From positions 218,697-282,696 of the forward strand of contig CAZPYM010000002.1 of NCBI GenBank assembly GCA_964590105.1: a DNA stretch of 64,000 nucleotides. Direction: 5' to 3'. The translations under genes and the position numbers were made by a program. The notes beneath the pieces were generated by a model. It saw only the letters and a program-made list of their open reading frames with translations. It did not search any database and was not told where the DNA came from. This DNA comes from an uncultured Gammaproteobacteria bacterium (GTDB lineage Bacteria; Patescibacteriota; Patescibacteriia; UBA11705; JABHMO01). Numbering within the stretch: position 1 is the first letter of the stretch; each line of letters opens with the position of its first letter. This document shows positions 1-64,000 of the stretch, piece by piece.

Positions 1-1712
1 TCAATTTGCCAGTAAATTTGGTTATTACTCAGCTTATGAAAAGCGGAATCATGGCCTCGTTAAATCAGCGGATTGATTTTGACACGGCGGCGATCATTGC
101 GGGCGACCTTGGCTATGAGGCGACGCAGATTGACCTCAATGAAAAATTTGATGTTGATAAATCTAAATTAATTTCTGATACAATTGCCGCTGAAAAAAAA
201 GAAACATTGGTAAATAGAGCTCCGATTGTAGTGGTCATGGGACATGTGGATCATGGCAAAACCAAACTCCTCGATGCTATCAGAAAAACTGACGTGGTCG
301 GGGGCGAGGCAGGCGGAATTACCCAGCACATTGGCGCTTATCAGGTGACGCGGCAAAATAGATTAATAACTTTCATTGATACTCCGGGTCATGAAGCTTT
401 TACGGCAATGCGTTCGAGGGGAGCCAAAGTGGCGGACGTGGCAATTTTAGTTGTCGCCGCGAACGAAGGTGTTAAGCCGCAAACGATTGAAGCGTTGAAA
501 ATTGCGCAAGAAGCCGATATCCCGATTTTAGTGGCGGTAAATAAAATAGATTTGCCGGATGCCAATCCTGAAAAAGTAAAACAAGAGTTAGCAAAATATA
601 ATTTAATGACAGAGGAATGGGGCGGCAAGACAATTTTCGTGGAAATTTCCGCCAAGTTTAATAAAAACATTGAAGCTGTTTTGGAAAATGTTTTATTGCT
701 CGCGGACATGAACCAGGACAGATTGAAAGCAAATCCGGCAGGAGAATTTGTGGGTAGTGTTATTGAGTCTCACGTAGATTCTGGCGCTGGACCGGTCGCG
801 ACTGTGCTGGTTCGCAATGGAACATTGCGCGTTGGCGATTATTTGGTGATTAGCGGCGTACTATATGGAAAAATTAGAGGCATGAAAAATTATCGCGGCA
901 GAGAATTGCAAGTAGCGGGGCCCGCGGTACCGGCCAGAATTTTGGGTCTGAAAGTGGCTCCCAAAGTCGGCGATGTGTTGGAGGCAGTAGATGATCCCAA
1001 AAAAGCGAAAAAATCAAAGACCTACCGAATGCAACAGGAAGAAACATTTATTAAACAAAAATTAGTTGAAGAAAATGGCGATCAGGATAGTGCAGACATA
1101 ACAAAATTGAATATAATTTTGCGTACGGATGTCCTTGGGTCGCAAGAAGCGATTATTGAATCATTAAAAAAATTTGAAACAGCGGATATTAAAATTGATA
1201 TAGTTTCAAAAGGACTGGGTAGAATTACTGAGAATGACGTGCTAAGTGCAGAATCAACCGGCGCCATGTTATTGGGATTTAATGTTTTGCCAAGTCAGCA
1301 GGCCGAAAGATTGGCTCAAGATAAAAAAGTAGCAATTCAAACATACAAAATTATTTATGAATTGATTGATGCGGTGAAAAAGGGTTTGCGTCAATTAATT
1401 AAACCAAAAGTCATCAGACGCGACTTGGGTAAGGTCACGGTACTTGCGATATTTAAAAAAACCAATGACTTACAAGTGGTCGGCGGCAAGGTTAAAGATG
1501 GCAGAATAGAACCGGGCGCAAAAGTCGCGGTATTGCGCCAAGAAGCTTTCATTACATCAGGCAAGATTACTGGACTCCAAGTCGGCAAGCAGGAAGTAAA
1601 AGATTGTGTAAAGGGGCAAGAGTGCGGGATAAAGTTTGTCGGGCAGCCTCTGATTGAAGTCGGCGATGTTTTGGATGTTTATCAGGAGGAGGAGAAATAT
1701 AAGAAAATATAA
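1..1712 (+). CDS. infB: translation initiation factor IF-2. The ORF is open to the window edge, so the 5' end is probably truncated.
   Basis: G-domain motifs VMGHVDHGKTKLLD, DTPGHEAF and NKID are present, preceded by an IF2_N-like segment. Confidence 0.9.
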   Translation, partial: NLPVNLVITQLMKSGIMASLNQRIDFDTAAIIAGDLGYEATQIDLNEKFDVDKSKLISDTIAAEKKETLVNRAPIVVVMGHVDHGKTKLLDAIRKTDVVGGEAGGITQHIGAYQVTRQNRLITFIDTPGHEAFTAMRSRGAKVADVAILVVAANEGVKPQTIEALKIAQEADIPILVAVNKIDLPDANPEKVKQELAKYNLMTEEWGGKTIFVEISAKFNKNIEAVLENVLLLADMNQDRLKANPAGEFVGSVIESHVDSGAGPVATVLVRNGTLRVGDYLVISGVLYGKIRGMKNYRGRELQVAGPAVPARILGLKVAPKVGDVLEAVDDPKKAKKSKTYRMQQEETFIKQKLVEENGDQDSADITKLNIILRTDVLGSQEAIIESLKKFETADIKIDIVSKGLGRITENDVLSAESTGAMLLGFNVLPSQQAERLAQDKKVAIQTYKIIYELIDAVKKGLRQLIKPKVIRRDLGKVTVLAIFKKTNDLQVVGGKVKDGRIEPGAKVAVLRQEAFITSGKITGLQVGKQEVKDCVKGQECGIKFVGQPLIEVGDVLDVYQEEEKYKKI

Positions 1713-1738
1713 AATTTGATGTTGGTACGCAGTATAGA

Positions 1739-1830
1739 GATGCCGGATTAGAACAGGGAAGTTTGAAGTCGGCGTTAGAGCATAGATAAGAAATCCGGGT
1801 TCTGGTCCCGGCATCAGACATCCCATTTTT
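1739..1830 (+). terminator. Long imperfect hairpin plus T-run downstream of infB; candidate terminator.
   Basis: gatgccggattagaac...gttctggtcccggcatc inverted repeat followed by ccatttttt. Confidence 0.3.
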
Positions 1831-1940
1831 TAACCCGTATCCTGGTGCCGCGTACTTACATGTTTTTTCAACAGGCAGACTTGACAAAAGTTTGTTTTTT
1901 TGTTTAATTTAATTTGGAGAGTCCTTGTGGAAAAGTAGAT

Positions 1941-1968
1941 TTGACAGGCAATATGGATATGCTAAAAT
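1941..1968 (+). promoter_or_regulatory. sigma70-like promoter: TTGACA, 16-nt spacer, TAAAAT.
   Basis: ttgacaggcaatatggatatgctaaaat lies upstream of the RHH/trxA genes. Confidence 0.4.
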
Positions 1969-2010
1969 GTGTAATACATTGTAATACAATAATAATTGAC
2001 AAATATTTGT

Positions 2011-2151
2011 ATGCGTTGCATAGTTACCCTTTCTTTGCCAGAAGACCTTTGTCGGGAAGTGGAAAAACAAATGAAAAAACATAAGTTCTCTTCAAAGAGC
2101 GAGTTTATGCGGCATATTTTGCGCTATTGGCTCGAGAAAAATAAAAAATAA
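2011..2151 (+). CDS. small ribbon-helix-helix (CopG/Arc-like) DNA-binding protein, 46 aa. It is below the ORF-track size cutoff.
   Basis: Translation MRCIVTLSLPEDLCREVEKQMKKHKFSSKSEFMRHILRYWLEK. This reads as an RHH beta-strand (VTLSLPEDL) followed by helices (SEFMRHILRYWLE). Confidence 0.5.
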   Translation: MRCIVTLSLPEDLCREVEKQMKKHKFSSKSEFMRHILRYWLEKNKK

Positions 2152-2219
2152 CAAGAACGCGGTCGGAGATGTGCGCAAATTTTTTTTTGCGGATAATCAG
2201 CCGAGCGTTGTATGTTTTT

Positions 2220-2537
2220 ATGGAGTTGAATGATCAAAACTTTGAAAGTGAAGTATTAAGCTACAAAGACGGACCAGTCTTGGTGGATTTTTTTGCGACT
2301 TGGTGTGGGCCATGCCAAATGCTGGCGCCGATTATTGAAGAATTGTCAAAAGAAATGGCGGGGACCGCGGCGAAAATTTTTAAATTAAATGTTGATGGAA
2401 GCAATAATACCGCCGGCAAATACGGCGTGATGAGCATTCCTACATTGATTTTTTTCAAAAACGGCGAACCGGTGGAAACCTTGAACGGCTTGCAGAATAA
2501 GGAAGTGCTAAAGGGAAAACTCAAAGCGTTGCTGTAG
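2220..2537 (+). CDS. trxA: thioredoxin
   Basis: WCGPC active site and thioredoxin fold. Start is at the internal Met MELNDQ; the ORF-track start at 2169 is probably too early. Confidence 0.9.
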   Translation: MELNDQNFESEVLSYKDGPVLVDFFATWCGPCQMLAPIIEELSKEMAGTAAKIFKLNVDGSNNTAGKYGVMSIPTLIFFKNGEPVETLNGLQNKEVLKGKLKALL

Positions 2538-2543
2538 AAAGTG

Positions 2544-2649
2544 GCGAATTAGCGAATTGGCGAATTAGGTGCCTGTGGCGGGAATTAACGGATTGAAGAT
2601 AGCGAATTAAGTTAACTAAGCGAATTTCAAATCGCTCAATCGCTCAATC
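2544..2649. repeat. Intergenic array of GCGAATT-like heptamers (3 tandem copies plus about 3 dispersed) ending in inverted aatcgctcaatcgctcaatc.
   Basis: ggcgaattagcgaattggcgaattagg ... agcgaattaag ... agcgaatttcaaatcgctcaatcgctcaatc lies between trxA and trxB. Confidence 0.6.
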
Positions 2650-2685
2650 TCTTAATTCGGTTGATTAATTTAATTAACTTTTTTT

Positions 2686-3654
2686 ATGAATAAATACGAT
2701 GTCATAATAATCGGCGGCGCTTGCGCCGGACTATCTGCGGCAATATATACGGCGCGACGCGAATTAAAAACAGTTGTTTTGACAAAAGATGTTGGAGGGC
2801 AGCTCGCAATTACAGCGGATGTGGAAAATTACCCGGGGTTTGTCAGTATCAAGGGACCTGAATTGGCTTTGAAATTCAAAGAGCAGGCTGAAAAATCAGG
2901 CGCGGAAATTAAATACGCCGAAGTCGCTGAAATTCAAAAAAAAGATTCCGGCTACATTGTAAAAACCAAAGATGAGGAATTCGAAACAGTGGCGATTATT
3001 TTGGCTTTTGGCTTGAAACAGCGGCAACTCGGCGTTCCGGGTGAAAAAGAATTAATTGGCAAAGGCGTGGCTTATTGCGCGACTTGCGACGGGCCGTTAT
3101 TCCGAGGAAAAAACGTGGCTGTGGTTGGCGGCGGCAACAGCGCTTTTGACGCGGCGGAATATTTATCAACGTTGGCAAAAAAAGTATATCTGTTTGCGAG
3201 GCGCGATGTTTATCGGGCGGAAGATGTGGTTGTCGATGCGGTCAAAGCCAGGTCAAACATTGAAATAATGAACTTCACGGAAGTTGGAGCGTTTATCGGC
3301 CAACAAAAGCTTGAAAAAGTTCAGCTTATCAATAATCAGACCAAAGGGAAAAGTGAATTGGAATTAGACGGCGTGTTTATTGAGATCGGTTGGGAAAGTC
3401 AATTGAAAAAAATCGCCGGACTTGAGAATTTAGTCGAGGCAAATGAACGAGGCTTTGTTATTGTTGACAATGATGCGAAAACTTCAGCGCCCGGAATTTT
3501 TGCGGCGGGCGATGTGACTAATACGCCATTCAAACAAGCTGTGATTTCCGCCGGCGATGGAGCGAGAGCGGCCATGAGCGCGGCTGTTTATATTCAGCGG
3601 GCGAGAGGCAAGGAAATTGGCGACGCTTTTGTTGATAGGGCGAAGAGGCGATAA
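2686..3654 (+). CDS. trxB: thioredoxin reductase (NADPH)
   Basis: FAD motif IIGGACAG, redox CATC (AYCATCDG) and NAD motif VVGGGNSA. Confidence 0.9.
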   Translation: MNKYDVIIIGGACAGLSAAIYTARRELKTVVLTKDVGGQLAITADVENYPGFVSIKGPELALKFKEQAEKSGAEIKYAEVAEIQKKDSGYIVKTKDEEFETVAIILAFGLKQRQLGVPGEKELIGKGVAYCATCDGPLFRGKNVAVVGGGNSAFDAAEYLSTLAKKVYLFARRDVYRAEDVVVDAVKARSNIEIMNFTEVGAFIGQQKLEKVQLINNQTKGKSELELDGVFIEIGWESQLKKIAGLENLVEANERGFVIVDNDAKTSAPGIFAAGDVTNTPFKQAVISAGDGARAAMSAAVYIQRARGKEIGDAFVDRAKRR

Positions 3655-3716
3655 ATAATGAATAATGAATAATCCATTTGAAAATGCAATTAAATAATTG
3701 AAATATTTAATGTTTT

Positions 3717-5006
3717 ATGGAAGAAAAAAAACAACAAATTTTGGATTACCATTCACAGCCAAAGCCAGGAAAGGTTTCGGTTATTCCGACTAAGCCTTGC
3801 ACAACAGCAAGGGAATTATCTTTAGCTTATACTCCGGGAGTGGCATTGCCATGTTTGGAAATTAAAAAAAATCCTGATGACGCATATCAATATACGGCTA
3901 AGGGAAATTTAGTAGCCGTGATTAGTAACGGCACCGCCGTTTTGGGATTGGGAAATATTGGCGCTTTAGCTTCAAAGCCGGTGATGGAAGGGAAAGGCGT
4001 TTTGTTTAAGCGCTTTGCCGGTGTGGACGTGTTTGATCTTGAGATTGATCAGACGGATCCTGACAAATTCATTGAAACAGTGCTCTCCCTGGCGCCAACC
4101 TTTGGCGGAATCAATCTCGAAGACATCAAGGCGCCGGAATGTTTTTATATAGAAGAGCGGTTAATTGAAAAAATGAATATTCCGATATTTCATGATGATC
4201 AGCATGGGACAGCAGTAATTATTGCGGCCAGCTTAATGAATGCGCTGGAAATAACCGGGAAAAAAATTGACCAGATTAAAATAATTTTTTCTGGAGCCGG
4301 AGCGGCGGCAATTGCCTGCGCGAATTTTTTGCTTGACATTGGCGCCTTAAAAGAAAATATTTTTATGTTTGACAGCAAGGGATTGTTGTTTGAAGGGAGG
4401 CTGTTTGAATTAAATAAATACAAAGCGAAGTTTATTCAAAAAAATGAGCAGTCCTTGACTGAGGCTATGAAAGCGGCCGATGTTTTTATCGGAGTTTCCA
4501 AAGGTAATTTAATTTCTCCTGAAATGCTGAAAGGAATGGCGGCTCAACCGATTGTTTTTGCCATGGCTAATCCAACGCCGGAAATCTCCTATGATTTGGC
4601 AAAGCAAACAGTCCCCGACATTATCATGGCTACCGGCGGAAGCGATTTTCCAAATCAGGTAAATAATGTGTTGGGGTTCCCGTTTATTTTTCGCGGCGCG
4701 CTGGATGTTCGGGCCAGGACAATAAACAAGCAGATGAAATTAGCGGCGGCAAAAGCTTTGGCTAGATTGGCGCATGAACCGGTTGTTGAAGAAGTTACAA
4801 AGGCTTATGGTAAAAGCTTTTCTTTCGGTCCTGACTATATTATTCCCAAACCGTTTGATCCGCGAGCATTATCTCGTGTTGCCACGGCTGTTGCCAAGGC
4901 GGCAATAGAAAGCGGCGTTGCCCGAAAACAAATTAATGATTTTCCTCAATATACGCGAGACTTAGAAGCTTTAGCAATCAAATTGGCGCAGGGAGTATTT
5001 ATTTAA
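3717..5006 (+). CDS. NAD(P)-dependent malic enzyme (short prokaryotic form)
   Basis: [43 protein letters not shown] and the rest of the malic-enzyme NAD-binding region match from memory. Confidence 0.8.
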
Positions 5007-5015
5007 TGATTTTTT

Positions 5016-6302
5016 ATGAATAATCCATTTGAAAACGCAATTAAACAATTAGAAAAAGCGGCGCAGGTTATTAATTTAGATGCGCAAGTTTTAGAATTAT
5101 TAAAAATCCCGGATCGAATTTTGCAAGTTAAATTGCCCGTTAAAATGGACGATGGTAGTTTGAAAATATTTGAAGGCTACCGCGTCCAGCACAATAATTG
5201 GGCCGGCCCATACAAAGGCGGACTTCGATATTACCCAACAGTTGATCTGGACGAAGTAAAAGCTTTAGCTTTATGGATGACGATTAAATGCGCTGTTGCC
5301 GGTATTCCAATGGGGGGCGGCAAGGGCGGCGTTACAGTTAACCCAAAAGAATTGAGTGAAGGTGAATTAGAAAGACTTAGTCGTGAGTTTGGCAAAGCCT
5401 TGGCTCCGAATATTGGGCCAAAAGTCGATGTTCCGGCTCCGGATGTTTATACCAATTCGCAAATTATGAATTGGGTTAAAGAATCATATCGGGAAAATAA
5501 AATTAAGGAAAATGGTTTTGAAGAAACGGAAAAACAAAAAAAAGAGTTTGAAGCAGTTATTACCGGAAAAGCACTTGGCCAGGGTGGCAGTTTGGGTCGT
5601 GATCGAGCCACGGCGATGGGTGGGTTTTATGTTTTGCAAGCCATGATGGAGACGCGATTAATCGCGTCTTTACAGCCCACGGTCGCGATTCAGGGATTTG
5701 GCAATGCCGGTTCGGTGATGGCCGAGCTTTGTTATGCCGCCGGGTACAAGGTGGTGGCTGTTTCTGATTCGCAAGGCGGGATTTATGATTCTGAAGGATT
5801 GGATATAAAAAGGGTCATTGAACAAAAGAAATCCACAGGACAAATCAAGGGGCTAGAGGGGATAACGGAGATAACAAATGAACAGTTGCTTGAACTAGAA
5901 GTAGACGTTTTGGTGCCGGCAGCCTTAGAGAATGTTATTACCAAAGATAATGCAGAAAATGTTAAAGCCAAGTTTATTGTTGAATTAGCCAATGGACCAA
6001 TAACGCCGGAAGCGGATGAGATATTGGCTAAAAATGGGATAAAATCAGTACCTGATGTGCTGGCTAATTCGGGTGGAGTGACAGTAAGTTATTTCGAATG
6101 GCAGCAAAATATGGAAGATGCGTATTGGACAGAAGAACAGGTTTTTGACAAGCTGAAACAAATCATTGTGCCGGCATTTCACGAGATTTGGCAGATTCAC
6201 AAAGACCGGGGAATTGACCTGCGCACGGCGGCTTTTGTCAGGGCACTGGAAAGATTGAAAGGACTATGGTATAATAAAGATGTTAGTAAGACTAATAATT
6301 AA
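5016..6302 (+). CDS. gdhA: glutamate dehydrogenase
   Basis: GPYKGGLRYYP and GIPMGGGKGG motifs of the Glu/Leu/Phe/Val dehydrogenase family. Confidence 0.85.
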   Translation: MNNPFENAIKQLEKAAQVINLDAQVLELLKIPDRILQVKLPVKMDDGSLKIFEGYRVQHNNWAGPYKGGLRYYPTVDLDEVKALALWMTIKCAVAGIPMGGGKGGVTVNPKELSEGELERLSREFGKALAPNIGPKVDVPAPDVYTNSQIMNWVKESYRENKIKENGFEETEKQKKEFEAVITGKALGQGGSLGRDRATAMGGFYVLQAMMETRLIASLQPTVAIQGFGNAGSVMAELCYAAGYKVVAVSDSQGGIYDSEGLDIKRVIEQKKSTGQIKGLEGITEITNEQLLELEVDVLVPAALENVITKDNAENVKAKFIVELANGPITPEADEILAKNGIKSVPDVLANSGGVTVSYFEWQQNMEDAYWTEEQVFDKLKQIIVPAFHEIWQIHKDRGIDLRTAAFVRALERLKGLWYNKDVSKTNN

Positions 6303-6309
6303 TAAAACT

Positions 6310-6567
6310 ATGGTCAGGAAATTGAACCCGGCTTTGAAAAAGCCATTAAAGTTAACAGCAGAATTGGAAGCAGTCGTTGGAAAAGGTCCGTTACCTAGAT
6401 TTGAAGTAGTGAAAAAGCTTTGGGCTTACATCAAGAAGCATGATCTTCAGAACCCAAAGAACAAAAGGAACATTATTGCCGACGCCGCACTGTTAAAAGT
6501 TTTTGGCGGCAAAAAAGAAGTCAACATGTTTGAAATGACAAAGATCGTTTCAAAGCACATGAGCTAA
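6310..6567 (+). CDS. SWIB/MDM2-domain protein
   Basis: AVVGKGPLPRFEVVKKLWAYIKKHDLQNPKNKRNIIADAALLKVFGGKKEVNMFEMTKIVSKH is the canonical SWIB domain pattern. Start is taken at the internal Met. Confidence 0.7.
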   Translation: MVRKLNPALKKPLKLTAELEAVVGKGPLPRFEVVKKLWAYIKKHDLQNPKNKRNIIADAALLKVFGGKKEVNMFEMTKIVSKHMS

Positions 6568-6588
6568 AATTTTTTCTGAAATACGAAC

Positions 6589-6651
6589 AAGGGCTCCCGC
6601 GAGGGGGCTTTTGTGATAAGAAAAAACCTGGGGTTTGACCTCAGGTTTTTT
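6589..6651. terminator. Two adjacent hairpins, one with A-run/T-run flanks; bidirectional terminator between convergent genes.
   Basis: gggctcccgcgagggggctttt and aaaaaacctggggtttgacctcaggtttttt. Confidence 0.6.
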
Positions 6652-6669
6652 GAATTAATCATTTCGTGT

Positions 6670-6891
6670 TTAGTTATTTTCTTGTGCTTCTTCTTGGGTA
6701 ATTGTCATCTCAACATCAAACCATAGTCTATGCCATCCATGGCTAAATAACCCATCATTTAAAGATCTTTCAAATAATTCAGCCAAGCTTATCTTTTCTC
6801 TTTCGGCTGTATAATTTAAGCAATCAAATATTCCAGCTTCATCTTCCGGTTCCTTAATTTTTATAGTTATAATTCGTTTTGGTTGTGTCAT
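6670..6891 (-). CDS. hypothetical protein (73 aa)
   Basis: ORF with a terminator downstream; first of five small minus-strand genes. Confidence 0.4.
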   Translation of the reverse strand: MTQPKRIITIKIKEPEDEAGIFDCLNYTAEREKISLAELFERSLNDGLFSHGWHRLWFDVEMTITQEEAQENN

Positions 6892-6997
6892 TTTTTTCTC
6901 CTTTTTTTTTCGCTTATATTCTTTGTTGTCTTTTTACCGGCGAAAGTTTATGCCGGGCAGAATAATGATTAATTCATTTTCTGTTACCGCCTTGATT

Positions 6998-7315
6998 TCA
7001 ATTGATTTCCTCGGCTGAATGGATATGTAGCGTTATTCGATATTCACCGAAACACCAGATAGCGTGGCGATATATAGTTGCCCATATGTCTTTTTCGGGA
7101 GATGCATCCATTACGATTTGAAAGTCACATATGCATTTGGGTTCATAAGTTTTTAGGTCTTGTGAGTTAGCAGAGTCGGAGTACCACAACGTATAATTTT
7201 CGGGACCACTCGCCACAATGCGTTTCACATGCAATAGTTCGATCGTACTTTCACTGCAAGAGGTGAGGCAAAGAATTGCGAAAACTAACCAGGTCAATCT
7301 TTTTATTTTATTCAT
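6998..7315 (-). CDS. putative lipoprotein (105 aa)
   Basis: N-terminal MNKIKRLTWLVFAILCLTSCSE contains a lipobox (LTSC). Confidence 0.45.
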   Translation of the reverse strand: MNKIKRLTWLVFAILCLTSCSESTIELLHVKRIVASGPENYTLWYSDSANSQDLKTYEPKCICDFQIVMDASPEKDIWATIYRHAIWCFGEYRITLHIHSAEEIN

Positions 7316-7638
7316 TGTGCCTCCCTCGCTGGTTTCTTTTGTAGTATCAGTTCAATCAGTGCACTTATCAATATAGCTGCAATTATTGTAACTATGATAG
7401 CGATTATCGGTATGAGTTTTGATTCCAATCCCCAAAGTTCCATGCCGAATTGAATACCGCAAAGGCACATTCCAATAGAGCTGAGGTCAAAAGCTTTTCC
7501 CCATTTAATATCGTTTCCGTTTATCGGTTTTCCTTTTTCCCTTCTTCCGCTCGCCAAAATGTTGACAATGGCAATGGGAAGAGCCAGTATTAGCCAGAAA
7601 TAAAACCAGAACATAAATACCTCCTTGTTGTTTGTCAA
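7312..7638 (-). CDS. small membrane protein (2-3 TM)
   Basis: Hydrophobic helices; overlaps the downstream gene by 4 nt, suggesting translational coupling. Confidence 0.4.
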   Translation of the reverse strand: MTNNKEVFMFWFYFWLILALPIAIVNILASGRREKGKPINGNDIKWGKAFDLSSIGMCLCGIQFGMELWGLESKLIPIIAIIVTIIAAILISALIELILQKKPAREAQ

Positions 7639-7655
7639 TCAGAGAATAAATTGTT

Positions 7656-8120
7656 TTATTTAGTGGGGACATATAGTTTTATCCCTCGCCAGTCGATTTG
7701 AATAGGTAATCCTTTTAGCGCAGGATCAATTCCAAGTTCGTCAATTTCGTCTTCTGAAATTATTCCATTGCATTCTATCCATTGCCATGTGCGAGCCTTT
7801 AGATATTCTTTCCTTGGCGCATCAAGAAGTTCTTCTAGAAAATTATTATCGTTCATAATTCGTTCAATGTCATTGCTACTCAGCGGTTTTAAATGAATCC
7901 AGTTTGGGCCATTTTGAGCCATGCCGAAACCTGGACAGACAAGGTAGCTGCCGATGTCAATTATTTCACCTTCAAGAGTTTGGATCGGAGTTGTAACCTC
8001 GATCAGCGCGCCACACGGCGGAGCGGTATTTGGGCAATCACTGCTAAATAGTTTTCGTAAATGCGCGGCAATTGGGTCAAAGTAAGCAGGAATCGCTTGG
8101 GGGGTGCTGATGTCTGTCAT
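7656..8120 (-). CDS. hypothetical cytoplasmic protein (154 aa)
   Basis: Intact ORF in an operon-like array; no motif recognised. Confidence 0.4.
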   Translation of the reverse strand: MTDISTPQAIPAYFDPIAAHLRKLFSSDCPNTAPPCGALIEVTTPIQTLEGEIIDIGSYLVCPGFGMAQNGPNWIHLKPLSSNDIERIMNDNNFLEELLDAPRKEYLKARTWQWIECNGIISEDEIDELGIDPALKGLPIQIDWRGIKLYVPTK

Positions 8121-8162
8121 CTTTGTTTCCTCCTGTTGTTTGTTGTCGTTTATGGCTATAAT

Positions 8163-8429
8163 TTATAGCCTGTCCCAAAATGCTTTTAATGGATTATATA
8201 ATTTTGTAATCGGTTGAGGCGGTTTTATACTCATCAATGTTATCCCGAAAATTATTATGCCTAGGAGGCACCATGCAGATAAAAGATACATTATGAGTAC
8301 GGGGACAAAAATTAGGAAAGCGTAGGTCTTGTCTGTTAAGTAGCCGATACAAAAAAAGAATGTCCCGATTGCGCTGAAAAGAAAGATCAGTTTACTGAGT
8401 TTTCTAATGTAAGATTTGCATTCTTCCAT
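8163..8429 (-). CDS. small membrane protein (88 aa, 2 TM)
   Basis: Two hydrophobic helices; heads the small-gene array. Confidence 0.4.
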   Translation of the reverse strand: MEECKSYIRKLSKLIFLFSAIGTFFFCIGYLTDKTYAFLIFVPVLIMYLLSAWCLLGIIIFGITLMSIKPPQPITKLYNPLKAFWDRL

Positions 8430-8565
8430 GGCGGATCTCCTCGGTTGTCAATGAGCAAGTTATTGTAAAGTATCAATTGTAGAAGATTTCGTAAAGGGAG
8501 TGTTACAAGTGTTTATCTTAAAATTAAACAAAACATTACGATTATTTATACTTTGTAAAATCGTA

Positions 8566-8594
8566 TTGACACAAAACAATAAGGTTGTTATCAT
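8566..8594 (+). promoter_or_regulatory. sigma70-like promoter: TTGACA, 17-nt spacer, TATCAT.
   Basis: ttgacacaaaacaataaggttgttatcat lies upstream of the TrmB-like gene. Confidence 0.4.
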
Positions 8595-8712
8595 TAAATT
8601 AACGCATCCCTTTCCTAGCCGCCGTTGGCGGTAGGGTGCGATGTGGGTGAGCAACAAACAGCTTAACTCTCAAGCTAAAGCGGTGAGGTAATTCACAATT
8701 AAATATTGTATT

Positions 8713-9486
8713 ATGAATAATGAACAACTTCTAAATAAGGCAGGTCTTGATGAAACCGAGTCCAAAGTTTATTTGGCTCTTTTGCAATTAGGACCGGCAA
8801 CAGTTAGCGAAATTACCCAGAAGGCCGAAGTTACCAGAACACTGGGTTATCATGTTTTAAATAAATTGGGGATATACGGCTTGGTTGATCAAACTTCGGG
8901 GCATGGACAAAAAGTGGTTTACAGCGCCGAGCATCCTCAGCGGTTAGTTCAATTTGTAAAAAATAAAAAAAATAAGTGGGAACGTAATCTAAAAGAAATT
9001 GAACAGAATTTGCCTGATTTAGTTTTATTGTTTAAGATAGCAGAAAAGCCGACTATTCGTTATCAGCAAGGCGTTGAAGGTTTAAAAAATATTTATGAAG
9101 AAACGTTAGCTTCAACTACGGAAATTTTATCCATTCTTGACGTGGAAGGTTGGGCTAAGCCGGAATTTAAAAATTGGGGAGAGAATTATAATTTTGAACG
9201 GAGTAAACGCAAAATTCATGAGAAAGTTTTACTCTTGGCCACCGAGGTGGCGCGTGATTGGATGAAGAATTTTAAGGGTTCATTTAAATACACTGAATAT
9301 CGTTGGATAAATAAAGAAGAATTGCCGGGGATTGAAGATTTTGGCGGTGAAATAAATATTTACGAAAATAAAGTTGTTATGGCGTTATTAAAACCCGTGC
9401 CAATGGGCGTGATAATAGAAAGTAGGGCATTGGCCAATTTGTTGCGCGGACTGCACAGCCTTGCATGGAACGCTAAAAAAAGTTAG
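8713..9486 (+). CDS. TrmB-family HTH transcriptional regulator (paralog 1 of 4)
   Basis: N-terminal LDETESKVYLALLQLGPATVSEITQKAEVTRTLGYHVLNKLGIYGLV is a TrmB-type winged HTH. Confidence 0.65.
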   Translation: MNNEQLLNKAGLDETESKVYLALLQLGPATVSEITQKAEVTRTLGYHVLNKLGIYGLVDQTSGHGQKVVYSAEHPQRLVQFVKNKKNKWERNLKEIEQNLPDLVLLFKIAEKPTIRYQQGVEGLKNIYEETLASTTEILSILDVEGWAKPEFKNWGENYNFERSKRKIHEKVLLLATEVARDWMKNFKGSFKYTEYRWINKEELPGIEDFGGEINIYENKVVMALLKPVPMGVIIESRALANLLRGLHSLAWNAKKS

Positions 9487-9518
9487 ATTTAACGTACTAA
9501 AATTGAACTTGGATTAGT

Positions 9519-10127
9519 ATGGATTATTCTCACGAACAAAATTTAATCGACCGCGGTTATGAGTTCATTTGTGGAATCGACGAAGCCGGCCGCGGACCCT
9601 TGGCCGGACCGTTAGTTTCCGCGGCGGTAATTTTGGATTCTGATAATTCAGATTTTTTTGATTTGATTAAAGATTCAAAAATGTTGAGCGCCAAAAAGCG
9701 AGATGAAGCGTTTGAACTCATAATTGCCAAGTCAAAATGCTGGGCGATCGGAGTGGTTACAAATTTTGAGCTTGATAAACATGGCTTAGCCTTTGCCAAT
9801 AAAATTGCCATGAAGCGTGCCTGGAAATATCTAAAAATAAAACCAAATTATATTTTGTCAGATTACATGGCAAAAGTATATTTTGAAACGCCATTTGAAC
9901 TGATTGTTGACGGAGACAAAAAAATCTTGTCAGTCGCCGCCGCGTCAATCATTGCCAAGGTTTTCCGTGATCGCATGATGGATGCTTTTGCCCGCAAATA
10001 TCCGGCGTACGGCTTTGAACTGCATCGCGGCTATGGCACGAAATTGCATTTGGAAAAAATTGCCGAGCTTGGGCCTTGCGAGATTCACAGGAAAACATTC
10101 AAACCCATAAAAGCCAAGTTATTTTGA
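9519..10127 (+). CDS. rnhB: ribonuclease HII
   Basis: GIDEAGRGPLAGPLV active-site motif. Confidence 0.9.
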   Translation: MDYSHEQNLIDRGYEFICGIDEAGRGPLAGPLVSAAVILDSDNSDFFDLIKDSKMLSAKKRDEAFELIIAKSKCWAIGVVTNFELDKHGLAFANKIAMKRAWKYLKIKPNYILSDYMAKVYFETPFELIVDGDKKILSVAAASIIAKVFRDRMMDAFARKYPAYGFELHRGYGTKLHLEKIAELGPCEIHRKTFKPIKAKLF

Positions 10128-10214
10128 TTCTTGACAAATCAATCGCAAAAACATAGAATATAAAAACTAGTTCATTTCAGTGTCTTCAGGAAAATAAACC
10201 AAAAGGGGGGCCCA

Positions 10215-10556
10215 ATGTACAGACCGGCGCATGACGTTCTATTTGATCGGATTGACCAGCTTGCCGAGCAAATGATCCAGCTCGCAGAATCCGGAGACGC
10301 TATCGGCGTCAAGGGAGAATTGAAAATCTTTGATCAGTTGTGTTTGGTGATTGAAGAAATGATTGTGCCGGAGCCTGAGCTGTCACGGCTTGTTGGCCGG
10401 TTGAATAGCATTGTCCTCAATCCAAGAGCATCTGATTGCCCGTCTCTGGTAGCCAGAATCAGAACTCTGGCAGCGAATTTGGAAAAGCGTTTCGGCAAGA
10501 AGATCCTCCTGCCATATGTACTAAGAGTTTTTGGAAAAAATGATCATCCTTCATAA
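10215..10556 (+). CDS. hypothetical protein (113 aa) in a GC-rich islet
   Basis: Canonical SD aaggggggcccaATG; own terminator downstream. Confidence 0.5.
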   Translation: MYRPAHDVLFDRIDQLAEQMIQLAESGDAIGVKGELKIFDQLCLVIEEMIVPEPELSRLVGRLNSIVLNPRASDCPSLVARIRTLAANLEKRFGKKILLPYVLRVFGKNDHPS

Positions 10557-10715
10557 TGAACTGGCTTCAGTCTGGGCAAGATTGCGTGATTGTGGTCAAG
10601 CATTATGTCAGGAAAAATTGCTCGTGTGGATTATTTTCTAGAGAGATTTAAAGAATTGAGACGTAATATCAACGAATATTGCAAGGAAAAACAATAAGGA
10701 CAAGCAATCAAATCA

Positions 10716-10740
10716 AACCCAATCAGATTGGGTTTTTTTG
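10716..10740 (+). terminator. rho-independent terminator
   Basis: aacccaatcagattgggttttttt. Confidence 0.6.
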
Positions 10741-10758
10741 TTTAATTTTAGTTAATGA

Positions 10759-10787
10759 TTGACAATAAATAATATTCGTGCTATTAT
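10759..10787 (+). promoter_or_regulatory. sigma70-like promoter: TTGACA, 17-nt spacer, TATTAT.
   Basis: ttgacaataaataatattcgtgctattat. Confidence 0.45.
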
Positions 10788-10825
10788 TAACAGTTATTTG
10801 TAAATTGACAACCAGGAGGGAAGAA

Positions 10826-12217
10826 ATGAAAAAGGTGGCTGTTTGGCTACTTGCTTGTGCGTTTATCGTCGCAGTCGCGGCGGTCATTGGATTCATAGTT
10901 TTATTTTTTCTTGGTCGCAGGGCAACCGAGCAGGAGTGGTCGGACAAGACGGCGCGTGAACGCACGCCCGCTGAAATTCGCGGTCTGATGCAGTCTATGG
11001 TGGAGACGCCGCAAAGTGTGCCGAATTTTGTCCCACAGTCGATGTTGGACGATGATGTTTGTTCGGCGGCTGTTTGCAATGCCGTGAACTTTACCGTCGG
11101 CCGAGAACTGCTGAAGTGCGGCGCGGCTTGGCGGTTTCCGAAAACGAATGAGCAGGCGATCTCCCGCACGGTTTTTGATCGGTCAAAAGATTTTTCAATC
11201 GTAACAAATTCCGACGGCAAGCGCCGGATTGTGGAGGATTACGATCGGAATTTTTGGCTGACCAGTCTCTTGGATCCGAACAAGCTGTACGTTGCCGGAT
11301 ACCATTACCACGATACTCTTCATGACGAAGAAATTGTGGCGGATGGAACCGGCCTCAACAGCCATCTGGCTTGGCTCTTGCCGTTGAAAGACGGACGGCG
11401 GTGGTGCTATCATCTGGTTCACCGGCCGAACCGGTGGGATGAAAATCCATACCGGGTTGAACCCGTTGACGAACTTCCGGATGAGTTCGATCTGATCTAC
11501 ATCTGGGAGCTGAAAGGCATTGTTCTGCCGGAAGCCGGTGACAAGATGGTGCTTGTAAACAGAAGCCTGCCGTTTTCCGAACTGCGGTTCTGGTTGAACA
11601 AAGGGCCGGCGTTTGCCGAGTACTACCTGGACACCGGACTGGTGTGGTTGCGCAATCAGTTTGGGAAATACGAACAGTTCCCGGTTGTGCAGAAGCTGGA
11701 CAACGGATTCATTGACTTTGGCGTAACCGGCAGGTTATACCACGGCACAGTGCTCGGAGCGTATGAGGGCGAGTATTTGCATGCTCATCTTGAATCGACT
11801 CGCGGGAAGTACGGCCTCGAGTATCAGTGCGTGGAATTTGTTAACCGATTTTATTCGCGTGTGCTCGGCCACCGCAATCTGACACAAACTGGACATGCTG
11901 ATTCGTATTTGTGGGAAGCGAACGAAAAGGGTTTGGTTGCCTACATGAATGGCTCAAAAACCAAACCTCAGGTGCACGACCTGCTGATTTTTGACGGAGG
12001 CGACGGCGACGGCGATCCCGGGCACCTGGCAGTTGTGATTTCGGTCAGTGATTCTGAAATCTGTTTTGTGCAGCAGAATTTCTACCGGAATAACGTGCCC
12101 GTGATCCGCGATTGCCTGCCCCTTGCCAAAATCAAAGGCAATTGGTTTGTTGATGCGGCTGATACGGATTACTTGCCGGTGGCGGGTTGGTCCAGAATCA
12201 AGGAATCGAAGAATTAG
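10826..12217 (+). CDS. membrane-anchored protein with a C-terminal CHAP-like amidase/peptidase domain
   Basis: SD accaggagggaagaaATG and an N-terminal TM. The C-terminal region has CHAP-like Cys...His blocks: EYQCVEFVNRFY ... GHLAVVISVSD. Confidence 0.5.
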   Translation: MKKVAVWLLACAFIVAVAAVIGFIVLFFLGRRATEQEWSDKTARERTPAEIRGLMQSMVETPQSVPNFVPQSMLDDDVCSAAVCNAVNFTVGRELLKCGAAWRFPKTNEQAISRTVFDRSKDFSIVTNSDGKRRIVEDYDRNFWLTSLLDPNKLYVAGYHYHDTLHDEEIVADGTGLNSHLAWLLPLKDGRRWCYHLVHRPNRWDENPYRVEPVDELPDEFDLIYIWELKGIVLPEAGDKMVLVNRSLPFSELRFWLNKGPAFAEYYLDTGLVWLRNQFGKYEQFPVVQKLDNGFIDFGVTGRLYHGTVLGAYEGEYLHAHLESTRGKYGLEYQCVEFVNRFYSRVLGHRNLTQTGHADSYLWEANEKGLVAYMNGSKTKPQVHDLLIFDGGDGDGDPGHLAVVISVSDSEICFVQQNFYRNNVPVIRDCLPLAKIKGNWFVDAADTDYLPVAGWSRIKESKN

Positions 12218-12247
12218 TAAAGCGGCTAAAAACAAGGAGGGAGAGAG

Positions 12248-12385
12248 ATGAAGAAGCGTCATGTGTTGTTCTTGGCAGTGATGGTAGCGGTCCTGTTCGC
12301 AGTCAGCGTGGCCAGCGCCGGCGGTGGCGGGGGGTATGATCGCGGTGACGGCGGCTGTGGCTGCAACATTGCGGCCGGTGAGTGA
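12248..12385 (+). CDS. small secreted Gly/Cys-rich peptide (45 aa)
   Basis: SD aaggagggagagagATG, signal-like MKKRHVLFLAVMVAVLFAVSVASA, then GGGGGYDRGDGGCGCNIAAGE. A strong terminator follows immediately. Confidence 0.45.
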   Translation: MKKRHVLFLAVMVAVLFAVSVASAGGGGGYDRGDGGCGCNIAAGE

Positions 12386-12399
12386 AGATAGTTTCAAGG

Positions 12400-12436
12400 C
12401 AGACCCCATGCCTCGCATGGGGTCTGTTTTTTTTTG
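12400..12436 (+). terminator. rho-independent terminator
   Basis: cagaccccatgcctcgcatggggtctg followed by tttttttttg. Confidence 0.75.
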
Positions 12437-12620
12437 CACGGATTACAGATTTGCAGATTTGATGGCGGCAGGACAAGAAGTCACTTGAGGATTTCGTTAA
12501 ATTAGGGTAGAATGTAGATACAAGACGAATTTACGAGTTTTTACAAATATAACAAATAAACGGAGACAAGATTAATTTGTGATATTTGTTATTATTTGTA
12601 AATTTGTTTTACTTGTTAAT

Positions 12621-15449
12621 ATGAAAAAATACGATCACAAAAAAATTGAACGCAAGTGGCAGAAGTTTTGGGAAGATAACAAGTTTTATCGGGCTGAAGA
12701 CGGTTCACCAAAAGAAAAATATTACTGCCTGATTGAATTTCCTTATCCGTCCGGCGACGGACTGCACGTCGGCCATGTGCGCAGTTATACAGCGCTCGAT
12801 ATTATTGCCCGCAAAAAAAGAATGCAGGGATTTAATGTTTTGTACCCGATTGGCTGGGACGCCTTTGGATTGCCCGCAGAAAATTACGCCATCAAAACAG
12901 GTAAACACCCGACTATTATTACCAAGGAAAATGTAAAAGTTTTCACCAAGCAGATCAAAAGCTTGGGGATCAGCTTTGATTGGTCGCGCGAGATTAATAC
13001 TACTGATTCTGTCTATTACAAATGGACGCAGTGGATATTTCTTCAATTATATAAACATGGTTTGGCTTACAAAAAGAAAATGCCGATCAATTGGTGCCCG
13101 AGCTGCAAAATTGGTTTGGCCAATGAAGAAGTTATTGACGGTAAGTGCGAGCGTTGCGGCGCGGAAACGGAGAAAAGAGAATTGGAACAGTGGATGTTAA
13201 AAATTACCGCTTATGCCGATCGCCTGATTGAGGACTTGGAAACAGTTGAATATCTGGAAAAAATAAAAACTCAGCAGATCAATTGGATAGGACGAAGCGA
13301 GGGCGCGGAGGTGGATTTTCAAGTGAAAAATTTCAAAGATAATATTCGCGTTTTTACCACTAGGCCGGATACTTTGTTTGGCGCCACTTTTATAGTTTTG
13401 TCGCCCGAACATGAGTTGGTCAATGAAATTACAACCAAGGAGCAAGAGGCTGCAGTATTAAAGTATCAGGAAGAAGCGCGAAAAAAATCTGACTTGGAAA
13501 GGACTGAACTTCAAAAAGAAAAAACAGGTGTATTTACCGGCGCTTATGCTATTAACCCGGTTAATAAAAAGGAAATTCCGATTTGGATTGCCGATTATGT
13601 AATGATGAGTTATGGCACCGGCGCTATCATGGCCGTCCCCGCGCATGATGAAAGAGATTGGGCTTTTGCAAAAAAATATAAACTGGCAATTACCCTGGTT
13701 TTAATGCCTTTTATCCGGGCGCAAGAAAAAGACTTGCCGCGAGTAGACAAGAAAACAGTAAAACGAAATAATGTAATCGTTGTTTTAAAGCATTGGGCAG
13801 AAGAAAAATATTATTGTTTGGATTGGAAAAAATTCGGCTGGACTTCTTTTGTGGTCGGAGGAGTGGAAGATGGCGAAGACTTTGAAACAGCAGCCATTCG
13901 AGAAATGAAAGAAGAATCTGGCTATCAAAATATTAGATCAATAAAACGTTTGGGCGGGCAGATCGCCACAGAATTTTTTGCCCGGCATAAAGATGTTAAT
14001 CGCGAGACGATTATCGAGGGTTATTATATTGAACTTCAGGATGGTGAACGTATTTTGCCGGCGGAAGAAGATGTTCAGTATCACGATGGTCTATGGGTGG
14101 ACAAAGACAAAGTAAACACTTTTATTAATTTGGAAAATCATGCTTGGTATTTCGATATATTAATGAAAGGGGAACAGGTTTATTCCGGCGACGGCATCAA
14201 TATTAATTCTGATTTTTTGGATGGCCTAAAAACTGCTGACGCAAAGAAAAAGATTTCAGCTTGGCTAGAAAAAGAAGGGCTTGGCAAAAAATCGACTAAT
14301 TATCATCTCCGCGACTGGGTTTTTTCGCGCCAGCATTACTGGGGCGAGCCGATTCCAATGGTTTATTGCGTTGAGTGCGGCTGGCAGCCGATTGATGAAA
14401 AAGAACTGCCATTAAAATTGCCAATGGTAAAAAAATATGAGCCGACCGACACGGGCGAGTCGCCATTAGCTTCGATCGAAAAATGGGTAAATACAATTTG
14501 TCCAAAATGCAAAGGTAGAGCAAGACGAGAAACTGACACTATGCCAAATTGGGCTGGGTCGAGCTGGTATTTTCTGCGTTATGTTGATCCGGAAAACAAT
14601 GAAAAACTGGCTGACTTGGAAAAATTAAAATATTGGACACCTGTTGATTTGTATAATGGCGGCATGGAACACACAACTCTGCATTTGTTGTATTCCAGGT
14701 TTTGGCACAAATTCTTGTATGACATTGCGGCTGTGCCGACGCCGGAGCCGTATCAAAAGCGCGTTTCGCACGGCATGATTCTGGCGTCTGACAATCAAAA
14801 AATGTCAAAGTCCCGTGGCAATGTGCTGAATCCGGACCAAATTGTCGAAGAATATGGCGCCGATGCTCTGCGTCTTTATGAAATGTTCATGGGGCCGTAT
14901 GATCAGGCGGTGGCCTGGGACACAAATGGTCTGCGCGGTATAAAAAAGTTTTTGGATCGGGTTTGGGCGGCTGAAAACAGAGAAGATGACAAGGGGGTGA
15001 CTGCGCTACTTCACAAAACAATTAAAAAAGTTACTGAAGACATTGATAAAATGCATTTTAACACGGCAGTCGCGGCCATGATGATTCTCCTTAATAAAAT
15101 TCAGGAAGCCGGTTGTTCTAAACAAACATTTGAAAAGTTTTTGATTATGCTCAGTCCTTTTGCCCCGCATCTTGCCGAAGAAAAATGGAGCGCGCTGGGG
15201 AATGAGGCGGGTATTTCTTTGCAAAAATGGCCGCAGTTTGACGAAGCGCTGGTTATTGATGAGCAAATTCAAATTCCGGTGCAAATCAATGGCAAAGTGC
15301 GTGACAAACTTTTGGTCAGCGCAGATATTGTCGAGGAAGAGCTTAAAAAGTTGGCTCTGGCTAGCGACAAAGTGCAGAAACATTTGGCTGAACGGCAAGT
15401 GAAAAAAATTATTTATGTGACAGGCAGGTTGATCAGCATAGTTGTATAA
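12621..15449 (+). CDS. leuS: leucyl-tRNA synthetase carrying an internal Nudix-box-containing insertion
   Basis: HIGH-like HVGHVRSY, KMSKS, and the conserved blocks AVPAHDERDWAFA and LRDWVFSRQHYWGEPIP. The insert at about nt 13685-14290 contains GGVEDGEDFETAAIREMKEESGY. Confidence 0.9.
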   Translation: MKKYDHKKIERKWQKFWEDNKFYRAEDGSPKEKYYCLIEFPYPSGDGLHVGHVRSYTALDIIARKKRMQGFNVLYPIGWDAFGLPAENYAIKTGKHPTIITKENVKVFTKQIKSLGISFDWSREINTTDSVYYKWTQWIFLQLYKHGLAYKKKMPINWCPSCKIGLANEEVIDGKCERCGAETEKRELEQWMLKITAYADRLIEDLETVEYLEKIKTQQINWIGRSEGAEVDFQVKNFKDNIRVFTTRPDTLFGATFIVLSPEHELVNEITTKEQEAAVLKYQEEARKKSDLERTELQKEKTGVFTGAYAINPVNKKEIPIWIADYVMMSYGTGAIMAVPAHDERDWAFAKKYKLAITLVLMPFIRAQEKDLPRVDKKTVKRNNVIVVLKHWAEEKYYCLDWKKFGWTSFVVGGVEDGEDFETAAIREMKEESGYQNIRSIKRLGGQIATEFFARHKDVNRETIIEGYYIELQDGERILPAEEDVQYHDGLWVDKDKVNTFINLENHAWYFDILMKGEQVYSGDGININSDFLDGLKTADAKKKISAWLEKEGLGKKSTNYHLRDWVFSRQHYWGEPIPMVYCVECGWQPIDEKELPLKLPMVKKYEPTDTGESPLASIEKWVNTICPKCKGRARRETDTMPNWAGSSWYFLRYVDPENNEKLADLEKLKYWTPVDLYNGGMEHTTLHLLYSRFWHKFLYDIAAVPTPEPYQKRVSHGMILASDNQKMSKSRGNVLNPDQIVEEYGADALRLYEMFMGPYDQAVAWDTNGLRGIKKFLDRVWAAENREDDKGVTALLHKTIKKVTEDIDKMHFNTAVAAMMILLNKIQEAGCSKQTFEKFLIMLSPFAPHLAEEKWSALGNEAGISLQKWPQFDEALVIDEQIQIPVQINGKVRDKLLVSADIVEEELKKLALASDKVQKHLAERQVKKIIYVTGRLISIVV

Positions 15450-15468
15450 AACATTGAAGATAAAAAGA

Positions 15469-15499
15469 GGCCCGGTCGCGTGCGCGCGACCGGGCTTTT
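15469..15499. terminator. GC-rich hairpin terminator shared by leuS and the convergent repeat-protein gene.
   Basis: ggcccggtcgcgtgcgcgcgaccgggctttt. Confidence 0.6.
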
Positions 15500-15543
15500 G
15501 GCTGTCTGCCATGGCATCACCTCTTGAGGTGTTTGAAATGGCG

Positions 15544-16182
15544 TCAGCTGACAGAAGTAGCGGGTCTGACCCGGATGACAATATCCACAAGTTCAGCCAG
15601 CTTGACGCTCATTTCGTATTCTTCGACCGTTTTCACGGCCTGTTTTTGAAGTTCGTCAGCTTCCGGCGGCTGGCCGCCAGAAGATTCGGACTGAAACGTG
15701 CTATCCGGCTGGCCAAAGACGGCCGCTTCTTTGACCTCGCGAGTTTCGCGATGCTCTGAAGCTTGAGCGCTCTTGTCAGTGAGGCCGGCCGGTCCGCAAA
15801 TAATCTGCGAATTCCTGTCGGCCAAACCGGCCGGTCCACACACGGTCTTCTGTTTGCCGCCGGCAAGGCCGGCGGGACCGCACATGATCTTCTGTTCGCC
15901 ACCGGCAAGGCCGGCAGGTCCGCAAATGATCTTTTGTTCGCCGCCGACAAGCCCGGCCGGTCCGCAAACGATCTGCGAATTTCTGTCGGCCAATCCGGCG
16001 GGACCGCACATGATCTTCTGTTCGCCGCCGACAAGACCGGCGGGACCGCACATGATCCCGTCATGTGCGCGGCTTTCGAGCGCCGCGAGCAATTCGCTGA
16101 TTTTTTCGTAGGATCGTGACATCATGAGGGCAATAAGCGCGAAACGCGCATCTTCTTTTGAAATGTGGGACTCTGCATTCAT
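15544..16182 (-). CDS. Cys/Gly/Pro tandem-repeat protein with seven 13-aa CGPAGL(V/A)GGEQKI-type repeats.
   Basis: SD ggaggag precedes the second ATG (16182). Seven in-frame 39-bp repeats follow. No signal peptide. Confidence 0.55.
   Translation of the reverse strand: MNAESHISKEDARFALIALMMSRSYEKISELLAALESRAHDGIMCGPAGLVGGEQKIMCGPAGLADRNSQIVCGPAGLVGGEQKIICGPAGLAGGEQKIMCGPAGLAGGKQKTVCGPAGLADRNSQIICGPAGLTDKSAQASEHRETREVKEAAVFGQPDSTFQSESSGGQPPEADELQKQAVKTVEEYEMSVKLAELVDIVIRVRPATSVS
15773..16060. repeat. 39-bp tandem repeat, about 7 copies, inside the coding sequence.
   Basis: ccggccggtccgca(a/c)a(t/c)ga tc... units; contiguous, with no spacers. Confidence 0.8.
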
Positions 16183-16555
16183 CTTTTTCTCCTCCATTCG
16201 GAGATGAATGATTTTGGGGGCTCATCATTTGAGCCGCTACCAATAAATTTGTTTTCAAGTAACAGTTTTCCTAATTAAATTATATAGTATATTAAGGCAA
16301 AGAAAAGATGTTTTGGGGAAAACTTTTCCTTTGTTTTGTCAAATTGAACAAAATAAACCAAAGGAATTTTATCTAATTGTTATTTGAAAAGTGTTAGTGA
16401 ATTTTGACAGTTAAAAACAAAAATTAGATTTATATTAGAAAAAGATGTCAGCCTTTGCCAACAGAATTGGTGGATAAAAAACAGGATTTGTTGTTAATAA
16501 CTGTTAACACATTTTCTTGTTGTTATGCTACAATAAAGTGGTAATTAGTACAAAT

Positions 16556-17305
16556 ATGTTAACACAGGAACTTCTAAGCATTGGTTTGTCAAATAAAGAA
16601 GCGGAAGTGTATTTGTCAGCGCTGCAGCTCGGATATTCATCAGTTCAGGAAATTGCCGCCAAATCAAGCATTAATCGAACAACGGCCTATACTCATATTA
16701 AAAATTTAATTGGCCGAGGTCTTTTGAGCGCAGTTGAAAAAAATGGCAAAGTTTATTACGTGGCGGAAAGACCGGACAAGCTTCAATATATTTACGAACA
16801 GCAGGAAAAGGAAGTCAAGCGCCGGCGGGAGATGCTCCAAAAAATAATGCCGCAGCTGGAATCAATTTACAACTTGGCCCAAGACAGACCCTCGGTGCGC
16901 TATTATAATTATACTGACAAAAACGATTTGGAATTAATCAGGCGGGAAATTGAGGAATTGCGCGCTGATGAAATATACAATATTTTTAATCAGGATCTTT
17001 TTGCCGATTATATAAACCGCCTGCACGTTCAAAATATTTTGGATTCAGTAAAGAAATTCAAAGTCCTGTACATTTCAAAAAATAAAATCATTGACCGTCG
17101 CGTTCAGCCGCTCGTGCAAGACGAAAAATTTCGTTTGAAATTTTTACCGGAAGCTAAGTTTAATTTTTTGTCTGAAGTGCTGATTGCCAATCAAAATGTT
17201 TACATTGCCGGTAACGGCGCCTGGATGATTATTTCCGATAAATTATTTTCACAAACTTTAACTTTACTGTTCCACGCATTGTGGGGAATAGCGGAAGACA
17301 TATAA
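16556..17305 (+). CDS. TrmB-family HTH transcriptional regulator (paralog 2)
   Basis: LSNKEAEVYLSALQLGYSSVQEIAAKSSINRTTAYTHIKNLIGRGLL. Confidence 0.65.
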   Translation: MLTQELLSIGLSNKEAEVYLSALQLGYSSVQEIAAKSSINRTTAYTHIKNLIGRGLLSAVEKNGKVYYVAERPDKLQYIYEQQEKEVKRRREMLQKIMPQLESIYNLAQDRPSVRYYNYTDKNDLELIRREIEELRADEIYNIFNQDLFADYINRLHVQNILDSVKKFKVLYISKNKIIDRRVQPLVQDEKFRLKFLPEAKFNFLSEVLIANQNVYIAGNGAWMIISDKLFSQTLTLLFHALWGIAEDI

Positions 17306-17310
17306 ATTAT

Positions 17311-18054
17311 ATGCTGGAAAAATCTCTGCGCGATTTTGGCCTCACAGACAAAGAAACAAAAGTTTATCTAGCTGCCCTGGAAATGGGAATATCTTCGATC
17401 CAGGAATTGTCCAGAAAGTCAGAAGTTAATCGCGCGACTACCTATATTCAAGTTGAATCCCTAAAAAACAAAGGGTTAGTTAGTGTAATCGAAAAAGATA
17501 AAAAAACTTTGATCATGGCCGAAAAGCCGCAAAGGATTTTGGAGATTTTGGATAAAAGAAAAAATGAAATTGAGTTAATTGAAAAAGGAATTAGCAAGCT
17601 AATGCCGGATTTGGAAGCGATTTACAATGTCAAAGCCGACCGTCCGCGCGTGCGCTTTATGGACACGCAGGCTGGATTTAATTTTTTTCTTGAAGAGATT
17701 ATGAAGCGCCGGCCGGAGGTTATTTTTAATTTATTGCCACAGGCGCATCAGCCGGTGTCGGATATTTTTTGCCGGCTGGTCAAGAAGGTCGGCCAGATAA
17801 AAATCGTCTATATGCTGCCGGAAAATGCAAATGACACCTTCAAAAGATTTTCTAATGTGCATTCCCGCTTTTATAAAATTGACAATTACATGCTGGAAAT
17901 ATTGATGTTCGAAAATCTTGTTGTGATGAACAAGCCTATTTTGCAAGAGAAAAAAAGTACAGCAATCATTATTGAGGACAAAATTTTTTTCCAAAGCTTT
18001 CATACTTTGTTCAATATATTCTGGGACGCCAGTGTGCCAGTTCTAAATGCGTGA
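17311..18054 (+). CDS. TrmB-family HTH transcriptional regulator (paralog 3), tandem to paralog 2.
   Basis: LTDKETKVYLAALEMGISSIQELSRKSEVNRATTYIQVESLKNKGLV. Confidence 0.65.
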   Translation: MLEKSLRDFGLTDKETKVYLAALEMGISSIQELSRKSEVNRATTYIQVESLKNKGLVSVIEKDKKTLIMAEKPQRILEILDKRKNEIELIEKGISKLMPDLEAIYNVKADRPRVRFMDTQAGFNFFLEEIMKRRPEVIFNLLPQAHQPVSDIFCRLVKKVGQIKIVYMLPENANDTFKRFSNVHSRFYKIDNYMLEILMFENLVVMNKPILQEKKSTAIIIEDKIFFQSFHTLFNIFWDASVPVLNA

Positions 18055-18114
18055 AAATATAAAACCGGGTTGTTGAAACCCGGCCATTGAGCGGCTTATT
18101 TCGCCCGCATATTG

Positions 18115-18483
18115 TTATCTGCCCAGCTGCGGCAGAAGGATTTTTCTGGTTCCATCGGAAATGGACTTGCACCCAGGGCCGCCGCCAAAGCAGCCAAGTT
18201 TAATGCTCGGTTCGTGTTTTCCCCGCTGGCTGTAGAGGATGTTACCATCCGAGAGATGGACTACTTTTCTTGCGCTGCGTTGACTTAAAATGATTGGTCT
18301 GGCTCCGTCAGTGATTGGTCTGCACCCGGGGCCGCCACCAAAGCAGCCCAGGCTCATGTGAGGGTAGTCACTCAGTCCGTGATTCGTTGCATAGAGAATT
18401 CGTGAATCTTTTTGTGTTTCCGTAAACCTCCAATTCTGATTCATGTTCATAGCACCTCCGCAACTGTTAATTCTCCCCAGCAT
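18115..18483 (-). CDS. repeat protein with two roughly 46-aa units, each containing LGCFGGGPGC(R/K)xI(T/S)DG.
   Basis: Two GC-rich DNA repeats. An internal ggaggtg SD-like motif precedes Met12 and Met14, so the true start may be 18450 or 18444. Confidence 0.5.
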   Translation of the reverse strand: MLGRINSCGGAMNMNQNWRFTETQKDSRILYATNHGLSDYPHMSLGCFGGGPGCRPITDGARPIILSQRSARKVVHLSDGNILYSQRGKHEPSIKLGCFGGGPGCKSISDGTRKILLPQLGR

Positions 18484-18639
18484 AGGGGAAGCAAATTAAC
18501 CTAAAAGTATAGCAAGCAATGAAACTTTTGTCAAGCCTTGGAGTATAATAAGTTAATAGCAACCTGCTTAAATCAGCAGTTTTTTTTTGCTAAATTTGGT
18601 GTGAAGTGTCTTATTTTAGGCAAAGTTTGTCAGCAGGTC

Positions 18640-18668
18640 TTGACAAATTTTATTATCCTTGATACAAT
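18640..18668 (+). promoter_or_regulatory. consensus sigma70 promoter: TTGACA, 17-nt spacer, TACAAT.
   Basis: ttgacaaattttattatccttgatacaat; followed by a 5'-UTR hairpin gggtcttctgacc/ggtcagaaggc. Confidence 0.55.
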
Positions 18669-18786
18669 GTTTGGTATTTTGTTTAGCGGCAATGCTTGTC
18701 TTGCTAAACCTGATAATTGTTTTTCAGTCGGGTCTTCTGACCAATAAGGTCAGAAGGCTACTCGGATGAATAATTAGAAGGGAAAA

Positions 18787-19050
18787 ATGTCTAGAATGGA
18801 TAGCCGTCGCAAGCGCCGGTTGGCGAAAAGGCGAAGAGAGTACGGTCCGTTATGGGTAATGAGGAAAATTGTCCGCGAATTGATCGGATCGCGGTCCGGC
18901 AAAGCTCATTCAATCAAGAAGGGTAAAAAGGGCTACAACCGCAAACGCAACCGAGAGGGCGACAACCAGGAGGCGGCTATGAAGCGCAATCTAAAACCGA
19001 GGATCTTCAGACCCCTATCAACTTTAGTAAATAATGGAATTGTTTGTTAA
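18787..19050 (+). CDS. highly basic small protein (87 aa, Arg/Lys-rich)
   Basis: MSRMDSRRKRRLAKRRREYG...; in a GC-rich segment; purine-rich RBS agaagggaaaaATG. Confidence 0.45.
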   Translation: MSRMDSRRKRRLAKRRREYGPLWVMRKIVRELIGSRSGKAHSIKKGKKGYNRKRNREGDNQEAAMKRNLKPRIFRPLSTLVNNGIVC

Positions 19051-19089
19051 AGTTGGTTACTACGTATAACTTTTTTAGGGAGGACGAAG

Positions 19090-19224
19090 ATGGGCAAGAA
19101 CAAGGGGAGCGTGGTTCTGGGTTCGTTCAAGTGCATGCACTGCGGGCAGTCGCACTCCAGCCAGAAGGCAGTCAAGGAGTGCAAGAAGCGGCAGTGCCGC
19201 AACGGCCGGAAGAAGGGACGCTAG
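19090..19224 (+). CDS. zinc-ribbon-like peptide (44 aa, CxxC...CxxxxC)
   Basis: SD agggaggacgaagATG; translation MGKNKGSVVLGSFKCMHCGQSHSSQKAVKECKKRQCRNGRKKGR. Confidence 0.4.
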   Translation: MGKNKGSVVLGSFKCMHCGQSHSSQKAVKECKKRQCRNGRKKGR

Positions 19225-19304
19225 ACCTCCCTCCATAATTGAAACGGCCAGCGATTGGCGCCGACGCGCCAATCGCTGGCCACAGCCGTACTAAGGAGGT
19301 GACT

Positions 19305-19700
19305 ATGGCTGACTCATTGCAGGAGCAGTTGTTTCGTAAAGGTCTCGTGTCTGAGAGAAAATTCAAAGAGCATGAGGCCAGGACTACGCTTGCTACGGGA
19401 GAGCCAGGAGGCGTCTTGGTCGCGGATTTGAGTGAGCTTGATCGTTGTCAAACGGTCGGCGAGTTCAAAGAAGCGGCGCGGAAAGTTCTTGGTGTCAATT
19501 CTGGATTAGCGCAAGCTGTCCTTGATCGGGCAAACCATAAGTTTGCTGGTAGGGGGCAGGACAAGCGTAAGGCGCGCTGGTTTTTCTACGCCGTCCGTGA
19601 CGGACTTCGGGGGAAGTCGGCGGGCGAGCAACAGCGATTTCTGAAGCGAGCGTTTCGTCGATCCGGCGCGACGTTCGAGCCGCCAAAGGACTTTGCCTAG
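19305..19700 (+). CDS. hypothetical basic protein (131 aa)
   Basis: Strong SD ctaaggaggtgactATG; a terminator follows. Confidence 0.5.
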   Translation: MADSLQEQLFRKGLVSERKFKEHEARTTLATGEPGGVLVADLSELDRCQTVGEFKEAARKVLGVNSGLAQAVLDRANHKFAGRGQDKRKARWFFYAVRDGLRGKSAGEQQRFLKRAFRRSGATFEPPKDFA

Positions 19701-19769
19701 GCGGCGGATGTTCAATTCTAACGGATAGGAGGTGAAAGATGACCGAGCGAAATGGGCTTGGCAGGTGAA

Positions 19770-19798
19770 CTCCGGCGTAACGCGTCGGAGTTTTTTTT
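19770..19798 (+). terminator. rho-independent terminator
   Basis: ctccggcgtaacgcgtcggag followed by tttttttt. Confidence 0.65.
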
Positions 19799-19849
19799 GT
19801 GAAAATAAAAAAACAAGCAATCTATTTCAGATTATGCTTGATTTTGTTT

Positions 19850-21814
19850 TTATTGGATTAGACCGTCAGTTTCAGCGTTTTGATCCTGTTCAAGTGCAGA
19901 AGTTAAAATATTTTTAGTTTTGATTATCAGGTCGCCGGTAGAAACGTCTTTTGCTGATAGCGTGGTGTTGCCCAGAAGCTTGATTATTTTACCTTTGTCT
20001 GCGGAGAGTGGCGTGACAACAATAGTGAAACTGGCATGGGCTTCCTTGATTGACTCCGGCAGGCGATTGATTTCCCAGCTGACTTTGCGGGTGCTCGGAT
20101 CAAATCTTAGTTCGCCGGCAGTGGTGTTTGTTTCATTCGGCCAGCTGACATATTCAGGTAATTCTGCGCTTATTAATAGATTTTCCACTTCATGCAAGTC
20201 GTTGGAAACATCCCAAAATATTTTTAAGCCGGTTGTCTCTCCTGATTTTAAGGGCAGGGGGCCAGAGCCAATCGGTGTGCCGTCATCAAAATAATAGAGC
20301 GCCTTGGCGCCGACATTGATATCGGTATTTAATATTAATGCTACTTGGCTGCTAACTACCGCTGCGGTCAGGGCGTCGGGTTCAGTGTTCAGTGCTATTT
20401 CAGAATGAGCTTCAATTTTTGTCTGTCCGAGACTTGCCAGATTAACTGTTTCAAATTCTGTCAGCTGTTTGACCGGCAGAGAAAAATTCACAGTTATTTC
20501 TTCACCGGCCTTGAGATTGGCAAGCTTTGGAATTTGCGTTTTGTCCCAGATGATTTGTTTGCCATTGTCGATTTTTTCGATCTTGCCGAAAAAGTCGTCC
20601 TGCAGTTTATTCCAGTCCAGAATATCCATGGGTTGGCTGTTTATTATTGATTTCAGCTGAACATTTTCAAAATCCTGCTGGCCGTTATTTTTCGCGATGA
20701 TGGAAAAAGCCAGATTGTCGCCGAGCACAATATGTTTATTTTCCGTTGTTCCATTAACAATGAGGTAAGTATTGATTGCCTGATCAATAACTTTGACTGT
20801 AAATTTAAATTCCTTGACTACGGAGTATAATTCATCATTGCCGGGCAAAAGGATTTGAGCAGTGAAAATTCGTTCTCTTTCGCTTTCATTGCCAAAGGTT
20901 AAGGATTTTGGAAAAGAGCCTTCAATAGTTATTTCTTTGCTTTCGGAAAGGCCGGGGATGTCGGTTAACAACCAGAGATTGCTGTCTTCGCTTGGTTCTG
21001 GCTGGGCCGATTGAAAAGTAAAAGATTCTGGATATAAAAAGTTTAATTTTATATTTTCAAAGGAAGCCGTCCCTTTGTTTTTTATTTTTGTTTTGAGGTT
21101 CATTTTTTGCCCCAGCGTGATATTTGAAGGAAAGGAATTCACAATTTCAAATTCCGGTTCTTCGAGCAGAATACTGAAGCTGGTTTCTTTAGAAAACTCG
21201 GAATGAAAATTACTTGGCTCAAAAGTCAGGGTAGCTGTTAGTTTTTGTTCTTCGTTAATTGCGTCAATTATTTTGCCGGTTATTATTATTTCGCCTTTGT
21301 CTCCGGCCCCCAGATCGCCCAGTAGCCATTTGTGATTAGAGAGTTCTGGCTCAGCTTTTTCCAAAATAAATCCGTGCGGCTGTTGCACTAGCAAGCGGCT
21401 ATTTAAAAGATCCACAAGCCCTAGATTTTGGTAGGTGATTTTGTAGTCAAAGGTCTGCCCGATCTGAATTTTTTCCGGGGCGACGATTTCCATGGCCAGG
21501 CTTTGATTTTCAAAAGTTTTATTGCCGCCGAAATACAAAAAGCCGCCAAGCGCGGCCAATGAAAAAATAAAAAGCAGGATTATGGAAACAATGAAAAATT
21601 TTTTTCTGCGCTTGCGGCGGTTGATTTCAATCAGATCTTTTAGCGAGTCGTCAGGCGCTTTCGGAGAGTCTGTTGTTTCCAAGACGGCATCTCCCATTTC
21701 TTTGGCTAAATCATCTTCTTCGTATAATTCAAATAAATCCTTAATCGGATCTTCTTTTGGATATTTAATTTTTCGTCTTATGAATTTAGGACTTGAGTTT
21801 TTGGTGTGAGCCAT
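19850..21814 (-). CDS. membrane-anchored large surface protein with repeated beta-rich domains (hypothetical)
   Basis: N-terminal cytoplasmic tail, single TM (FFIVSIILLFIFSLAALGGFLYF), about 560-aa ectodomain. Confidence 0.5.
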   Translation of the reverse strand: MAHTKNSSPKFIRRKIKYPKEDPIKDLFELYEEDDLAKEMGDAVLETTDSPKAPDDSLKDLIEINRRKRRKKFFIVSIILLFIFSLAALGGFLYFGGNKTFENQSLAMEIVAPEKIQIGQTFDYKITYQNLGLVDLLNSRLLVQQPHGFILEKAEPELSNHKWLLGDLGAGDKGEIIITGKIIDAINEEQKLTATLTFEPSNFHSEFSKETSFSILLEEPEFEIVNSFPSNITLGQKMNLKTKIKNKGTASFENIKLNFLYPESFTFQSAQPEPSEDSNLWLLTDIPGLSESKEITIEGSFPKSLTFGNESERERIFTAQILLPGNDELYSVVKEFKFTVKVIDQAINTYLIVNGTTENKHIVLGDNLAFSIIAKNNGQQDFENVQLKSIINSQPMDILDWNKLQDDFFGKIEKIDNGKQIIWDKTQIPKLANLKAGEEITVNFSLPVKQLTEFETVNLASLGQTKIEAHSEIALNTEPDALTAAVVSSQVALILNTDINVGAKALYYFDDGTPIGSGPLPLKSGETTGLKIFWDVSNDLHEVENLLISAELPEYVSWPNETNTTAGELRFDPSTRKVSWEINRLPESIKEAHASFTIVVTPLSADKGKIIKLLGNTTLSAKDVSTGDLIIKTKNILTSALEQDQNAETDGLIQ

Positions 21815-21834
21815 AGTATGTCACGGCAGAGTTA

Positions 21835-24426
21835 TTATTCGTAAACAAAGGCAATAAGTTGGTCTTCAGGCGAGCTGGATTCAAATAATATTTGCCTGTT
21901 GTTGGATATTGCTATGTCGCCAAAAGCCCAGGTTGGCTTTAGGTGTTCAGGAAGATTGATAGTAAGGGAATATTTTGTGTTTTTTTGCCCAGACTGTTTT
22001 TGCAAAAGAAGCGAGTGAAAGCCGCCTTGTTTGTCAGCTGAGAAAAATTTAAATCCGCTGCCGTCATTTGTATTAATTTTAAATGGCAATCTGTATTTCA
22101 GAACTACAGTTGTTTCTTCGCCCGGATCGACCTGGATCCAGTTGCCGAAAACAGTTTTATTAAATTCATTGTTTATATAAGTGCCGGTATCGGGTTCCAC
22201 CCAGACTTCGCCCTGAACCTGATTCAGCATTTCGTCTTCCTGCCAAAAGTCTTCCGGTTTTTCAAATGATTCCGGCAAAATTTCATCGGTAAAGCCTTGC
22301 GCTGATAAAATCTGACTGCCGAGTGGAGTATAAAATCTGGCAAAAGATAAGTTGGATACTTTGCCAAAAGGGTCTGAGAGTTTGCCGGTATGTTTTCTGG
22401 TTAGTGTAACCGTATTTATTATTTCTCCATTATCGTAAATGTCGGAAACAATATCAATCTTTTGTTCAATCAAGCCGTCTGTTTTTCCTCCGCCGATATT
22501 GGTATTGATCACGTCCAAATAATCCTTGGAAGTGTCGAGCAGTTGCCCGGTCCAGCCGTAGGAAGCTATTTTTTCCTGCGCCGCTTCATTGGTAAAGTAG
22601 AGCTGAATGTCGTTTTGAGCAAGGCCAAGTTTTAGCGTTTTGGCGATATTTAACAGCTGTTCTCCGTCAGCGCTGAAAATTTTGTCCAATAATTTTGGCG
22701 CCAGGTCGGAAAGAATTATTTTAGGCTTGTTTTCTGCCGGATTGTTGTATTCAATGCCAATTGACCTTTGCAATTCTTCAATAAAATTATCAGAAGTAAA
22801 TGTTTTATCATAGCCAGGCAAGTCGATCGGGCCGATTATTTGCATGAGCGACGGGATGAGGCTGGCATTGACCGCTATGACGCCGTCAACGGTTGGCCCG
22901 CCGGAATTTTCATAAAACCAAATTGTTTTGGCGGCTGAAGTCGGGAAGTCCGGGAACCAATTGGCGTCCTGCATTTCCCAAAGCGGATTGATCAAGTGCA
23001 GAGGGAACGGTGAAATCCTTTTTTCTAATAATGAGCCTTGCAAGTCATAGGTGCCACCGCCCGGAATTTCAATATTTTTAATTTGTCCGCGGTCGATGTC
23101 TACTAAGGCAAAACTGCCCATAAAGCCGCCGGTCGGACGAGCCTCATTATTATTTTGAAAAACAAATAAATAACGCCGTTTGTAATCAGAGCCCAGAAGC
23201 TGGTTTAATATTTTTGAAAAACTGTTGAATTCTTTGACGTCATTATTTAGCAAAGTAATAATTTCTTTGCCTTTTTCAAATTGTTCTTGTTTTTCCTTGG
23301 GAATGGCTTTGATCCTGACTTTTGCCAGGTCGTCTTCCAGCTGATTAAGCTTCGGAATAATTTCTTCGAGCTTTTCCTGCAAAGAAAATATTTTGTCAGT
23401 CAGCCTAGCCTGGCTGCCATTGGTAAAAATATCAAATAATTGAGCTAGGGTTTGGCCAATGGCCGAGATTTGCTGGCCGGCCTCCAAGAGATACTCGGCG
23501 TCAGCCAAATTAGCCTGATCGGTCGGTAAAATTTTTAGAATCGATTTAATTGAAAGGTCAATTTCAGCAATTTGTTGGCTGGCTTGGGTGAAATTATGAT
23601 TTGCCTGGCTGAAATTCTGCGCGGCGCCGGCAGTATTATTGGCGGCTAATTCCTGGCTGGCGATTTTTAGATCTTCATAAGCAGTTGTTGCATAGCTGAC
23701 TATTTGATCCTGAGATTGTTTTATTTCCTGATAATGGCCGAATACTTTGATCGGCGTAACGATCAAAAGACAAATGGCAGCGTAGGCGATAATTGTCCGA
23801 TGCCAGCGCAAAGGAAGATTTAAATGATAGAAAAATGGAGTTTTGGTAAATTGTTCGTAAAAATCAGTGTCTTTCGGCGCGCCGCTTTTAAATTCAATCT
23901 GATTTTCATATTCAGCTACAATGGTCGGCTCGGCAAAGTGAGTTGTTTCCGGAATTGCAATGGCGGCTGGCGATTCTTCCCGAATCTGAACCGTCGCCTC
24001 CGGTTGGTGTTCGTGTAAATGATGAAAAAACGACAAAACCCGGTGCTTTTCTTGCTTAGCTTTTTTCTTTTTTTCAATGAGAGCGCTCAAATCCAAAACA
24101 TACGGTGAGTGCTCCGCCCTCCTGGCAATACTCTGCACAATAATGCTGGTGTGCTTGGCGGCAGTTTCTTTGGTAATGGCTTCTTTTTCAGGCAGTAGCT
24201 TGGCCAGTTCTTTCATTACAGCTTGTTCCAGTTCTTTATTGGTTTCATTTTTACTTTGGCTACCAAGAATCTGATCAATTTCATGCTGAAGCAGGCCGAT
24301 GGTGAGGTCGTCCTTGGTCGAAGTTTGGATTGGTTTCTTTTTGCTGGTTGGCTTTTTTGTTTTTTTTCGGTCTGAACCAGCTGAAGTTTTTCTTTTTGAT
24401 TTTGTTTTGCTCTTCATATATTGCAT
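21835..24426 (-). CDS. DUF4012-like membrane protein (863 aa)
   Basis: Lys-rich N-terminal tail, TM, and conserved block FVFQNNNEARPTGGFMGSFALVD recalled from the DUF4012 family. Operon partner of 19850-21814. Confidence 0.5.
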   Translation of the reverse strand: MQYMKSKTKSKRKTSAGSDRKKTKKPTSKKKPIQTSTKDDLTIGLLQHEIDQILGSQSKNETNKELEQAVMKELAKLLPEKEAITKETAAKHTSIIVQSIARRAEHSPYVLDLSALIEKKKKAKQEKHRVLSFFHHLHEHQPEATVQIREESPAAIAIPETTHFAEPTIVAEYENQIEFKSGAPKDTDFYEQFTKTPFFYHLNLPLRWHRTIIAYAAICLLIVTPIKVFGHYQEIKQSQDQIVSYATTAYEDLKIASQELAANNTAGAAQNFSQANHNFTQASQQIAEIDLSIKSILKILPTDQANLADAEYLLEAGQQISAIGQTLAQLFDIFTNGSQARLTDKIFSLQEKLEEIIPKLNQLEDDLAKVRIKAIPKEKQEQFEKGKEIITLLNNDVKEFNSFSKILNQLLGSDYKRRYLFVFQNNNEARPTGGFMGSFALVDIDRGQIKNIEIPGGGTYDLQGSLLEKRISPFPLHLINPLWEMQDANWFPDFPTSAAKTIWFYENSGGPTVDGVIAVNASLIPSLMQIIGPIDLPGYDKTFTSDNFIEELQRSIGIEYNNPAENKPKIILSDLAPKLLDKIFSADGEQLLNIAKTLKLGLAQNDIQLYFTNEAAQEKIASYGWTGQLLDTSKDYLDVINTNIGGGKTDGLIEQKIDIVSDIYDNGEIINTVTLTRKHTGKLSDPFGKVSNLSFARFYTPLGSQILSAQGFTDEILPESFEKPEDFWQEDEMLNQVQGEVWVEPDTGTYINNEFNKTVFGNWIQVDPGEETTVVLKYRLPFKINTNDGSGFKFFSADKQGGFHSLLLQKQSGQKNTKYSLTINLPEHLKPTWAFGDIAISNNRQILFESSSPEDQLIAFVYE

Positions 24427-24551
24427 GATATAACGTTTGCGTATAGCTGATGTTTTTCGGAGCGTAATGGAGCACGCTGGGTTAGGTGAGGCGGCGGTAC
24501 GACGACGAACGGAACCAGATACGCGCCGTTATATGATGTTCTTTTGCTACT

Positions 24552-25886
24552 TTATGGCTGTGATTTCTGGATATTTTTAAATGGAATTAAGAATACTATA
24601 ATTGCAAATAATACTGCAGGAACAAATGCTATTTTATAGGCAAAAAATGAAAAAATGATTAGTATTATTGGCGCTCCTATCATTGAAATTAAGACCTGTT
24701 TTATATTAACTTTTTTTGAATATAAACTGAATAAAAGACATGGTGTTAAGGCGAGCATTAAGAATGAGGCAAAAAGAGCAAGATTAATTATGTCAGGAAA
24801 TATATAAGCAGTGAAAGCGGCAATGATTCCCAAGCCCAGTGTTGTAAGCCGAGCATTTCTCAAGGAAGAGAAAATTTTAAACTCTCTTGATATAATAGTT
24901 GAACCTCCTATTAATAAACTATCAATCGACGACAAAATAATTGATAGAATGCCCGCATAACCTAATCCAACTAAACCCACAGGAAGTAATTTGGGAATTA
25001 ATAAATACATTGCTTGATCTCTGTTTACATCACCAAGCATCGTTGCTGCGAATAGTCCTATAAACATCGTTAGTAAGCTAATCAGAAGCATAAAGGGAAT
25101 ACTATAATAAAGTGATTTTATTCCAATTTTTTCATTTTTTGCTGAAAATATTCTTTGCCATGTAGCCGAGTTCATTAAATAAACAAATCCTCCGATCAGT
25201 ATTGTACCTATAAAAAATCCGATGCCACCAAAAGCAAAAGGGTCAAAGTGTCCTTTTGGGAGATTTGCGATCAGGTCAAAGCCGTTGTTAAACACGCCAG
25301 AAACAAATAGCATAATTAGTAGGCCACCCATAAACCAAAATTGCACAAAGTCTGTTAAAAGGTCGGTTTTTAAACCACCAATAGCTGTGTATAGGATTAC
25401 AATTGCAATACTAATTATTAAAACAAGATTGTAATTAAGGCCGGTTAAAATACTGCCAAGTTGACTTATGGCAACTAAATTTATGGCTGTAAGCAGAAAT
25501 AAAATTGTGATTAGTAAAAATAAGATTGGATATTTGATTTTATTTCCAAATCTCCATTTGAAAATATCTACCAAAGTAAATCTATGTTCTTCGGGGATTG
25601 TGAATATTTTTTTAGCTACTAAAGCGAGTATTATCATGCCTATTACAGAAGCTACTATTGAAGAGATAGCAAACGAAATGCCAGTATCATATACGGCGGC
25701 AACAACACCTATCACGGATGCGGCGATGGTAATACTCGCTACATGTGAAAAAGTTAATAGCCACAAGCCCGAGGAACGTTTGTTTAACCAATAGCTTAAT
25801 ACTGATTTTTCCTTGATTGATTTGATAGCAATAAATACAAGGATCAGGAAGAATATTGATATTGCTACATAATCTAATAAGTGCAT
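24552..25886 (-). CDS. polytopic membrane transporter (about 12 TM; sodium:solute symporter-like)
   Basis: 444 aa, almost entirely hydrophobic helices; family assignment is tentative. Confidence 0.4.
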   Translation of the reverse strand: MHLLDYVAISIFFLILVFIAIKSIKEKSVLSYWLNKRSSGLWLLTFSHVASITIAASVIGVVAAVYDTGISFAISSIVASVIGMIILALVAKKIFTIPEEHRFTLVDIFKWRFGNKIKYPILFLLITILFLLTAINLVAISQLGSILTGLNYNLVLIISIAIVILYTAIGGLKTDLLTDFVQFWFMGGLLIMLFVSGVFNNGFDLIANLPKGHFDPFAFGGIGFFIGTILIGGFVYLMNSATWQRIFSAKNEKIGIKSLYYSIPFMLLISLLTMFIGLFAATMLGDVNRDQAMYLLIPKLLPVGLVGLGYAGILSIILSSIDSLLIGGSTIISREFKIFSSLRNARLTTLGLGIIAAFTAYIFPDIINLALFASFLMLALTPCLLFSLYSKKVNIKQVLISMIGAPIILIIFSFFAYKIAFVPAVLFAIIVFLIPFKNIQKSQP

Positions 25887-25943
25887 ATTATCTCAATTGT
25901 TTATAAATAAAGTAGCGAAAGAATTTCATGTAACTGGTTGCTG

Positions 25944-27059
25944 TCATGTGCTTTTATAAATTTCCAATGTTTGTTTGGCGCAATTTTCCCAGTTGAAACG
26001 CTTGGCGTTTTCTAGTCCTTTACTAATAATCTGGCTCTTCAAATTTTGGTCAAAAATAATTTTGTGTATTTGCTCGGCCATTTGTTCAGTGTCTTCCGGA
26101 TCAAAGAATAGGGCAGAGTCCCCGAGCACTTCCGGCATGGAGCTGGTATTGGTTGAGATAACCGGTGTTCCGCAAGCTTGCGCTTCAATGGCAATCAGGC
26201 CAAAACCTTCGATAAAAGAAGGAAGTACAAATAGGTCGCTATCATTGTATAATATTGGAAGCTCAGATTCTTGAACATATCCTGTTGCGATTATGTCATT
26301 TTTATATGGCGAATTGTTGATCTCGCGTCGCACATTTGTGTAATGCAGATCTTCGCGTCCGCCGAGCACCAGTTGATGCTCTATTTTATACTTTTTTTTA
26401 AGCAAATTAAACGCTCTGACCAGCCCCTCGATGTTTTTGTGGCTGCGCCAGACGCCTACATTAAATATATACGGTTTGGTAATGCCAAACTGGTTTTTTG
26501 TCTTATTAATTATACCACCATTTTCTATTATTTTAAAACGTTCGTCCACACCCTCGTATGTAACGCTGATTTTTGACGGGTCAACCTGAAAATGCTTGAT
26601 AATGCCGGACTTTGTACTCTCGGAAACAGCAATAATTTGGCTGGCTTTGCCCACAGTTGAACGAAATACGGCGCGGTATGCCCATTGACGCCAGCCGGAC
26701 GCGGCTTTGTGGCCCGGATAGAAAAAGGGCGTTAGGTCATGGATGGTGCAGACTGATTTTTTGCGGAATAAAACCGGAGAATTAAAGTGCGGATAATGAA
26801 TTAGGTCAAATTTGTGCTTTATTAGCTCAAAAACAAACCTGGTTTGCTCGGCGTAAGAATAATGAGCGCAATTGGTCAGAATTTTTTTAATGCGCTTGTT
26901 CGGCGGATTAAATTTGGAAAACTCCGGCTCGCGTAAAAACAAGATATATTCATTCTCCTGATCCAACTTGAAAAGTTCGTCAGTCAAGCGCTGAATATAT
27001 GTGCCGATTCCGCTGAATTGTGATGACCCGTACATTCGGCAATCAATTGCAATTATCAT
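25944..27059 (-). CDS. glycosyltransferase family 4
   Basis: GT4 C-terminal EGFGLIAIEAQACGTPVIST motif. Confidence 0.75.
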   Translation of the reverse strand: MIIAIDCRMYGSSQFSGIGTYIQRLTDELFKLDQENEYILFLREPEFSKFNPPNKRIKKILTNCAHYSYAEQTRFVFELIKHKFDLIHYPHFNSPVLFRKKSVCTIHDLTPFFYPGHKAASGWRQWAYRAVFRSTVGKASQIIAVSESTKSGIIKHFQVDPSKISVTYEGVDERFKIIENGGIINKTKNQFGITKPYIFNVGVWRSHKNIEGLVRAFNLLKKKYKIEHQLVLGGREDLHYTNVRREINNSPYKNDIIATGYVQESELPILYNDSDLFVLPSFIEGFGLIAIEAQACGTPVISTNTSSMPEVLGDSALFFDPEDTEQMAEQIHKIIFDQNLKSQIISKGLENAKRFNWENCAKQTLEIYKST

Positions 27060-27158
27060 ATTTTTATAAAGTTAGTGTCGTCTTGAGTCCTGAGCTTAGC
27101 CGAATGATTGAAAGGCGGGCATCAATGGCGATTTTCATATAAAGACGAATTTGTCTTT

Positions 27159-27899
27159 TTATCTTATACTATTCCAAACCAAATTCCAAATTGATTTCAT
27201 GGTTTGCGCGATGGCCTTGTCTTCAATAATCACTGCGGCATATGGTTTGCGGAAAGAGATTAAGGAAACTTTATTTTCGTAAATGTTTATTTCCGTTTCA
27301 AAATCAATGTCCGGCACCAGCCGTGTTTTGCGGAGCTGTTGTTGGTCCTTGTCTTTGATCAGCCGTCCCTTTGGCCCGTCTTTGGCTATGCAATAAAAAA
27401 AGCATTTGTTTTTCACGCGCGCCTCCGGCCCGGCCTGCCATAAAAAATCCTCGGGCAAAGTTTCAAACATTTTTTCATAATCTGTAAATCCGTATATTTT
27501 TCCGTCCGGAACAGAATAGTCGGCGTAAGCCGCGCGCAGGCCCTCGAGCCCTTGATAAAAGCGAACCTTGGGTTTTTTTGTTGGGCGATTGAAAATGCTT
27601 AAAATTTCTGGCAGGGCTTTTTGTACTTCATTTAGCCGTTCTTGCGCGCGCTTTAGCACAGTTTCCGGATTTTCCGGTGCCAGCAAAAGTTTTTTATTTT
27701 TTTTTATTTCGGTCAGCAGTCCGAGATTTTTCATTTCTTCCAAAAAATTATAAATACTGGTGCGTTTTACTTTTGATTTTTGCGCCAGTTCCTGAATCGT
27801 GGCAGAGCCCAACTCCAAGCAGGCTAAATACACTTCAGCTTGTCTTGGCTGAATGCCAAGTTTTGTTAGGGAATCGAGTAGGTATTTCATGTTTGTCAA
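27159..27899 (-). CDS. TrmB-family HTH transcriptional regulator (paralog 4), divergent from the radical-SAM operon.
   Basis: QPRQAEVYLACLELGSATIQELAQKSKVKRTSIYNFLEEMKNLGLL. Confidence 0.65.
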   Translation of the reverse strand: MTNMKYLLDSLTKLGIQPRQAEVYLACLELGSATIQELAQKSKVKRTSIYNFLEEMKNLGLLTEIKKNKKLLLAPENPETVLKRAQERLNEVQKALPEILSIFNRPTKKPKVRFYQGLEGLRAAYADYSVPDGKIYGFTDYEKMFETLPEDFLWQAGPEARVKNKCFFYCIAKDGPKGRLIKDKDQQQLRKTRLVPDIDFETEINIYENKVSLISFRKPYAAVIIEDKAIAQTMKSIWNLVWNSIR

Positions 27900-27920
27900 T
27901 TTTTGCTAAATATATTTCGC

Positions 27921-28018
27921 CCCACTTTAGTGGGATATGCAGGACCGCGTGCGTTTTAATTTACCCGAACATTTTGTTTCCACGTCCGTGTAGTCGTATT
28001 CGACTAAAGTCGGGTAAA
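27921..28018. promoter_or_regulatory. nested inverted repeats in the divergent TrmB/radical-SAM intergenic region (candidate operator)
   Basis: cccactttagtggg hairpin; tttacccgaac pairs with gtcgggtaaa about 40 nt away; cgactaaagtcg hairpin. Confidence 0.35.
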
Positions 28019-28147
28019 ATGATTTTAGTTAATTTTGTCTATGTTTTAGACACTATATCATGCAAAAAATAATCTGTCAAATTCTTGTAATTTTATTAAG
28101 CATTCGTCTATTGCTACTCTTCGTATAGTTTTTTTTAGTCCTTATTG

Positions 28148-28176
28148 TTGACAAGATATTTTTAACTTAATACAAT
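28148..28176 (+). promoter_or_regulatory. consensus sigma70 promoter: TTGACA, 17-nt spacer, TACAAT.
   Basis: ttgacaagatatttttaacttaatacaat; downstream SD aaggagggggcATG. Confidence 0.55.
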
Positions 28177-28226
28177 AAGATGTTTATGGAAAGTTCTTTG
28201 ACAGTTGCCTTTAATAAGGAGGGGGC

Positions 28227-29786
28227 ATGAACTATCTGCACGTGGAATTACCGAGTTTGCATTTGGTTTGGAAACGGGATGGGCAAACGGATGTTGTGTG
28301 TTCTGTGATTCGCACCAATTATCCGAAGCCGAGCCTGCTATTGGTGCCGGCAATTATGCGGACATCTGGCGTGGCGGAAGTTAGAGTAATTGATATGAAG
28401 ATTCGCGATCAAGACGTCATTGTTCCTTACTGTGAATTTAATTACGGTGAAGGAAAAATGGTGGCGTCCAGAATGGGAATGCCGTTTGACTCGATCCGGA
28501 GCCAGCTGGAATGGGCTGATATTCTTGGGCTGACCATCAATCCAAGTTCGTGGGCCAATCTCGCGGTTGATTTTGCCGGTTATGCCAAGTGCGTGAATCC
28601 GCAAATTAAGATAATTATTGGCGGTACGGATGCGACATTCAGGCCGGAATTTTATCTGCGCCACGAGCATTTTGAAAAGCGCAGACTGTTTGATTTCGTT
28701 GTAGTGGGAGAAGGAGAAGTCGCCGGGCCGGAACTTTTGCGGCGGCTGGAGTTCGGCCAGCAGGTGGATGAAATTTTTGGTGTAGCTTATTATTCCGACG
28801 GTAAAGTAATTATGAACGGAATAAATCGCAATGTTTGCCTTGACGATGAACCGCTACCGGCGATGGACTTGTTTGTTGATGACATGTCGCTCTGGACAAC
28901 ACCGATTGAGGGTTACGTCGGAATGGAAGTGCGGCCGCCGATCGCGCCGCTCTACATTACCCGCGGGTGTAATAATGCTTGCGAGTATTGTACGACGCCA
29001 CAGAAATACGGTCGGCTTCGGTTCAAGTCGTTGTCTCGGGTGGAAGAAGAGCTTAAGCATTTTAAAACGTTCGGCATTGGCACGATCAATATCTGGGATG
29101 ATTCTTTGAGCTCATTGGTCGGCCGTGGCGAACGGGATTTGTTGATTGGATACATCAGGTTGATCCGGCAATATGGATTTTCGTTTGAATACGCGCAGGG
29201 AATGGTGATCCGTGATTTATGGAATAAGGAGAAGAACGAGCCAGACTTTGCGTTGATCAAAGAGCTGTACGGACACGCAATTGTTGACGGCCAGTTTGTC
29301 GGCTGTTACGGACAATATACGCCGTTTGAATTTTTGCAGACGGAAAATCCTCATGATTTGAACAGCAAACTGATTCCCTTTGATAAAGAATTGCGCGTCT
29401 TGCAAGCGATTCTTGACCAAGGGGTAAGATATTTGAGCTATTCTTGTATATTGGGGCGGGCCGATGACAGCGCCGAGCAATTCCGGCTGGCGGAATCGCG
29501 CATGAAGCAAATTCAGGGCATTATTGAAGCGGCCGGGGCGCGAGGTCTGGCTACGCCGTACATTTATTCAATTTTTCCCGGAACTAGAATATGGTCACGG
29601 GAAATTGAACGATTGGATTATTCGATTGAAGAGTATCCGGAATTGTATCAGCTGAACGCGGCGCCGCATGGGACAACGCATTTGACGCCGGGTGAGCTGA
29701 TGCAAGCCAAGCTTGATTTGGAAAGGGAGTCCTTGGGCGAGGAAAGGTTTAAGTGTTGGATTAAAACAGGGCGATATCAATGGTAG
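28227..29786 (+). CDS. B12-binding (class B) radical SAM enzyme
   Basis: N-terminal cobalamin-binding-like domain and CxxxCxxC (RGCNNACEYC). Confidence 0.75.
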   Translation: MNYLHVELPSLHLVWKRDGQTDVVCSVIRTNYPKPSLLLVPAIMRTSGVAEVRVIDMKIRDQDVIVPYCEFNYGEGKMVASRMGMPFDSIRSQLEWADILGLTINPSSWANLAVDFAGYAKCVNPQIKIIIGGTDATFRPEFYLRHEHFEKRRLFDFVVVGEGEVAGPELLRRLEFGQQVDEIFGVAYYSDGKVIMNGINRNVCLDDEPLPAMDLFVDDMSLWTTPIEGYVGMEVRPPIAPLYITRGCNNACEYCTTPQKYGRLRFKSLSRVEEELKHFKTFGIGTINIWDDSLSSLVGRGERDLLIGYIRLIRQYGFSFEYAQGMVIRDLWNKEKNEPDFALIKELYGHAIVDGQFVGCYGQYTPFEFLQTENPHDLNSKLIPFDKELRVLQAILDQGVRYLSYSCILGRADDSAEQFRLAESRMKQIQGIIEAAGARGLATPYIYSIFPGTRIWSREIERLDYSIEEYPELYQLNAAPHGTTHLTPGELMQAKLDLERESLGEERFKCWIKTGRYQW

Positions 29787-29899
29787 TTTTTTTGTAAAAA
29801 ATCAGCCCAATTCAAGGAATTGGGCTTCTACTCGCGAAATTAAATTCTTGATTTTGCATGTGGAAGTTGTTCTTTGAAATATAAAGGAGGTGATTGACC

Positions 29900-30271
29900 A
29901 TGTGGTGGATCATTGTTTTGGTTTGTGTCTGTGCGGTGTTAATTACAACTGTAAGTTTGGTTGTGCATCATTATCGGTATTGTAAATTGTATGAAGTTGA
30001 TGCTGTTATTAAGCAATCCGGGGTAACTGGTGTTCCATGGCAGTTTGCTGATATTGACTATGAACGTCACACTGGGACTAAAGTTTTGGGACGCCGAGTA
30101 TTTACAATTATTGTTGAAACAGAATTTGGTGAGCGAGACTGGAATTATGTGGAATATATAAAAGATGGCGATGCAGAGAGACGAATACATTTACCGGCTA
30201 ATCGTTCGAAAACAAAATTGTTAACCACGCGTTGTGGTAAAAGGGCTTATTCTTTGGATTGGTTTGAATAA
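29900..30271 (+). CDS. small membrane-anchored protein (123 aa)
   Basis: SD aaaggaggtgattgaccATG; N-terminal TM WWIIVLVCVCAVLITTVSLVV. Confidence 0.5.
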   Translation: MWWIIVLVCVCAVLITTVSLVVHHYRYCKLYEVDAVIKQSGVTGVPWQFADIDYERHTGTKVLGRRVFTIIVETEFGERDWNYVEYIKDGDAERRIHLPANRSKTKLLTTRCGKRAYSLDWFE

Positions 30272-30283
30272 AAGGAGGACAAC

Positions 30284-31447
30284 ATGAAAGACCAATTTTT
30301 AGAATTAAAAGATGTTTTAGTTGAACCAGAACAAGGCCTGCGTATCGTCGGCCGGCATCTGATTCCGGCTGAACCAATGCCCGAGCGGCCATTGCCGGCT
30401 CTGCGGGAAGATTATCTTTCCGCGGTCGAAGCCGAAGCGGTAAAACAACACAACTTGCGCTGGGCAAATGGTTTGGAAGAAAAGCCAAAGTTGTTGTTGG
30501 CGTGGCTCATGTTGCCGACGCGTTGCAATCAGTGGTGCCGCGGCTGTTATGCCGGCAATGATAAGAAAAAAACAAACAGTATATTGCCACAGTTTTATTC
30601 GGAGGCAAAGCTGAAAGAAATGCTTGATTCTTTGCGGCGGCATGGAGCTCGGACGATCGGCTACGCCGGTCTTGGCGAACTTTTCACAATGCGCCGGCCG
30701 CATTTAGCTATAAATGCGCGGGAATACATTGAACGCATTATCGGAGCCGGATTCAATATGTTGATTTTCACCAATGGCACGCTTTTGTCGGTTGATGATA
30801 TCGAGTGGTTGGCCAAGCGCCCGATCAGTTTGATTTTTTCTTTGCGGGACATTGTGGAAAGCGAACATAACGGCATTGTCCGTTTTAACGGCTTTCGTAA
30901 AACCTTGCGAGCTTTAGAGCTGGCTTTGCGCGCCGGTCTGCACAAGGCTAATCGGATTGGCGTGGAAATCCCTGTGATTCATGGCAATATGGAGCGAGTA
31001 CTTAATGATTTTATCCCGGCCATGCGGCACTTGGGAATTATTCCTTACGCTGAACAATACATGCAGGTTTGCACTTCGTCGGAAGAAAAGAAAATGGGCT
31101 TGAGCTTTGCCGAGGCGCGCGAATTTTTCCGACGGGCGCAGGCGATTGAAAGGCGATTCGGCTATGTTCACGCGCCGTGTTTTGCGCAAAGGATGGTGTC
31201 TCAAGACAAGTGTATTCGGCCGGTTTTTTCTGTAACGATTTATCCGAATGGCGCGGTTACGCCCTGCCCGGGAAATTCGGAAAAACTTGGTAATATTTAT
31301 GACGTGTCACTTGATGAAATTTTGAATTCAGACAAGTATAGAGAGTGGGTCAAGCGATTTGAATTGTGCGCTTGTTCAGTGTTTTACACTGAGAGCGATA
31401 AAGAAATTCCACCCAACATGCCGCAATTTCTGGAGGAGTTCAAATGA
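30284..31447 (+). CDS. radical SAM enzyme with a C-terminal SPASM/twitch-like Cys-rich domain
   Basis: CNQWCRGC (CxxxCxxC) and C-terminal CFAQ...CIRP...CPGN...CAC cysteines. SD aaaggaggacaacATG. Confidence 0.75.
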   Translation: MKDQFLELKDVLVEPEQGLRIVGRHLIPAEPMPERPLPALREDYLSAVEAEAVKQHNLRWANGLEEKPKLLLAWLMLPTRCNQWCRGCYAGNDKKKTNSILPQFYSEAKLKEMLDSLRRHGARTIGYAGLGELFTMRRPHLAINAREYIERIIGAGFNMLIFTNGTLLSVDDIEWLAKRPISLIFSLRDIVESEHNGIVRFNGFRKTLRALELALRAGLHKANRIGVEIPVIHGNMERVLNDFIPAMRHLGIIPYAEQYMQVCTSSEEKKMGLSFAEAREFFRRAQAIERRFGYVHAPCFAQRMVSQDKCIRPVFSVTIYPNGAVTPCPGNSEKLGNIYDVSLDEILNSDKYREWVKRFELCACSVFYTESDKEIPPNMPQFLEEFK

Positions 31448-32577
31448 AAACAATTCACGACGTTCCAATTGTTTTTCCGGATAAGTTTCCTGCTGATTTC
31501 GACAATCGAATTCAGCACTGGGGATTTTTCACCCGCGAAGAAGTTGAACGCGATCGCGGTCGACTTCTGATGCTGGATTTTGACTTTGGCGGCTATTGTT
31601 CACTGAACTGTCCGGATTGCTATCGTAAACACAATGTGATTGACGAAGCTTTGCCCGGAGAGTTGACTTACAAACAACAGCTGGCGGTCATTGACGAAGC
31701 AATCAAACTTGGATTGCGAAGCATAAAGATCTGCGGCAAAGGCGAGCCAACAGAAGACACGCGTTTTTTGCAGTTCGTGCGCGATTTGAGCGATCGAGGA
31801 GTCGGTGCCGCAGTTTTCACTGCCGGGCAAGTACTCGGCCATGATGAGAAAGCGCGACAGGTTAATCGCAAATATGGCGTTAAGAATGCAAAGCACCTTT
31901 GCTCTGAACTGGCCAAACTGAAAGTCAGTTTTATGCTGAAGTTTCAGTCATTTTATTCGGAGATTCAGGATCGGCGAGTTGGGAAAAATGGGCATACTGA
32001 AATCCGTGACCGGGCGTTGTTGAATTTGGTCGGCGCTGGTTTTGCCGATAGTTTTCCCACGCGCCTCGCCACTTGTTCCAATCCCATAGTTCAGTCAACG
32101 GCGCAGGAAGTTTTTGACATCTATGCTTGGTCAAGGCGGCGTAATATCTATCCGATCACCGCCGCCCTGATGGTCAGCGGCAAGCAGATTGATCAGCGAT
32201 TTTTGCTGGAGCATGATATTTCCGATGAGGAAAAGATCGCGCTCTGGACTCGGATTTATCGTTGGAATATTCGGCATGGTTTGCAAACGCTGGAACAGAT
32301 TGAAGCTGGAGGAGTTTCAGTCTTGCCCGGCATGCATCCGTGCAATCAGATCGCTGCTGGGCTTTATGTTTCTTTGACCGGCAATGTGATCATGTGTCCA
32401 GGCGCGACCGAATCGCTAGGCAATGTCAAAGATGAATCCCTGTCCGTTATTTGGTGGCGGTATATTGAAGCGAGTCGTAACGTCGGTTGTTTCAACTGCT
32501 GGTGTCCGCCGAAAGATGGAGTTACAATACCTGCGAATTTGTACAGACGAGTTTTGAAAAATTTGCAAAGCATATAA
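31444..32577 (+). CDS. radical SAM/SPASM enzyme, paralog of the upstream gene (ATGA overlap)
   Basis: CSLNCPDC motif; C-terminal CNQ...CPG...CFNCWC cysteines. Confidence 0.75.
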   Translation: MKTIHDVPIVFPDKFPADFDNRIQHWGFFTREEVERDRGRLLMLDFDFGGYCSLNCPDCYRKHNVIDEALPGELTYKQQLAVIDEAIKLGLRSIKICGKGEPTEDTRFLQFVRDLSDRGVGAAVFTAGQVLGHDEKARQVNRKYGVKNAKHLCSELAKLKVSFMLKFQSFYSEIQDRRVGKNGHTEIRDRALLNLVGAGFADSFPTRLATCSNPIVQSTAQEVFDIYAWSRRRNIYPITAALMVSGKQIDQRFLLEHDISDEEKIALWTRIYRWNIRHGLQTLEQIEAGGVSVLPGMHPCNQIAAGLYVSLTGNVIMCPGATESLGNVKDESLSVIWWRYIEASRNVGCFNCWCPPKDGVTIPANLYRRVLKNLQSI

Positions 32578-32629
32578 CAAAAATCCCCGTCTCGATAATA
32601 TTCGAGCGGGGTTTTTTTTATGTTTTTTA

Positions 32630-32893
32630 TTACCCTGTCGCGCTTTTCAGTTGCTCTCGCGAGTTGTCTTGATCTCCGTTCGGAAGCGCATTCAAAAAGA
32701 ACATTTCAACTCGACCGTGGAACAATTTCTCAAGCATGGGGATGAGATTGTCCGTGCTGTTTCGTTCGTCGTAAAGTATACAGCAATCATTTTCGTCCGC
32801 TACTAAGTACCAGCCATCGATCCAGTGGTCCAGCCATTTGTTGGTCGGAACATGCAAGAGTCTGTGTGATCTAGATTCTCCCTGATTAGTCAT
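32630..32893 (-). CDS. small hypothetical protein (87 aa)
   Basis: SD aagggggaaaaaaATG; start taken at the internal Met. Confidence 0.4.
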   Translation of the reverse strand: MTNQGESRSHRLLHVPTNKWLDHWIDGWYLVADENDCCILYDERNSTDNLIPMLEKLFHGRVEMFFLNALPNGDQDNSREQLKSATG

Positions 32894-32992
32894 TTTTTTC
32901 CCCCTTGGAAAGACAAACATGTCAAGGCGGTATATTAGCAATATTATAAAGATGTGTCAAGGCATGAAAAAAGCAAGCAGTGATTGCTTGCT

Positions 32993-33724
32993 TTAGATGT
33001 TTTTTCTTTTTATGTCTGCCGGACAATTTTGATGCCCCAAAACTCTTTTTTTAAACTCCGGATGATTCCAGACAAAGATTGATTTGGTCATTCCCCGCAA
33101 GACTTCCGGCGGCAGGCCGGGAAAAACAAGCAGGTTTCGAACAAGCAGAAGAGATGTGAATGTGTGCCTGGACAGAATTTTCGCGGTCTCGTGTTTTATT
33201 CTTAGCCCGATTAAATACTTGAGACAACGGCCTTCGGTTCTGATAATAAAATCCGCGCATTGTTCTGCAGAGCTGTTGTCGAATTTTTCTCGTAGAAATA
33301 ATCTGGCGAGCTTAGTCGTTTTTTCAGTTGATTCGCGTCCTTCTGAAAGATTATTCAGCAGGAAGAGTGACAGCGTGCTGAAACATCTCCGCAGAGCAAC
33401 TTCAGTGCTGAAGCTATTTTTGAAAAGCCCGCTTTTTACGGCGGTATCGCTGACAAAAGCAGGAAAACCGGTTAGATATTCCAGACCTGCTCCGGAATGA
33501 TGATATTTTGCAACCAATTGAGCGTGCCGCGGGCCAAAAGAGGAATTCTGAATTGCGGCTCTGATTACTTCAGGATTGGGATCCAGGCAGATGGCGCACA
33601 GTTCATCGCCGCCTGATGTCTGCGCCAGATGAATTTTTACGCTGAGCGACAAACCGCGAATGGTCTCCTCATAGACCCTTCGGTGTTCAGCCCCTCTTAT
33701 TAAATGTTTTTCGTTTTCGGCCAT
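32993..33724 (-). CDS. hypothetical protein (243 aa)
   Basis: SD aaggagggagcATG; no family recognised. Confidence 0.45.
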   Translation of the reverse strand: MAENEKHLIRGAEHRRVYEETIRGLSLSVKIHLAQTSGGDELCAICLDPNPEVIRAAIQNSSFGPRHAQLVAKYHHSGAGLEYLTGFPAFVSDTAVKSGLFKNSFSTEVALRRCFSTLSLFLLNNLSEGRESTEKTTKLARLFLREKFDNSSAEQCADFIIRTEGRCLKYLIGLRIKHETAKILSRHTFTSLLLVRNLLVFPGLPPEVLRGMTKSIFVWNHPEFKKRVLGHQNCPADIKRKNI

Positions 33725-33852
33725 GCTCCCTCCTTGCAATGACAAAGCTTTCAGTTCAAAACATTATCAATATAATGCACTTGTGTCAAGGTAGTGTTTT
33801 AATTTATAAGAAAAAAAACTGTCCTTCGGTGTGAGGAAAGACAGATTTGGCG

Positions 33853-34419
33853 CTATACAATTCGCTGTGCTAAGAAAAGATCGAGCTGGGCAAAGGAGGC
33901 TACGTAGCCTTTTTTCTGATAAATTCCTATGCGATCGATTTCCGCTTGAACTTGATCATCGGTAAATGACTGGCCGGTCGGATTAAGCAATGAAACCAGC
34001 GAGATTTCCCGATGACAGTTGGCCTTTTGCAGGGTTTGCAAAAAGGTCAGAAAGCAACGCGGTAGGTGATACGCGGCGGTTGTCAGAATGACGTGTCCGA
34101 CCTGCTGATGCTTGAGCAACAAATCACGCGCCCATTCCCTTTGCCATAAAGTATGTTTTGCCCAGCCGCCGCAGAGAATGTCAGGAGAATCAGTTCGAAC
34201 ATATTGGACAACATCTTCCCGCGAATATAGCGGGTCATCCCTTGTCCCGGCAACCCAGAGATGCTTTGCCTTCCGCGGCCACAATTTTGTTCCTTGTTCA
34301 ATTCGCCAATTCTGATATTGGCCGGGCATGATTAGTATGGCGCTTTGTTCAGGCGAAAATTTTTCCGCAAAGGGAATGCTGAGAATTTCAATCATTCGGC
34401 GACAGATTTCAAGGGACAT
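33853..34419 (-). CDS. DUF218 (YdcF/ElyC/SanA-like) family protein
   Basis: ILIMPGQ, HLWVAGT and VILTTAAYHLPR blocks. Confidence 0.55.
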   Translation of the reverse strand: MSLEICRRMIEILSIPFAEKFSPEQSAILIMPGQYQNWRIEQGTKLWPRKAKHLWVAGTRDDPLYSREDVVQYVRTDSPDILCGGWAKHTLWQREWARDLLLKHQQVGHVILTTAAYHLPRCFLTFLQTLQKANCHREISLVSLLNPTGQSFTDDQVQAEIDRIGIYQKKGYVASFAQLDLFLAQRIV

Positions 34420-34516
34420 TATTTCCCTCCAACCTATGATTTACTGCAATTACGGCGATTGGTTATTATAATGAATAAAAATTAAAATGTCAAGTGTGTG
34501 TTTTTGAAAAATTTTG

Positions 34517-34552
34517 AAACAAAAAACTGCAACTCGTGTAAGTTGCAGTAGG
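34517..34552 (-). terminator. hairpin terminator; copy 1 of a duplicated 36-nt element
   Basis: aaacaaaaaactgcaactcgtgtaagttgcagtagg. On the minus strand this is a hairpin followed by a T-run. Confidence 0.6.
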
Positions 34553-34581
34553 ATTGTTGTCTGTTTCCTTTATTGCGTTTA

Positions 34582-36342
34582 CTACCAGGGCAACGCGTCG
34601 AGAACGGTCCTTGTAATAAACATACTATCTGGAGAGAGATAGTTCGCTATCCCCCAAACTATCCAAGGCAAGACGGCCCATTTCCATGCATTTTGCCAAC
34701 GCACTTGTACATAACCCCCCAATAGAACTAGAAGAGGGTCCCCGATTAAACGATTGGACCAATGTTCGTGCCCAACTTTCCAGGCCGACACTCCTTTTCC
34801 TAAAATTCCCAATTCAAGAAGGTATTCCATGAGCTCCCATCCGTATGCAATGGCGAGCGTGATACTGAGTAGCTTCATTACTGAAAGCTTTGGGCAGAAG
34901 CGCTTCAGGGATGCAAGTACGACTACGCCCCAGAGAAAGTGCTCAATAGACCACATGTCGAGCATCACCGCTTCTCTGTCGATGCCATACTTTTCTGGCA
35001 CAACAAGGCAGATAGCGAGTAGCCCGATCAGGGTATCATGGAGAATGATCATGGGTTTTGAGATACTTGTCGGATCCCACTTTACAAATTTGTAAACCAA
35101 GAATACCAGAAATGCCAGCAGCTCATTCGCCTTATTTGTAAGAAAGATGAAAAAGCCGGAGAGCGTGGATATGGACAAGGCGATCCACTTGGCGGGTGAA
35201 GTTCCCAGCGTGACTGGCAAAGTGTTTTTGTGTCCTGTGTCAATGGTCACATCTTCAATGTCCTTGATAATCTCTCGCCCAAGGATCAAAGTGAAGAACA
35301 CACTGTACCAAGTCCAGATATACGCATCGTTCCTCTGGAAAAATACTGAACCGCACAGGACAGGGCTTGCGCCACATCCAGCCACGATCAGATTGTTAAT
35401 AACAACCAATTTCTGGAGGTATGAGTAGGCAAGGCCAAGCACTAGAATGCCAAAGCAGAAAAGTGCCACGACAGTATTTAACGTTGCAAGTATACTGATC
35501 GTTGTCAAGGTGAGCCCTGTGAGTCTGACCCAATATGACCAGAATGCCTTAGGATGATCATACGCCAACCGTTTTCCCTTTTGCAAGTCGTGGCTTCGAT
35601 CATACCAATCATTGAAAGTCATGATGGACATGTGTAGCAGTGAGCAGGACAGCGCTGTAAACAAAGCGACCATCCAGTCTATGTGATTCTCCCCATACAT
35701 TACAAATCCGGATAAGGCGAGGAGAAATGTGAAGATAGTCCCCCGGATCCTTCCGGTTTTCACGAACTCAACGAGTGGCGGCGCCTGCGATTCGAGCGGG
35801 TTTTTATGACCGAGGATTACGTCTACCAAAACCGCGCTGAGAAACACTAGATATCCAGCCACAATCAAATAGCTCGGCGTCTTTTCAATATTTCCAGACA
35901 AAACATGCAAAAGACAGATACTTGAAACGGCCACGTTCACTCCAAAATACACAAGGTGAACTTTACCGCCAAGACTGACCTTGCCAGGCGCTGGAAAGCT
36001 CCAATTGGGTTTATACTTCTGATGTGTCCCGACTCTGTACCACGACCAGATCCCAAATATGGAAAGGAAAAGAAAGATTAACCACTCTCCAAGTTCGATC
36101 CGTCCGTACCAGGCCAGGTGTGCAAAGCCTGAGACGACCAGCCCGAGTCCAACCATGTCGCCCCAAGTTTGACAATGGGCGTCTTGCCAATGATTGAATT
36201 TTTGGTTTGTGCCGTGGATGGCACTACCGCGCGCAGGGATTTTCCCTTTTTTTAGTTCCCATTGCTGCACAAGATATTGCAATAGGCAAGCGATCCCGTT
36301 CAAGAGGAGGCTTGCCAGGACGAGAGTCCAGTTCGGTGTCAT
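34582..36342 (-). CDS. UbiA-family prenyltransferase fused to additional N- and C-terminal polytopic membrane domains (586 aa)
   Basis: NDWYDRSHD (NDxxDxxxD) and a second Asp-rich motif KDIEDVTIDTGHKNTLP. Confidence 0.65.
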   Translation of the reverse strand: MTPNWTLVLASLLLNGIACLLQYLVQQWELKKGKIPARGSAIHGTNQKFNHWQDAHCQTWGDMVGLGLVVSGFAHLAWYGRIELGEWLIFLFLSIFGIWSWYRVGTHQKYKPNWSFPAPGKVSLGGKVHLVYFGVNVAVSSICLLHVLSGNIEKTPSYLIVAGYLVFLSAVLVDVILGHKNPLESQAPPLVEFVKTGRIRGTIFTFLLALSGFVMYGENHIDWMVALFTALSCSLLHMSIMTFNDWYDRSHDLQKGKRLAYDHPKAFWSYWVRLTGLTLTTISILATLNTVVALFCFGILVLGLAYSYLQKLVVINNLIVAGCGASPVLCGSVFFQRNDAYIWTWYSVFFTLILGREIIKDIEDVTIDTGHKNTLPVTLGTSPAKWIALSISTLSGFFIFLTNKANELLAFLVFLVYKFVKWDPTSISKPMIILHDTLIGLLAICLVVPEKYGIDREAVMLDMWSIEHFLWGVVVLASLKRFCPKLSVMKLLSITLAIAYGWELMEYLLELGILGKGVSAWKVGHEHWSNRLIGDPLLVLLGGYVQVRWQNAWKWAVLPWIVWGIANYLSPDSMFITRTVLDALPW

Positions 36343-36421
36343 GTGACGCCTCCTTTTGATTGTAGTTGATTGTCGAAGTCCAAAATTATTTTATAATTTT
36401 AGAAGGACATTGTCAAAGTGC

Positions 36422-36457
36422 AAACAAAAAACTGCAACTCGTGTGAGTTGCAGTAGG
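36422..36457 (-). terminator. hairpin terminator; copy 2 of the duplicated 36-nt element (35/36 identical)
   Basis: aaacaaaaaactgcaactcgtgtgagttgcagtagg. Confidence 0.55.
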
Positions 36458-36629
36458 TGTAGGAAAGAAGGGGCGACTGACACAAGCTTGTGTCTTTTTT
36501 CTGCCTGCGGACTTTGGATACCGCGCGATACGCCGAGGCGCAAAGGGTCGTGCCGAGGGCTTTCTTAATCCCCACGGCCTCCCTATCGCTTAACAGATCT
36601 TGGACACATTGACTTGTGCCAGCCACCAG

Positions 36630-36703
36630 TGGAGCCAGAAGGAATCGAACCTTCGCCTTCCGCTACGCAAGAACGGCGCTCTGCCGGTCTGAGCTATGGC
36701 CCC
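36630..36703 (-). tRNA. tRNA-Ala (anticodon TGC)
   Basis: Cloverleaf GGGGCCATAGCTCAG...CTTGCGT...GGTTCGATTCC...TGGCTCCA with the G3:U70 identity pair; CCA is not encoded. Confidence 0.85.
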
Positions 36704-36970
36704 AGTTGAGAAAAAGAATTTTGGTAAAGCCCGCATATCTCCCGTTTAGCAGGATCAAGGAGAATATGCGGTTTTGCCGGCGAGGACTTTGCATCTGGTA
36801 ATGAACGGGTTCAACTGCCATGCGTCGGAAGTGCAGTCGGGAAGTAGTTCTTTCCGGCCCCGCGATAGCGCTTCCGTGGCACGCACAGTCACCGCCGCCA
36901 TTGCTGGTCGTATTGCCGGAGTTAGCGAAGCTCCGGTAATCAACCCTTCAGCCTCCTGCAAGGCCAATCG

Positions 36971-37043
36971 TGCGCCCAAAGGGATTCGAACCCTTGACCC
37001 TCGGATTAAAAGTCCGATGCTCTACCAACTGAGCTACGGGCGC
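36971..37043 (-). tRNA. tRNA-Lys (anticodon TTT)
   Basis: GCGCCCGTAGCTCAGTTGGTAGAGCATCGGACTTTTAATCCGAGGGTCAAGGGTTCGAATCCCTTTGGGCGCA. Confidence 0.9.
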
Positions 37044-37086
37044 GCTTGTCAACAAAGGATAAGTCTCGATGAACGAACAAGAATAC

Positions 37087-37115
37087 AATATAGCATTGCG
37101 GTAATAATTTGTCAA
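37087..37115 (-). promoter_or_regulatory. consensus promoter (TTGACA, 17-nt spacer, TATATT) driving the tRNA-Lys/tRNA-Ala transcript.
   Basis: Minus-strand ttgacaaattattaccgcaatgctatatt, about 37 nt upstream of the tRNA-Lys 5' end. Confidence 0.55.
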
Positions 37116-37122
37116 GGTAAGA

Positions 37123-38283
37123 TTATTTGGAAGCAATTGATTCCAAAACATTCAACACCTCCCGCGCAGACTGATACCAAATGAATTGTTTGGCTTTTTC
37201 CAGGCCCTTGGTTTTGTAATAGTCTGCTAATTGCGGATCAATCATCTGCTCCATGGCGCGGGCAAGATCATTCACGTTTGTCGGATCAATCAGAAGCGCG
37301 GCATCGGCGCAGATTTCTGACATGGAAGAATTATTTGAAGTGATGACCGGACAGCCGGAAGCCATAGCTTCGAGTGGCGGGAAGCCGAATCCTTCATAAT
37401 AAGAAGGGTAAACAAACATTGAAGCCAGATTGTACAAATAGCGTTTGTCGCTGTCAGGAACAAACTGCGTGCAGATTATTTCGTCTTGTTTTGAATTGTC
37501 CTGAGTTTGTTTTAGCTTTTTTTCTATGGCAGCGGTTTTCCAACCCTTTTTTCCGGCAATGACCAGCGAATATCCGGGATTATTTTTATTAAAAATGTTA
37601 AATGCCGACACGAGCGATTGAATGTTTTTTCGCGGCTCAATCGTACCGAGAAAAAGAATAAATTTGTCTGGCAGTTTGTATTTATTTTTTATTGTTTTTA
37701 ATTTAATGTCATTTTCCGTCAGTACTTTGTAGTTTGGCGAAATGCCGGGATAAACAACGCTGATCTTTGAGCCTGGGATATTATATTTGCCGATGAGGTC
37801 CTGGCTGGTATTTTTAGAAACGGTAATGATTTCTTTTGCTTCTTGAAAAAGTTTTTTCGGCCGGAGAAACCAGTGCCACAGTCGCCGCTTTAGCGAAAGA
37901 AATTCAGGAAAAAATTCAAAACTCAAATCATGCGCCGTAATTATGTATGGACATTTGGTATGTAAAAAACTTAGATTCGGGAAAAAGAACAGGTCGATCT
38001 TTGGTGTTTTATGTTTTTTTTTAATTGCTAAATCAAGGCAAGGATGCTTGGCCAGCAAAGCGAAGTTGAGCAGTTTATTGGGCATTTTAAACGGGCAGTA
38101 CTGAACATTATCTTTGGGAAATTTCGGAATATATTTAGAAACATTCTGACGGGAATTATAAAAAAGATAGTACTGGTTGGCGCTATCGATTTCAAATAAA
38201 TGTTTGAGTAAATGAAATGTGTATTCGCCGACGCCGGTCAGTTCGCGCTCCATTAGGCAGCGAATGTCGATTGCTATGTTCAT
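37123..38283 (-). CDS. glycosyltransferase family 4
   Basis: EGFGFPPLEAMASGCPVITSN motif. Confidence 0.75.
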   Translation of the reverse strand: MNIAIDIRCLMERELTGVGEYTFHLLKHLFEIDSANQYYLFYNSRQNVSKYIPKFPKDNVQYCPFKMPNKLLNFALLAKHPCLDLAIKKKHKTPKIDLFFFPNLSFLHTKCPYIITAHDLSFEFFPEFLSLKRRLWHWFLRPKKLFQEAKEIITVSKNTSQDLIGKYNIPGSKISVVYPGISPNYKVLTENDIKLKTIKNKYKLPDKFILFLGTIEPRKNIQSLVSAFNIFNKNNPGYSLVIAGKKGWKTAAIEKKLKQTQDNSKQDEIICTQFVPDSDKRYLYNLASMFVYPSYYEGFGFPPLEAMASGCPVITSNNSSMSEICADAALLIDPTNVNDLARAMEQMIDPQLADYYKTKGLEKAKQFIWYQSAREVLNVLESIASK

Positions 38284-38387
38284 AGGTTACGAATTATGAA
38301 TTGGTTACTAATCTACATATAGCTACGAATATATATTTGGCGAATGCCGGATTAGTAATAATTCATAGATTCGTAGCAGATTGGTAA

Positions 38388-39479
38388 TTAGTAACCTTGC
38401 AATTTTGTCACAATAAACTCCTTAATTTTCCGTTTGAAAATTTCCACATCAAACTGTAGAGCGTGTTCCCTGATTTCTTGGGGTTTGTAATCTTGGCACT
38501 TGAATCTTAAAACCTTGTCTGCCAGATCTTCCCATGTTTGTTCTTCAAAAAGCGTGCCGGTTTTTCCTTCAATAACAGTTTCCAGCGCGCCGCCGGCTCT
38601 GAAAGCTATGACCGGCCGTCCGCTGGCCATGGCTTCGACTGCGGTAATGCCAAAGTCTTCAAGTTGCGGATTTAAATAAGCCAAACAATGGCGATATAGT
38701 TCTGACTTTTTTTTCTCGGAAACTTTGCCGAGGAATTGAATGTTATTTTTGGCATTTTGCTGTAAATGTTTTTTTTGTGGGCCGTCCCCGAAAATAATAA
38801 GCGGCATATTCAGCCGGTTAAAAGCCGTCACCAGCAAATCAAATCTTTTGTAGCCGACCAGCCGGCCACCGGCCAGGAAATAGTTGCCGATATTATTTGA
38901 AATGCAAAACTTGGCAGTGTCAACCGGCGGATGGATTACTTCACTGTCGCGATTATAATATTTTTTTATGCGCTTTTGCACTTCTCGCGAATTGGCAATA
39001 AAATGATCAACTCGCTCAGCGGCGATTTTGTCCCATTGGCGAAGTCTAGTCAGCATTATTGGCAGCATTTTTTTAATTAAAAAATTCTGGTTCAAATCTT
39101 CCAGATAGTTGTGCGTGCTGGTCCAGAGGAATCGGGGAGGCGTGTGGCAATAGCAGATATGGGTTGAATTTTGACCGGGGATTATTCCCTTGGAAAAAAT
39201 TGAAGAGCTGGAGAGAATTAATTTAAAATCATTCAGTCGGTGATGTTCGGTTGCGGCCGGCATTAGATTCAAATACCACTGATATTTGGAAACGCCGAAG
39301 GGTAGATTTTGCAAAAAAGAAGTTTGAATGTTTTTGTCTTTCCAGTCCGGCTCCACATTACGTTCATCATAAACCAAAGTAAAAACAGGACTTCCTGGAA
39401 AAATTTCCGTGAAAGCTTTGGCAACTTTTTCCGCTCCGCCATCCTGGGCGAGGTGGTCGTGGACTAATGCTACATTCAT
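38388..39479 (-). CDS. glycosyltransferase family 4
   Basis: EDFGITAVEAMASGRPVIAF motif. Start moved to the ATG (MNVALVHDHL) rather than the ORF-track TTG. Confidence 0.75.
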   Translation of the reverse strand: MNVALVHDHLAQDGGAEKVAKAFTEIFPGSPVFTLVYDERNVEPDWKDKNIQTSFLQNLPFGVSKYQWYLNLMPAATEHHRLNDFKLILSSSSIFSKGIIPGQNSTHICYCHTPPRFLWTSTHNYLEDLNQNFLIKKMLPIMLTRLRQWDKIAAERVDHFIANSREVQKRIKKYYNRDSEVIHPPVDTAKFCISNNIGNYFLAGGRLVGYKRFDLLVTAFNRLNMPLIIFGDGPQKKHLQQNAKNNIQFLGKVSEKKKSELYRHCLAYLNPQLEDFGITAVEAMASGRPVIAFRAGGALETVIEGKTGTLFEEQTWEDLADKVLRFKCQDYKPQEIREHALQFDVEIFKRKIKEFIVTKLQGY

Positions 39480-39751
39480 AAGGTTACTAATTACCAATCC
39501 GCTACAAATCTACAAATAATTACGAATATTAGTAGATATAAGTAGATTAGTATCCAATTCGTAATTCGTAACCTACGCAATTAGTAGCCTAATAAGCTTA
39601 CCAAATATTTACAAAAAATCAAAGCGGTTGATAAAACTAAAAACTGCCCGGCGGGCGGGAGTTTCCGGTGCGGTTGTAGAGTTCAGGCGGCAGGCAGAAT
39701 TCAGCCGAATTAATTGTCGGTATGGGAGAGCCACTAAAGTGTGGAAGAAAT

Positions 39752-41185
39752 TTAGACCTTTGATTTTCTTTTTAATATCGACCAGGGTGTTTTTAGAATT
39801 ATCCAGAGATCCAGTTTTAGTGACCAGTTTTCAATATAATAAGTATCCAGCTTAACTTCTTCATCAAAATCAAGATCGCTTCGGCCGGAAATTTGCGCTA
39901 GGCCTGAAATGCCCGGTTTGATGTCCAGAACTCGTTTGTGGTGTTTCTCGTATTTTTCCACTTCGCGCGGTTGATGCGGGCGCGGACCAATTAAACTCAT
40001 GTTGCCGATCCAGACGTTGAAAAGCTGAGGCAGTTCATCAAGGGAAGTGCGTTCGATAAAGCGACCGATTATGGTGCGGCGCGGATCATTTAGAATTTTG
40101 TAAACAGGTCCGTGCCGTTCAGATTGTTTGGCGATTAAGCCTTTTTCAAATTCCATAACCGCTTTCTGGTCGGCGTATTTGGCAAATTGCTTGCCGGTGC
40201 AATATTTCGCATACATTGATCTAAATTTGTAAACATTGAAAGTGCCTTTGCTTCGTACGCGTTCATTTTTGTAAATCGCTGGACCCGGATCTTCTAGTCT
40301 GATTAAAAGTGTGATCACCAGCATGACCGGGCTGAAAAGTATTATCAAAACTGTACTGAAAATAAAATCAATAACGCGTTTTATAATTTTATCCCAACCG
40401 TCCAGCTTGGTTTTGCGGATTTCTATAAGCGGTACGCCCGCAATCATGTGCACTTCCACGTTAGTGGTGCGCGCCTCAAACTGTCCGGCCGCATATTTGA
40501 AAATGATATTGTGTTCAGCGCAAAAGTCTGCCAAATCAATGGAAACTTTTCTGGACAGGCTGGAATCAGTCTGAATAATTTCATCAATGCCTTTCCTTTT
40601 GTGAAGCGCCAGCAGATCGGCTTTGTCGCCGTCCTGCATTTCTTCAACGCGGGCAATAATTTTGTAGCCGAGTGACGGCTGATTTTTAAAAGCGCGAATG
40701 ATTTCTTCGGTGTTTTTGTCTTTGCCGATAATGACAACATTGTGCGCGCCCCAGCTTTTTTTTAGCGAAAGATTTTGAATTTTTCTGACAAGGCTTCTGA
40801 CAATTATCGCCAACACTATACTTAATCCCCAGGCAGTTAAAACAATAAAGCGTGAAGAAAAATATTCGCGCACGAAAAACATGTAGATAATTAATGCCAT
40901 CATGCCGGTAGAGCAGGCCAGGATTATTTTGGCCAGTTCGTCAGTAACTTTCCGGCGGGCGAAAGAGTATAGGCCGGCGGCGGCAAAAAAGAAAAGCCAG
41001 ATAAAGGATACGATTAAAACAAAAATAAAATATTGCTTGAATGGCAGATCAAAAATAACCGGTCTGATTTCCTGGACAGATTCTTTGTAACGAATCGCAT
41101 AAGCCAGGAGGCCAGCAGAAACAAGAGTAATAAAATCAATTGGAATTTTTAAAAAGGTAAAAAATAGTTCCGCATTTTTTTTCAT
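39752..41185 (-). CDS. polyprenyl-phosphate sugar phosphotransferase (WbaP/EpsL-like bacterial sugar transferase)
   Basis: C-terminal SLDELPQLFNV...SLIGPRP...GISGLAQ motifs; N-terminal TMs. Confidence 0.85.
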   Translation of the reverse strand: MKKNAELFFTFLKIPIDFITLVSAGLLAYAIRYKESVQEIRPVIFDLPFKQYFIFVLIVSFIWLFFFAAAGLYSFARRKVTDELAKIILACSTGMMALIIYMFFVREYFSSRFIVLTAWGLSIVLAIIVRSLVRKIQNLSLKKSWGAHNVVIIGKDKNTEEIIRAFKNQPSLGYKIIARVEEMQDGDKADLLALHKRKGIDEIIQTDSSLSRKVSIDLADFCAEHNIIFKYAAGQFEARTTNVEVHMIAGVPLIEIRKTKLDGWDKIIKRVIDFIFSTVLIILFSPVMLVITLLIRLEDPGPAIYKNERVRSKGTFNVYKFRSMYAKYCTGKQFAKYADQKAVMEFEKGLIAKQSERHGPVYKILNDPRRTIIGRFIERTSLDELPQLFNVWIGNMSLIGPRPHQPREVEKYEKHHKRVLDIKPGISGLAQISGRSDLDFDEEVKLDTYYIENWSLKLDLWIILKTPWSILKRKSKV

Positions 41186-41294
41186 ATTGCTTTTTGATTG
41201 CGAAATTCTTGTATGTTTGCTATTTGTTTAGTGCGTTCTTCATAATTATATCAGCATAATGACGGCTTGACAAGAAGCGTTTGGTTTGCTATAA

Positions 41295-41613
41295 TAAATT
41301 GGTTCTGAACAAGCAGAACCGTTGCTCTTTGCCTTTTGGCGGAGAGAGGAAAGTCCGGACTTTCAGTCATTTTTTGACGCGGGTAGCAGGTAATTCCTGT
41401 CAATCGTGAGATAGAGGTGCGAGCAGAGACGCCTGGCAAAGTAATTTGTCAGGAACCCCTCGGGGTTAGTCTTGGTGGAAACATCAAGAGTGAAACGGCT
41501 AAACCCTTGCCTGAAAGCAAACCCAAGTTTGGTAGGGTGCTTGAGTCGGAGAGTGATCTTCGGCCCAGATAGATAACGGCTAAAACAGAATCCGGCTTAC
41601 TCGCTTGTTCAGG
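41295..41613 (+). ncRNA. rnpB: RNase P RNA (bacterial type A)
   Basis: GAGGAAAGTCCGGACTT and ACAGAATCCGGCTTAC conserved blocks. The 5' ctgaacaagc pairs with the 3' gcttgttcag (P1). Confidence 0.85.
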
Positions 41614-41659
41614 ACTTTTTTATTATCACGAATTGCCCGAATTGGCGCGAAAAAATATA

Positions 41660-41692
41660 AAAAAACCTGCTTTTCAAGCAGGTTTTTTTTAT
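41660..41692. terminator. bidirectional terminator between rnpB and trpS
   Basis: aaaaacctgcttttcaagcaggtttttttt. Confidence 0.7.
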
Positions 41693-41702
41693 TCGACAAG
41701 TT

Positions 41703-42677
41703 TTATAGACCAATAACTTTGCGGACCTGCTTCATTTTCTTTTCAGCCAGGACTTTTGCGCGCTTGGCGCCGTCCTGCAACATGGAATCAATTTGCTTGT
41801 CTGAAATTGAAGCGAATTTTTTCTGAATCGGAGACAGGAATTCAACTACGCGTTCGGCCAGTTCAGATTTAAAATCGCCATAACCTTTCCCTTTGAATTT
41901 GGCTTCAATTTCCTTGGCTTCTCGGCCGGTTACCAGATGATAAATTGTCATTAAGTTTGCTAGGGCCGGCCGCTTGGGATCAAATTTAATGTCAGAACCA
42001 GAATCTGTAACCGCTTTTTTGATTTTTTTACGAATCAGATCAGGCGCGTCGGTCAGGGCAATGTAATTGTATTCTGAAGCAGCTGATTTGCTCATCTTTT
42101 TTTCCGGATTATCCAGTCCTTTGAGCCGTGCCGAAACCTTATTCACCCTGCCTTCCGGCAGAACAAACACATTGCCGTACAAATTATTAAATTTCTTGGC
42201 AATTACTCTTGCCAGTTCAACATGTTGGAGCTGATCTTCGCCAACCGGCACAACATTGGTGTCGTAAAGTAGAATATCGGCCGCCATTAAACACGGATAT
42301 GTAAAAAGGCCGGCGTTGACATTTTGTTTGTGCCGCTCTGATTTGTCTTTGTACTGCGTCATGCGTTCGAGCTCTGCCATAGGCGTCAGGCAAGTCAGAA
42401 TCCAGCCGAGTTCAGCATGCTCCGGCATATCAGACTGCCGGAAAATAATATTTTTTTTTGGATCCAGTCCGGCGGCCAGATAAATTTTCGCCAGGTCGTA
42501 AATGTTTTTGCTGAGACGCCCTGGTTCCTGATAAATGGTGAGCGCGTGCAGATCTACAATTGAAAAAACGCAATCGTATTCGGTTTGAAGCTGAACCCAA
42601 TTATAAATAGCGCCAAAATAATTGCCGAGATGAATGATGCCGGTGGGTTGAGTGCCACTGAAGATTCGTTTGGACAT
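41703..42677 (-). CDS. trpS: tryptophanyl-tRNA synthetase
   Basis: TGIIHLGNYFGA (HIGH-like) and KMSKS. Confidence 0.9.
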   Translation of the reverse strand: MSKRIFSGTQPTGIIHLGNYFGAIYNWVQLQTEYDCVFSIVDLHALTIYQEPGRLSKNIYDLAKIYLAAGLDPKKNIIFRQSDMPEHAELGWILTCLTPMAELERMTQYKDKSERHKQNVNAGLFTYPCLMAADILLYDTNVVPVGEDQLQHVELARVIAKKFNNLYGNVFVLPEGRVNKVSARLKGLDNPEKKMSKSAASEYNYIALTDAPDLIRKKIKKAVTDSGSDIKFDPKRPALANLMTIYHLVTGREAKEIEAKFKGKGYGDFKSELAERVVEFLSPIQKKFASISDKQIDSMLQDGAKRAKVLAEKKMKQVRKVIGL

Positions 42678-42919
42678 AAATGAGTACTGATTGTACTGAT
42701 ATGCTGATAAAATTTATCAGTCATATCATGTGACAGATCATGTTGATCACGTTTTTATGGTTTTATTATAGCAAAATCGAAGATTATAATCAAAAACCTC
42801 CGTTCGTGGTTAAAGTCGTGGCGGAGGTTTTTATAATTCTCAAGTATTCAATTTTCAGTTTTACAATGAATTTTCAATTTAGAAATTGACTCGTTTAAAA
42901 ATTGTAAATTTCTACAGCT

Positions 42920-44722
42920 TTAAACTTCAATAACTACCGGCATAATCATCGGCCGCCGCTTGGTTTTTTTCCAGAGCAGGTCGCCCACATGATCGCGCAA
43001 TTTGTTTTTTAGAAGCATAGGATCAAAGCCCGGTTTTACGGCTTTGCCGACAGTCTTGCGTACTAGATCGCGCGCGTCTTCAATCATTTGTTTGCTTTCT
43101 TTCATATACACAAATCCGCGCGAAATAATGTCCGGACTGCCGACCAGTTCACCGGTTTTTTTCTTGACCGTAACGATCACCACGAACATGCCGTCCTCGG
43201 CCATCATGCGGCGGTCGCGCAAAACAATTGACGAAACATCGCCGACGCCGAGCCCGTCTACCATCACGTATTCAGTCGGAACTTTTTCCGTGGTCAGCCG
43301 GCCGCTGGCTTCGTGTTGATTCGGGCCTTTGAAAAATTCCATAACTTGTCCATTGTCAGCAATGAAAACATTTTCGTGGGGAATACCGACGCTTTCCGCT
43401 AGCTGGCCATGAAGGCGGAGCATATAGTGATAAGCTTCAATCGGAATGAAATATTTTGGTTTAAATAATCGGATGATCAGTTTCAAGTCTTCTTGTTTGG
43501 CATGTCCGCCGGCGTGAATATCCATCAGTTGATAATGATAAACGCGCGCTCCCTGTCGGTAAAAAGTATCTTTGAGGTTTTGAATAGTGCGTTCATTGCC
43601 GGGAATTACAGATGACGAGAAAACAATGGAATCGCCTTTTTTTACGCTCAAAAATCGATGTTCCTTATTAGCGATTCTATTCAACACAGCGTTTTTTTCT
43701 CCCTGTGCGCCGGTGCCGAGCACAACAATTTTATTGTCAGGCAATCGCTTTAATTCAGATTCTTCAATCATTGTTTCTTTTTTGAATTTGACATAGCCGA
43801 GCTGGTGGGCAATCTCAATATTGGAATTCATGCTCCGGCCGTCCAAATATACGCGGCGGTTGAATTTTTCAGCCACGGAAATTACCTGCTGGATGCGGTT
43901 GATAAGCGAGGCAAATGTGCCGAAAATAATCCGGCCGTGAGCTTCGCGGAAGATTTGTTCGATTGAATGAGTGACTTCTCCCTCGGAAATTTGATGGCCG
44001 TGATGTTCGGCGTCAGTACTGTCGGCCAAGAGAGCTAAAACTCCGCGGCCGCCTATTTGGGCGATGCGATTTAAGTCGATCGGCTTGTCATTGATCGGGC
44101 TCAAATCCACTTTAAAGTCTCCAGTGTGAACAATCGTTCCGACGGGCGTGTGTAGTACAACTCCCATGCTGTCTGGAATATTGTGATTGACTCGGAAAAA
44201 TTCGGCCGTGAAAACGCCAAGCCTGATTTTGTCTTTGTCCGGATCAATTATGCGTAAGTCCAGTGGCGCAGTTTTATATTCTTCGTGTCGTTTTTTGATT
44301 AGGCCGGCCGTTAGTTTCGCCGTGTAAATCGGTGGATTGCCAAGCCCGGGACATAAATGAGATATGGCGCCGATATGATCATAGTGTCCGTGAGTAATGA
44401 TAGCGCCGCGAATATTTTTGGCTCTGGTTTTTAGATAGGTAATATCGGGAATAATGTAATCGATTCCCGGCATGTCTTCTTCGGGAAATTGAAGACCCAT
44501 GTCAATAATGACAATGTCCTGGCCGTATTCCACTACGGTCATGTTTCTGCCGACTTCTTCAAGTCCGCCGAGAACCATAATTCGAAGTTTAGGCTCGCAG
44601 CTTGATTTGACTGAAGTTTGATCGGTTCGCGGGGCCGCGTTTTGCGGCACGAAGCGGGTTTTTTGATTTTGTCCCGGCCTGTGGCGCGGGAAAGATCGGT
44701 TGGTTTTTTGTTTTTGAATCAT
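42920..44722 (-). CDS. rnj: ribonuclease J (metallo-beta-lactamase/beta-CASP)
   Basis: ITHGHYDHIGA motif and a beta-CASP C-terminal region. Confidence 0.85.
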   Translation of the reverse strand: MIQKQKTNRSFPRHRPGQNQKTRFVPQNAAPRTDQTSVKSSCEPKLRIMVLGGLEEVGRNMTVVEYGQDIVIIDMGLQFPEEDMPGIDYIIPDITYLKTRAKNIRGAIITHGHYDHIGAISHLCPGLGNPPIYTAKLTAGLIKKRHEEYKTAPLDLRIIDPDKDKIRLGVFTAEFFRVNHNIPDSMGVVLHTPVGTIVHTGDFKVDLSPINDKPIDLNRIAQIGGRGVLALLADSTDAEHHGHQISEGEVTHSIEQIFREAHGRIIFGTFASLINRIQQVISVAEKFNRRVYLDGRSMNSNIEIAHQLGYVKFKKETMIEESELKRLPDNKIVVLGTGAQGEKNAVLNRIANKEHRFLSVKKGDSIVFSSSVIPGNERTIQNLKDTFYRQGARVYHYQLMDIHAGGHAKQEDLKLIIRLFKPKYFIPIEAYHYMLRLHGQLAESVGIPHENVFIADNGQVMEFFKGPNQHEASGRLTTEKVPTEYVMVDGLGVGDVSSIVLRDRRMMAEDGMFVVIVTVKKKTGELVGSPDIISRGFVYMKESKQMIEDARDLVRKTVGKAVKPGFDPMLLKNKLRDHVGDLLWKKTKRRPMIMPVVIEV

Positions 44723-44960
44723 AAGATAAGTTAAAATAAAATTGTTAGATTAGAATAAGAAGAATAAAGGGAAGAAGATAGAGAGAAAACGAGATAAACG
44801 AGATAGAGTTGATAGAAGTGACGGAAGTAAAGGCGCAAGAGGATAAGGAGAACAGAAGTAAAAGAAGAAAAATATAAAAAATTAGTTAGACAATTGAGTA
44901 ATTTGTAAAATTAAAAAAGCAAAAACAAGAGTAAAAAAAATGGAAAAGAAGAAGATTTTT
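44723..44960. repeat. About 240-nt homopurine (A/G) tract on the plus strand, i.e. a C/T-rich leader upstream of rnj.
   Basis: aagataagttaaaataaa...gagataaacgagatagag...aagaggataaggagaacagaag; almost no C or T. Confidence 0.8.
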
Positions 44961-44971
44961 ATTGAGGAAAA

Positions 44972-46921
44972 TTATTTTTTCCATTGCCTGTCAGTTTTGA
45001 TGTACCATTCGTAGACCTGGCTGAAGCGATTGGCCGGGGTGAGAATATTGGAAACATTAAAATTTTTAATTTTTTTGCTTTGCGGGTAAGTGTAGGTCGG
45101 ATTGAACAAGAAAATCGCTGGTGCGCTTTCCGCCAAAAGAGTTTGGAATTTGCTGTATTTTTCGGCGCGCTTTGCGTCATCGCTCGTATTTCTCGCGTCT
45201 TCAAGCAATTTATCAATATCAGGATTATTAAGAGAAGTTAAATTGAGACCAGGATATGTTTTCTGACTGGAATGCCAAAATGGATATGGGTCAGGATCTT
45301 GGCCCAGAATTTGTCCATACAAAAGAGCCTGGTAATCTCTTCCTCTAATAGTTGCTTGAATGTTTTCAGGATTTACAATTACCAAATTGATTTTTGCGCC
45401 GATTTGTTGCCATTCTTTTTGCAATTCTTTGACGATTTTAACATTTTCCGGTTGATTTACTGTTGTCAGATTAAATTCAAGATAGCGGTCTTTTAATTTT
45501 CTTACCGGATATGGATATTCATCAACTTGAGCTTGTTCTGTCTCGGGTGTCGCGTCAGTGCCTTCGACTTCGTCCGACTGTTCAGCGTTGTTGTCAGTAT
45601 CTTTTTCCTCTTTGTTTTCAGTCGTTATGTTTGCTGGTTTATATTCGGTTAATTTCCAGCCGGCTTTTTCCAATTCATCTTTGGCATGTTGCACATTGTA
45701 TGGGAATTTCACGATATCAGGATTGTATCCCAGTGCGCTTGGTAGCAGGCAGCTATCAATTATTTGAGCTTCAGCATTCAGAATTTCATTGACGATTTTT
45801 TCTTTATTAGTCGCGTGTGCCAAAATTTTGCGGATGGTGAGATCTTTCAAAATAGGATTGTTGTCATAATTGAAGAAAACAGCCGTATATTGAGGAAGAT
45901 TGAGTAGTCTGAAATTAATGTTTCGATTATTAATTATTCTGGCGCGGATTTCTTTTGGTAGATAGCTGATGCCGTCAATTTGTTTGTTGTTTAGCGCTTC
46001 GACCGCTTGTTCGAAGTCATCATAAAATTTTAAACCGATTTCATCAATGTACGGTTCGCCTAAATAATATTTTACATTTTTTTCCAGTTTGAAGCTTTTT
46101 ATTTCTCCATTTTTGTTCTTTGTCAAAGATTTAAATTTGTACGGGCCGCTACCGATTGGCTTCAGATTGTATTCTGCGAGCATGATGTTTTCCGGCTGAA
46201 TATTTCGCCAGATATGTTCCGGTAAAATACCAACGGTCAAGCTTTCCAGAAAGGGCGCAAACGGTTGTTTCAAAATGAATTTAACTGTGAAGTCGTCGAT
46301 TTTTTCCACTTTCATTCCTTGAAAATTATAAAAAAGCGGGGTTTTTGTTCTATTGTCATTAATGCGATTGAAAGTGAAAATCACGTCGTCCGCATCAAAT
46401 TTTTCATCATCGTGCCACAAGATGTCCTGGCGCAGATTGATAGTGTAGTTCAGCTGGTCGCTGCTGATTTGATAATCGGCGGCCAAATCTTTTTCCACGC
46501 CCGAGTTTGTGAATCGGAAAAGGCCAGAAAAAATCAAGTTGGTCATGTCGAGGTCAACATCATTTCCCTGCGAAAAAAGAGGATTGATATAGCGTGGCGT
46601 GCCTACCAGCCCTTCTGTATAGGTGCCGCCGGCTTTTGGCACTAGACTCGAGTGCGACCAGTATCCGTTGATCATTAGAGAACAAAAAGCCACGGCAATA
46701 ATGCCGCAAAGTATTCGGATAATCAGCAGTTCAGTTTTTGAGAGATATTTATAAATATATCCCAGCTGTTGAAATGTTGGAATCTTTTTGTTTGAAGCCA
46801 ACTTTTGCACTAGACGTTGATCGTGTTCATGCAAATGTTTTAGTTTTTTTTGGGTTAATTTTTCTTTCGCCTTGATTTGCAGCAGTTTAAACTTAACCCA
46901 GATATCTTTGATAATTGACAC
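44972..46921 (-). CDS. membrane-anchored family-5 (OppA/DppA-like) solute-binding protein
   Basis: GSGPYKFKSL...YYLGEP...FEQAVEALNNKQIDGI blocks; N-terminal TM. Confidence 0.6.
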   Translation of the reverse strand: MSIIKDIWVKFKLLQIKAKEKLTQKKLKHLHEHDQRLVQKLASNKKIPTFQQLGYIYKYLSKTELLIIRILCGIIAVAFCSLMINGYWSHSSLVPKAGGTYTEGLVGTPRYINPLFSQGNDVDLDMTNLIFSGLFRFTNSGVEKDLAADYQISSDQLNYTINLRQDILWHDDEKFDADDVIFTFNRINDNRTKTPLFYNFQGMKVEKIDDFTVKFILKQPFAPFLESLTVGILPEHIWRNIQPENIMLAEYNLKPIGSGPYKFKSLTKNKNGEIKSFKLEKNVKYYLGEPYIDEIGLKFYDDFEQAVEALNNKQIDGISYLPKEIRARIINNRNINFRLLNLPQYTAVFFNYDNNPILKDLTIRKILAHATNKEKIVNEILNAEAQIIDSCLLPSALGYNPDIVKFPYNVQHAKDELEKAGWKLTEYKPANITTENKEEKDTDNNAEQSDEVEGTDATPETEQAQVDEYPYPVRKLKDRYLEFNLTTVNQPENVKIVKELQKEWQQIGAKINLVIVNPENIQATIRGRDYQALLYGQILGQDPDPYPFWHSSQKTYPGLNLTSLNNPDIDKLLEDARNTSDDAKRAEKYSKFQTLLAESAPAIFLFNPTYTYPQSKKIKNFNVSNILTPANRFSQVYEWYIKTDRQWKK

Positions 46922-46973
46922 AAAAATTAAAGTGGTTGTTCAATAAAATAATTAGGCAGAGAAGATAAAAAAA

Positions 46974-47204
46974 TTAGTAAACGCTAAGCAATATGTTTGC
47001 CAGCGAAATGCCTAAAAAAAGTATGGAGAAGATAATAGTTGAAAAGAAAATTCCTTTTTCCATGCCTCGTTTGGTTCTGTAGATATTGCCGCTGTCGCCG
47101 CCGCCGAAAACGCCAGAAAGTCCGCCGCCACGATTTTGTAGCAAAATTAGCACAATTAATATGGTGCCAAAGATGAGTTGAATGATAGTCAGGACGAAAG
47201 TCAT
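46974..47204 (-). CDS. secG: preprotein translocase subunit SecG
   Basis: ILLQNRGGGLSGVFGGG glycine-rich loop between two TMs. Confidence 0.8.
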   Translation of the reverse strand: MTFVLTIIQLIFGTILIVLILLQNRGGGLSGVFGGGDSGNIYRTKRGMEKGIFFSTIIFSILFLGISLANILLSVY

Positions 47205-47418
47205 AAATTAAAGATAATGCTTAATCAGTGGGTAATATAGCAGGCAGCAGATAACTTGTCAAGTCGAAACGTGGAGCATAGCGCATAGAGCATAGAGCAA
47301 CTGAAAGGAAAAGATTTGCGCTATGTTTTATGAAGACCGTTCCATGAATTACCTAATTATCTAATTTACCGATTTTCTTGTTTTCTAAATTTATGGTACA
47401 ATAAAATTAATAATTTTT

Positions 47419-48153
47419 ATGGAAGAAAAAGAGCGCGGCTCGATTTTGATTTCAAAGAAGTGGTACAAGCGCTGGTGGGCGATAGTTGGGTTTTGTTTTG
47501 TCGGAATTATAATTTTATTTTCTCCTCTCTATATATATCAGGTTTACAAAGTCTATCATCAGATGAAAGCCGGCGGTTATTTGACAGTTGAAGATTTAAG
47601 CAGGGAAGCGCCGTACAGCATGGATTATATTGTCAATTCAATGTCTCCATGGAAAGGAAATGAAGCGGCTGAAATTCAAATAGTTGAGTTTGGTGATTTT
47701 AATTGCTCTCGTTGCCTGCAAGCTTTTAACATTATGCGAGAACTTGAAGGCAAGTATCATGACAAAATAAAATTTTATTGGCGCAATTATCCTGTGGTTA
47801 GCGGTAGCTCAATCGAGATGGCCAAAGGCGGAGTTTGCGCGCATCAGCAGGGCAAATTTTGGCTGTATCATGATCGCATGTTCCAGCTTCAGGGTCAGAT
47901 AAACGAAGAAAATTTGGCGGAAACTGTTCAAACTTTCGGATTGGACAAAAAAAAGTTTGAAGATTGTTTGGTCAATGATTTAACGTTGGCTCAAATAAAA
48001 AAAGATTATTTCGCCGCTAAAGAAGGCGAAGTCAGCGGCACGCCCACATTTTTTATCAATGGTTATAAATTGCAAGGCGTGGTGCCGTTAACTAATTGGA
48101 TAGACGTAGTGGAAAAATTTTTAGCGATTTATGAAAACAATGCTGGAAATTAG
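47419..48153 (+). CDS. membrane-anchored DsbA-like thiol:disulfide oxidoreductase
   Basis: CSRC (CxxC) within a thioredoxin fold; the 3' end overlaps the porG start. Confidence 0.6.
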   Translation: MEEKERGSILISKKWYKRWWAIVGFCFVGIIILFSPLYIYQVYKVYHQMKAGGYLTVEDLSREAPYSMDYIVNSMSPWKGNEAAEIQIVEFGDFNCSRCLQAFNIMRELEGKYHDKIKFYWRNYPVVSGSSIEMAKGGVCAHQQGKFWLYHDRMFQLQGQINEENLAETVQTFGLDKKKFEDCLVNDLTLAQIKKDYFAAKEGEVSGTPTFFINGYKLQGVVPLTNWIDVVEKFLAIYENNAGN

Positions 48154-48682
48154 AATTCATGGCCGCGGCGGGCAGGGCTCGGTCACGGCGGCAGAATTGA
48201 TCGCGGTCGCCGCTTTTTACGATGGGAAGTATTCGCAGGCTTTTCCTAATTTCGGCGTGGAAAGGCGAGGTGCGCCGGTCATGGCTTACTGCCGTATTTC
48301 TTTGCAGCCGATTCATTTGCGCGAGCAGATTTATTTCCCTGATTATGTGATTGTTCAGGATCCGAGTTTGATTAATGATGACCGCCAAGTCCTTCTGGGG
48401 CTGGAAAAACAAGCATCAATTTTAATTAATACGGAAAAAACAAGTTGGCCGCAGATTAAAAATAAAAATATTGTTATAGTGCCGGCTACGAAAATTGCGC
48501 TGGAAAAGATTGGCAAACCTTTTATTAATACTGCCATTGTCGGCGCCTTTGCCGCCATGAGCGGAGCTGTCAGCCTGGAATCATTGAAAAAAGCCGTTGC
48601 GGAAAGATTCAGTGGACCGCTTGGTGAAACCAATATCGCGGCCTTGGAAGCGGCTTTTGAATTTATCAAAAAGGGCAGATGA
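48131..48682 (+). CDS. porG: 2-oxoacid:ferredoxin oxidoreductase gamma subunit
   Basis: IRIHGRGGQG motif. Confidence 0.85.
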   Translation: MKTMLEIRIHGRGGQGSVTAAELIAVAAFYDGKYSQAFPNFGVERRGAPVMAYCRISLQPIHLREQIYFPDYVIVQDPSLINDDRQVLLGLEKQASILINTEKTSWPQIKNKNIVIVPATKIALEKIGKPFINTAIVGAFAAMSGAVSLESLKKAVAERFSGPLGETNIAALEAAFEFIKKGR

Positions 48683-48689
48683 TCGAGAG

Positions 48690-48760
48690 GAGGTAAAAGT
48701 TAAAAGGGAAAAGTTAAAAGTTAAAAGTTAAAAGTTGAAAGGTGAAATGTGAAATTTCAA
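48690..48760. repeat. tandem (A)AAGTTAAAAG heptamer-like repeats (about 5 copies) followed by gtgaaat/atttcac-like dyads
   Basis: aggtaaaagttaaaagggaaaagttaaaagttaaaagttaaaagttgaaaggtgaaatgtgaaatttcaatgtcac. Confidence 0.7.
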
Positions 48761-48806
48761 TGTCACTTCTCACTTCTCCCGCACTAATCACTAGTTATTT
48801 TATATT

Positions 48807-49079
48807 ATGAAGATAAACATCGCCGTTCAACCCGGTACATCAAAGAAAAATAAAACAGGCAACTGGCGCACATTTGTCCCAATAGTTGATCATGACAGAT
48901 GTATCGCCTGTGGCGCTTGCGCGCGCGTTTGTCCAGAGGGTTGTATTTTTCCGGTTGGCGACAAGGCTCTGCAGGGCAAGGTTTTTTATGAAAAAGATTT
49001 GGATTATTGCAAGGGTTGTGGTATTTGCGCGGAGGAATGTCCTGTTAAGTGTATTAAAATGGAACTTGAAGAAAAATAA
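48807..49079 (+). CDS. porD: PFOR delta subunit (2x[4Fe-4S] ferredoxin)
   Basis: CIACGACARVCP and CKGCGICAEECP. Confidence 0.85.
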   Translation: MKINIAVQPGTSKKNKTGNWRTFVPIVDHDRCIACGACARVCPEGCIFPVGDKALQGKVFYEKDLDYCKGCGICAEECPVKCIKMELEEK

Positions 49080-49726
49080 TAACACGAATAAAACACGAAT
49101 AGCTCGGGAACACGCGAATGACACGAATTAGATGGATGAAATTTAAGGCAAAGGCTCCTTGAGAAAATGCGAATGAATAAATCATGGTGGAAATAATATA
49201 TAAAGAATTATCATATTAAGTAAACGGTATTTTATTTGACGTTCAAAATGAATTGGGGCGATATAGAAGTCGTCGGCAATATGTGGATAAACTGGAACAA
49301 AAAATAATTGCTTTTGGATTAAAATGCGCCAGGGAAATGCCATTGCCGCCGTCGTTCGAAGGTGAAAAAGAAAAAAGAAATATACCTGATTTGGTTGTGG
49401 CGGAAGAAGAAAAAAAGATGGTTATCGAAGTTAAAGTAAAAAGACTTTTAACAAAGGGGGATTATTATCAACTGCAACGCTATTTAGCGAGTGGAAATTT
49501 TCGTCTTGGTATATTGGTCAATTTTCGCCAGCACTATTTGAAACCAAAACGCATTATAAATGCCGAATATAAATCTTGGAAATCCAGTTCAATGTAGTCT
49601 AATCTTTAATTGAATTCGTGTCATTTGCGTGGTAGCCCATTCGTGTTATAGCCCATTCGCTTTTCATATTATATCGGCCATTTAATTCGTGTCCTTCGCG
49701 TGGTGGCCCATTCGTGTTAATTCTAT
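49080..49726. mobile_element. miniature selfish-element-like unit: terminal inverted repeats (AATGACACGAATT / ACACGAAT family) flanking a small PD-(D/E)xK gene, filling the porD-porA gap.
   Basis: Left: taacacgaataaaacacgaat...cgcgaatgacacgaatt. Right: gaattcgtgtcatttgcg...gcccattcgtgtta (x2)...aattcgtgtcc...cccattcgtgttaa. Confidence 0.45.
49253..49597 (+). CDS. GxxExxY-like / PDDEXK_3-family PD-(D/E)xK nuclease-fold protein (114 aa); N-terminal half appears shortened.
   Basis: IPDLVVAEEEKKMVIEVKVKRLLTKGDYYQLQRYLASGNFRLGILVNF resembles the D...E-x-K core and C-terminal LGLLINF block of GxxExxY proteins. Confidence 0.5.
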   Translation: MGRYRSRRQYVDKLEQKIIAFGLKCAREMPLPPSFEGEKEKRNIPDLVVAEEEKKMVIEVKVKRLLTKGDYYQLQRYLASGNFRLGILVNFRQHYLKPKRIINAEYKSWKSSSM

Positions 49727-50872
49727 ATGAAGTATTGTATTGAAGGCTCAAACGCCGTAGCCCGAACAGTAAATCTATGCCGGCCCGGAGTAGTCAGTGC
49801 TTATCCGATTACTCCGCAAACGCATATAGTCGAAGACTTGTCCAAACTCAGATCTGACGGACAAGCTGATTTTGAATATGTGCGCGCGGAAAGCGAATTC
49901 AGCGCGGCCTCGATCGTGCTCGGCGCCAGCGCCGCCGGCGCGCGTACTTATACCGCGACTTGTTCGCAGGGTTTGCTTTTGATGTCCGAAGTAATATTTA
50001 CAATTGCCGGCATGCGCCTGCCCGTTGTTTTGACCTGCGCCAATCGAGCGGTTTCGGCGCCGATCAATATTTGGAATGATCAGCAGGACGCGATGACTGT
50101 GCGCGACAGCGGCTGGATAATGTTTTTTGCGGAAAATAATCAGGAAGTTGTTGATTTTCATATCTTGGCATTCAAAATCGCCGAACAAACCAAAATACCG
50201 GTCATGGTCAATATGGATGGTTTTGTTTTGACGCACACTTTTGAGCCGGTGGAAATTCCGGAGCAGGCAATGGTGGATTCTTATTTGCCGGCCTATTGTC
50301 CTGAACCGGGCCAGTTTCTGGATCCTGAAAACCCGGTCAGTCTCGGCTGTTTTGCCACGCCGGCTGATTACATGGAAATTCGTCAGGATTTGGCCAGTGA
50401 TTTGGAGGTTTCAAAAAAAATTATAAAAAAAGAATTTGATAGTTATAGAAAAATATTCAAGCGCGGCGATGACGGACTGGTGGAATATTACGGCAGCAAA
50501 AACGCGGCAGTAGTTTTCATGGCCATGGGTTCGGTTGTCGGCACGATTCGCGCGTCAGTTGACGAAATAAACAACGCTGGCGGCAGCGCTGCAGTTCTAA
50601 AAATTAAATGTTTTCGGCCGTTTCCAACCTTGGAAATTATCAAGGCCTTGTCGGGCGCGAAGAATGTCGCGGTCATTGACAAGAGCATCTCGCTCGGCAA
50701 TGAAGGAATTCTGGCCAGTGAGGTCAAGGCGGCAATGCGGGATCCAAAAATAAAAATCCAATCTTTTGTTGCCGGTCTCGGTGGGCGTGATATTACCAGG
50801 AAGATGATTGCCGCTATTTATAAACAAGCGCAAAAGGGGAACAGTGGACTGGTGTTTGTGGGGAAATGCTGA
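49727..50872 (+). CDS. porA: PFOR alpha subunit
   Basis: 381-aa POR domain I/VI pattern; directly follows the inserted element. Confidence 0.85.
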   Translation: MKYCIEGSNAVARTVNLCRPGVVSAYPITPQTHIVEDLSKLRSDGQADFEYVRAESEFSAASIVLGASAAGARTYTATCSQGLLLMSEVIFTIAGMRLPVVLTCANRAVSAPINIWNDQQDAMTVRDSGWIMFFAENNQEVVDFHILAFKIAEQTKIPVMVNMDGFVLTHTFEPVEIPEQAMVDSYLPAYCPEPGQFLDPENPVSLGCFATPADYMEIRQDLASDLEVSKKIIKKEFDSYRKIFKRGDDGLVEYYGSKNAAVVFMAMGSVVGTIRASVDEINNAGGSAAVLKIKCFRPFPTLEIIKALSGAKNVAVIDKSISLGNEGILASEVKAAMRDPKIKIQSFVAGLGGRDITRKMIAAIYKQAQKGNSGLVFVGKC

Positions 50873-51147
50873 TTTCCTTTGGCAGGAATGGATTCCTCGA
50901 CTTCGCTCCGCTCCGCTCGGAATGACACGGCAGGGGGGGGCAGCATTATTCGAAATGACAAAGAGAGAAGGCAGAGCATTTTCCTTCTTGTCATTTCGAC
51001 TGGAGTGAGCCGAACTCGTCGCGAGAATAAATATCAAATCTGGGCGAACGGAATGGAGAAATCTAGAAACTATTTACGGTTTGAATAATACAGCGTGATT
51101 CTTGCTATATTTAAAGTATATTTCCATCATACATATTTCAAAATTTT

Positions 51148-54027
51148 ATGACTAAATTCACCAAACTATTTATTTTATCAACAGTGGTTTTAATATTACT
51201 GCAATCTTTTAATTTAATATATTTTGTTTCAGTTCCGACTGCTCTGGCCTCTGCGAAACAGTGCGACTGTGCAGGAACTTCATATCCGCCGGCTGATCCG
51301 TGCACTGCCGCATGCGTAGGTAAGCTTCCTTTGGTTACGGACGTGTGCGTTTGCGATGACGGAACAGTAGAAGATATAAAATTGCCGACTGATACTTGTG
51401 CTGTCTTGTGCCCGGTGGCGCCCCCGCCTACGCCTAAGCCTACGTCCCCTGCTCCTTCAGGAACACCAAAATCCACTCCGTCGGCGGTTCCAAAGGCTGG
51501 CTTTAATTTGGAAGAAGCGAAGATCAATATTCAGTTCGGCGATCTGCCTACGAGTTTTACGGCCGTGGATGAGGCGCCGTGCAAATGCACCCCCGCGGAA
51601 AAAGCAAAAGATGCAAAATATTGCGAGGATTATGAAAAGAAAATGTGCATCCGTATTCCCTGGGTTGCTCAATATCTGAATGCGGTTTATCGCTATGGCG
51701 TGACGCTCGGATCATTGCTTGCTGTATTAATGTTGATGATCGGCGGGGTGATGTACATGATGGGCGGACTGAATCAGACCATGATTTCCAAAGCCAAGAG
51801 CATGATGTCCGGCGCGGTTTTAGGTTTAATCTTATTGCTCGGCACTTATGTTTTGTTGAATACTATTAACCCGAATTTAATAAAATTGGAACCGATAAAG
51901 ATTGAGGTAGTCAGAGAGAAGGGGATTTCTTCCTTTACTTTTTGTAATGAGGTGCCAGCAGCTAAGTACAAGGTGACTGATAATACGTGTGGCCAGGAAG
52001 GTTCGTATGAAATAAAAGATAAAAGTATTGACGAAGAACCTGGCAAGTGTATTGGCTCTATATGTAAGCCATCGGCAGATGGGCACAAACAATGGTGTTT
52101 GCCGTCACCAGAAGACAAAGCGATGAAAGAAAATAAAGTTACTTGTATTGACGCCGCGGTTTGGGGATATCTGAAGTATGATGATGGCAGGTTTTTGGAT
52201 TCGATAGGTTTATATGCTTTGGGAGGATATAGTGATGCGGATTGTGTAGCATTAGATAGTGACGCTACTTCCACCTGCGCCGACCCGATTAAAGATAACC
52301 CAGGAGACGGCGATAAAGTATATTATATTAGATGGAGTGATATAAAGGCCGCTGTGGCGAGTAAAAAATCGAGTGCAAAAGATTCATATATGCTGATGAT
52401 TGAACTTAATGATACCGGGGCGTCCAACGCCGCTGTCACCAATTCCAAAATTGTTGTTGCTACCCAGGCGGGCATGAGTTGGATTGGCTTTGACGGAACA
52501 ATTGACGATGAGTATTATGTCGCTCTAAATCCGGAAAATCCTATTAGCACAGAAAAAGATAATGAGGCTTATAATGGTATATGGATAGAGCCTTGCGACA
52601 CTACTGTTGTTTGGATGAGTCCCAAGGGGGAGGGCTGGATGTCCGGCGGACTCCCAGCGGAAAAAGGGAAAAAGTGGAAAACAATGAGGGCTTATGATGT
52701 TGAAACTAGTGGTATTAGATTAGATATTGATTCAAAAGATTTTCAAGAGGACGCGGATATTGATTGTTCTTTAGCTGATAAAATGTTCGGTGCTTCATTG
52801 AAGGTTGGAGCAATATGTGGAAGTAATAAGGAGTGTCTTAGCGATGATTGTGAACTGGAGCAGGGATCAAAGAGATGTGAATGTAATGAAGATGAAGATT
52901 GCAAAAATGAAGTTGCTCCGGGAGATCCGCAAAAAGACAAGTTAGTTTGCGCCACCTCTTGGAATATTTGGAATAGTTGTATTGTGGGTAAGGCAATTGG
53001 CGCATCTTGTTCGGACAATAGCCAGTGCAACAGCGGTAGTTGTTCCGGCGGAAAGTGCGAATGTTCAAAAAAAGAGGATTGTGCATATCAGCCTTATAGT
53101 ACAGCACCGGATTTTTTCAAGAAGAAAAAGATAGACGGAGTTTTGTATGGTTATGCCTGCATTAAAAATATATTTTCGGCAAATGAGTGTAAGTATAAGA
53201 GAGAGCAAGGTGAAGCCTGTGATAAGGCTGAGCAATGTATCAGCAATAATTGTGTGGGTGGATCTTGTATGTGCGATGACGATGCTGACTGTCCAGAAGG
53301 ATCATATTGCGAAACCGTGACCGGTGCTTGTATGTTGCAGCATCTTAATTTGGAAATATGTGACGAGGGAAATAACAAATCTTGTTATAAGGGCATGGAT
53401 TGCGAGGAAGACCACTGGTATGGTGAGGGAACTACAGAAACGCGATGCGAATGTAACAATAATGAAGATTGTGGGCCGGATGCCGTTTGTATTGACATTG
53501 AGGATGGTTGCGGTTGGAATTATTGTCTTGCGAACGACGTGGGTGCGCCTGGTGTGCCATATGGCTATAGCTCTGTTGGTGATTCAACTGTAGTTGCGTC
53601 GCAAAAATATTGGGGACTTTGTGATGCTGATTCCGATTGCGCCGGTACAGCTTTGTCGCCGGGTGATTGTATAACAGATTGGGGAAAGAATAATTGTAAT
53701 GCTTGCAAGAGCACTGATGGAACAGCTTTGATAGGGGGAAAATGTCCTAGTTCTGATAAAGATGCTTGTGGCTATAAGCTTTTTTGTACAGATGAGTGGA
53801 GCACAAATATTTGTGCTCCCGCGTCAGCTATCGCCTGCGGCATCAACGATAGTTTGTGCGTTGGTGGTGGATGGAAAAAGGGAACTTGCGAGGGAACCCT
53901 TTGCGATTGTGGTGGCGATGATGACTGTTCGGCTGGTTATCTGTGTGCAAATAATACGTCCGGTGAGTATAACGGCAACGATATGTGCATCCCTGATTCA
54001 TACAAAGATATTGCTGATAACCTTTAA
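51148..54027 (+). CDS. secreted 959-aa cysteine-rich protein with an embedded T4SS-pilin-like (PF18895-type) transmembrane hairpin
   Basis: Signal peptide. IGGVMYMMGGLNQTMISKAKSMMSGAVLGLILLLGTYVLLNTINPNLI matches the GG..YM.GGN...AK...IGL...IVNxI pilin pattern. About 720 aa of CxxxxC/CxSxxC modules follow. Confidence 0.6.
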   Translation: MTKFTKLFILSTVVLILLQSFNLIYFVSVPTALASAKQCDCAGTSYPPADPCTAACVGKLPLVTDVCVCDDGTVEDIKLPTDTCAVLCPVAPPPTPKPTSPAPSGTPKSTPSAVPKAGFNLEEAKINIQFGDLPTSFTAVDEAPCKCTPAEKAKDAKYCEDYEKKMCIRIPWVAQYLNAVYRYGVTLGSLLAVLMLMIGGVMYMMGGLNQTMISKAKSMMSGAVLGLILLLGTYVLLNTINPNLIKLEPIKIEVVREKGISSFTFCNEVPAAKYKVTDNTCGQEGSYEIKDKSIDEEPGKCIGSICKPSADGHKQWCLPSPEDKAMKENKVTCIDAAVWGYLKYDDGRFLDSIGLYALGGYSDADCVALDSDATSTCADPIKDNPGDGDKVYYIRWSDIKAAVASKKSSAKDSYMLMIELNDTGASNAAVTNSKIVVATQAGMSWIGFDGTIDDEYYVALNPENPISTEKDNEAYNGIWIEPCDTTVVWMSPKGEGWMSGGLPAEKGKKWKTMRAYDVETSGIRLDIDSKDFQEDADIDCSLADKMFGASLKVGAICGSNKECLSDDCELEQGSKRCECNEDEDCKNEVAPGDPQKDKLVCATSWNIWNSCIVGKAIGASCSDNSQCNSGSCSGGKCECSKKEDCAYQPYSTAPDFFKKKKIDGVLYGYACIKNIFSANECKYKREQGEACDKAEQCISNNCVGGSCMCDDDADCPEGSYCETVTGACMLQHLNLEICDEGNNKSCYKGMDCEEDHWYGEGTTETRCECNNNEDCGPDAVCIDIEDGCGWNYCLANDVGAPGVPYGYSSVGDSTVVASQKYWGLCDADSDCAGTALSPGDCITDWGKNNCNACKSTDGTALIGGKCPSSDKDACGYKLFCTDEWSTNICAPASAIACGINDSLCVGGGWKKGTCEGTLCDCGGDDDCSAGYLCANNTSGEYNGNDMCIPDSYKDIADNL

Positions 54028-54028
54028 G

Positions 54029-54949
54029 ATGTTTATGCCATACCAAATGCCATTTAATCATTTACTAAATCCCGGACACTCGGCCTGCGCAGGTTGTGGT
54101 GAGATTTTGGCTATGCGGCATGTGCTCGCGGCGGCGGGGGGAAATACGATTATTGCCAATGCCACCGGTTGCAGTGAAGTGACAACTACTCGCTACCCGA
54201 TGAGCGCATTCAAAGTTCCATGGATTCACGCCAACTTTGAAAACGCCGCGGCAGTCGCGTCCGGTGTTTTAGCGGCTTTAAACTTTAAGCGTCAATTAAC
54301 CAATCAACCAATTAACCAATCAACCAATATCCTTGCCTGGGGAGGCGATGGCGCTACTTTTGACATTGGATTTGGTTTAATCTCTGGGTCTTGGTACCGG
54401 CGGGAAAATATTTTATATGTTTGTTTTGACAATGAAGCTTATGAAAACACGGGGATTCAAGCCAGCGGAGCCACTCCGCTTGGCGCCAATACCACGACTA
54501 CTCCGTCGGGCAAAGTTTCATTTGGCAATCAGCTGAAAAAAAAGGACATGGTGAAAATCGCGCTGGCGCATGAATGCGTTTATGTTGCCACGGCCACAGT
54601 CGGCAATGTGATTGACATCGGGAACAAAGTAAAAAAAGCTTTGCAAATTCCCGGTCCCAAATATTTGCAAATACTCTGCACCTGCGTGCCGGGCTGGCAT
54701 ACTGATTCAAAGGATACTATTACTATAGCCAAACTCGCTCAACAAACCGGGATTTATCCGATTGTTGAATATGAGAACGGCAAACTAACGAACGCAGTTA
54801 AATGTCCGAAACCGCGACCAAAAGTTGAAGAATATTTCAAATTGCAAGGACGCTATAAACATTTATTCAAGTCGGATGAAGGCAAAGCGGAGATAGAATT
54901 AATTCAAAAAATCGCGGATGAGAATGTGGAGAAATACGATTTGCAATAA
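54029..54949 (+). CDS. porB: PFOR beta subunit (TPP-binding)
   Basis: GHSACAGCGE and GGDGATFDIG TPP motifs. ATG lies 2 nt after the upstream stop. Confidence 0.85.
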   Translation: MFMPYQMPFNHLLNPGHSACAGCGEILAMRHVLAAAGGNTIIANATGCSEVTTTRYPMSAFKVPWIHANFENAAAVASGVLAALNFKRQLTNQPINQSTNILAWGGDGATFDIGFGLISGSWYRRENILYVCFDNEAYENTGIQASGATPLGANTTTTPSGKVSFGNQLKKKDMVKIALAHECVYVATATVGNVIDIGNKVKKALQIPGPKYLQILCTCVPGWHTDSKDTITIAKLAQQTGIYPIVEYENGKLTNAVKCPKPRPKVEEYFKLQGRYKHLFKSDEGKAEIELIQKIADENVEKYDLQ

Positions 54950-55013
54950 TTTATTTTAATGAGTATAATAGTAAAAATATTAAACTGTTAAATCGTGAAA
55001 CCGTTCAATTTAT

Positions 55014-55325
55014 ATGGCCGAAGCAACGACCGATGAAATTTTGTCCGCAGTTAATAACTTCGCTAATAAAGTTGATAAGCGTTTTGATAAAGTTGAAGCG
55101 AGGTTAGATTCTCTTGACAAACGAACCGGTCATCTTGAAAATCAAATGGTTACAAAGGATTATCTTGACAACAAACTTGCGGATTTGCGAGGCGATTTAG
55201 TGGTGGCTGTTCGTAGGGAGGATGAAAAGGTTGATACTTTGGTCGGCAAATTACAGGAGGAAGATTCGCTGTCCGAGTTGTCAGCGCAGGAAGTTTTGAA
55301 AATTAAGCCATTAGCCAGGACGTAA
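55014..55325 (+). CDS. hypothetical coiled-coil protein (103 aa)
   Basis: Heptad-rich charged sequence; own terminator downstream. Confidence 0.45.
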   Translation: MAEATTDEILSAVNNFANKVDKRFDKVEARLDSLDKRTGHLENQMVTKDYLDNKLADLRGDLVVAVRREDEKVDTLVGKLQEEDSLSELSAQEVLKIKPLART

Positions 55326-55344
55326 TAGGAATAGGATGAATATA

Positions 55345-55369
55345 AATAGGTATTTTGCCTATTTTTTTA
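55345..55369 (+). terminator. rho-independent terminator
   Basis: aataggtattttgcctattttttt. Confidence 0.6.
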
Positions 55370-55510
55370 TTTAATTTTAGCCACACTTGACAATACGTAG
55401 TTTTGTGTTAAGATATAATGTTCGTAATAATATATGGATGCGAACGTCTTATATTGTGAATAACACAAAAAAGATTAAATTGTAAGAAGCAAGTTTTATT
55501 AATTGATTTT

Positions 55511-55687
55511 ATGAATAGTTATCAAACAATTCAAAAAATGAATGCAGGCATGACTAGATGGAATACATCTGGTGCTGTTTTCGGTGCCGGATTGCGCGCG
55601 CGTGCATATGCACCCGCCCAATCGAGGACAGGAAATCTTGGCAGTTTTTTGATTGAAGGCAAATTGTTTGATAATATGAAAACCTAA
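55511..55687 (+). CDS. candidate small protein (58 aa) with a dedicated terminator
   Basis: MNSYQTIQKMNAGMTRWNTSGAVFGAGLRARAYAPAQSRTGNLGSFLIEGKLFDNMKT. It competes with antisense ORFs, but only this frame is followed by a terminator. Confidence 0.3.
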   Translation: MNSYQTIQKMNAGMTRWNTSGAVFGAGLRARAYAPAQSRTGNLGSFLIEGKLFDNMKT

Positions 55688-55715
55688 AACAAATTTCTTC
55701 ATTATAAAAATGCAA

Positions 55716-55745
55716 AGACGTCCTGTTCTCTGGACGTTTTTTTGA
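55716..55745 (+). terminator. rho-independent terminator
   Basis: agacgtcctgttctctggacgtttttttt. Confidence 0.65.
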
Positions 55746-55803
55746 TCTTTTACAATTTTCGAAACAAAACATTAGTCTAGCGGCTAATACAAGGGAGGCG
55801 AAC

Positions 55804-57633
55804 ATGAGCGACTGGGACGGAGCGGTAAAAGCGGAAGACCGGAATATCAGTTCATTTCTGCGTAGCTTGTCAAACCTGTGGAGTTTGCTTGGCGAGGCCA
55901 AGAGACTGATCATAATTGCGACAATAATGATATTTGTGATTGAGATTCTGAATATTGGCTTTCCTTACCTGTTGAAATTGATTTTCGATGAGCTGCCGGA
56001 AGTGATCGGCGGCAAGACAATCAGTAGCGGCCTGATCGCGCTCACCGGCGCGCTCTTGGTTGTCAAAGTGGCGGCGCTGACACTAAAACATTTTGTGGCG
56101 GAAAAGTATTTTCTGCTCGGAGTAATTAAATTGGAAAATCGCTGTCCTGTCCTGGCGCAGGAAAAGCTGTTGTCATTGTCGCTCAATTATCATGAACAGG
56201 AAAATACCGGCAAGAAAATTTCCAAAATCGAAAAGGGCTGTGAAAAGCTGGTTATGATTGTCATGGAACTTTACTGGGGCATCGTGCCCGCGCTTTTTTA
56301 TCTGATCATCAATGTTACAGTAGCCTTGGTAATTGATTGGAAGCTCGGACTGCTTTTCGTGGCGCCATTTTTTCCGGCCATGTACATCCACTACCACATG
56401 CACAATAAATTTGAAAGCGCCTGGGAGATTTGGGAAAAGAAAAAAGAGCAGGCGGTTGGTTATTTCTGCCAGTCGATTATCAACGTCAAAACAGTACAGA
56501 ACTTTGTCCAGGAAAACAAAGAAATTGAAAAATTCGCTGATCTGCGCGGGCAGATGTATGATCTGGATACGGAAGCTTCAATAAAAATGCAAAGGTATTT
56601 TTATGTTTCCGGACTAATGTTGCATTTGTTTTATTTTGCGACCATTGCCCTTGGTTTTGTTTTCGTGGCAATGGGCAGGAGCTCAATCGGCACGGTGGTT
56701 TATATGATTGCCACCGGCAACGTGACGATTTTTAGTATCGGCGACATTATGGCCAATTACGCCAGGATTATGAGAAAAACTGTAGCGGTAAATAGAATGA
56801 AGGAGCTGATGGAGCAGAAGTCTGATATTGCCAATGTGGAGGGCGCGATTGTTCCCTTGAAATATGAGGGAAGATTTGAATTCCGGCGCGTAGTTTTCGC
56901 TTATCCTGGCAAGGATTCGCCGGTATTGATTGATTATTCGTCGTGTCTGGAGCCAAATCAAATGGTTGCTTTGGTTGGCAAAAGCGGAGAAGGCAAAACC
57001 ACGGTCGCGAGACTGCTGTGCCGCATGTACGATGCCAGTGGCGGCGAAATTTTGCTGGACGGCAAAAACGTCAAAGACCTGGAACTTTCCTGGTATAGAC
57101 GGCTGTTTGCCATTGTCCAGCAGGACGTGGATATTTTTGACGCCACCTTGCTTGAAAATATTCGTTATCCGCATCCTGATGTTTCCGAGGCGCAAGTCCT
57201 GGAAGCATTGCGGGCGGCTCATTTGGATGACGTTATTAACAGTCGGGAACGATTTCCCGACGGAATTAATACGCAGGTCGGCGAGCGAGGTATTCGCTTG
57301 TCCGGCGGCGAGAGACAGCGAGTGGGAATAGCTCGCGCCTACATCGCTCTTTTGAACGGCGCCCGCGTGCTGATTTTGGACGAGGCAACTTCCAGTTTGG
57401 ATTCGGAAGCGGAAAAAGCGATCCAGCTCATGCTGGATAAAATTCGCGGTCAGCTGAATATTTCGGTTGTGGCGATTGCGCATCGCCTCAGCACCATTCA
57501 GCGGGCTGATATGATTTACGTGATTGACAATGGCCAAGTCGCTGAATCCGGCGACCATGCTCGTCTGGTTCAAAAGAATGGCCTGTACGCCCACCTGGTT
57601 GAATTGCAAAAACTGGGTAATTTGCGCGAGTGA
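55804..57633 (+). CDS. ABC transporter, fused permease/ATPase (exporter type)
   Basis: Six TM N-terminal half; Walker A GKSGEGKT, signature LSGGERQRVGIARA, Walker B LILDEATSSLD. Confidence 0.85.
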   Translation: MSDWDGAVKAEDRNISSFLRSLSNLWSLLGEAKRLIIIATIMIFVIEILNIGFPYLLKLIFDELPEVIGGKTISSGLIALTGALLVVKVAALTLKHFVAEKYFLLGVIKLENRCPVLAQEKLLSLSLNYHEQENTGKKISKIEKGCEKLVMIVMELYWGIVPALFYLIINVTVALVIDWKLGLLFVAPFFPAMYIHYHMHNKFESAWEIWEKKKEQAVGYFCQSIINVKTVQNFVQENKEIEKFADLRGQMYDLDTEASIKMQRYFYVSGLMLHLFYFATIALGFVFVAMGRSSIGTVVYMIATGNVTIFSIGDIMANYARIMRKTVAVNRMKELMEQKSDIANVEGAIVPLKYEGRFEFRRVVFAYPGKDSPVLIDYSSCLEPNQMVALVGKSGEGKTTVARLLCRMYDASGGEILLDGKNVKDLELSWYRRLFAIVQQDVDIFDATLLENIRYPHPDVSEAQVLEALRAAHLDDVINSRERFPDGINTQVGERGIRLSGGERQRVGIARAYIALLNGARVLILDEATSSLDSEAEKAIQLMLDKIRGQLNISVVAIAHRLSTIQRADMIYVIDNGQVAESGDHARLVQKNGLYAHLVELQKLGNLRE

Positions 57634-57866
57634 AATTATTAGAGCTGAACAAAATCAAGAACGCTGACTAAATGAGTTGGCGTCCTTTTTTTTGGGGGTA
57701 CAGAGATACAGATTTGAAGTACAGATAGTACAGATCAGTAATGAGATTGTTTTAGTCTGTATATTTGTAACTACCTCTTTACAAAACCATTTTATGTTGC
57801 TATAATTTACGGCAGCATGTTTGGATAGTAATTAATTTTCATTCTAACTAACCAACAGTCCTTCCT

Positions 57867-60740
57867 ATGAGTAATCAAATTTCCATCAGAGGCGCCAGAG
57901 TCAATAATTTGAAAAACATTGACATTGACATTCCTCGCAATAAATTGGTGGTTGTCACGGGGCTCTCCGGTTCAGGAAAATCTTCATTAGCCTTTGACAC
58001 AGTTTATGCTGAGGGCCAGCGTCGCTATGTTGAAAGCTTGTCTTCTTACGCCCGTCAATTTCTTGAAGTAAAGGAAAAGCCGGATGTTGATCAGATTACC
58101 GGCCTTTCGCCGGCGATTGCCATTGACCAGCGTTACAGCGCGCAAAATCCTCGGTCAACTGTCGGCACAATTACGGAAATTTATGACATGCTTCGCCTGA
58201 TGTTCAGCCGTATCGGCCATCCTCATTGTCCCAGCTGTGGGCATGAAGTGTCCCGCCAGACAGTGGAAGAAATCGTAGAAAAAATATGGAGCATCAATCA
58301 CAAAGTCAATGTTTCCATTTTGGCGCCGATTATTCGCGAACAAAAGGGCTCGCATCGGAAAATTTTTGACGAAATTCGCAAGGCTAATTATTACCAGGTT
58401 CGGTTGGACGGAATATTATATAGCATTGAAGAAGTTGAACAGATTGAAATTGATAAACAGAAAAAACATACAGTGGAAGTGGTGGTTGACCGCATCCTGC
58501 TTGACGGCGACAAGGAAACAAAGGATCAACTTTTCGAATCAACAAAAGTAGCGGCTGACCTGGGAAACGGCTTGGTGGTTGTGTTGCGTTCGGACAAAGC
58601 CGGAGATACATTATTCAGTCAATATTATACTTGTCCAAAGTGTGACATAGATTTGCCGGAAATTGAACTGCGCAGTTTTTCTTTTAATTCGCCGTTTGGT
58701 GCCTGTCCTGTTTGTTCTGGCCTCGGCACGAAAATGGAAGTTGACCCGGAACTTGTAATCAGTAATCCTCGATTAACTCTGGCGCAGGGAGCCATCAAAC
58801 CGTGGACAAAAATATTTTCCAATCAAACTTCGATTTGGCAACTTCTGGCCGCCGTAGCCAAGCGCCACAGATTTTCCATTGACGTGCCAGTAGAAAAATT
58901 ATCCAAAAAAGCTTTGGACATTGTGCTTTGCGGCACCGGGGATGAAGAATATGAAGTCGGAACAAAAAGCTTGGTTTTTGAAGGAGTGCTGCCCGGTCTG
59001 GAAAATAAACACAAAGAAACAGATTCTGATTACATTCGTCGAGAAATCGAAAAATATATGCGCCAGCATGTTTGTCCTGAGTGCTCGGGCAAACGATTGA
59101 AAAAAGAAAGTTTGGCTGTGACTGTCGGTGGCCGGACAATAATTGATTATACTGACGTGGCGATTGCTGATTTGAAAAGCATGATCAGTGAGTTGCTCAA
59201 AAGCGCAAAATACAAAGGTAAAAAATTACCCAAAAAAGAATTTGAATATATTACGGAAGCAATTAATAATACTGAATTCAAAGTGGCGGGCGCAGTGATC
59301 AAGGAAATTGACCGCCGAGTCGGTTTTATGGAAAATGTTGGGCTTGATTATCTGACCCTTGGCCGTAGCGCCACCTCGCTGTCAGGCGGAGAAGCGCAGA
59401 GAATCCGTCTGGCCACACAATTGGGTTCATCTTTGTCTGAAGTCATTTATGTTTTGGATGAGCCGTCAATTGGCTTGCATCCGGCTGACAATAATAAACT
59501 GATCAAAACACTGAAAGAATTAAGAGACAAGGGAAATTCAGTCATTGTTGTTGAACACGACGAAGATATGATGCGGGCGGCTGATTATATTATTGATGTT
59601 GGGCCAGGCGCGGGAATTTACGGCGGAGAAGTGGTGGCGCAGGGGACAATTGACGTTATTAAAAAAAACCCAAAGTCATTGACCGGAAAATATTTATCCG
59701 GCAAAGAAAAAATTGAAATAATAAAAAAACAAAAAAGATCAATTTCAAAGGTAATTGAGATCAGGGGAGCCAAAGCGTTTAATCTGAAAAATCTTGACAT
59801 AAAAATTCCGCTTGGCAATCTGGTGGCCATCACCGGCGTGTCCGGCTCTGGCAAGTCAACTCTGATGACCGAGATTTTGTCAAAAGCGCTGGCCCGTTAT
59901 TTTTACCGATCCAAAGATTTGCCGGCTGAACATAAAGAAATAAGAGGTTTGGAAAATGTTGATAAAGTGATTACCATTGACCAGTCGCCAATCGGCCGCA
60001 CGCCGCGTTCAAATCCCGCGACTTATACCGGCGTTTTTACTTATATCCGCGACCTATTTACTTTGGTTCCCGAGGCAAAGATAAAAGGTTATGATGCCGG
60101 CCGCTTTAGTTTCAATGTCAAAGGCGGACGCTGTGAAGCTTGTGGTGGCGACGGATTGATAAAAATTGAAATGCAGTTTTTGCCGGATGTTTATGTGGAA
60201 TGCGCCGAATGCAAAGGTCGGCGCTACAATAAAAAAACTTTGGAAATTCATTACCGCGGGAAAAATATTGCCGACGTGCTGGACATGACTGTGGCGGAAG
60301 CTAAAATATTTTTTGGCGATACGCCGATTTTGAATGAAAAATTGAGCGTGCTGGAAGAAGTGGGTCTCGGCTATTTAACGCTTGGCCAGCCGGCGACAAC
60401 TCTCTCGGGTGGCGAGGCGCAAAGGATCAAGCTGGCAACTGAATTATCTCGTTATGCCACGGGCAAGACTTTGTACATTCTAGACGAGCCGACGACTGGA
60501 CTGCATTTTGACGATATTAAAAGGTTGCTATATATTTTGGATCGTCTGGTTGAAAAAGGAAATTCTGTTTTGATTATTGAGCACAATTTGGAAGTAATAA
60601 AAAATTGCGATTGGATTATTGACCTCGGGCCGGAGGGTGGCGACCGCGGCGGTTATTTGATTGCCGAGGGAACGCCGGCGCAAGTGGCCAGAGTGGCCGG
60701 GTCGGCAACGGGGCAGTATTTGAAAAGAGTTTTGAAATAA
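57867..60740 (+). CDS. uvrA: excinuclease ABC subunit A
   Basis: Two ABC modules ([20 protein letters not shown]) and zinc-finger cysteines. Confidence 0.95.
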
Positions 60741-60837
60741 ATTGAATTGTATAAAAAAATATCGGACAGTACTTTGGCCGGTATTTTTTCATTTTTAAAA
60801 TTTTATATATTCTTTCCTGATTCTCTTTCCTGTTCTC

Positions 60838-61212
60838 TTATTTAATTTCCTTCATCCGTTTATGTTTGCTTTTCAAGAAGCCGAGTTTTGACTGGCGCAC
60901 TTTTTGTGTTTTTATTACGTTGATTTTTTTGACAGTTGGCGAATGAAGAGGGAAAATTTTTTCCACGCCCACGCCGCCTGAAACTTTATAAACAGTGATT
61001 GTGGCATTAATCCCTTTGCCATGCTTGCGACCGAGGACTGTGCCTTCGAAAATCTGAATCCTTTTTTTTTCCTCGCCCTTTGGGTTTAATTCTGTGATTT
61101 CCTGGTGAACGCGAACAACAGTTCCGGGCTGAACTTTTGGAAATGTTCGGTCAATTTTTACTTCTTTTTCCGGAGCTGTTTTTTTTTCATCTACTGCTTT
61201 ATCTTCTGGCAT
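60838..61212 (-). CDS. rplS: 50S ribosomal protein L19
   Basis: PGTVVRVH...GVGVEKIFPLHSP blocks. Confidence 0.85.
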   Translation of the reverse strand: MPEDKAVDEKKTAPEKEVKIDRTFPKVQPGTVVRVHQEITELNPKGEEKKRIQIFEGTVLGRKHGKGINATITVYKVSGGVGVEKIFPLHSPTVKKINVIKTQKVRQSKLGFLKSKHKRMKEIK

Positions 61213-61330
61213 ATTGTAACGGGGGTAACAGGTGTAACAGGTGTAACGGGTGTAACAGGTGTTTAATCACTTGTTACGCTTCTAACACTTGTTCCACTTC
61301 TATCACCTGTTTCACTTATTGTCGTTATTT
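61213..61330. repeat. five tandem GGTGTAACA(G) 9-mers followed by inverted copies (cacttgttac, cacctgtttcac), immediately upstream of rplS
   Basis: gggggtaacaggtgtaacaggtgtaacgggtgtaacaggtgttta...cacttgttacgc...acacttgttcc...tcacctgtttcac. Confidence 0.8.
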
Positions 61331-61375
61331 TTAACTGAGTTTTAGTATAGATTAATTTGTAATATAAGTCAAGAG

Positions 61376-61927
61376 TTAATTATTTTCAATTAATGCCCGC
61401 GTTTTGGCGACTGCCTGGTCGATTTTGTTTTGTTCATTGATAACACGAAAATCATATTCATCGGCTTGTTTTAATTCTCTTTCTATTTGTTCCCAGCGTT
61501 TGGCGAACGCTTCATCGGTCATTGGTCTCTGGCGGATACGGGTTTTTAGATTTTCCAAATTGTCCGGCAGAATAAATATTGATTTAGCTTCGGGAAAAAC
61601 CTTTTTTACGGTGCGTACGCCATTGACGTCGAGCAGGATTATGGCGATTTTTTCTTGCTCCCAGATTTTTTCCAGGTCGCGTCGGCTGTTGCCGTAATAA
61701 TTGCCATAGTGCTCATCGTATTCAAACATTTCATTGCTCTGTATTTTTTTTTCAAATTCCTCGCGGCTGATAAAATGATAATCTTGGCCATTGATTTCAC
61801 CTGGCCTGGGTTCGCGAGTAACACAAGTAACTAGCCGTTCTAGCTTGGGCATTTGTTTTAATAATTCGTAAGCAATGGTGGTTTTTCCGACGCCGGAAGT
61901 GCCGGATATTAGAAAGAGTTTATTCAT
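61376..61927 (-). CDS. gmk: guanylate kinase
   Basis: P-loop ISGTSGVGKTT and GMP-binding region. Confidence 0.85.
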   Translation of the reverse strand: MNKLFLISGTSGVGKTTIAYELLKQMPKLERLVTCVTREPRPGEINGQDYHFISREEFEKKIQSNEMFEYDEHYGNYYGNSRRDLEKIWEQEKIAIILLDVNGVRTVKKVFPEAKSIFILPDNLENLKTRIRQRPMTDEAFAKRWEQIERELKQADEYDFRVINEQNKIDQAVAKTRALIENN

Positions 61928-62012
61928 AAGAACGTTTAAAATTTTAAATTTAGGAATTGATTCGTTTGGAAATTTGAAATTGGTAATTTAATAAAAATTG
62001 CAAGATTGTAAA

Positions 62013-63734
62013 TCAAAGTCGTTTCAAGATCTCGTCCGCCACCTCCTCCCGATTATTTCCCCGAACTTTATCTTTATATTCTAAAATCAAGGCTTTGTTT
62101 TTTTGTAAAAATTTAACAGCTTCTTCTTTGCCACTAATTTTTCCGGAATCAATCAAATCAGACATAACATAAGTTAAGGCTCCGATAAGCGGTCCACCCT
62201 TAATTTCCAGTGTTTGCATCATTATTTGGCCGTCGGCAAATTTTTCTTCAGGCAATTCGGTCCGGATTTGTTTAATCTGATTGATTCTTTTCAAAGTGTC
62301 CAAAAAATTATTCATTGGCGAAGAACCGTCCGGTCGAATGCTTGAGTTTGCGTCAAGGTAGAACAGCATTAACAAGTCTTGAGAATGCGGACTGTCAATA
62401 AATCGTCTGGCGAATTTATATGTACTGACGTTAAAAATATTTGTTATAGTCATGGCAAACATATGGTTTTCAACCATGAATTTTAGTTTCGCAGTTTGAA
62501 AATCAGACAAGTTAAATCTGGTGGCGATTTTTCCGACTATTTTTGCTCCACCAGTGTCGTGGCTGTTGAATCTGACTCTATCAACGCCGTGATCTTCCGG
62601 CGTTTGCTTTGTTTCCGGCTTGCCAATGTCGTGCAAAATCACGCCGAGCGCAAATTCGCCGGTAATATGTGAGCCTTTAAAATATTTTCTGAATTCTTCA
62701 GAGCGAATCTTTTCCAGCATCATTTTTGTGTGCTGCCACACGTCTCCTTCGGCGTGAAATTCCGCCGGTTGTTCGCAGCCTTTCAGTTTTAGAACTTCCG
62801 GCAAAAGTTTTTCCAAAGCGCCGAACTCATCGAGCAGTTCGAGCGCCCGAGCCGGATTTTCTTTCAGCGACTTCAAAAGCTCCACCGCAATTGTTTCGCG
62901 CGGCACTACGAATTCTTGTTTTTCCGCGTTTGGATTTGCTTGTTTTTGTTTTTCAATTTTGCTTTGCAGTTTTTTCTGGTCTAAATCATTAGTGGCGAGC
63001 GTCATTTGTCTTTCTAGTGATTCGACAATAGGAATTTCGCGCTGGTCATTGATATGCGGCATTAAATTCATTATGGCTAGTTTTGTTTGCGGCTCAATTT
63101 CAAAATCAAAGCGGCAGGCAAAGCGGATGGCGCGTAGCATTCTGGAATAATCTTCCTGAAAGCGGTCTTCCGGCCGGCCGACACAGCGAATTTTTTTATT
63201 ACGTAAATCTTCCTGGCCGTTAAACGGATCAACAAGCTGATTTGCGCCCATATTCCAGGCAATCGCATTGATAGTCAGATCGCGTCTGGATAAATCTTCT
63301 TCAATCGGCAAAGTGTGATCGGATTTTGCTTCCACGTCGCGGTAGCCGCCTGTGCCCACTGGAAGCTCTGTTCTAGGTAGAGCAATGTCAATCGGTTCGC
63401 GCAAGGTTGAGCCGGTGGGGGTAAATTTAATCACGCCAAAATTGCGGCCGACAAAATCAACCCGCCCCATTTTTTGCAAAACAGCAACAAGTTTTTTCAT
63501 TTCAACACCGCGGGCGATAAAGTCATAATCTTTTGAAGTCGGATGTTTTAAAATAGTGTCCCTGACCATGCCACCAACCAAATAAAATTCCAGTTCCGGC
63601 AATTCTTGAAAAAGCCGGCTGGTAAATTCTAAATTGGATTCGTTTTTTAGTTTTGTTTCGAACCTTTTGATTAATTCCGGATCGGTTTTTTTTTCTTCCG
63701 GCGGATCTGTTTGTGGTTTATGCGGATTAAACAT
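62013..63734 (-). CDS. cca: CCA-adding tRNA nucleotidyltransferase / poly(A) polymerase-family protein with an HD domain
   Basis: LVGGMVRD...DYD nucleotidyltransferase head and HDIGKP HD motif. Confidence 0.75.
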   Translation of the reverse strand: MFNPHKPQTDPPEEKKTDPELIKRFETKLKNESNLEFTSRLFQELPELEFYLVGGMVRDTILKHPTSKDYDFIARGVEMKKLVAVLQKMGRVDFVGRNFGVIKFTPTGSTLREPIDIALPRTELPVGTGGYRDVEAKSDHTLPIEEDLSRRDLTINAIAWNMGANQLVDPFNGQEDLRNKKIRCVGRPEDRFQEDYSRMLRAIRFACRFDFEIEPQTKLAIMNLMPHINDQREIPIVESLERQMTLATNDLDQKKLQSKIEKQKQANPNAEKQEFVVPRETIAVELLKSLKENPARALELLDEFGALEKLLPEVLKLKGCEQPAEFHAEGDVWQHTKMMLEKIRSEEFRKYFKGSHITGEFALGVILHDIGKPETKQTPEDHGVDRVRFNSHDTGGAKIVGKIATRFNLSDFQTAKLKFMVENHMFAMTITNIFNVSTYKFARRFIDSPHSQDLLMLFYLDANSSIRPDGSSPMNNFLDTLKRINQIKQIRTELPEEKFADGQIMMQTLEIKGGPLIGALTYVMSDLIDSGKISGKEEAVKFLQKNKALILEYKDKVRGNNREEVADEILKRL

Positions 63735-63825
63735 AAGTTAATAAGAAGATTTAGCGGGGCAAGAGGAGGGAGAGGGGAAAGAAGGGGAGAAAATTGAAGT
63801 AATAAGTTGAATGATTACATTAGAA
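63735..63825. repeat. homopurine tract (plus strand), i.e. a C/T-rich leader upstream of cca
   Basis: agttaataagaagatttagcggggcaagaggagggagaggggaaagaaggggagaaaattgaagtaataag. Confidence 0.7.
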
Positions 63826-64000
63826 ACCTGAAAATTCAGCCGGCAACTTGGACTCAAAATTTTGTTCATGGTTTTCCTGATCAACAAAACTTAATTTAGC
63901 TGCGTGCAAAAGCAGTTGTTTGGTTTTTAATTTTAATTTCAGGGCCGCGCCCATACTTTTGGCTTTTAATTTTGAATTTTGAACTCTATAAACTTGATCA

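Follow-up and report, generated by a model that had tools for sequence, protein, structure and literature searches.

Few enzymes are as conserved as the tRNA synthetases, and bacterial ones rarely carry extra catalytic domains. The leucyl-tRNA synthetase (LeuRS) gene in the window, by which we mean the whole 64,000-nucleotide stretch of DNA analysed here, raises the question of what a long segment carrying a Nudix box is doing in the middle of such an enzyme, and whether it is an enzyme in its own right. The mechanically called open reading frame, 12579..15449 on the + strand, opens at GTG 12579 and encodes 956 aa in an unbroken frame (residue numbers below follow this frame). The true start of leuS is likely ATG 12621 (MKKYDHKK), where the predicted protein aligns with Met1 of T. 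thermophilus LeuRS. The synthetase has the following features:

12621..15449, + strand: leuS, bacterial-type leucyl-tRNA synthetase, 942 aa from ATG 12621, stop codon 15447-15449
12765..12776, + strand: HIGH signature of the synthetic site, HVGH (aa 63-66)
13356..13373, + strand: Thr-rich editing-site motif TTRPDT of the CP1 editing domain (aa 260-265)
13614..13658, + strand: editing-site motif GTGAIMAVPAHDERD, which includes the conserved editing Asp (aa 346-360)
14172..14300, + strand: C-terminal remainder of the CP1 editing domain (EQVYSGDGININSDFLDG...), where the alignment resumes at T. thermophilus residue 374
14799..14813, + strand: KMSKS signature (aa 741-745)

Against NCBIfam TIGR00396 (leuS_bact) the frame scores 1019.8 bits (cut-off 548.4) in two stretches that flank the insert, phmmer against T. 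thermophilus LeuRS (PDB 1h3n) gives E = 1.4e-229, and the AF2 model of the full-length protein has a pLDDT of 89.4 and a pTM of 0.78. Across the 121 Nudix-bearing LeuRS, the first and last His of HIGH are kept in 121 and 120 proteins (both in 33/33 insert-less LeuRS), the T/T/R/D/T positions of TTRPDT in 119-120, the H, D, R and D of the editing motif GTG..AHD.RD (AHDERD in the window, aa 355-360) in 120-121, and K-M-S-K in 119-121. The C-terminal remainder of CP1 gives a second PF13603 stretch and matches the PDB editing-domain chains 4k47 and 3pz0. No leucine-specific domain comes before KMSKS, T. thermophilus residues 593-636 having no counterpart in the window LeuRS. Judged by its sequence, the window LeuRS is a complete, working-looking enzyme with its aminoacylation and editing motifs intact, and it would be expected to charge and proofread tRNA-Leu as usual. 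Neighbours of leuS in the window include RNase HII, a CHAP-domain protein, TrmB-like regulators and a repeat protein, and an RNase P RNA is also encoded in the window; operon context within the window gave no functional clue.

Between the conserved LeuRS blocks MAVPAHDERDWAFAKKYKL (aa 351-369, nt 13629-13685) and YHLRDWVFSRQHYWGEPIP (aa 575-593, nt 14301-14357) lie 205 residues, close to the 200 or so given in an earlier note on this DNA. The alignment to 1h3n pairs query residues 15-375 with 1-362 and residues 532-749 with 374-592, delimiting an insertion in which about 156 window residues stand opposite 11 in T. thermophilus LeuRS. The site can be narrowed to the CP1 editing domain of LeuRS, since the insertion breaks the Pfam match to that domain (PF13603) into two stretches:

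13704..14171, + strand: nested Nudix domain of about 156 aa (aa 376-531), in place of a short surface loop of the CP1 editing domain
13716-14165, + strand: Nudix insert as defined by HMM (aa 380-529)
13857..13925, + strand: Nudix box GGVEDGEDFETAAIREMKEESGY (aa 427-449)

The insert is a bona fide Nudix fold, on the basis of HMM score, structure prediction, fold search and many homologues. Pfam PF00293 (NUDIX; gathering cut-off 21.1) matches aa 420-512 with E = 7.4e-11 and 42.6 bits in the whole protein, and scores 46.0 bits on the excised segment. Structure prediction and fold search support an independent Nudix fold, an alpha/beta/alpha sandwich with the box as a loop-helix-loop. The box lies exactly where the earlier note had placed it and matches GX5EX7REUXEEXGU, though its two U positions are Met and Tyr, not Ile/Leu/Val. 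Its core pattern, G.{5}E.{7}RE.{2}EE.G, is found just once when the window is translated in all six frames, and in none of 200 codon-shuffled windows.

We give almost no credence to the view that the segment is an artefact or a coincidence, that is, a lineage-specific linker with a chance REx2EE motif, a frameshifted or chimeric assembly, or an intein, and we found no point in its support. A chance motif in a linker is contradicted by the HMM, fold and conservation evidence as well as by the shuffled windows. The identical 956-aa protein is present in four independent assemblies (NCBI, on a 594-kb contig; JGI, on a 170-kb contig; Logan SRR8437217; ENA ERZ27248939), which excludes a frameshift or assembly chimera and bears out the in-frame insertion with a continuous frame that had been proposed. 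An intein was rejected, with no Hint/intein Pfam family at E <= 1 and an insert wholly explained by the Nudix fold. The same insert is also found at the same LeuRS site in at least 154 species genomes, a lower bound obtained with two narrow peptide patterns taken from an 11-sequence alignment.

In the box, E433, R441, E442, E445 and E446 are the predicted catalytic and metal-binding residues. In 258 copies of the domain, the columns of the box are conserved at 98% (G1), 82% (E7), 84% (R15), 98% (E16), 97% (E19), 99% (E20) and 95% (G22), while mean pairwise identity between copies is only about 37%. The box is evidently under strong purifying selection across hundreds of lineages, and since E16, E19 and E20 are kept at 97-99% in copies that are otherwise so diverged, catalysis is probably retained. 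The nested domain is a complete, apparently active enzyme, an independently folding Nudix pyrophosphohydrolase of about 150 residues lodged in a CP1 surface loop of a CPR LeuRS, and would act as a Mg2+-dependent hydrolase of a nucleotide with a polyphosphate chain.

The most likely substrates are such polyphosphate nucleotides, with dinucleoside polyphosphates (Ap4A and its kin) or non-canonical or damaged purine NTPs as the best candidates. Aminoacyl-tRNA synthetases are a main source of Ap4A, which Nudix enzymes degrade (PMC10148737). Dinucleoside polyphosphates would arise here as a side product of the synthetase from its aminoacyl-adenylate, and a tethered Nudix domain would then give the synthetase a third activity, that of nucleotide house-cleaning. 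Clearance of Ap4A, as raised in the earlier note, is in this light plausible. By sequence, the nearest curated families are NudB, RppH, YtkD, NudE and NudI; by structure, the nearest include Ap4A and Ap6A hydrolases, Rv2985, MutT1, NudI and NudB, at 13-23% identity and with mixed specificities. None of the NCBIfam equivalog models assigned the insert to a subfamily, all scores being far below cut-offs: the best RppH/NudH models reached 18-25 bits against cut-offs of 116-259, and the MutT 8-oxo-(d)GTP diphosphatase models (NF008044, TIGR00586, NF052459) reached 13 bits against 148, with weak MutT matches in 9-14 of 38 family members. An aromatic residue (Tyr) about 16-18 residues downstream of the Nudix box is a signature of ApnA hydrolases. 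The insert has F91-F92 at 17-18 residues past the box, where the family consensus is F[FY] or Y[FY]; an aromatic residue is present, but the signature is not specific. One free-standing homologue is coupled to fpg/mutM in three contigs, an adjacency that provides a lead toward a MutT-like role.

Three other accounts of the activity were weighed against hydrolysis of polyphosphate nucleotides. An RNA 5′-pyrophosphohydrolase or decapping enzyme of the RppH/YtkD kind, which LeuRS and ProRS would place by the tRNA acceptor end and which would remove a 5′-triphosphate or cap from tRNA or another RNA, is improbable. RppH models do match 36/38 members and YtkD models 29/38, with best E values of about 1e-8 to 1e-10, the structural neighbours include RppH, AvrM14 and further Nudix enzymes of decapping, the CP1 domain touches the tRNA acceptor end in LeuRS-tRNA complexes, and the LeuRS of one relative carries an insert of the RNA-binding-type ASCH domain. 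However, the RppH and YtkD scores are all far below family cut-offs, tRNAs should bear 5′-monophosphates given the RNase P RNA in the window, and the Ham1 and HAD domains inserted alongside suggest that the substrates are small molecules. We consider it very unlikely that the Nudix fold is a non-catalytic module, whether structural, regulatory or nucleotide-sensing, that modulates LeuRS editing or aminoacylation. The Nudix-fold regulators NrtR, AraR and NadQ are among the structural matches, and a minority of copies are substituted at E7 or R15 (the P0211 box is an example), but free-standing homologues of 160 aa exist, and a purely regulatory sensor role, another of the earlier suggestions, appears disfavoured because the catalytic glutamates are near-invariant. 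Least probable of the three is an extra editing step, in which the domain would hydrolyse mis-activated aminoacyl-adenylates before transfer, as the earlier note had also suggested. The domain's placement within the editing domain and its presence in two synthetase families would suit it, yet the proposal is chemically unlikely: Nudix chemistry acts on a diphosphate linkage, whereas an aminoacyl-adenylate, being an acyl-phosphate anhydride, is no nucleoside diphosphate-X, and its hydrolysis is the job of HIT-family enzymes. Moreover, the canonical CP1 editing site is preserved, close relatives can dispense with the Nudix domain, and it also occurs in a type of ProRS and at sites unrelated to editing.

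The nested arrangement is evidently not unique to the genome of the window and is, as far as database sequences tell, common to hundreds of CPR bacteria and DPANN archaea. An exhaustive HMMER protein search with the insert as query returned 349 representatives, and the insert-bearing genomes are labelled either Patescibacteria/CPR, some with the UGA=Gly code, or DPANN archaea. The earlier remark that no description of the architecture was known stands in so far as our literature search found no paper describing a Nudix domain nested in LeuRS; Nudix-bearing LeuRS were, however, already in public databases, unremarked (e.g. UniRef100_A0A0G1GK41). The insert is old and widespread, and losses or re-insertions of it have been repeated. 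It is missing from close relatives at 70-73% identity, and a rough NJ tree requires about 15 presence/absence changes, so the Nudix domain is dispensable for LeuRS function. It also diverges faster than the LeuRS core. Nudix and core identity are only weakly correlated (Spearman 0.24), and in some pairs flanks that are 93-100% identical surround a Nudix island of 13-47% identity. Cassette exchange by recombination was considered as a source of this discordance and is not claimed, as faster lineage-specific divergence of the insert can mostly explain it (e.g. in P0002). A recent mobile-element origin at the window locus was likewise rejected: no meaningful direct or inverted repeats were found at the insert boundaries, and insert GC is similar to that of the flanks.

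Tethering of this Nudix subfamily to aminoacyl-tRNA synthetases appears to be selected rather than accidental. Among the closest 150 representatives of the Nudix domain (50% clusters), 103 have LeuRS flanks by phmmer, at least four more are LeuRS fragments by Pfam, and one is a ProRS, the domain being carried by a ProRS clade of DPANN archaea. Within LeuRS it occupies HMM position 365, positions about 210-245, and a site after the Zn module, in up to three copies per protein, and identity between copies at differing sites can reach 60-70%. Free-standing members lie 2-3 nt upstream of leuS, next to both insert-bearing and insert-less LeuRS. In the nine free-standing representatives examined, two were immediately upstream of leuS, one of them beside an insert-less LeuRS, while most did not adjoin leuS.

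LeuRS hosts other guests as well. The LeuRS of relatives carry Ham1, HAD, serine-hydrolase (Ser_hydrolase) or ASCH inserts instead of or beside Nudix; many Nudix-bearing LeuRS also hold Ham1 (ITP/XTP pyrophosphatase), and in P0037/P0038 the Nudix site is occupied by a 155-aa alternative domain that matches no Pfam family and, convincingly, no PDB sequence. Unrelated domains at the same LeuRS sites would fit a merely permissive loop, and there is a lesser but appreciable chance that the Nudix domain is a passive passenger, an active house-cleaning hydrolase (MutT-like or NTP-ase-like) mechanistically unconnected to LeuRS. On this account, permissive LeuRS sites such as the CP1 loop lodge small hydrolase genes in genome-reduced CPR and DPANN, the guest gaining constitutive expression from an essential gene. 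The variable length of the loop in insert-less LeuRS (8-30 aa), the repeated losses and fast divergence of the insert, its unremarkable GC without flanking repeats, and the free-standing member coupled to fpg instead of leuS are all consistent with it. Against it, the same subfamily has entered several LeuRS sites, and ProRS too, by independent insertions, some 70% of the representatives closest to it lie within LeuRS, and the linkage of free-standing representatives to leuS (2/9 directly upstream) is far above the expectation for unlinked genes. We favour a nested, active Nudix hydrolase of polyphosphate nucleotides whose tethering to LeuRS is selected, a reading to which we assign a probability of roughly 55%.

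Comparison with known systems places the window protein between several partial precedents. Canonical bacterial LeuRS (E. coli, T. thermophilus; TIGR00396; PDB 1h3n, 3zgz/4aq7) share its class I core, HIGH, KMSKS, the CP1 Thr-rich and GTG..AHD.RD motifs, and the anticodon-binding and C-terminal domains, and T. thermophilus LeuRS is collinear with it except at the insert. The window LeuRS differs in having a 150-aa Nudix domain in place of a CP1 loop of 8-12 aa, and in being without the leucine-specific domain, a position at which relatives have Ham1, with other domains elsewhere. Small monomeric Nudix hydrolases of polyphosphate nucleotides, namely RppH/NudH, Aquifex Ap4A hydrolase (3i7u), T. 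thermophilus Ndx1 (Ap6A), M. tuberculosis Rv2985/MutT1, NudB, NudI and the functionally uncharacterised E. faecalis 2azw, are free proteins, whereas the window domain, 14-23% identical to them, is nested in another enzyme. Bifunctional NadM-Nudix (PRK05379, matched weakly in profile scans) is a precedent for a Nudix hydrolase, in that case an ADP-ribose pyrophosphatase, fused to an enzyme of ATP adenylyl transfer (NMN adenylyltransferase), although that fusion is end-to-end and its partner belongs to NAD metabolism. IleRS with an N-acetyltransferase (NCBIfam NF040702, ileS_w_GNAT) is a curated case of a class Ia synthetase with an extra enzyme domain; the window LeuRS scores 80.8 bits against its cut-off of 1999, through the synthetase core only, and host and guest fold both differ. 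The Ham1/RdgB-bearing LeuRS of Patescibacteria, such as MDF1497753.1, are of the same LeuRS lineage and have the same Nudix insert at site 365, but have in addition a Ham1 domain of about 200 aa at the position of the leucine-specific domain, where the window LeuRS has none. NCBI names MDF1497753.1 'RdgB/HAM1 family non-canonical purine NTP pyrophosphatase'. Pipelines wrongly call insert-bearing LeuRS either 'class I tRNA ligase family protein' or 'RdgB/HAM1 family...'; in practical terms, inserts of this kind are a cause of wrong LeuRS names in annotation.

To our knowledge, no synthetase has been reported with a second, unrelated hydrolase nested in its proofreading domain. If the Nudix domain is active and coupled to its host, aminoacylation would be directly linked to how Ap4A-type alarmones or damaged nucleotides are turned over, in organisms that are unable to make nucleotides and rely on salvage. 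A broader reading, which we put forward tentatively and hold to be possible rather than probable, is that in CPR and DPANN this Nudix domain is an accessory enzyme dedicated to aminoacyl-tRNA synthetases, taken up time and again in independent events (at various LeuRS sites with as many as three copies, on one occasion in ProRS, and as a gene adjoining leuS) and shuttling between nested and free forms and between bacteria and archaea. Were this true, it would amount to a selected third catalytic activity on a synthetase, with in-cis destruction of synthetase-made dinucleoside polyphosphates, sanitising of the purine-NTP pool and tRNA 5′-end processing as candidate roles, and would, more broadly, make LeuRS a scaffold carrying a set of nucleotide-repair enzymes (Nudix, Ham1, HAD, ASCH). 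The sharing of the arrangement by CPR and DPANN may serve as a marker for gene flow between these episymbiont groups, and the wider pattern of inserts suggests that ultra-reduced genomes pack metabolite-repair functions into essential genes.

The leuS gene of the window encodes a bacterial-type leucyl-tRNA synthetase, LeuRS (TIGR00396, 1019.8 bits; cut-off 548.4), which matches T. thermophilus LeuRS (PDB 1h3n) at E = 1.4e-229. ATG 12621, which pairs with Met1 of the T. thermophilus enzyme, is the likely start. The gene and its insert are:

12579-15449, forward strand: leuS, an uninterrupted open reading frame of 956 aa
13704-14171, forward strand: Nudix insert, aa 376-531
13857-13925, forward strand: Nudix box GGVEDGEDFETAAIREMKEESGY, matching the Nudix-box pattern

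An earlier note on this DNA had described about 200 residues between two conserved LeuRS blocks, and we counted 205 between aa 351-369 and aa 575-593. Since query residues 15-375 align with positions 1-362 of T. thermophilus LeuRS and residues 532-749 with 374-592, the insert proper comprises ~156 residues at a place where the T. thermophilus enzyme has 11. It breaks PF13603, the Pfam editing-domain model, into two parts, and therefore lies inside the CP1 editing domain. In the window, the insert lacks flanking repeats and resembles its flanks in GC content. The leucine-specific domain of T. thermophilus (residues 593-636, before KMSKS) has no counterpart here, where KMSKS is encoded at 14799-14813.

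Several lines of evidence identify the insert as a genuine Nudix domain. In the six frames of the window, the box is the sole match to the Nudix-box pattern, at the same coordinates as in the earlier note, and 200 codon-shuffled windows gave none. The Pfam NUDIX family (PF00293) scored 42.6 bits on the full protein and 46.0 bits when the segment was excised and scored by itself (gathering cut-off 21.1), and the Pfam scan reported no intein or Hint family in the leuS product, as the note had anticipated. From an alignment of 38 homologous inserts, AlphaFold2 predicted a highly confident, strand-rich model of the insert (pLDDT 96.7, pTM 0.90) with the box helix at insert residues 60-72. A Foldseek search of the PDB returned 459 matches at E <= 0.001, and almost all of the 50 listed are Nudix hydrolases. 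In the full-length LeuRS model (pLDDT 89.4, pTM 0.78) the Nudix segment reaches 89-97. The proposal of a Nudix domain in-frame inside LeuRS is thus upheld. Enzymatic activity aside, the membership features of the Nudix superfamily and of bacterial LeuRS were found in guest and host, respectively. The guest fails all curated Nudix subfamily tests (RppH, MutT, NudE and others), which limits its name to 'Nudix hydrolase, subfamily unassigned'.

Other features of the window, several of them close to leuS, are:

8713-9486, 16517-17305 and 17281-18054, forward strand: three paralogous TrmB-like HTH regulators within 10 kb; the two just downstream of leuS overlap head-to-tail
15544-16197, reverse strand: 217-aa open reading frame, directly downstream of leuS and oriented against it, no Pfam match
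15827-16057, within the 217-aa frame: 42-nt tandem repeat, 5.5 copies, encoding the 14-residue repeat CGPAGL[AV]GGEQKI[MI]
41306-41615, forward strand: class A RNase P RNA (125 bits), a reduced version, since model positions 1-367 fit in only 310 nt
51148-54027, forward strand: 959-aa open reading frame, no Pfam family at E <= 0.001

The architecture is neither an artefact nor unique to this genome, as the same 956-aa protein occurs in NCBI (594-kb contig), JGI, Logan and ENA assemblies. Most of the best 120 LeuRS clusters carry PF00293 (939-1004 aa, 54-69% identical over full length), among them UniRef100_A0A0G1GK41 from a Nomurabacteria genome. A reference HMM (length 794) built from 26 insert-less relatives placed the insert at position 365 in essentially all PF00293-bearing relatives. 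Two narrow peptide patterns, run against a single genome from each GTDB species, gave at least 154 confirmed loci; in 77 of 80 kept loci a Nudix-bearing frame has LeuRS flanks and the domain at site 365/366. Their record titles name, among others, Paceibacteria/Parcubacteria, Moranbacteria, Magasanikbacteria, Uhrbacteria, Komeilibacteria, Liptonbacteria, Berkelbacteria, Saccharibacteria-labelled and Gracilibacteria MAGs. Genes of the last group contain 41-50 in-frame UGA codons, consistent with genetic code 25.

Some LeuRS-Nudix genes (loci L050, L067, L074, L077, L078 and L079; proteins P0140 and P0150) have 17-50 in-frame TGA codons and are open only under code 25 (UGA = Gly); database translations show W at conserved Gly, e.g. 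'WWVEENE...ETWY' in the Nudix box. Five insert-bearing LeuRS proteins (P0046, P0047, P0076, P0091, P0105) are annotated as 'class I tRNA ligase family protein' or 'RdgB/HAM1 family non-canonical purine NTP pyrophosphatase'. CPR-type LeuRS-Nudix loci (L027, L037, L039-L041, L046, L048, L055-L058, L065, L068, L070, L080) also appear under the MAG titles Gammaproteobacteria, Bdellovibrionales, Clostridium, Firmicutes, Bacilli, Burkholderiales, Spirochaetota and Pseudomonadota, which look like mislabelled taxonomy.

Some of the loci come under DPANN archaeal labels (Woesearchaeota, Pacearchaeota, Nanoarchaeota; L006, L011-L013, L016, L017, L020-L024, L028, L030, L042, L049, L051, L059). Their LeuRS is bacterial-type with the same Nudix insert and a divergent C-terminus, the HMM match stopping at ~735-760 of 794. 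In locus L012 the gene is flanked by a tRNA-intron endonuclease (397-906, reverse strand), an archaeal hallmark that supports an archaeal host. This distribution suggests that LeuRS-Nudix may have been transferred between CPR and DPANN.

The same subfamily is also found outside site 365. With the insert as query, an exhaustive HMMER search returned 349 representatives at E <= 0.001; among the best 150, phmmer found LeuRS flanks in 103, and the other 47 include at least four LeuRS fragments and one ProRS by Pfam, while roughly 30 look free-standing (150-200 aa). Within LeuRS the domain is also seen downstream of the Zn module and at HMM ~210-245, either ahead of the editing domain or where it begins, and some LeuRS carry two or three Nudix copies, e.g. 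P0121 (Pfam-confirmed). Copies at different sites are up to 60-70% identical to site-365 copies, and free-standing and nested members up to about 60%, which implies that the domain probably moved between sites and between nested and free states. ProRS-Nudix forms a genuine though small clade, with five clusters (P0211, P0274-P0277) from independent sources (JGI, Logan, NCBI), with the domain between the anticodon-binding and C-terminal Zn domains and DPANN ProRS as nearest relatives. We inspected the context of nine free-standing representatives. P0148 (~160 aa, JGI contig) ends 2 nt upstream of a leuS with its own Nudix insert, P0191 (~160 aa; L086, L087) ends 3 nt upstream of an insert-less leuS, and P0164 lies 4 nt downstream of fpg/mutM on three contigs (L083-L085); the remaining contexts were uninformative. 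The subfamily is linked to tRNA synthetases.

LeuRS also accommodates other guests, most of them small nucleotide or metabolite hydrolases:

HMM site 639: Ham1/ITPase, PF01725, ~200 aa, E = 6.5e-62, at the position of the T. thermophilus leucine-specific domain
HMM site 239: serine hydrolase (Ser_hydrolase), PF06821
HMM site 239: ASCH domain, PF04266
after the Zn module: HAD, PF13419, a weak match below the Pfam cut-off
site 365 itself: ~155-aa domain in P0037/P0038, no Pfam or PDB match

The Ham1 guest comes on top of Nudix in one clade (P0024, P0025, P0033, P0039, P0076 and others). A 201-aa segment also occupies site 365 in a related LeuRS; relatives with other nested domains or extra Nudix copies are P0044, P0094, P0096, P0037, P0038, P0049 and P0121.

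Across 258 aligned domain copies the box is strongly conserved (G1 98%, E7 82% with Q in 10%, R15 84%, E16 98%, E19 97%, E20 99%, G22 95%), several W-for-G exceptions being mistranslated UGA codons. Mean pairwise identity is 37% for Nudix domains and 55% for the LeuRS core. A conserved box in domains only 37% identical is the signature of catalysis predicted to be retained on a fast-evolving scaffold. The HIGH, KMSKS, TTRPDT (Thr-rich) and GTG..AHD.RD motifs are kept in 121 Nudix-bearing LeuRS as in 33 insert-less ones, so the host should still aminoacylate and edit. Between well-conserved flanks, sequence identity typically drops sharply across the Nudix segment, reflecting either fast divergence or cassette exchange. 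In insert-less relatives (66-73% identical to the window LeuRS) the site is occupied by a loop of 8-12 residues, 'GGDIxxxAF', and presence or absence at site 365 changes ~15 times on a rough NJ core tree whose root is 'present'; the domain is therefore dispensable, having been repeatedly lost or regained. Such a record is what an active hitch-hiker, functionally unlinked to its host and lodged in a permissive loop, might leave; given the ties of the subfamily to synthetases, we regard this as less likely, though it is the strongest of the alternatives.

The guest has a Nudix fold, its catalytic box is complete and conserved, and it sits in a loop of a LeuRS that is intact elsewhere; it would be an active Mg2+-dependent pyrophosphohydrolase. 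A non-catalytic sensor, disfavored by the conserved box, carries less weight than the hitch-hiker. The most-matched curated families are NudB (37/38 members) and RppH (36/38), then NudE, YtkD and NudI, all with scores far below cut-offs, and among the structural neighbours are Ap4A and Ap6A hydrolases, Rv2985/MutT1, NudI, NudB and RppH. The substrates of these enzymes are triphosphate or polyphosphate nucleotides, not NDP-sugars, NADH or CoA, and those of the guest may be alike; an RNA-end enzyme, despite the RppH matches, is likewise given a minor share. So is editing of aa-AMP by the Nudix domain, which its place in the editing domain might invite but which is chemically unlikely for Nudix; aa-AMP hydrolysis is the job of HIT enzymes. 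One candidate substrate is dinucleoside polyphosphates such as Ap4A, which would account for finding the domain in two unrelated synthetases. Aminoacyl-tRNA synthetases are a main cellular source of Ap4A, which Nudix enzymes degrade asymmetrically (PMC10148737). The other is non-canonical purine NTPs, which would explain Ham1 co-insertion and the fpg-linked free-standing member.

Fusions of this general kind have precedents, both of which turned up in our profile scan: NadM-Nudix joins a Nudix hydrolase to an adenylyltransferase, and in IleRS with a GNAT domain (NF040702) a class I synthetase carries an extra enzyme domain. No account of a Nudix domain, or of another catalytic domain, inside the editing domain of LeuRS came up in the full-text literature searched, which does not span every subscription journal, so an earlier one may exist. 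LeuRS-Nudix is real, ancient and widespread, and we favor, at a probability of roughly 0.55, an active hydrolase of polyphosphate nucleotides that has been tethered to a synthetase under selection.

Follow-up and report, generated by a model that had tools for sequence, protein, structure and literature searches.

The largest block of the locus described here, an operon of 4.4 kb (28227-32577), begins with a class-B-type radical SAM (rSAM) enzyme carrying a B12-binding domain and belonging to an uncharacterised family. About 45 full-length homologs were found at 41-64% identity, beyond which similarity falls sharply to generic rSAM enzymes, and a CxxxCxxC motif is invariant in the family. The AF2 model of the protein (pLDDT 92) is nearest in fold to AprD4, MgmA, OxsB, TsrM, and TokK. 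In 13 CPR loci with unrelated genomic contexts the B12-rSAM gene is adjacent and divergent to a gene for a TrmB-family regulator, and archaeal homologs form an analogous unit with a divergent HTH regulator of a different type. The rSAM enzyme that accompanies a homolog in a Bacteroidia locus is 35% identical (E=5e-81) to the first rSAM/SPASM enzyme of our operon.

The locus also encodes a UbiA-family prenyltransferase, in which the UbiA core is flanked by conserved TM domains of unknown function (N-terminal ~195 aa, C-terminal ~170 aa). Both NDxxDRxxD and DxxDxxxD are invariant motifs, as are many polar and aromatic residues of the end domains. For the core, a model with a pLDDT of only 63 gives fold matches to archaeal UbiA, DGGGP synthase, and membrane PRTase.

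We analyzed a 64-kb stretch of DNA (the window) from a Kuenenbacteria/Falkowbacteria-like CPR bacterium; among named relatives, MAGs of Kuenenbacteria and Falkowbacteria are the nearest. The initial annotation had read the interval from about 28.1 to 36.5 kb as a GC-rich, horizontally acquired island abutting two tRNA genes. The genes it listed, namely radical SAM genes, a DUF218-like gene, a UbiA fusion and hypotheticals, are all present, as are the two tRNA genes with their own promoter (Table 1). The region consists of at least four independently evolving parts, the rSAM operon, the UbiA cassette, the middle genes and the tRNA array, and is probably a mosaic whose modules differ in history, set in an integrase-free gene-turnover hotspot with conserved flanks.

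Table 1. Features of the locus in window coordinates
Feature	Position	Strand	Basis or remark
Left flank TrmB/GT4 pair	25944-27899		
TrmB-family HTH regulator	27159..27899	-	Pfam TrmB E=4e-13
Divergent promoter region	27900..28226	.	Consensus scan and sequence reading
P(trmB), predicted	28080-28052	-	Consensus match only
P(rSAM), predicted	28148-28176	+	Consensus match only
B12-rSAM enzyme	28227..29786	+	Pfam B12-binding and Radical_SAM, both above cut-off
125-aa ORF, N-terminal TM helix, SD	29894..30271	+	No family match
Radical SAM/SPASM enzyme 1	30284..31447	+	Pfam SPASM 38.8 bits, Radical_SAM 36.7 bits, both above cut-off
Radical SAM/SPASM-like enzyme 2	31444..32577	+	Pfam Radical_SAM 25.9 bits, SPASM 19.3 bits, each slightly under its cut-off
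Small conserved ORF, 87-103 aa by start chosen	32630..32941	-	No family match
250-aa protein, conserved domain of unknown function	32993..33745	-	240 representative clusters at E<=1e-3
Terminator of DUF218-like gene	33844-33819		Predicted
DUF218-like protein	33853..34419	-	Pfam DUF218 26.3 bits vs cut-off 27.6, just below
Promoter of DUF218-like gene, perfect consensus	34493-34465		Predicted
UbiA cassette	34517..36457	-	Hairpin terminator, promoter, SD, UbiA-fusion gene, hairpin terminator
36-nt hairpin copies	34517-34552 and 36422-36457		Direct repeat, 97% identical
UbiA-family prenyltransferase, integral membrane, 586 aa	34582..36342	-	Pfam UbiA 78.3 bits
UbiA cassette promoter	36416-36388	-	Predicted
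Structured GC-rich 3' trailer of tRNA operon	36458..36628	-	Folding
tRNA-Ala(UGC)	36629..36703	-	ARAGORN; Rfam tRNA 61.2 bits
GC-rich inter-tRNA spacer, 266 nt	36704..36969	-	Sequence
tRNA-Lys(UUU)	36970..37043	-	ARAGORN and Rfam
tRNA promoter TTGACA-17-TATATT, near-consensus	37115-37087	-	Consensus scan
GT4 glycosyltransferase, conserved right-hand flank	37123..38283	-	Pfam

Composition and inheritance of the radical SAM operon

A GC content near or above 50% had been claimed for the region, which overstates the measured 46.1%, against 42.1% in the rest of the window. This value is the maximum among 8.4-kb windows; 500-nt windows reaching 0.49-0.51 are only scattered, and the sole peak of 0.57 is the tRNA region. 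Tetranucleotide usage is likewise the most deviant in the window (r=0.89-0.91 vs a mean of 0.944, sd 0.017). To that extent the compositional shift stands, but it does not extend to codon usage, for which the distance of island genes from other window genes shows no difference (p=0.41), and GC3 is only slightly raised (0.484 vs 0.445 per gene, p=0.02). Several genes outside the region have equal or higher GC, namely those for POR (0.485), an ABC transporter (0.474), RNase J (0.467), and a CHAP protein (0.517). The reported enrichment of Shine-Dalgarno (SD) sites was borne out, with strong sites ahead of six of the eight island genes vs 3/32 other genes (Fisher p=5e-4), in a window that holds no 16S rRNA gene from which SD use by the host ribosome could be read.

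As cues of recent import, GC and SD sites both fail, being traits of the B12-rSAM family across hosts of 30-49% GC. The GC of B12-rSAM genes (0.355-0.533) follows that of the host, lying about 0.02 higher on average, and exceeds TrmB GC in 10 of 13 loci. The SD, which is AAGGAGGGGGC ahead of the ATG at 28227 in the window, precedes the B12-rSAM start in 18 of 27 listed locus entries (starts taken from the alignment, several entries duplicating one assembly), whereas the remaining ORFs of these loci carry such a motif in only about 10% of cases. The extra GC and the SD of the operon are conserved family traits, not donor-genome traces. Some older import of the operon may have occurred, since GC and tetranucleotide usage are the most atypical in the window.

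TrmB and B12-rSAM distances correlate (Mantel r=0.50, p=0.001), and the two genes co-evolve. TrmB lies outside the proposed boundary yet belongs functionally with the rSAM operon. Because the pair is a conserved divergent unit, the left edge at 28.1 kb is a divergent promoter region and not the end of an island; the operon is one half of the unit that recurs in the 13 CPR loci, not an insertion beside an unrelated gene. Within the operon, the start of the second rSAM/SPASM-like gene, which has orthologs at 70-73% in L011 and L016, overlaps the stop of the first by 4 nt. The 125-aa ORF is not conserved in relatives, being missing in L007 and having at its position in L016 an unrelated 118-aa TM ORF. 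In the L007 copy of the divergent unit, codon 16 is an in-frame TAG, as would fit decay that is still under way.

L012 and L013 are relatives that retain the regulator but have unrelated small genes in place of the operon, which five further TrmB orthologs (L014, L015, L017-L019) also lack, so that several losses are needed. The TrmB tree places rSAM-adjacent members on deep branches, with L013 and L016 as sisters and L012 beside the window. Loss of the operon is most likely in relatives that have TrmB without it, a call that rests on parsimony and on this NJ tree, which covers a single 246-aa protein and was built without bootstrapping. The operon and its divergent regulator would then be an old, self-contained, co-inherited unit that has been lost repeatedly, with the L012 and L013 lineages swapping the operon for other genes.

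The UbiA cassette and the middle genes

When compared with L007, the UbiA block is 88.9% identical over 1945 nt (34519-36459), against 66-78% for all other syntenic blocks, and its ends coincide with the 36-nt hairpin repeats. Fourfold-site identity is 0.746 for UbiA vs 0.21-0.51 for other shared genes. The non-coding promoter and 5' leader are near-identical between the two loci, whereas other intergenic DNA is unalignable. In four hosts whose own GC is 0.38-0.47, UbiA stands at 0.48-0.50; in L007 it has 0.487, and the remainder of the locus 0.389. By these sequence comparisons, the cassette clearly appears to be a recent lateral transfer between this lineage and that of L007, without an integrase. 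Its GC3 stays at 0.54-0.60 even between copies just 55-58% identical, a retention for which transfer alone is an insufficient explanation. Direct evidence of recent horizontal acquisition comes from one part of the interval, this cassette of 1.9 kb.

The monocistronic UbiA unit would have landed just downstream of the tRNA operon in both lineages. Recombination may have taken place at the hairpin/T-run, for example if a circular or transformed fragment integrated by a Campbell-type event, which would not need an element-encoded integrase; two genomes are the sole basis for this mechanism. Alternatively, gene conversion could have homogenised two ordinary terminators to give the 36-nt repeat.

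Vertical inheritance alone, with composition set by gene-specific constraints (conserved enzymes, expression level) and UbiA similarity by purifying selection, would agree with the indistinct codon usage of individual genes, the tracking of host GC by B12-rSAM, the family-wide SD, and rSAM identities to L007 (61-73%) that lie within the flank range of 59-84%. It is nonetheless an unlikely account of the region, as purifying selection on the protein is insufficient for the fourfold-site identity of UbiA, and the near-identical leader and the GC contrast within L007 also argue against it.

In the mosaic that we favor, the middle genes (32630-34419) would be single-gene units serving as lineage-specific fill. 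The small ORF is 50% identical (E=6e-24) to an 86-aa ORF directly after UbiA in L007. The 250-aa protein matches no Pfam model, and its domain is C-terminal in 300-900-aa proteins in most of the 240 clusters. The DUF218-like protein has only two non-self homologs (42-45%), one of them encoded by a gene with a B12-rSAM gene on one side and a PseC-PseB sugar-modification fusion on the other. Neither the 250-aa gene nor the DUF218-like gene is found in L007 or L016.

The position of this DUF218 homolog, beside another B12-rSAM and sugar-modifying enzymes, would suit a single biosynthetic gene cluster in which the rSAM, DUF218, 250-aa and UbiA proteins move as a unit and make a modified isoprenoid lipid, a lipid-linked glycan or a RiPP, as would the physical clustering of SD-led genes, the co-occurrence of UbiA and rSAM genes in the window and L007, and the resemblance of the B12-rSAM fold to AprD4, a sugar diol-dehydratase. 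We consider such a cluster improbable. UbiA is missing from L016, which has the rSAM genes, and from the 10 further CPR loci with a TrmB/B12-rSAM pair; conversely, UbiA occurs without rSAM genes in L008 and L009, and the DUF218 and 250-aa genes are missing from relatives as noted above. Moreover, the units are separate, lie on opposite strands and each have their own promoter and terminator, and a precursor peptide, protease and exporter are all absent.

tRNA genes and the variable interval

The flanks are syntenic in L007/L011, L012, L013, and L016, and the right-hand GT4 has orthologs (51-62%) at the syntenic position in L007, L012, and L013. The enclosed content differs: three rSAM genes and UbiA in L007/L011, three rSAM genes without UbiA in L016, a Phd-like antitoxin and a coiled-coil ORF in L012, and small hypothetical genes in L013. 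Relatives keep the flanks but differ in what lies between them, which makes the locus a 'minimal mobile element' hotspot, one that lacks an integrase.

The variable content includes the tRNA genes: Lys and Ala occur in the window, Lys-Glu-Thr-Arg in L007/L011, and Lys and Gln in L016, leaving tRNA-Lys as the only one common to the three island-bearing genomes, and L012 and L013 have none; the array would thus shift in composition from genome to genome. The inter-tRNA spacer (fold z=-2.1 only) is unique, with no counterpart among the fetched loci. The trailer, folded with the terminator, has an MFE of -90.5 kcal/mol (z=-6.8), and neither an Rfam match nor a similar sequence in the fetched loci was found.

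In a classic genomic island, the whole ~9 kb would have arrived in one event by site-specific integration into a tRNA 3' end, with the integrase lost or outside the window. The region does lie on the 3' side of tRNA-Ala, has the most atypical composition and abundant SD sites, and has no counterpart between the retained flanks in L012 and L013. Even so, this scenario is highly improbable and fails the defining tests of a tRNA-targeted island. As the initial annotation had observed, no integrase is visible in the 64 kb, and no match to an integrase or transposase family came from the 41 ORFs of at least 150 aa or from the two shorter ORFs of the island. The proposed direct repeat was sought for both tRNA 3' ends with up to 3 mismatches and was found nowhere else in the window. 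The tRNAs also differ among island-bearing relatives and are missing at empty sites, and the rSAM operon is tied to TrmB beyond the proposed boundary. A one-event island is already contradicted because the modules diverge unequally from L007 (61-73% vs 91% aa).

An anti-phage defence island with viperin-like rSAM enzymes has very little probability: despite the toxin-antitoxin-like pair in the L012 hotspot, weak pVip matches of rSAM/SPASM enzyme 1 (E=8.6e-9, 33 bits) and flanking GT4s that match the Pfam 'GT4-conflict' family, the pVip similarity does not exceed what generic rSAM enzymes show (NCBIfam viperin 30 bits vs a cut-off of 180), the enzyme carries a SPASM domain, PADLOC gave no other match, and the unit, with its dedicated TrmB regulator and its conservation across CPR and archaea, resembles a metabolic operon.

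Possible roles in the cell envelope

With GT4 (three copies), Bac_transf, DUF4012 and a DUF11 surface protein as neighbors, the hotspot sits within a cell-envelope glycan locus. TrmB may sense a small ligand and control the rSAM enzymes, which could modify a sugar-type or other small-molecule intermediate, and the UbiA fusion might make or use a polyprenyl-linked membrane intermediate. Drawing on this neighborhood and on the weak structural resemblance of the B12-rSAM model to AprD4, we tentatively suggest that the products of the rSAM and UbiA enzymes may feed the surrounding glycosyltransferase/phosphoglycosyl-transferase envelope pathway.

The host genome and the genes around the interval

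The window derives from a CPR (Patescibacteria) genome. Its closest named proteins and contigs are those of Candidatus Kuenenbacteria and Falkowbacteria MAGs, and beyond the interval considered here it holds typical CPR housekeeping genes, including those for IF-2, LeuRS, TrpRS, RNase J, POR, UvrA and RNase P RNA, as well as several TrmB paralogs. Four public MAG records titled 'uncultured Gammaproteobacteria bacterium' (L013, L016, L017 and L018) hold CPR-type syntenic genes that are 55-76% identical to the window, and their taxonomic labels look wrong. The interval itself lies within an envelope-glycan neighbourhood that encodes a DUF11 surface protein, DUF4012, three GT4 glycosyltransferases and a Bac_transf phosphoglycosyl transferase.

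Features of the window discussed in the text
Feature	Position	Strand	Remark
154-aa protein	7656-8120	-	
TrmB paralog	8713-9486		
ORF with CHAP domain	10778-12217	+	
LeuRS	12579-15449	+	
217-aa ORF	15544-16197	-	
42-nt tandem repeat	15785-16057		within 217-aa ORF
TrmB paralog	16517-17305		
TrmB paralog	17281-18054		
122-aa ORF	18115-18483	-	
GC-rich ORF	19239-19700	+	
Sodium:solute symporter family	24552-25886	-	
TrmB flanking the interval	27159-27899	-	
P(trmB)	28080-28052	-	predicted promoter
P(rSAM)	28148-28176	+	predicted promoter
B12-rSAM	28227-29786	+	
125-aa ORF	29894-30271	+	
rSAM/SPASM-1	30284-31447	+	
rSAM/SPASM-2	31444-32577	+	
Small ORF	32630-32941	-	
250-aa protein	32993-33745	-	
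DUF218-like	33853-34419	-	
UbiA cassette	34517-36457	-	
36-nt repeat, first copy	34517-34552		
36-nt repeat, second copy	36422-36457		
Trailer after tRNA-Ala	36458-36628	-	
tRNA-Ala(UGC)	36629-36703	-	
136-aa ORF	36774-37184	+	
tRNA-Lys(UUU)	36970-37043	-	
GT4 flanking the interval	37123-38283	-	
959-aa ORF	51148-54027	+	
TPP-enzyme ORF	53762-54949	+	POR beta-like
ABC transporter	55804-57633	+	

Four TrmB-family regulators are encoded in these 64 kb, an expansion that is marked for so small a genome, and related loci also carry several paralogs. Two of the four are separated from LeuRS by a 217-aa ORF (GC 0.573, no family match) with about 5.5-6.5 copies of a tandem repeat (73-76% match). These encode about eight 'CGPAGL(A/V)GGEQKI(M/I)' units, and the product is possibly a repeat peptide resembling a RiPP precursor. 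In LeuRS, residues 420-512 form an inserted NUDIX domain (Pfam E=7e-11) that separates the editing domain from the remaining catalytic core. Nearby are a 122-aa ORF that has no annotation, lies in a GC-rich region and carries two copies of the motif 'LGCFGGGPGC(R/K)xI(T/S)DG', an ORF of GC 0.517 with a C-terminal CHAP peptidoglycan-hydrolase domain, and an ORF of GC 0.565 with no family match. The symporter gene, between GT4 and DUF4012, has an unusually low GC content (0.33; GC3 0.27) and no counterpart there in L007/L011, L010, L012, L013 or L016, which marks a second, low-GC indel near the region. Further along the window, the 959-aa ORF, which has no Pfam match, overlaps the start of the TPP-enzyme ORF by 266 nt, and one or the other start is probably misassigned.

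Conserved flanks, variable content and tRNA genes

The region is a mosaic hotspot made up of a regulator and radical SAM (rSAM) unit, a hairpin-bounded UbiA cassette, lineage-specific fill and a shifting tRNA array. Scanning representative genomes with the flanking TrmB protein returned ten loci, four of which, identical-strain contigs aside, share the flanking genes. The GT4...TrmB-GT4-DUF4012 flanks are syntenic in L007/L011 (Kuenenbacteria bin.190), L012, L013 and L016, with four different contents between them. The interval varies between kept flanks rather than following one gene order throughout, and what the initial annotation pointed to is real as a variable, compositionally odd region beside tRNA genes.

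Gene content and tRNA genes of the interval in the window and in loci sharing its flanks
Locus	Content	tRNAs
Window	three rSAM genes, middle genes, UbiA	Lys, Ala
L007/L011	three rSAM genes and UbiA; without DUF218, 250-aa and 125-aa genes	Lys, Glu, Thr, Arg
L016	three rSAM genes, without UbiA; unrelated ORFs in its place	Lys, Gln
L012	about 2 kb: Phd-like antitoxin with small partner, coiled-coil ORF	none
L013	about 4 kb of small hypothetical genes	none

The rSAM genes, DUF218, the UbiA fusion and the hypothetical genes are present as initially annotated, the DUF218 (SanA/YdcF-like) match lying just under the Pfam cut-off (PF02698, 26.3 bits against a gathering score of 27.6) and finding no NCBIfam counterpart. 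The DUF218-like gene, the 250-aa protein gene and the small ORF each stand as a unit of one gene, and for two of the three a consensus promoter or hairpin terminator can be recognised. Only two distant homologs of the DUF218-like protein were found, one of them encoded between another B12-rSAM gene and a PseC-PseB sugar-modifying fusion. The 250-aa protein corresponds to a domain without a Pfam model that occurs in 240 cluster representatives, in most of them at the C-terminal end of a longer protein; nine of ten such longer homologs have no Pfam domain and the tenth has a methyltransferase domain.

The region had been read as a classic tRNA-adjacent acquired island. Like tRNA-associated genomic and pathogenicity islands, it adjoins tRNA genes, is atypical in some measures of composition (GC and tetranucleotides, but not codon usage) and shows presence/absence polymorphism, and the consensus promoter reported for the two tRNA genes is indeed there (TTGACA-17-TATATT upstream of tRNA-Lys/tRNA-Ala). 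It differs from such islands in that the integrase and the att repeat are lacking, the tRNAs belong to the cargo and the modules are of different ages. No integrase or transposase family was matched by Pfam among the 41 ORFs of at least 150 aa and two shorter island ORFs, in agreement with the initial annotation, nor by NCBIfam and PHROGs in a scan of eight island proteins. The 21-nt 3' ends of tRNA-Ala and tRNA-Lys, a repeat of which had been expected at the far boundary, match only themselves at up to three mismatches. A general repeat scan of 27000-38500 gave no tRNA att repeat, and tandem repeats were not found within the island. The tRNA genes themselves are variable cargo: no tRNA is present at the empty sites of L012 and L013, and the island-bearing L007 and L016 carry differing sets. 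With no recombinase and no att repeat in the window and no intact tRNA at empty sites, integrase-mediated integration at a tRNA gene was rejected.

The roughly 170-nt trailer that follows tRNA-Ala has a long, very stable predicted fold (-90.5 kcal/mol with the terminator, z=-6.8), and it may be a structured RNA, so far not annotated, that is transcribed together with the tRNAs. None of the fetched loci holds a sequence like it, and it falls in no Rfam family; Rfam searches of the tRNA spacer and trailer returned the tRNAs and chance matches only. A 136-aa ORF that is called as a protein in public annotation (L004) runs across both tRNA genes on the other strand and is almost certainly not a real gene.

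Composition and the TrmB-radical SAM unit

The GC content, initially put near or above 50%, is lower when measured: 46.1% for 28100-36500 against 42.1% for the remaining window. Only a few 500-nt windows in the region reach 49-51%, and the sole peak of 57% is the tRNA region. The compositional shift nonetheless stands in part, since 28100-36500 has the highest GC of all 8.4-kb windows, four points above the rest, and its tetranucleotide usage is the strongest outlier of the window (r=0.89-0.91 to the rest; mean 0.944, sd 0.017). Per-gene GC3 is modestly higher in the island (0.484 vs 0.445, Mann-Whitney p=0.02), but the codon-usage distance of island genes to the pooled other genes does not differ (p=0.41), and genes elsewhere in the window are equally GC-rich, such as those for POR (0.485), an ABC transporter (0.474) and RNase J (0.467). 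The reported enrichment of Shine-Dalgarno (SD) sites is borne out, with GGAGG-type sites before six of eight island genes and three of 32 others (Fisher p=5e-4). This contrast is the strongest signal of the region.

Raised GC and SD sites are gene-family traits across hosts. Over 13 CPR loci the GC of B12-rSAM ranges from 0.355 to 0.533 and tracks host GC with a mean offset of about +0.02, exceeding that of the adjoining TrmB gene in ten of them; the offset of +5.6 points in the window is typical of several other hosts (L026, L027, L029, L031). Of the 27 locus entries listed, several of them duplicates of one assembly, 18 have an SD motif before the B12-rSAM start, which was placed from the alignment. 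About one tenth of the other ORFs in the same CPR loci have an SD, with partner rSAM genes and UbiA overrepresented among them. For Parcubacteria, PMC9297842 reports a detected anti-SD motif (CCUCC) in only 48% of 16S genes; the window has no 16S gene, and the anti-SD of the host is therefore not readable from it. It is conceivable, if improbable, that the SD-led, GC-richer minority (the rSAM operon, UbiA and a few others) is a separately translated set in genomes otherwise without SDs. Outside the region, strong SD sites lead only the gene for the 154-aa protein, which has no family, and an ABC transporter gene with raised GC3 (0.556); both may belong to this same class.

The left edge of the island, initially placed at 28.1 kb, does not hold, because TrmB and the rSAM operon form one divergent unit and this position falls in its promoter region. 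TrmB lies a few hundred bases upstream of B12-rSAM in divergent orientation in 13 CPR loci of unrelated context (for example DNA polymerase I, RuvA, S20, Mur ligase and Band_7), and a second rSAM gene of about 300-340 aa usually follows 3' of B12-rSAM. In archaeal homologs a divergent double-HTH AsnC-type regulator takes the place of TrmB. Pairwise TrmB distances correlate with those of B12-rSAM (Mantel r=0.50, p=0.001). A neighbour-joining tree of TrmB orthologs, built without bootstrap support, has the rSAM-adjacent state on deep branches and places L013 as sister to the rSAM-bearing L016 and L012 next to the window. Repeated insertion of one operon beside one regulator in the same orientation is much less likely than repeated loss, and L012 and L013 are therefore read as having probably lost or replaced the rSAM operon. 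In L007 (and identically in L011) the B12-rSAM ortholog has an in-frame TAG at codon 16 (17806-17808) in place of the lysine codon after a nearly invariant Trp15, and the called gene begins only at Met63 (457 aa). The stop codon may reflect an incipient pseudogene or a fault of assembly, and it is in keeping with decay of the rSAM operon.

The B12-rSAM family is sharply bounded, with about 45 full-length homologs at 41-64% identity followed by an abrupt drop to generic rSAM proteins; named sources include Kuenenbacteria, other Patescibacteria, an 'archaeon' MAG and a Bacteroidia MAG. The protein combines an invariant CxxxCxxC motif (C248, C252, C255) and a match to PF04055 (35.0 bits, cut-off 29.5) with an N-terminal B12-binding-type domain (PF02310, 36.9 bits, cut-off 32.1), the hallmarks of class B rSAM enzymes. 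Its predicted structure is confident (pLDDT 92) and nearest to AprD4, MgmA, OxsB, TsrM and TokK. With these enzymes and CysS it shares an N-terminal Rossmann-like B12-binding domain and a CxxxCxxC barrel (Foldseek E=1e-17 to 1e-14). It differs from the class B structures in its low sequence identity (11-17%), in an extra N-terminal beta-rich segment of the model and in its constant association with a second rSAM and a divergent HTH regulator, and its NCBIfam equivalog scores all fall ten-fold under the cut-off. The top structural neighbour AprD4 is annotated as an aminoglycoside sugar diol-dehydratase, not a methylase, and the fold alone therefore does not decide the chemistry.

Of its partners, rSAM/SPASM-1 lies above the Pfam cut-offs (rSAM 36.7 vs 29.5; SPASM 38.8 vs 21.5) and rSAM/SPASM-2 just under them (25.9 vs 29.5; 19.3 vs 21.5). 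L007 and L016 have no conserved counterpart of the 125-aa ORF inside the operon. rSAM/SPASM-1 is 35% identical to the partner of a B12-rSAM homolog in a Bacteroidia MAG (L022, 2064-8728), where both genes sit inside a LIV-type ABC importer operon with two ATPases, a periplasmic binding protein, two permeases and a 345-aa membrane protein without known function. By analogy, this context hints that the rSAM enzymes may act on an imported small molecule.

The UbiA cassette and its exchange

The UbiA fusion protein scores well above the gathering threshold of PF01040 (78.3 vs 34.2 bits) and has the two Asp-rich motifs of the superfamily, N244-D245-x2-D248-R249-x2-D252 and D361-x2-D364-x3-D368, which are invariant in eight UbiA sequences. 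Its core fold resembles UbiA-superfamily structures (archaeal 4tq3 and 4od5, DGGGP synthase 6m31 and 7bpu, membrane PRTase 8j8j) at TM-scores of 0.58-0.68, target-length normalised. Known UbiA proteins lack its additional conserved transmembrane residues, about 200 at the N-terminus and about 170 at the C-terminus, which have their own invariant polar motifs. The catalytic motifs are intact, and the two further domains carry invariant acidic and aromatic residues; E467, H468, E503, E506 and E510 are invariant positions of the C-terminal part. No characterised subfamily (UbiA, MenA, CtaB, DGGGPS, DPPR synthase) was matched: all NCBIfam scores are far under cut-off, the best being 55.6 bits against 269, and there is no PDB sequence match. 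A permissive Pfam search of the end domains gave no family and only a hint of a Pyr4-like terpene cyclase (E=0.37). In the AF2 model (pLDDT 63) the termini are too weak for fold assignment. UbiA-linked YfiM domains are mentioned in the Lipocone paper. The fusion is rare, with seven homologs among 5.8 billion clusters.

In DNA, the blocks syntenic with L007 share 66-78% identity with a single exception, 34519-36459, where the figure reaches 88.9% over 1945 nt. At fourfold-degenerate sites the identity is 0.746 for UbiA and 0.21-0.51 for seven neighbouring genes, the GT4_b and B12rSAM values, corrupted by stop codons lost in the alignment, having been left out. The non-coding promoter and leader of UbiA are also nearly identical to those of L007, and other intergenic DNA is unalignable. 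The ends of the block coincide with a 36-nt direct repeat, 97% identical, whose copies each form a hairpin (CTGCAACTCGTGTRAGTTGCAG) that has a 10-bp stem and is followed by a T-run. One copy is the predicted terminator of the tRNA operon and the other that of UbiA. In L007, related hairpins lie at both ends of the cassette, which starts directly after tRNA-Arg. UbiA has a GC of 0.48-0.50 in four hosts whose surrounding DNA ranges from 0.38 to 0.47, and it stands alone, without rSAM genes, in L008 and L009. These alignments show that UbiA is carried on a discrete, hairpin-bounded unit that was exchanged laterally in the recent past.

Among known systems, the interval resembles the minimal mobile elements (MMEs) of Neisseria and integrase-free hotspots of horizontal transfer. 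An MME is defined, in a passage of PMC3082526 citing Saunders & Snyder 2002, as a region between two conserved genes that holds different whole-gene cassettes in each strain, incorporated by homologous recombination, and many hotspots of horizontal transfer have no recognisable mobile elements (Oliveira et al., PMC5635113). Here too, unrelated whole-gene cassettes lie between two conserved flanks without mobility genes, and the minus-strand cassettes have their own predicted promoters and terminators. Unlike MMEs, which are known from strains of one transformable species, the genomes compared here are CPR MAGs at the species or genus level, and the rSAM operon appears to be an ancestral part of the interval that is lost, not gained. 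The UbiA cassette also departs from MMEs, being bounded by a duplicated terminator hairpin within flanks that differ between the two genomes, which argues that exchange would not have proceeded via homology in flanking genes. The sharp identity boundaries at the hairpins would be indirect evidence for incorporation by homologous recombination after DNA uptake.

The exchange probably came about by recombination at the hairpin and T-run, without an element-encoded integrase. It seems improbable, but is conceivable, that the unit represents a previously undescribed, integrase-free kind of CPR cassette (promoter, SD, gene and terminator, bounded by hairpins) whose insertion sites are terminators 3' of tRNA operons and whose movement depends either on a hairpin-recognising HUH/RAYT-like enzyme encoded elsewhere or on hairpin-templated recombination after DNA uptake. 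An integron gene cassette needs an attC site, an imperfect inverted repeat of at least 55 nt with R''/L''/L'/R' boxes, and the intI integrase. The hairpin here, a 24-nt stem-loop with a T-run behind it, resembles an intrinsic terminator, and with no integrase found the integron reading was rejected. Phage or plasmid origin was likewise rejected, with no tblastn match for UbiA or B12-rSAM in 50,697 phage records, no UbiA relatives in IMG/VR and no PHROG match.

As to function, the neighbourhood and folds make it possible, if doubtful, that the TrmB-controlled rSAM pair or trio modifies a small molecule, perhaps a sugar, that UbiA performs a separate polyprenyl-transfer step, and that both feed the surrounding envelope-glycan genes. 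Sequence matches to solved structures were of no use for the four enzymes. A RiPP cluster is unsupported because the operon has no conserved small ORF as precursor and the interval no protease or transporter/exporter. A defence system was set aside, as PADLOC gave only weak, generic rSAM/pVip matches.

None of these findings overturns current understanding. A mosaic hotspot is known as a kind, and the gene families and cassette boundaries are its interesting parts. Three leads emerge: a regulator and B12-rSAM unit common to CPR bacteria, DPANN-like archaea and one Bacteroidia genome; a rare three-domain UbiA membrane enzyme with recent spread between CPR lineages; and a clean, dated example of gene-cassette exchange without an integrase in organisms whose gene flow is poorly known. 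For island calling in CPR genomes the region counsels caution, as GC and SD contrasts can be stable traits of particular gene families and are here, by themselves, not proof of foreign DNA.

What the first reader, a model, noticed from the sequence alone, without database searches (positions are those of the whole stretch)
28148..32577. Operon of three radical SAM enzymes (one B12-binding, two SPASM paralogs) plus a small membrane protein
The operon has a consensus promoter and strong SDs. A class-B (cobalamin-binding) radical SAM (CNNACEYC) is followed by a 123-aa single-TM protein and two overlapping (ATGA) paralogous radical SAM enzymes with C-terminal Cys-rich SPASM-like domains (CNQWCRGC; CSLNCPDC). 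Such triplets are hallmarks of peptide (RiPP) maturation: thioether or C-C crosslinking by SPASM enzymes and C-methylation by B12-rSAMs. They are also hallmarks of lipid tailoring; as I recall, archaeal tetraether/ring synthases are radical SAM enzymes with auxiliary clusters. No obvious short Cys-rich precursor gene is adjacent, so the substrate is unknown. The 123-aa TM protein, the 87-aa ORF at 32630-32893, or the distant Cys-repeat proteins are candidates.
Basis: partly seen in the sequence, partly recalled or inferred. Interest (0 to 1): 0.8.

Follow-up and report, generated by a model that had tools for sequence, protein, structure and literature searches.

The report
Regulator-controlled modular radical SAM enzyme cassette
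A small operon in a candidate-phyla-radiation bacterium encodes three uncharacterised radical SAM enzymes under a dedicated TrmB-type regulator; it is a rare, mobile, mix-and-match cassette shared with DPANN archaea, it shows none of the hallmarks of peptide (RiPP) maturation, and its substrate is still unknown.

Summary
An operon runs from a promoter-like site (28148-28176) to a terminator-like hairpin (32585-32619). It encodes a B12-domain radical SAM (519 aa), an orphan 123-aa membrane protein, and two auxiliary-cluster radical SAM enzymes, SP1 (387 aa) and SP2 (377 aa).

The interpretation needs revision:
- SP1 and SP2 are only distant paralogs (21% identity). Each has four conserved C-terminal Cys, which fits a one-cluster twitch domain rather than a full SPASM domain.
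- None of the three proteins comes near a curated family cutoff, so they are not housekeeping enzymes.
- Across about 100 related loci the constant unit is a divergent regulator plus SP2. The regulator is TrmB-like in CPR and a double Lrp/AsnC in DPANN.
- SP1, the B12 enzyme and a third enzyme (SP3) are optional modules. The full trio occurs in only three genomes.
- A palindrome, GTCTA-N5-TAGAC, is unique in the window and recurs in the same intergenic position in ten other distinct loci.
- In free-living bacteria SP2 sits inside a LivJ-type ABC importer operon.
- No recognition (RRE) domain, conserved small ORF, protease or exporter was found. The membrane protein is not conserved.

Best reading (about 0.45): an inducible cassette that tailors a small imported metabolite. 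RiPP, lipid, antiviral-nucleotide and tetrapyrrole readings are weaker but not excluded.

The parts
27159..27899 (-). TrmB-family HTH regulator, transcribed divergently from the operon
   Evidence: Pfam TrmB, 49.4 bits. Homologs sit in the same divergent position in 22 CPR loci and in 16 further loci of the B12 family.
28037..28051 (.). Candidate operator: perfect palindrome GTCTATGTTTTAGAC (GTCTA-N5-TAGAC)
   Evidence: Invariant in WIN, L011 and L012. Unique in the 64-kb window, with 0.00 matches expected by chance. Present once in each of 10 other distinct loci; in the nine whose gene layout is resolved it lies between the regulator gene and the radical SAM genes (L091, where no regulator gene is in the fragment, has it just upstream of the B12 gene; L106's flanking genes were not identified), and where a B12 gene heads the operon (seven loci) it is 185-215 nt upstream of it.
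28052..28080 (-). Promoter-like site for the regulator gene (TTGACA-17-TATAGT, with TG)
   Evidence: 11 of 12 positions. The -35 region is conserved in L011 and L012.
28148..28176 (+). Promoter-like site for the radical SAM operon (TTGACA-17-TACAAT)
   Evidence: 11 of 12 positions. Conserved in L011 and L012.
28227..29786 (+). B12-domain radical SAM enzyme (519 aa); a rare family and an optional module of the cassette
29804..29826 (.). 10-bp-stem hairpin between the B12 gene and TM123 (terminator-like only on the minus strand)
   Evidence: Function unknown. It lies at the edge of the lineage-specific TM123 gene.
29900..30271 (+). TM123: orphan 123-aa protein with one N-terminal hydrophobic segment; lineage-specific passenger or accessory gene
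   Evidence: No Pfam, NCBIfam, PADLOC or PHROG hit. No homolog in any of about 110 loci by tblastn or phmmer. Its 90%-identity cluster has one member. L012 has a non-homologous 118-aa multi-TM ORF in the same slot.
30284..31447 (+). SP1: twitch-type radical SAM enzyme (387 aa); optional module always directly upstream of SP2
   Evidence: Pfam Radical_SAM plus SPASM. Seven invariant Cys: C81/85/88 and C310/328/362/364. About 48 clusters. Found upstream of and overlapping SP2 in 14 distinct loci besides the window's own contigs (12 SP1+SP2 only, plus L011 and L012).
31444..32577 (+). SP2: twitch-type radical SAM enzyme (377 aa); the constant core of the cassette
32585..32619 (.). Intrinsic-terminator-like hairpin CCCCGTCTCG-(8 nt)-CGAGCGGGG followed by T8; closes the operon and is bidirectional
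   Evidence: Read directly from the sequence. Partly detected by the scan.

Best explanation
The locus is one instance of a rare, horizontally mobile, regulator-controlled radical SAM tailoring cassette.

Shown:
- The constant unit is a ligand-type transcription factor (TrmB-like here) transcribed divergently from SP2.
- A conserved palindromic operator candidate lies between them.
- SP1, the B12-domain enzyme and a related enzyme (SP3) are interchangeable add-ons.

Inferred:
- The enzymes act one after another on a single small, probably anionic or amino-acid-like metabolite taken from the host or the environment, not on a ribosomal peptide.
- Each enzyme would cleave SAM at its CX3CX2C cluster to make a 5'-deoxyadenosyl radical that abstracts a substrate hydrogen.
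- In SP1 and SP2 the single four-Cys auxiliary cluster would bind the substrate or accept the electron. That would give dehydrogenation, epimerisation or C-C/C-X bond chemistry of the kind catalysed by the small-molecule radical SAM enzymes BtrN, MoaA and BlsE.
- The B12-domain enzyme would add a methyl group. Alternatively, like AprD4, it would carry out a cobalamin-independent rearrangement or dehydration.
- The regulator would sense the substrate or product and switch on the operon.
For: - Modularity with a constant regulator. Architecture maps of about 85 SP2 loci and 20 B12 loci show TrmB< (B12>)(SP1>) SP2> or TrmB< B12> SP3> in CPR, and double Lrp/AsnC< (B12x>)(SP1>) SP2> in DPANN.
- Operator candidate. 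GTCTA-N5-TAGAC is unique in the window. It recurs once per locus in the regulator-to-radical-SAM intergenic region of 10 other distinct loci that carry different enzyme combinations.
- Importer link. In Bacteroidota, Ignavibacteria, TM6, Balneolaceae, a deltaproteobacterium and Thermodesulfovibrionales, SP2 (with or without SP1) sits inside an ABC importer operon. Its binding protein is closest to Leu/Ile/Val-binding proteins (E 2e-36).
- Other recurrent partners: a PLP-dependent PALP enzyme in 5 loci, and Lrp/AsnC-type regulators.
- One four-Cys auxiliary cluster, not a full SPASM domain.
- No RRE domain: SP2 has only 51 residues, mostly coil in the model, before its cluster motif.
- No conserved small ORF near the enzymes, and no protease or exporter gene.
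- The B12 enzyme's nearest structures act on small molecules as well as on proteins: AprD4, CysS, TokK and OxsB.
Against: - No substrate is identified. The small-molecule inference rests on gene context, mostly from other lineages.
- The window itself has no transporter in the operon.
- Small, non-homologous membrane ORFs recur next to the B12 gene in 5 loci. That would fit immunity proteins for a toxic product.
- SP2 is fused to, or adjacent to, a ~350-aa protein with a CxCH motif in Bacteroidota. That protein could be a substrate.
- As far as I know, CPR bacteria generally cannot make cobalamin. That makes a B12-dependent step costly.
Confidence: 0.45

Rival explanations
1. RiPP or protein maturation. 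SP1/SP2 crosslink or epimerise, and the B12 enzyme C-methylates, a ribosomal peptide or a partner protein whose gene is unrecognised, highly variable or encoded elsewhere. The small membrane proteins would be immunity or substrate proteins.
For: - The SP1 profile hits SkfB, TigE and CteB in the PDB.
- There are weak NCBIfam hits to sactipeptide and other maturases.
- Variable small membrane ORFs occupy the operon slot in 5 B12 loci.
- SP2 is fused or adjacent to a CxCH-motif protein in Bacteroidota.
Against: - No RRE/PqqD domain was found.
- No conserved small ORF lies within 2 kb of the enzymes in about 85 loci; only shadow ORFs inside known genes recur.
- TM123, the 87-aa ORF and the 250-aa ORF are not conserved.
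- No leader peptidase or exporter is present. Where a transporter is present it is an importer with a binding protein.
- Every maturase family model scores far below its cutoff.
Confidence: 0.2
2. Antiviral or antimetabolite production. Like prokaryotic viperins, the enzymes would convert a nucleotide or another common metabolite into a toxic analogue as a defence or competition function.
For: - SP1 hits pVip models weakly (PADLOC 33 bits; NCBIfam viperin 30 bits).
- The ABC-type loci of free-living bacteria lie in defence islands: 102 PADLOC families were hit among 113 flank proteins, and DarTG is inserted inside the cassette.
Against: - Flanks of the CPR/DPANN regulator-type loci, the type found in the window, are not enriched in defence genes: 18 families among 140 proteins.
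- The window's neighbours are glycosyltransferases and envelope genes.
- Viperin scores are far below cutoff (30 against 180).
- No homolog was found in viral contigs.
- An importer that depends on a binding protein is not a known defence component.
Confidence: 0.1
3. Lipid tailoring. The enzymes would remodel scavenged membrane lipids by methylation, cyclisation or tail-to-tail coupling, in the manner of the archaeal tetraether enzymes (Tes, Grs, Gms), their methylase HgmA, or the hopanoid methylases.
For: - A UbiA-family prenyltransferase lies 2 kb downstream.
- The B12 enzyme hits HpnJ, HpnR and ladderane models weakly.
- As far as I know, CPR and DPANN organisms depend on host lipids.
Against: - UbiA co-occurs only in the close relative L011. 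It is far more conserved there than the radical SAM genes (91% against 60-73% identity), so it looks like ordinary synteny.
- The NCBIfam Tes model does not match any window protein.
- The importers in free-living loci are of the LivJ type.
- No lipid gene recurs among the SP2 neighbours.
Confidence: 0.07
4. Tetrapyrrole or cofactor tailoring, like the alternative heme and heme d1 pathways (Ahb/NirJ). The Lrp/AsnC-like neighbour in archaea would be a decarboxylase subunit rather than a regulator.
For: - SP1, SP2 and SP3 hit NirJ, NirJ1, NirJ2, AhbC and AhbD weakly, and hit the tungsten-cofactor maturase model.
- The archaeal double Lrp/AsnC protein hits AhbA weakly (34.7 bits).
- The B12 enzyme hits BchE weakly.
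Against: - All scores are 10-20 times below the cutoffs.
- The Lrp/AsnC protein scores higher against true regulators (57-80 bits).
- CPR loci use a TrmB protein in the same divergent position, with a conserved palindrome.
- No siroheme or heme gene is present in any neighbourhood.
Confidence: 0.05

Closest known systems
Twitch-domain radical SAM enzymes (BtrN, MoaA, SkfB, SpeY) within the SPASM/twitch subgroup
   Different: Only 12-19% identity to any solved enzyme. No phmmer hit in the PDB. Its own Cys spacing, C-x17-C-x33-C-x-C. Each of SP1 and SP2 is a separate, compact, uncharacterised family. Substrate unknown.
Class B (cobalamin-dependent) radical SAM enzymes (MgmA, CysS, TsrM, TokK, OxsB) and the B12-fold enzyme AprD4, which as I recall does not bind cobalamin
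   Different: 13-16% identity. The best structural match is AprD4, a diol dehydratase rather than a methylase, so methyl transfer is not established. The family has a strongly conserved N-terminal extension of its own (ELPSLHLxW...IRTNYPKPS...DMKIRDQD). It has only about 42 members.
RiPP radical SAM/SPASM maturase clusters (sactipeptides, ranthipeptides, PQQ, mycofactocin)
   Same: Several radical SAM genes in one operon, sometimes including a B12 methylase. The fold is shared.
   Different: No RRE, no precursor, no peptidase and no exporter. Four rather than seven auxiliary Cys. The regulator plus importer context differs.
Substrate-inducible catabolic or salvage operons with a divergent TrmB or Lrp/AsnC regulator and an ABC importer
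   Same: A divergent ligand-type regulator, a shared intergenic region with a palindrome, and an importer with a binding protein in free-living versions.
   Different: The only enzymes are radical SAM proteins. I found no described operon of this composition in the literature searches.

Membership tests
Radical SAM superfamily | CX3CX2C motif binding the SAM-cleaving [4Fe-4S] cluster, in a partial TIM barrel | tested here: met
   The motif is invariant in all three families. Pfam Radical_SAM hits. High-confidence models superpose on radical SAM structures.
Class B cobalamin-dependent radical SAM | N-terminal B12-binding (Rossmann) domain | tested here: met
   PF02310, 36.9 bits against a cutoff of 32.1, covering profile positions 50-120 only. 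The fold matches MgmA, CysS and TsrM.
Class B cobalamin-dependent radical SAM | Actual cobalamin binding and methyl transfer | not testable with these tools
SPASM domain (two auxiliary clusters) | Seven-Cys motif (CX9-15GX4C...CX2CX5CX3C...C) ligating two [4Fe-4S] clusters | tested here: not met
   Only four C-terminal Cys are conserved in SP1 (all invariant). SP2 has three invariant and one at 88%.
Twitch domain (one auxiliary cluster) | A truncated SPASM domain with 3-4 Cys for one auxiliary cluster | tested here: met
   C-x17-C-x33-C-x-C in both SP1 and SP2. Partial Pfam SPASM match. BtrN, MoaA and SkfB are structural neighbours. The cluster itself has not been observed.
RiPP radical SAM maturase system | RiPP recognition element (PqqD-like) in the enzyme or as a partner | tested here: not met
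   No PqqD/RRE hit even at E<=0.1 on the N-termini. SP2 has 51 mostly coil residues before the cluster motif. No structure model was made for the 80-residue N-terminus of SP1.
RiPP radical SAM maturase system | Adjacent precursor peptide gene conserved with the enzyme | tested here: not met
   No free-standing small-ORF family (18-90 aa) recurs within 2 kb in about 85 loci. TM123 and the neighbouring small ORFs are not conserved.
RiPP radical SAM maturase system | Leader peptidase and/or exporter in the cluster | tested here: not met
   None in the window or among recurrent neighbours.
Named housekeeping or characterised radical SAM families (MiaB/RimO, MoaA, PqqE/MftC, AlbA, NirJ/AhbC/AhbD, HpnR/HpnJ, BchE, Tes) | Score at or above the curated NCBIfam cutoff | tested here: not met
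Prokaryotic viperin (pVip) defence | Match to pVip models at family level | tested here: not met
   PADLOC pVip 33 bits (E 9e-9) for SP1 and 15.6 bits for SP2. NCBIfam viperin 30.1 bits against a cutoff of 180.

The most novel reading that the evidence does not exclude
The cassette is a cross-domain mobile 'sense, import and radically modify' system. CPR bacteria and DPANN archaea would exchange it to convert a host-derived metabolite into something they cannot otherwise make. Alternatively it would make a toxic analogue. In free-living bacteria, the importer-linked version that sits in defence islands would then be a new kind of small-molecule-based defence or competition system. Either way the chemistry (two twitch radical SAM enzymes plus a B12-fold enzyme on one free metabolite) would be undescribed.
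Probability: 0.12. Interest if true: 0.85.

Novelty: new variant of a known kind. Interest (0 to 1): 0.55.

Why it matters
CPR bacteria and DPANN archaea are thought to be metabolically minimal symbionts. Any enzyme set they share and exchange across the domain boundary probably touches what they take from their hosts. Here three uncharacterised radical SAM families form a mix-and-match cassette with a dedicated regulator and a recognisable operator candidate. That gives defined handles for experiments: the regulator and its palindrome, the binding protein of the importer versions, and three soluble enzymes with high-confidence models. Identifying the substrate would add new radical SAM chemistry. 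It could also reveal a salvage or antagonism pathway specific to episymbionts. The result also warns against calling RiPP clusters from the mere co-occurrence of B12 and SPASM-type radical SAM genes.

Tried and rejected
- Housekeeping identity (MiaB, MoaA, PqqE and others). Rejected: all NCBIfam scores are far below cutoffs. RlmN and anSME did not appear among the NCBIfam hits.
- TM123 as the conserved substrate. Rejected: it is an orphan with no homolog in any locus or fusion extension.
- The 87/103-aa ORF and the 250-aa ORF as substrates. Rejected: they lie on the opposite strand beyond the terminator, and are conserved only in L011 or nowhere.
- The distant Cys-rich protein (51148-54027). 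It looks like an extracellular pilin-like protein, lies 19 kb away, and no link was found.
- Precursor search. The recurrent small-ORF clusters were all antisense or off-frame shadows of SP2, the regulators or the ABC ATPases.
- Known defence system. PADLOC gave only weak pVip-level hits and PHROGs gave nothing.
- Phage origin. No relative was found in viral contigs.
- A common family for the ~350-aa proteins next to SP2 in the ABC loci. They are too divergent to align as one family. Only the Bacteroidota subset matches the fusion domain.
- Homology among the small membrane proteins in the operon slot. None found.
- Literature searches for this family or architecture found nothing specific.

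Full report
OBSERVATION

- A 519-aa protein (28227-29786) with CNNACEYC.
- A 123-aa protein (29900-30271) with one N-terminal hydrophobic segment.
- SP1 (30284-31447, 387 aa) with CNQWCRGC.
- SP2 (31444-32577, 377 aa) with CSLNCPDC, overlapping SP1 by ATGA.

Pfam finds B12-binding (36.9 bits, cutoff 32.1) plus Radical_SAM in the first protein. SP1 has Radical_SAM plus SPASM above cutoff. SP2 matches both domains just below cutoff.

A TTGACA-17-TACAAT site at 28148-28176 matches 11 of 12 positions, and AAGGAGG sequences precede the genes. A hairpin followed by T8 at 32585-32619 closes the unit right after the SP2 stop codon. The window is bacterial, because it carries a class A RNase P RNA. Its best named relatives are Kuenenbacteria and other Patescibacteria. 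The proteins come from a 594-kb metagenomic contig.

WHAT THE ENZYMES ARE

None of the three proteins reaches a curated NCBIfam cutoff. The best scores are 63 bits (cutoff 575), 32.7 (380) and 38.5 (380). They are therefore not MiaB, MoaA, PqqE, NirJ, Tes or any other named family. RlmN and anSME did not appear among the NCBIfam hits either. phmmer finds nothing in the PDB for SP1 or SP2.

SP1 and SP2 share only 21% identity (E 2e-4). Each belongs to its own compact, well-conserved family. Family alignments show the same Cys pattern in both: the CX3CX2C motif plus four C-terminal Cys spaced C-x17-C-x33-C-x-C. All four are invariant in SP1. In SP2 three are invariant and one is present in 88% of members. 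Four Cys would fit one auxiliary cluster, which is a twitch-type domain. It is not the seven-Cys, two-cluster SPASM motif.

DISTRIBUTION AND ARCHITECTURE

All three families are rare.
- The B12 family has about 42 clusters among 5.8 billion, followed by a gap to E of about 1e-12.
- SP1 has about 48 clusters.
- SP2 has about 100 clusters, and 161 representatives at E<=1e-30 among 1.84 billion.

A scan of one genome per species returned 80 SP2 loci. About half are DPANN archaea: Woese-, Pace-, Iain-, Micr-, Aenigm- and Nanoarchaeota. Many are CPR/Patescibacteria. There is a scatter in Bacteroidota, Ignavibacteria, Balneolaceae, TM6, Chloroflexi, Thermodesulfovibrionales and a deltaproteobacterium. 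None was found in viral contigs.

HMM classification of all ORFs gives these counts.
- SP2 alone: 68 loci.
- SP1 directly upstream of and overlapping SP2: 13 loci.
- The full B12-SP1-SP2 trio: only the window's own contigs, L011 (Kuenenbacteria) and L012.

Metagenomic loci of the B12 family usually read TrmB< B12> SP3>. SP3 is a third twitch-type enzyme of about 355 aa that is distantly related to SP1 and SP2. Archaeal versions read Lrp/AsnC< B12> methyltransferase> small radical SAM>.

Gene maps show the constant element. It is a regulator gene transcribed divergently from the radical SAM genes. The regulator is TrmB-like in CPR (22 loci, plus 16 B12-family loci). In DPANN it is a double Lrp/AsnC protein (24 loci).

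REGULATORY REGION

The intergenic regions of the window, L011 and L012 align. Both divergent promoters are conserved, and so is an invariant palindrome, GTCTATGTTTTAGAC, at 28037-28051. The pattern GTCTA-N5-TAGAC occurs once in the 64-kb window, against 0.00 expected by chance. It occurs exactly once in each of 10 other distinct loci. In the nine of those loci whose gene layout is resolved it lies between the regulator gene and the radical SAM genes; L091 holds no regulator gene, and there it sits just upstream of the B12 gene. L106's flanking genes were not identified. In the seven loci where a B12 gene heads the operon, the palindrome lies 185-215 nt upstream of the B12 start. Those loci carry B12-SP1-SP2, B12-SP3 or SP1-SP2 combinations. 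One regulator and operator pair therefore appears to govern different enzyme combinations. That is the strongest evidence that these enzymes form one functional system.

IMPORTER LINK

In the free-living lineages, SP2 (with or without SP1, or SP1 plus B12) is embedded in an ABC importer operon. The typical order is two ATPases, a binding protein, SP2, a poorly conserved ~350-aa protein, then two permeases. The binding protein is most similar to Leu/Ile/Val-binding proteins (E 2e-36).

Three SP2 family members are fused to a C-terminal domain homologous to the ~350-aa neighbour in Bacteroidota. The domain carries a C(R/K)CH(K/E)GVSN motif. Other recurrent neighbours are a PLP-dependent PALP enzyme (5 loci), a CsaA-type tRNA-binding protein (5 loci), further B12 radical SAM proteins, and SufS.

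TESTS OF THE RIPP AND LIPID IDEAS

No PqqD/RRE domain is detected, even at E<=0.1 on the N-termini. SP2 has only 51 mostly coil residues before its cluster motif.

A search for ORFs of 18-90 aa within 2 kb of the enzymes in about 85 loci found no free-standing conserved family. Every recurrent cluster is an antisense or off-frame shadow inside SP2, a regulator or an ABC ATPase.

TM123 has no homolog in any locus, including L011 and L012. Its 90%-identity cluster has one member. The 87/103-aa ORF is conserved only in L011, and the 250-aa ORF nowhere. No peptidase or exporter gene is present.

The UbiA prenyltransferase 2 kb downstream co-occurs only in L011. It is 91% identical there, against 60-73% for the radical SAM genes, so it reflects ordinary synteny. 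The NCBIfam Tes model does not match any window protein.

DEFENCE-ISLAND QUESTION

The first free-living loci I saw were flanked by DUF1156/DUF499, AIPR, DarT-Macro, SIR2 and NB-ARC genes. A PADLOC scan of 113 flank proteins from 14 ABC-type loci hit 102 defence families at E<=1e-10. These included AbiU (three proteins), DarT/DarG, Hma, AbiE, Shedu and type I methyltransferases. The same scan of 140 flank proteins from CPR/DPANN loci hit only 18 families. The importer-type cassettes therefore sit in defence or variable islands. The window-type cassettes do not, and the window's neighbours are glycosyltransferases and envelope genes. The proteins themselves match no PADLOC model beyond weak pVip similarity.

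EVOLUTION

The window's SP2 is 56-58% identical to DPANN homologs, but only 40-54% identical to most other CPR homologs. In a neighbour-joining tree, CPR and DPANN sequences are intermixed and the window clade nests among archaeal sequences. The SP2 proteins that have an SP1 partner fall in one major clade. This indicates repeated transfer between the two domains.

INTERPRETATION

Shown:
- Three uncharacterised radical SAM families.
- A modular architecture with a constant divergent regulator and a conserved operator candidate.
- An importer link in free-living lineages.
- The absence of RiPP hallmarks.
- Rarity and mobility.

Inferred:
- The substrate is a small metabolite rather than a peptide (confidence about 0.45). 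I favour an amino-acid-like or otherwise anionic compound. The reasons are the LivJ-type binding protein, the Lrp/AsnC regulators, the PALP partner and the conserved basic residues in SP2.
- The twitch enzymes carry out radical dehydrogenation, epimerisation or bond formation.
- The B12-fold enzyme methylates, or rearranges as AprD4 does.

Rival readings are RiPP or protein maturation (0.2), antiviral or antimetabolite synthesis (0.1), lipid tailoring (0.07) and tetrapyrrole-type chemistry (0.05). The remainder is unassigned.

Two observations remain unexplained. Small non-homologous membrane ORFs recur next to the B12 gene in five loci. A partner protein with a CxCH motif is fused or adjacent to SP2 in Bacteroidota. 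Both keep a protein-substrate or immunity reading open.

NOVELTY AND SCORE

The enzymes belong to a known superfamily and known subclasses. The families, the regulator-linked modular cassette and its sharing between CPR and DPANN are not described in the libraries or papers I could search. I rate it a new variant of a known kind, with interest 0.55.

Noticed in passing
window 12579-15449 (+): The leucyl-tRNA synthetase carries a NUDIX hydrolase domain inserted at about aa 420-512, after the editing domain.
   Followed up: no
window 51148-54027 (+): A 959-aa protein with 72 Cys (7.4%), an N-terminal signal-like segment, internal TM helices with a weak T4SS-pilin hit, and a long Cys-rich, Asp-rich C-terminal region. 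No link to the operon was found.
   Followed up: partly
L011 7254-8795: The Kuenenbacteria ortholog of the B12-domain gene has an in-frame TAG at codon 16, with conserved sequence continuing after it. It is a pseudogene or a sequencing error. If real, the B12 module is dispensable there.
   Followed up: partly
P0209, P0213, P0215; L062 11124-12242; L065 11124-12143: Some SP2 proteins are fused to a ~330-aa C-terminal domain. It is homologous to the gene directly downstream of SP2 in Bacteroidota importer loci and carries the conserved motif C(R/K)CH(K/E)GVSN. It has no Pfam match. It is a possible partner or substrate protein.
   Followed up: partly
L006, L008/L028, L009/L026 and other ABC-type loci: Importer-type SP2 cassettes of free-living bacteria lie in defence islands: 102 PADLOC families among 113 flank proteins, against 18 among 140 in the CPR/DPANN controls. 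A DarT-Macro pair is inserted inside the cassette in L009/L026.
   Followed up: yes
window 29900-30271; L012 6569-6925; L097 7200-7670; L101 1729-2004; L102 4124-4561: Small (91-156 aa) membrane ORFs that are not homologous to one another sit next to the B12-domain gene, inside the operon, in five loci. In L097 the conserved palindrome lies upstream of the small ORF, so that ORF appears to be part of the operon.
   Followed up: partly
window 34582-36342 (-): A UbiA-family prenyltransferase of 586 aa, about twice the usual length, with extra N- and C-terminal membrane regions. It is 91% identical in L011, far more conserved than the neighbouring genes.
   Followed up: no
window 29804-29826: A 10-bp-stem hairpin between the B12 gene and TM123. 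It looks like a terminator only for the minus strand, where no gene needs one. It may be a scar of the TM123 insertion or a processing site.
   Followed up: no
P0200, P0204 (L077, L080); P0259: Some CPR SP2 proteins carry an N-terminal signal/TM segment plus a domain of about 100 aa. One SP2-like protein is fused to a response-regulator receiver domain. More distant relatives are fused to metallo-beta-lactamase domains.
   Followed up: no
window 41306-41615 (+); 36629-36703 and 36970-37043 (-): A bacterial class A RNase P RNA, plus tRNA-Ala(TGC) and tRNA-Lys(TTT).
   Followed up: no
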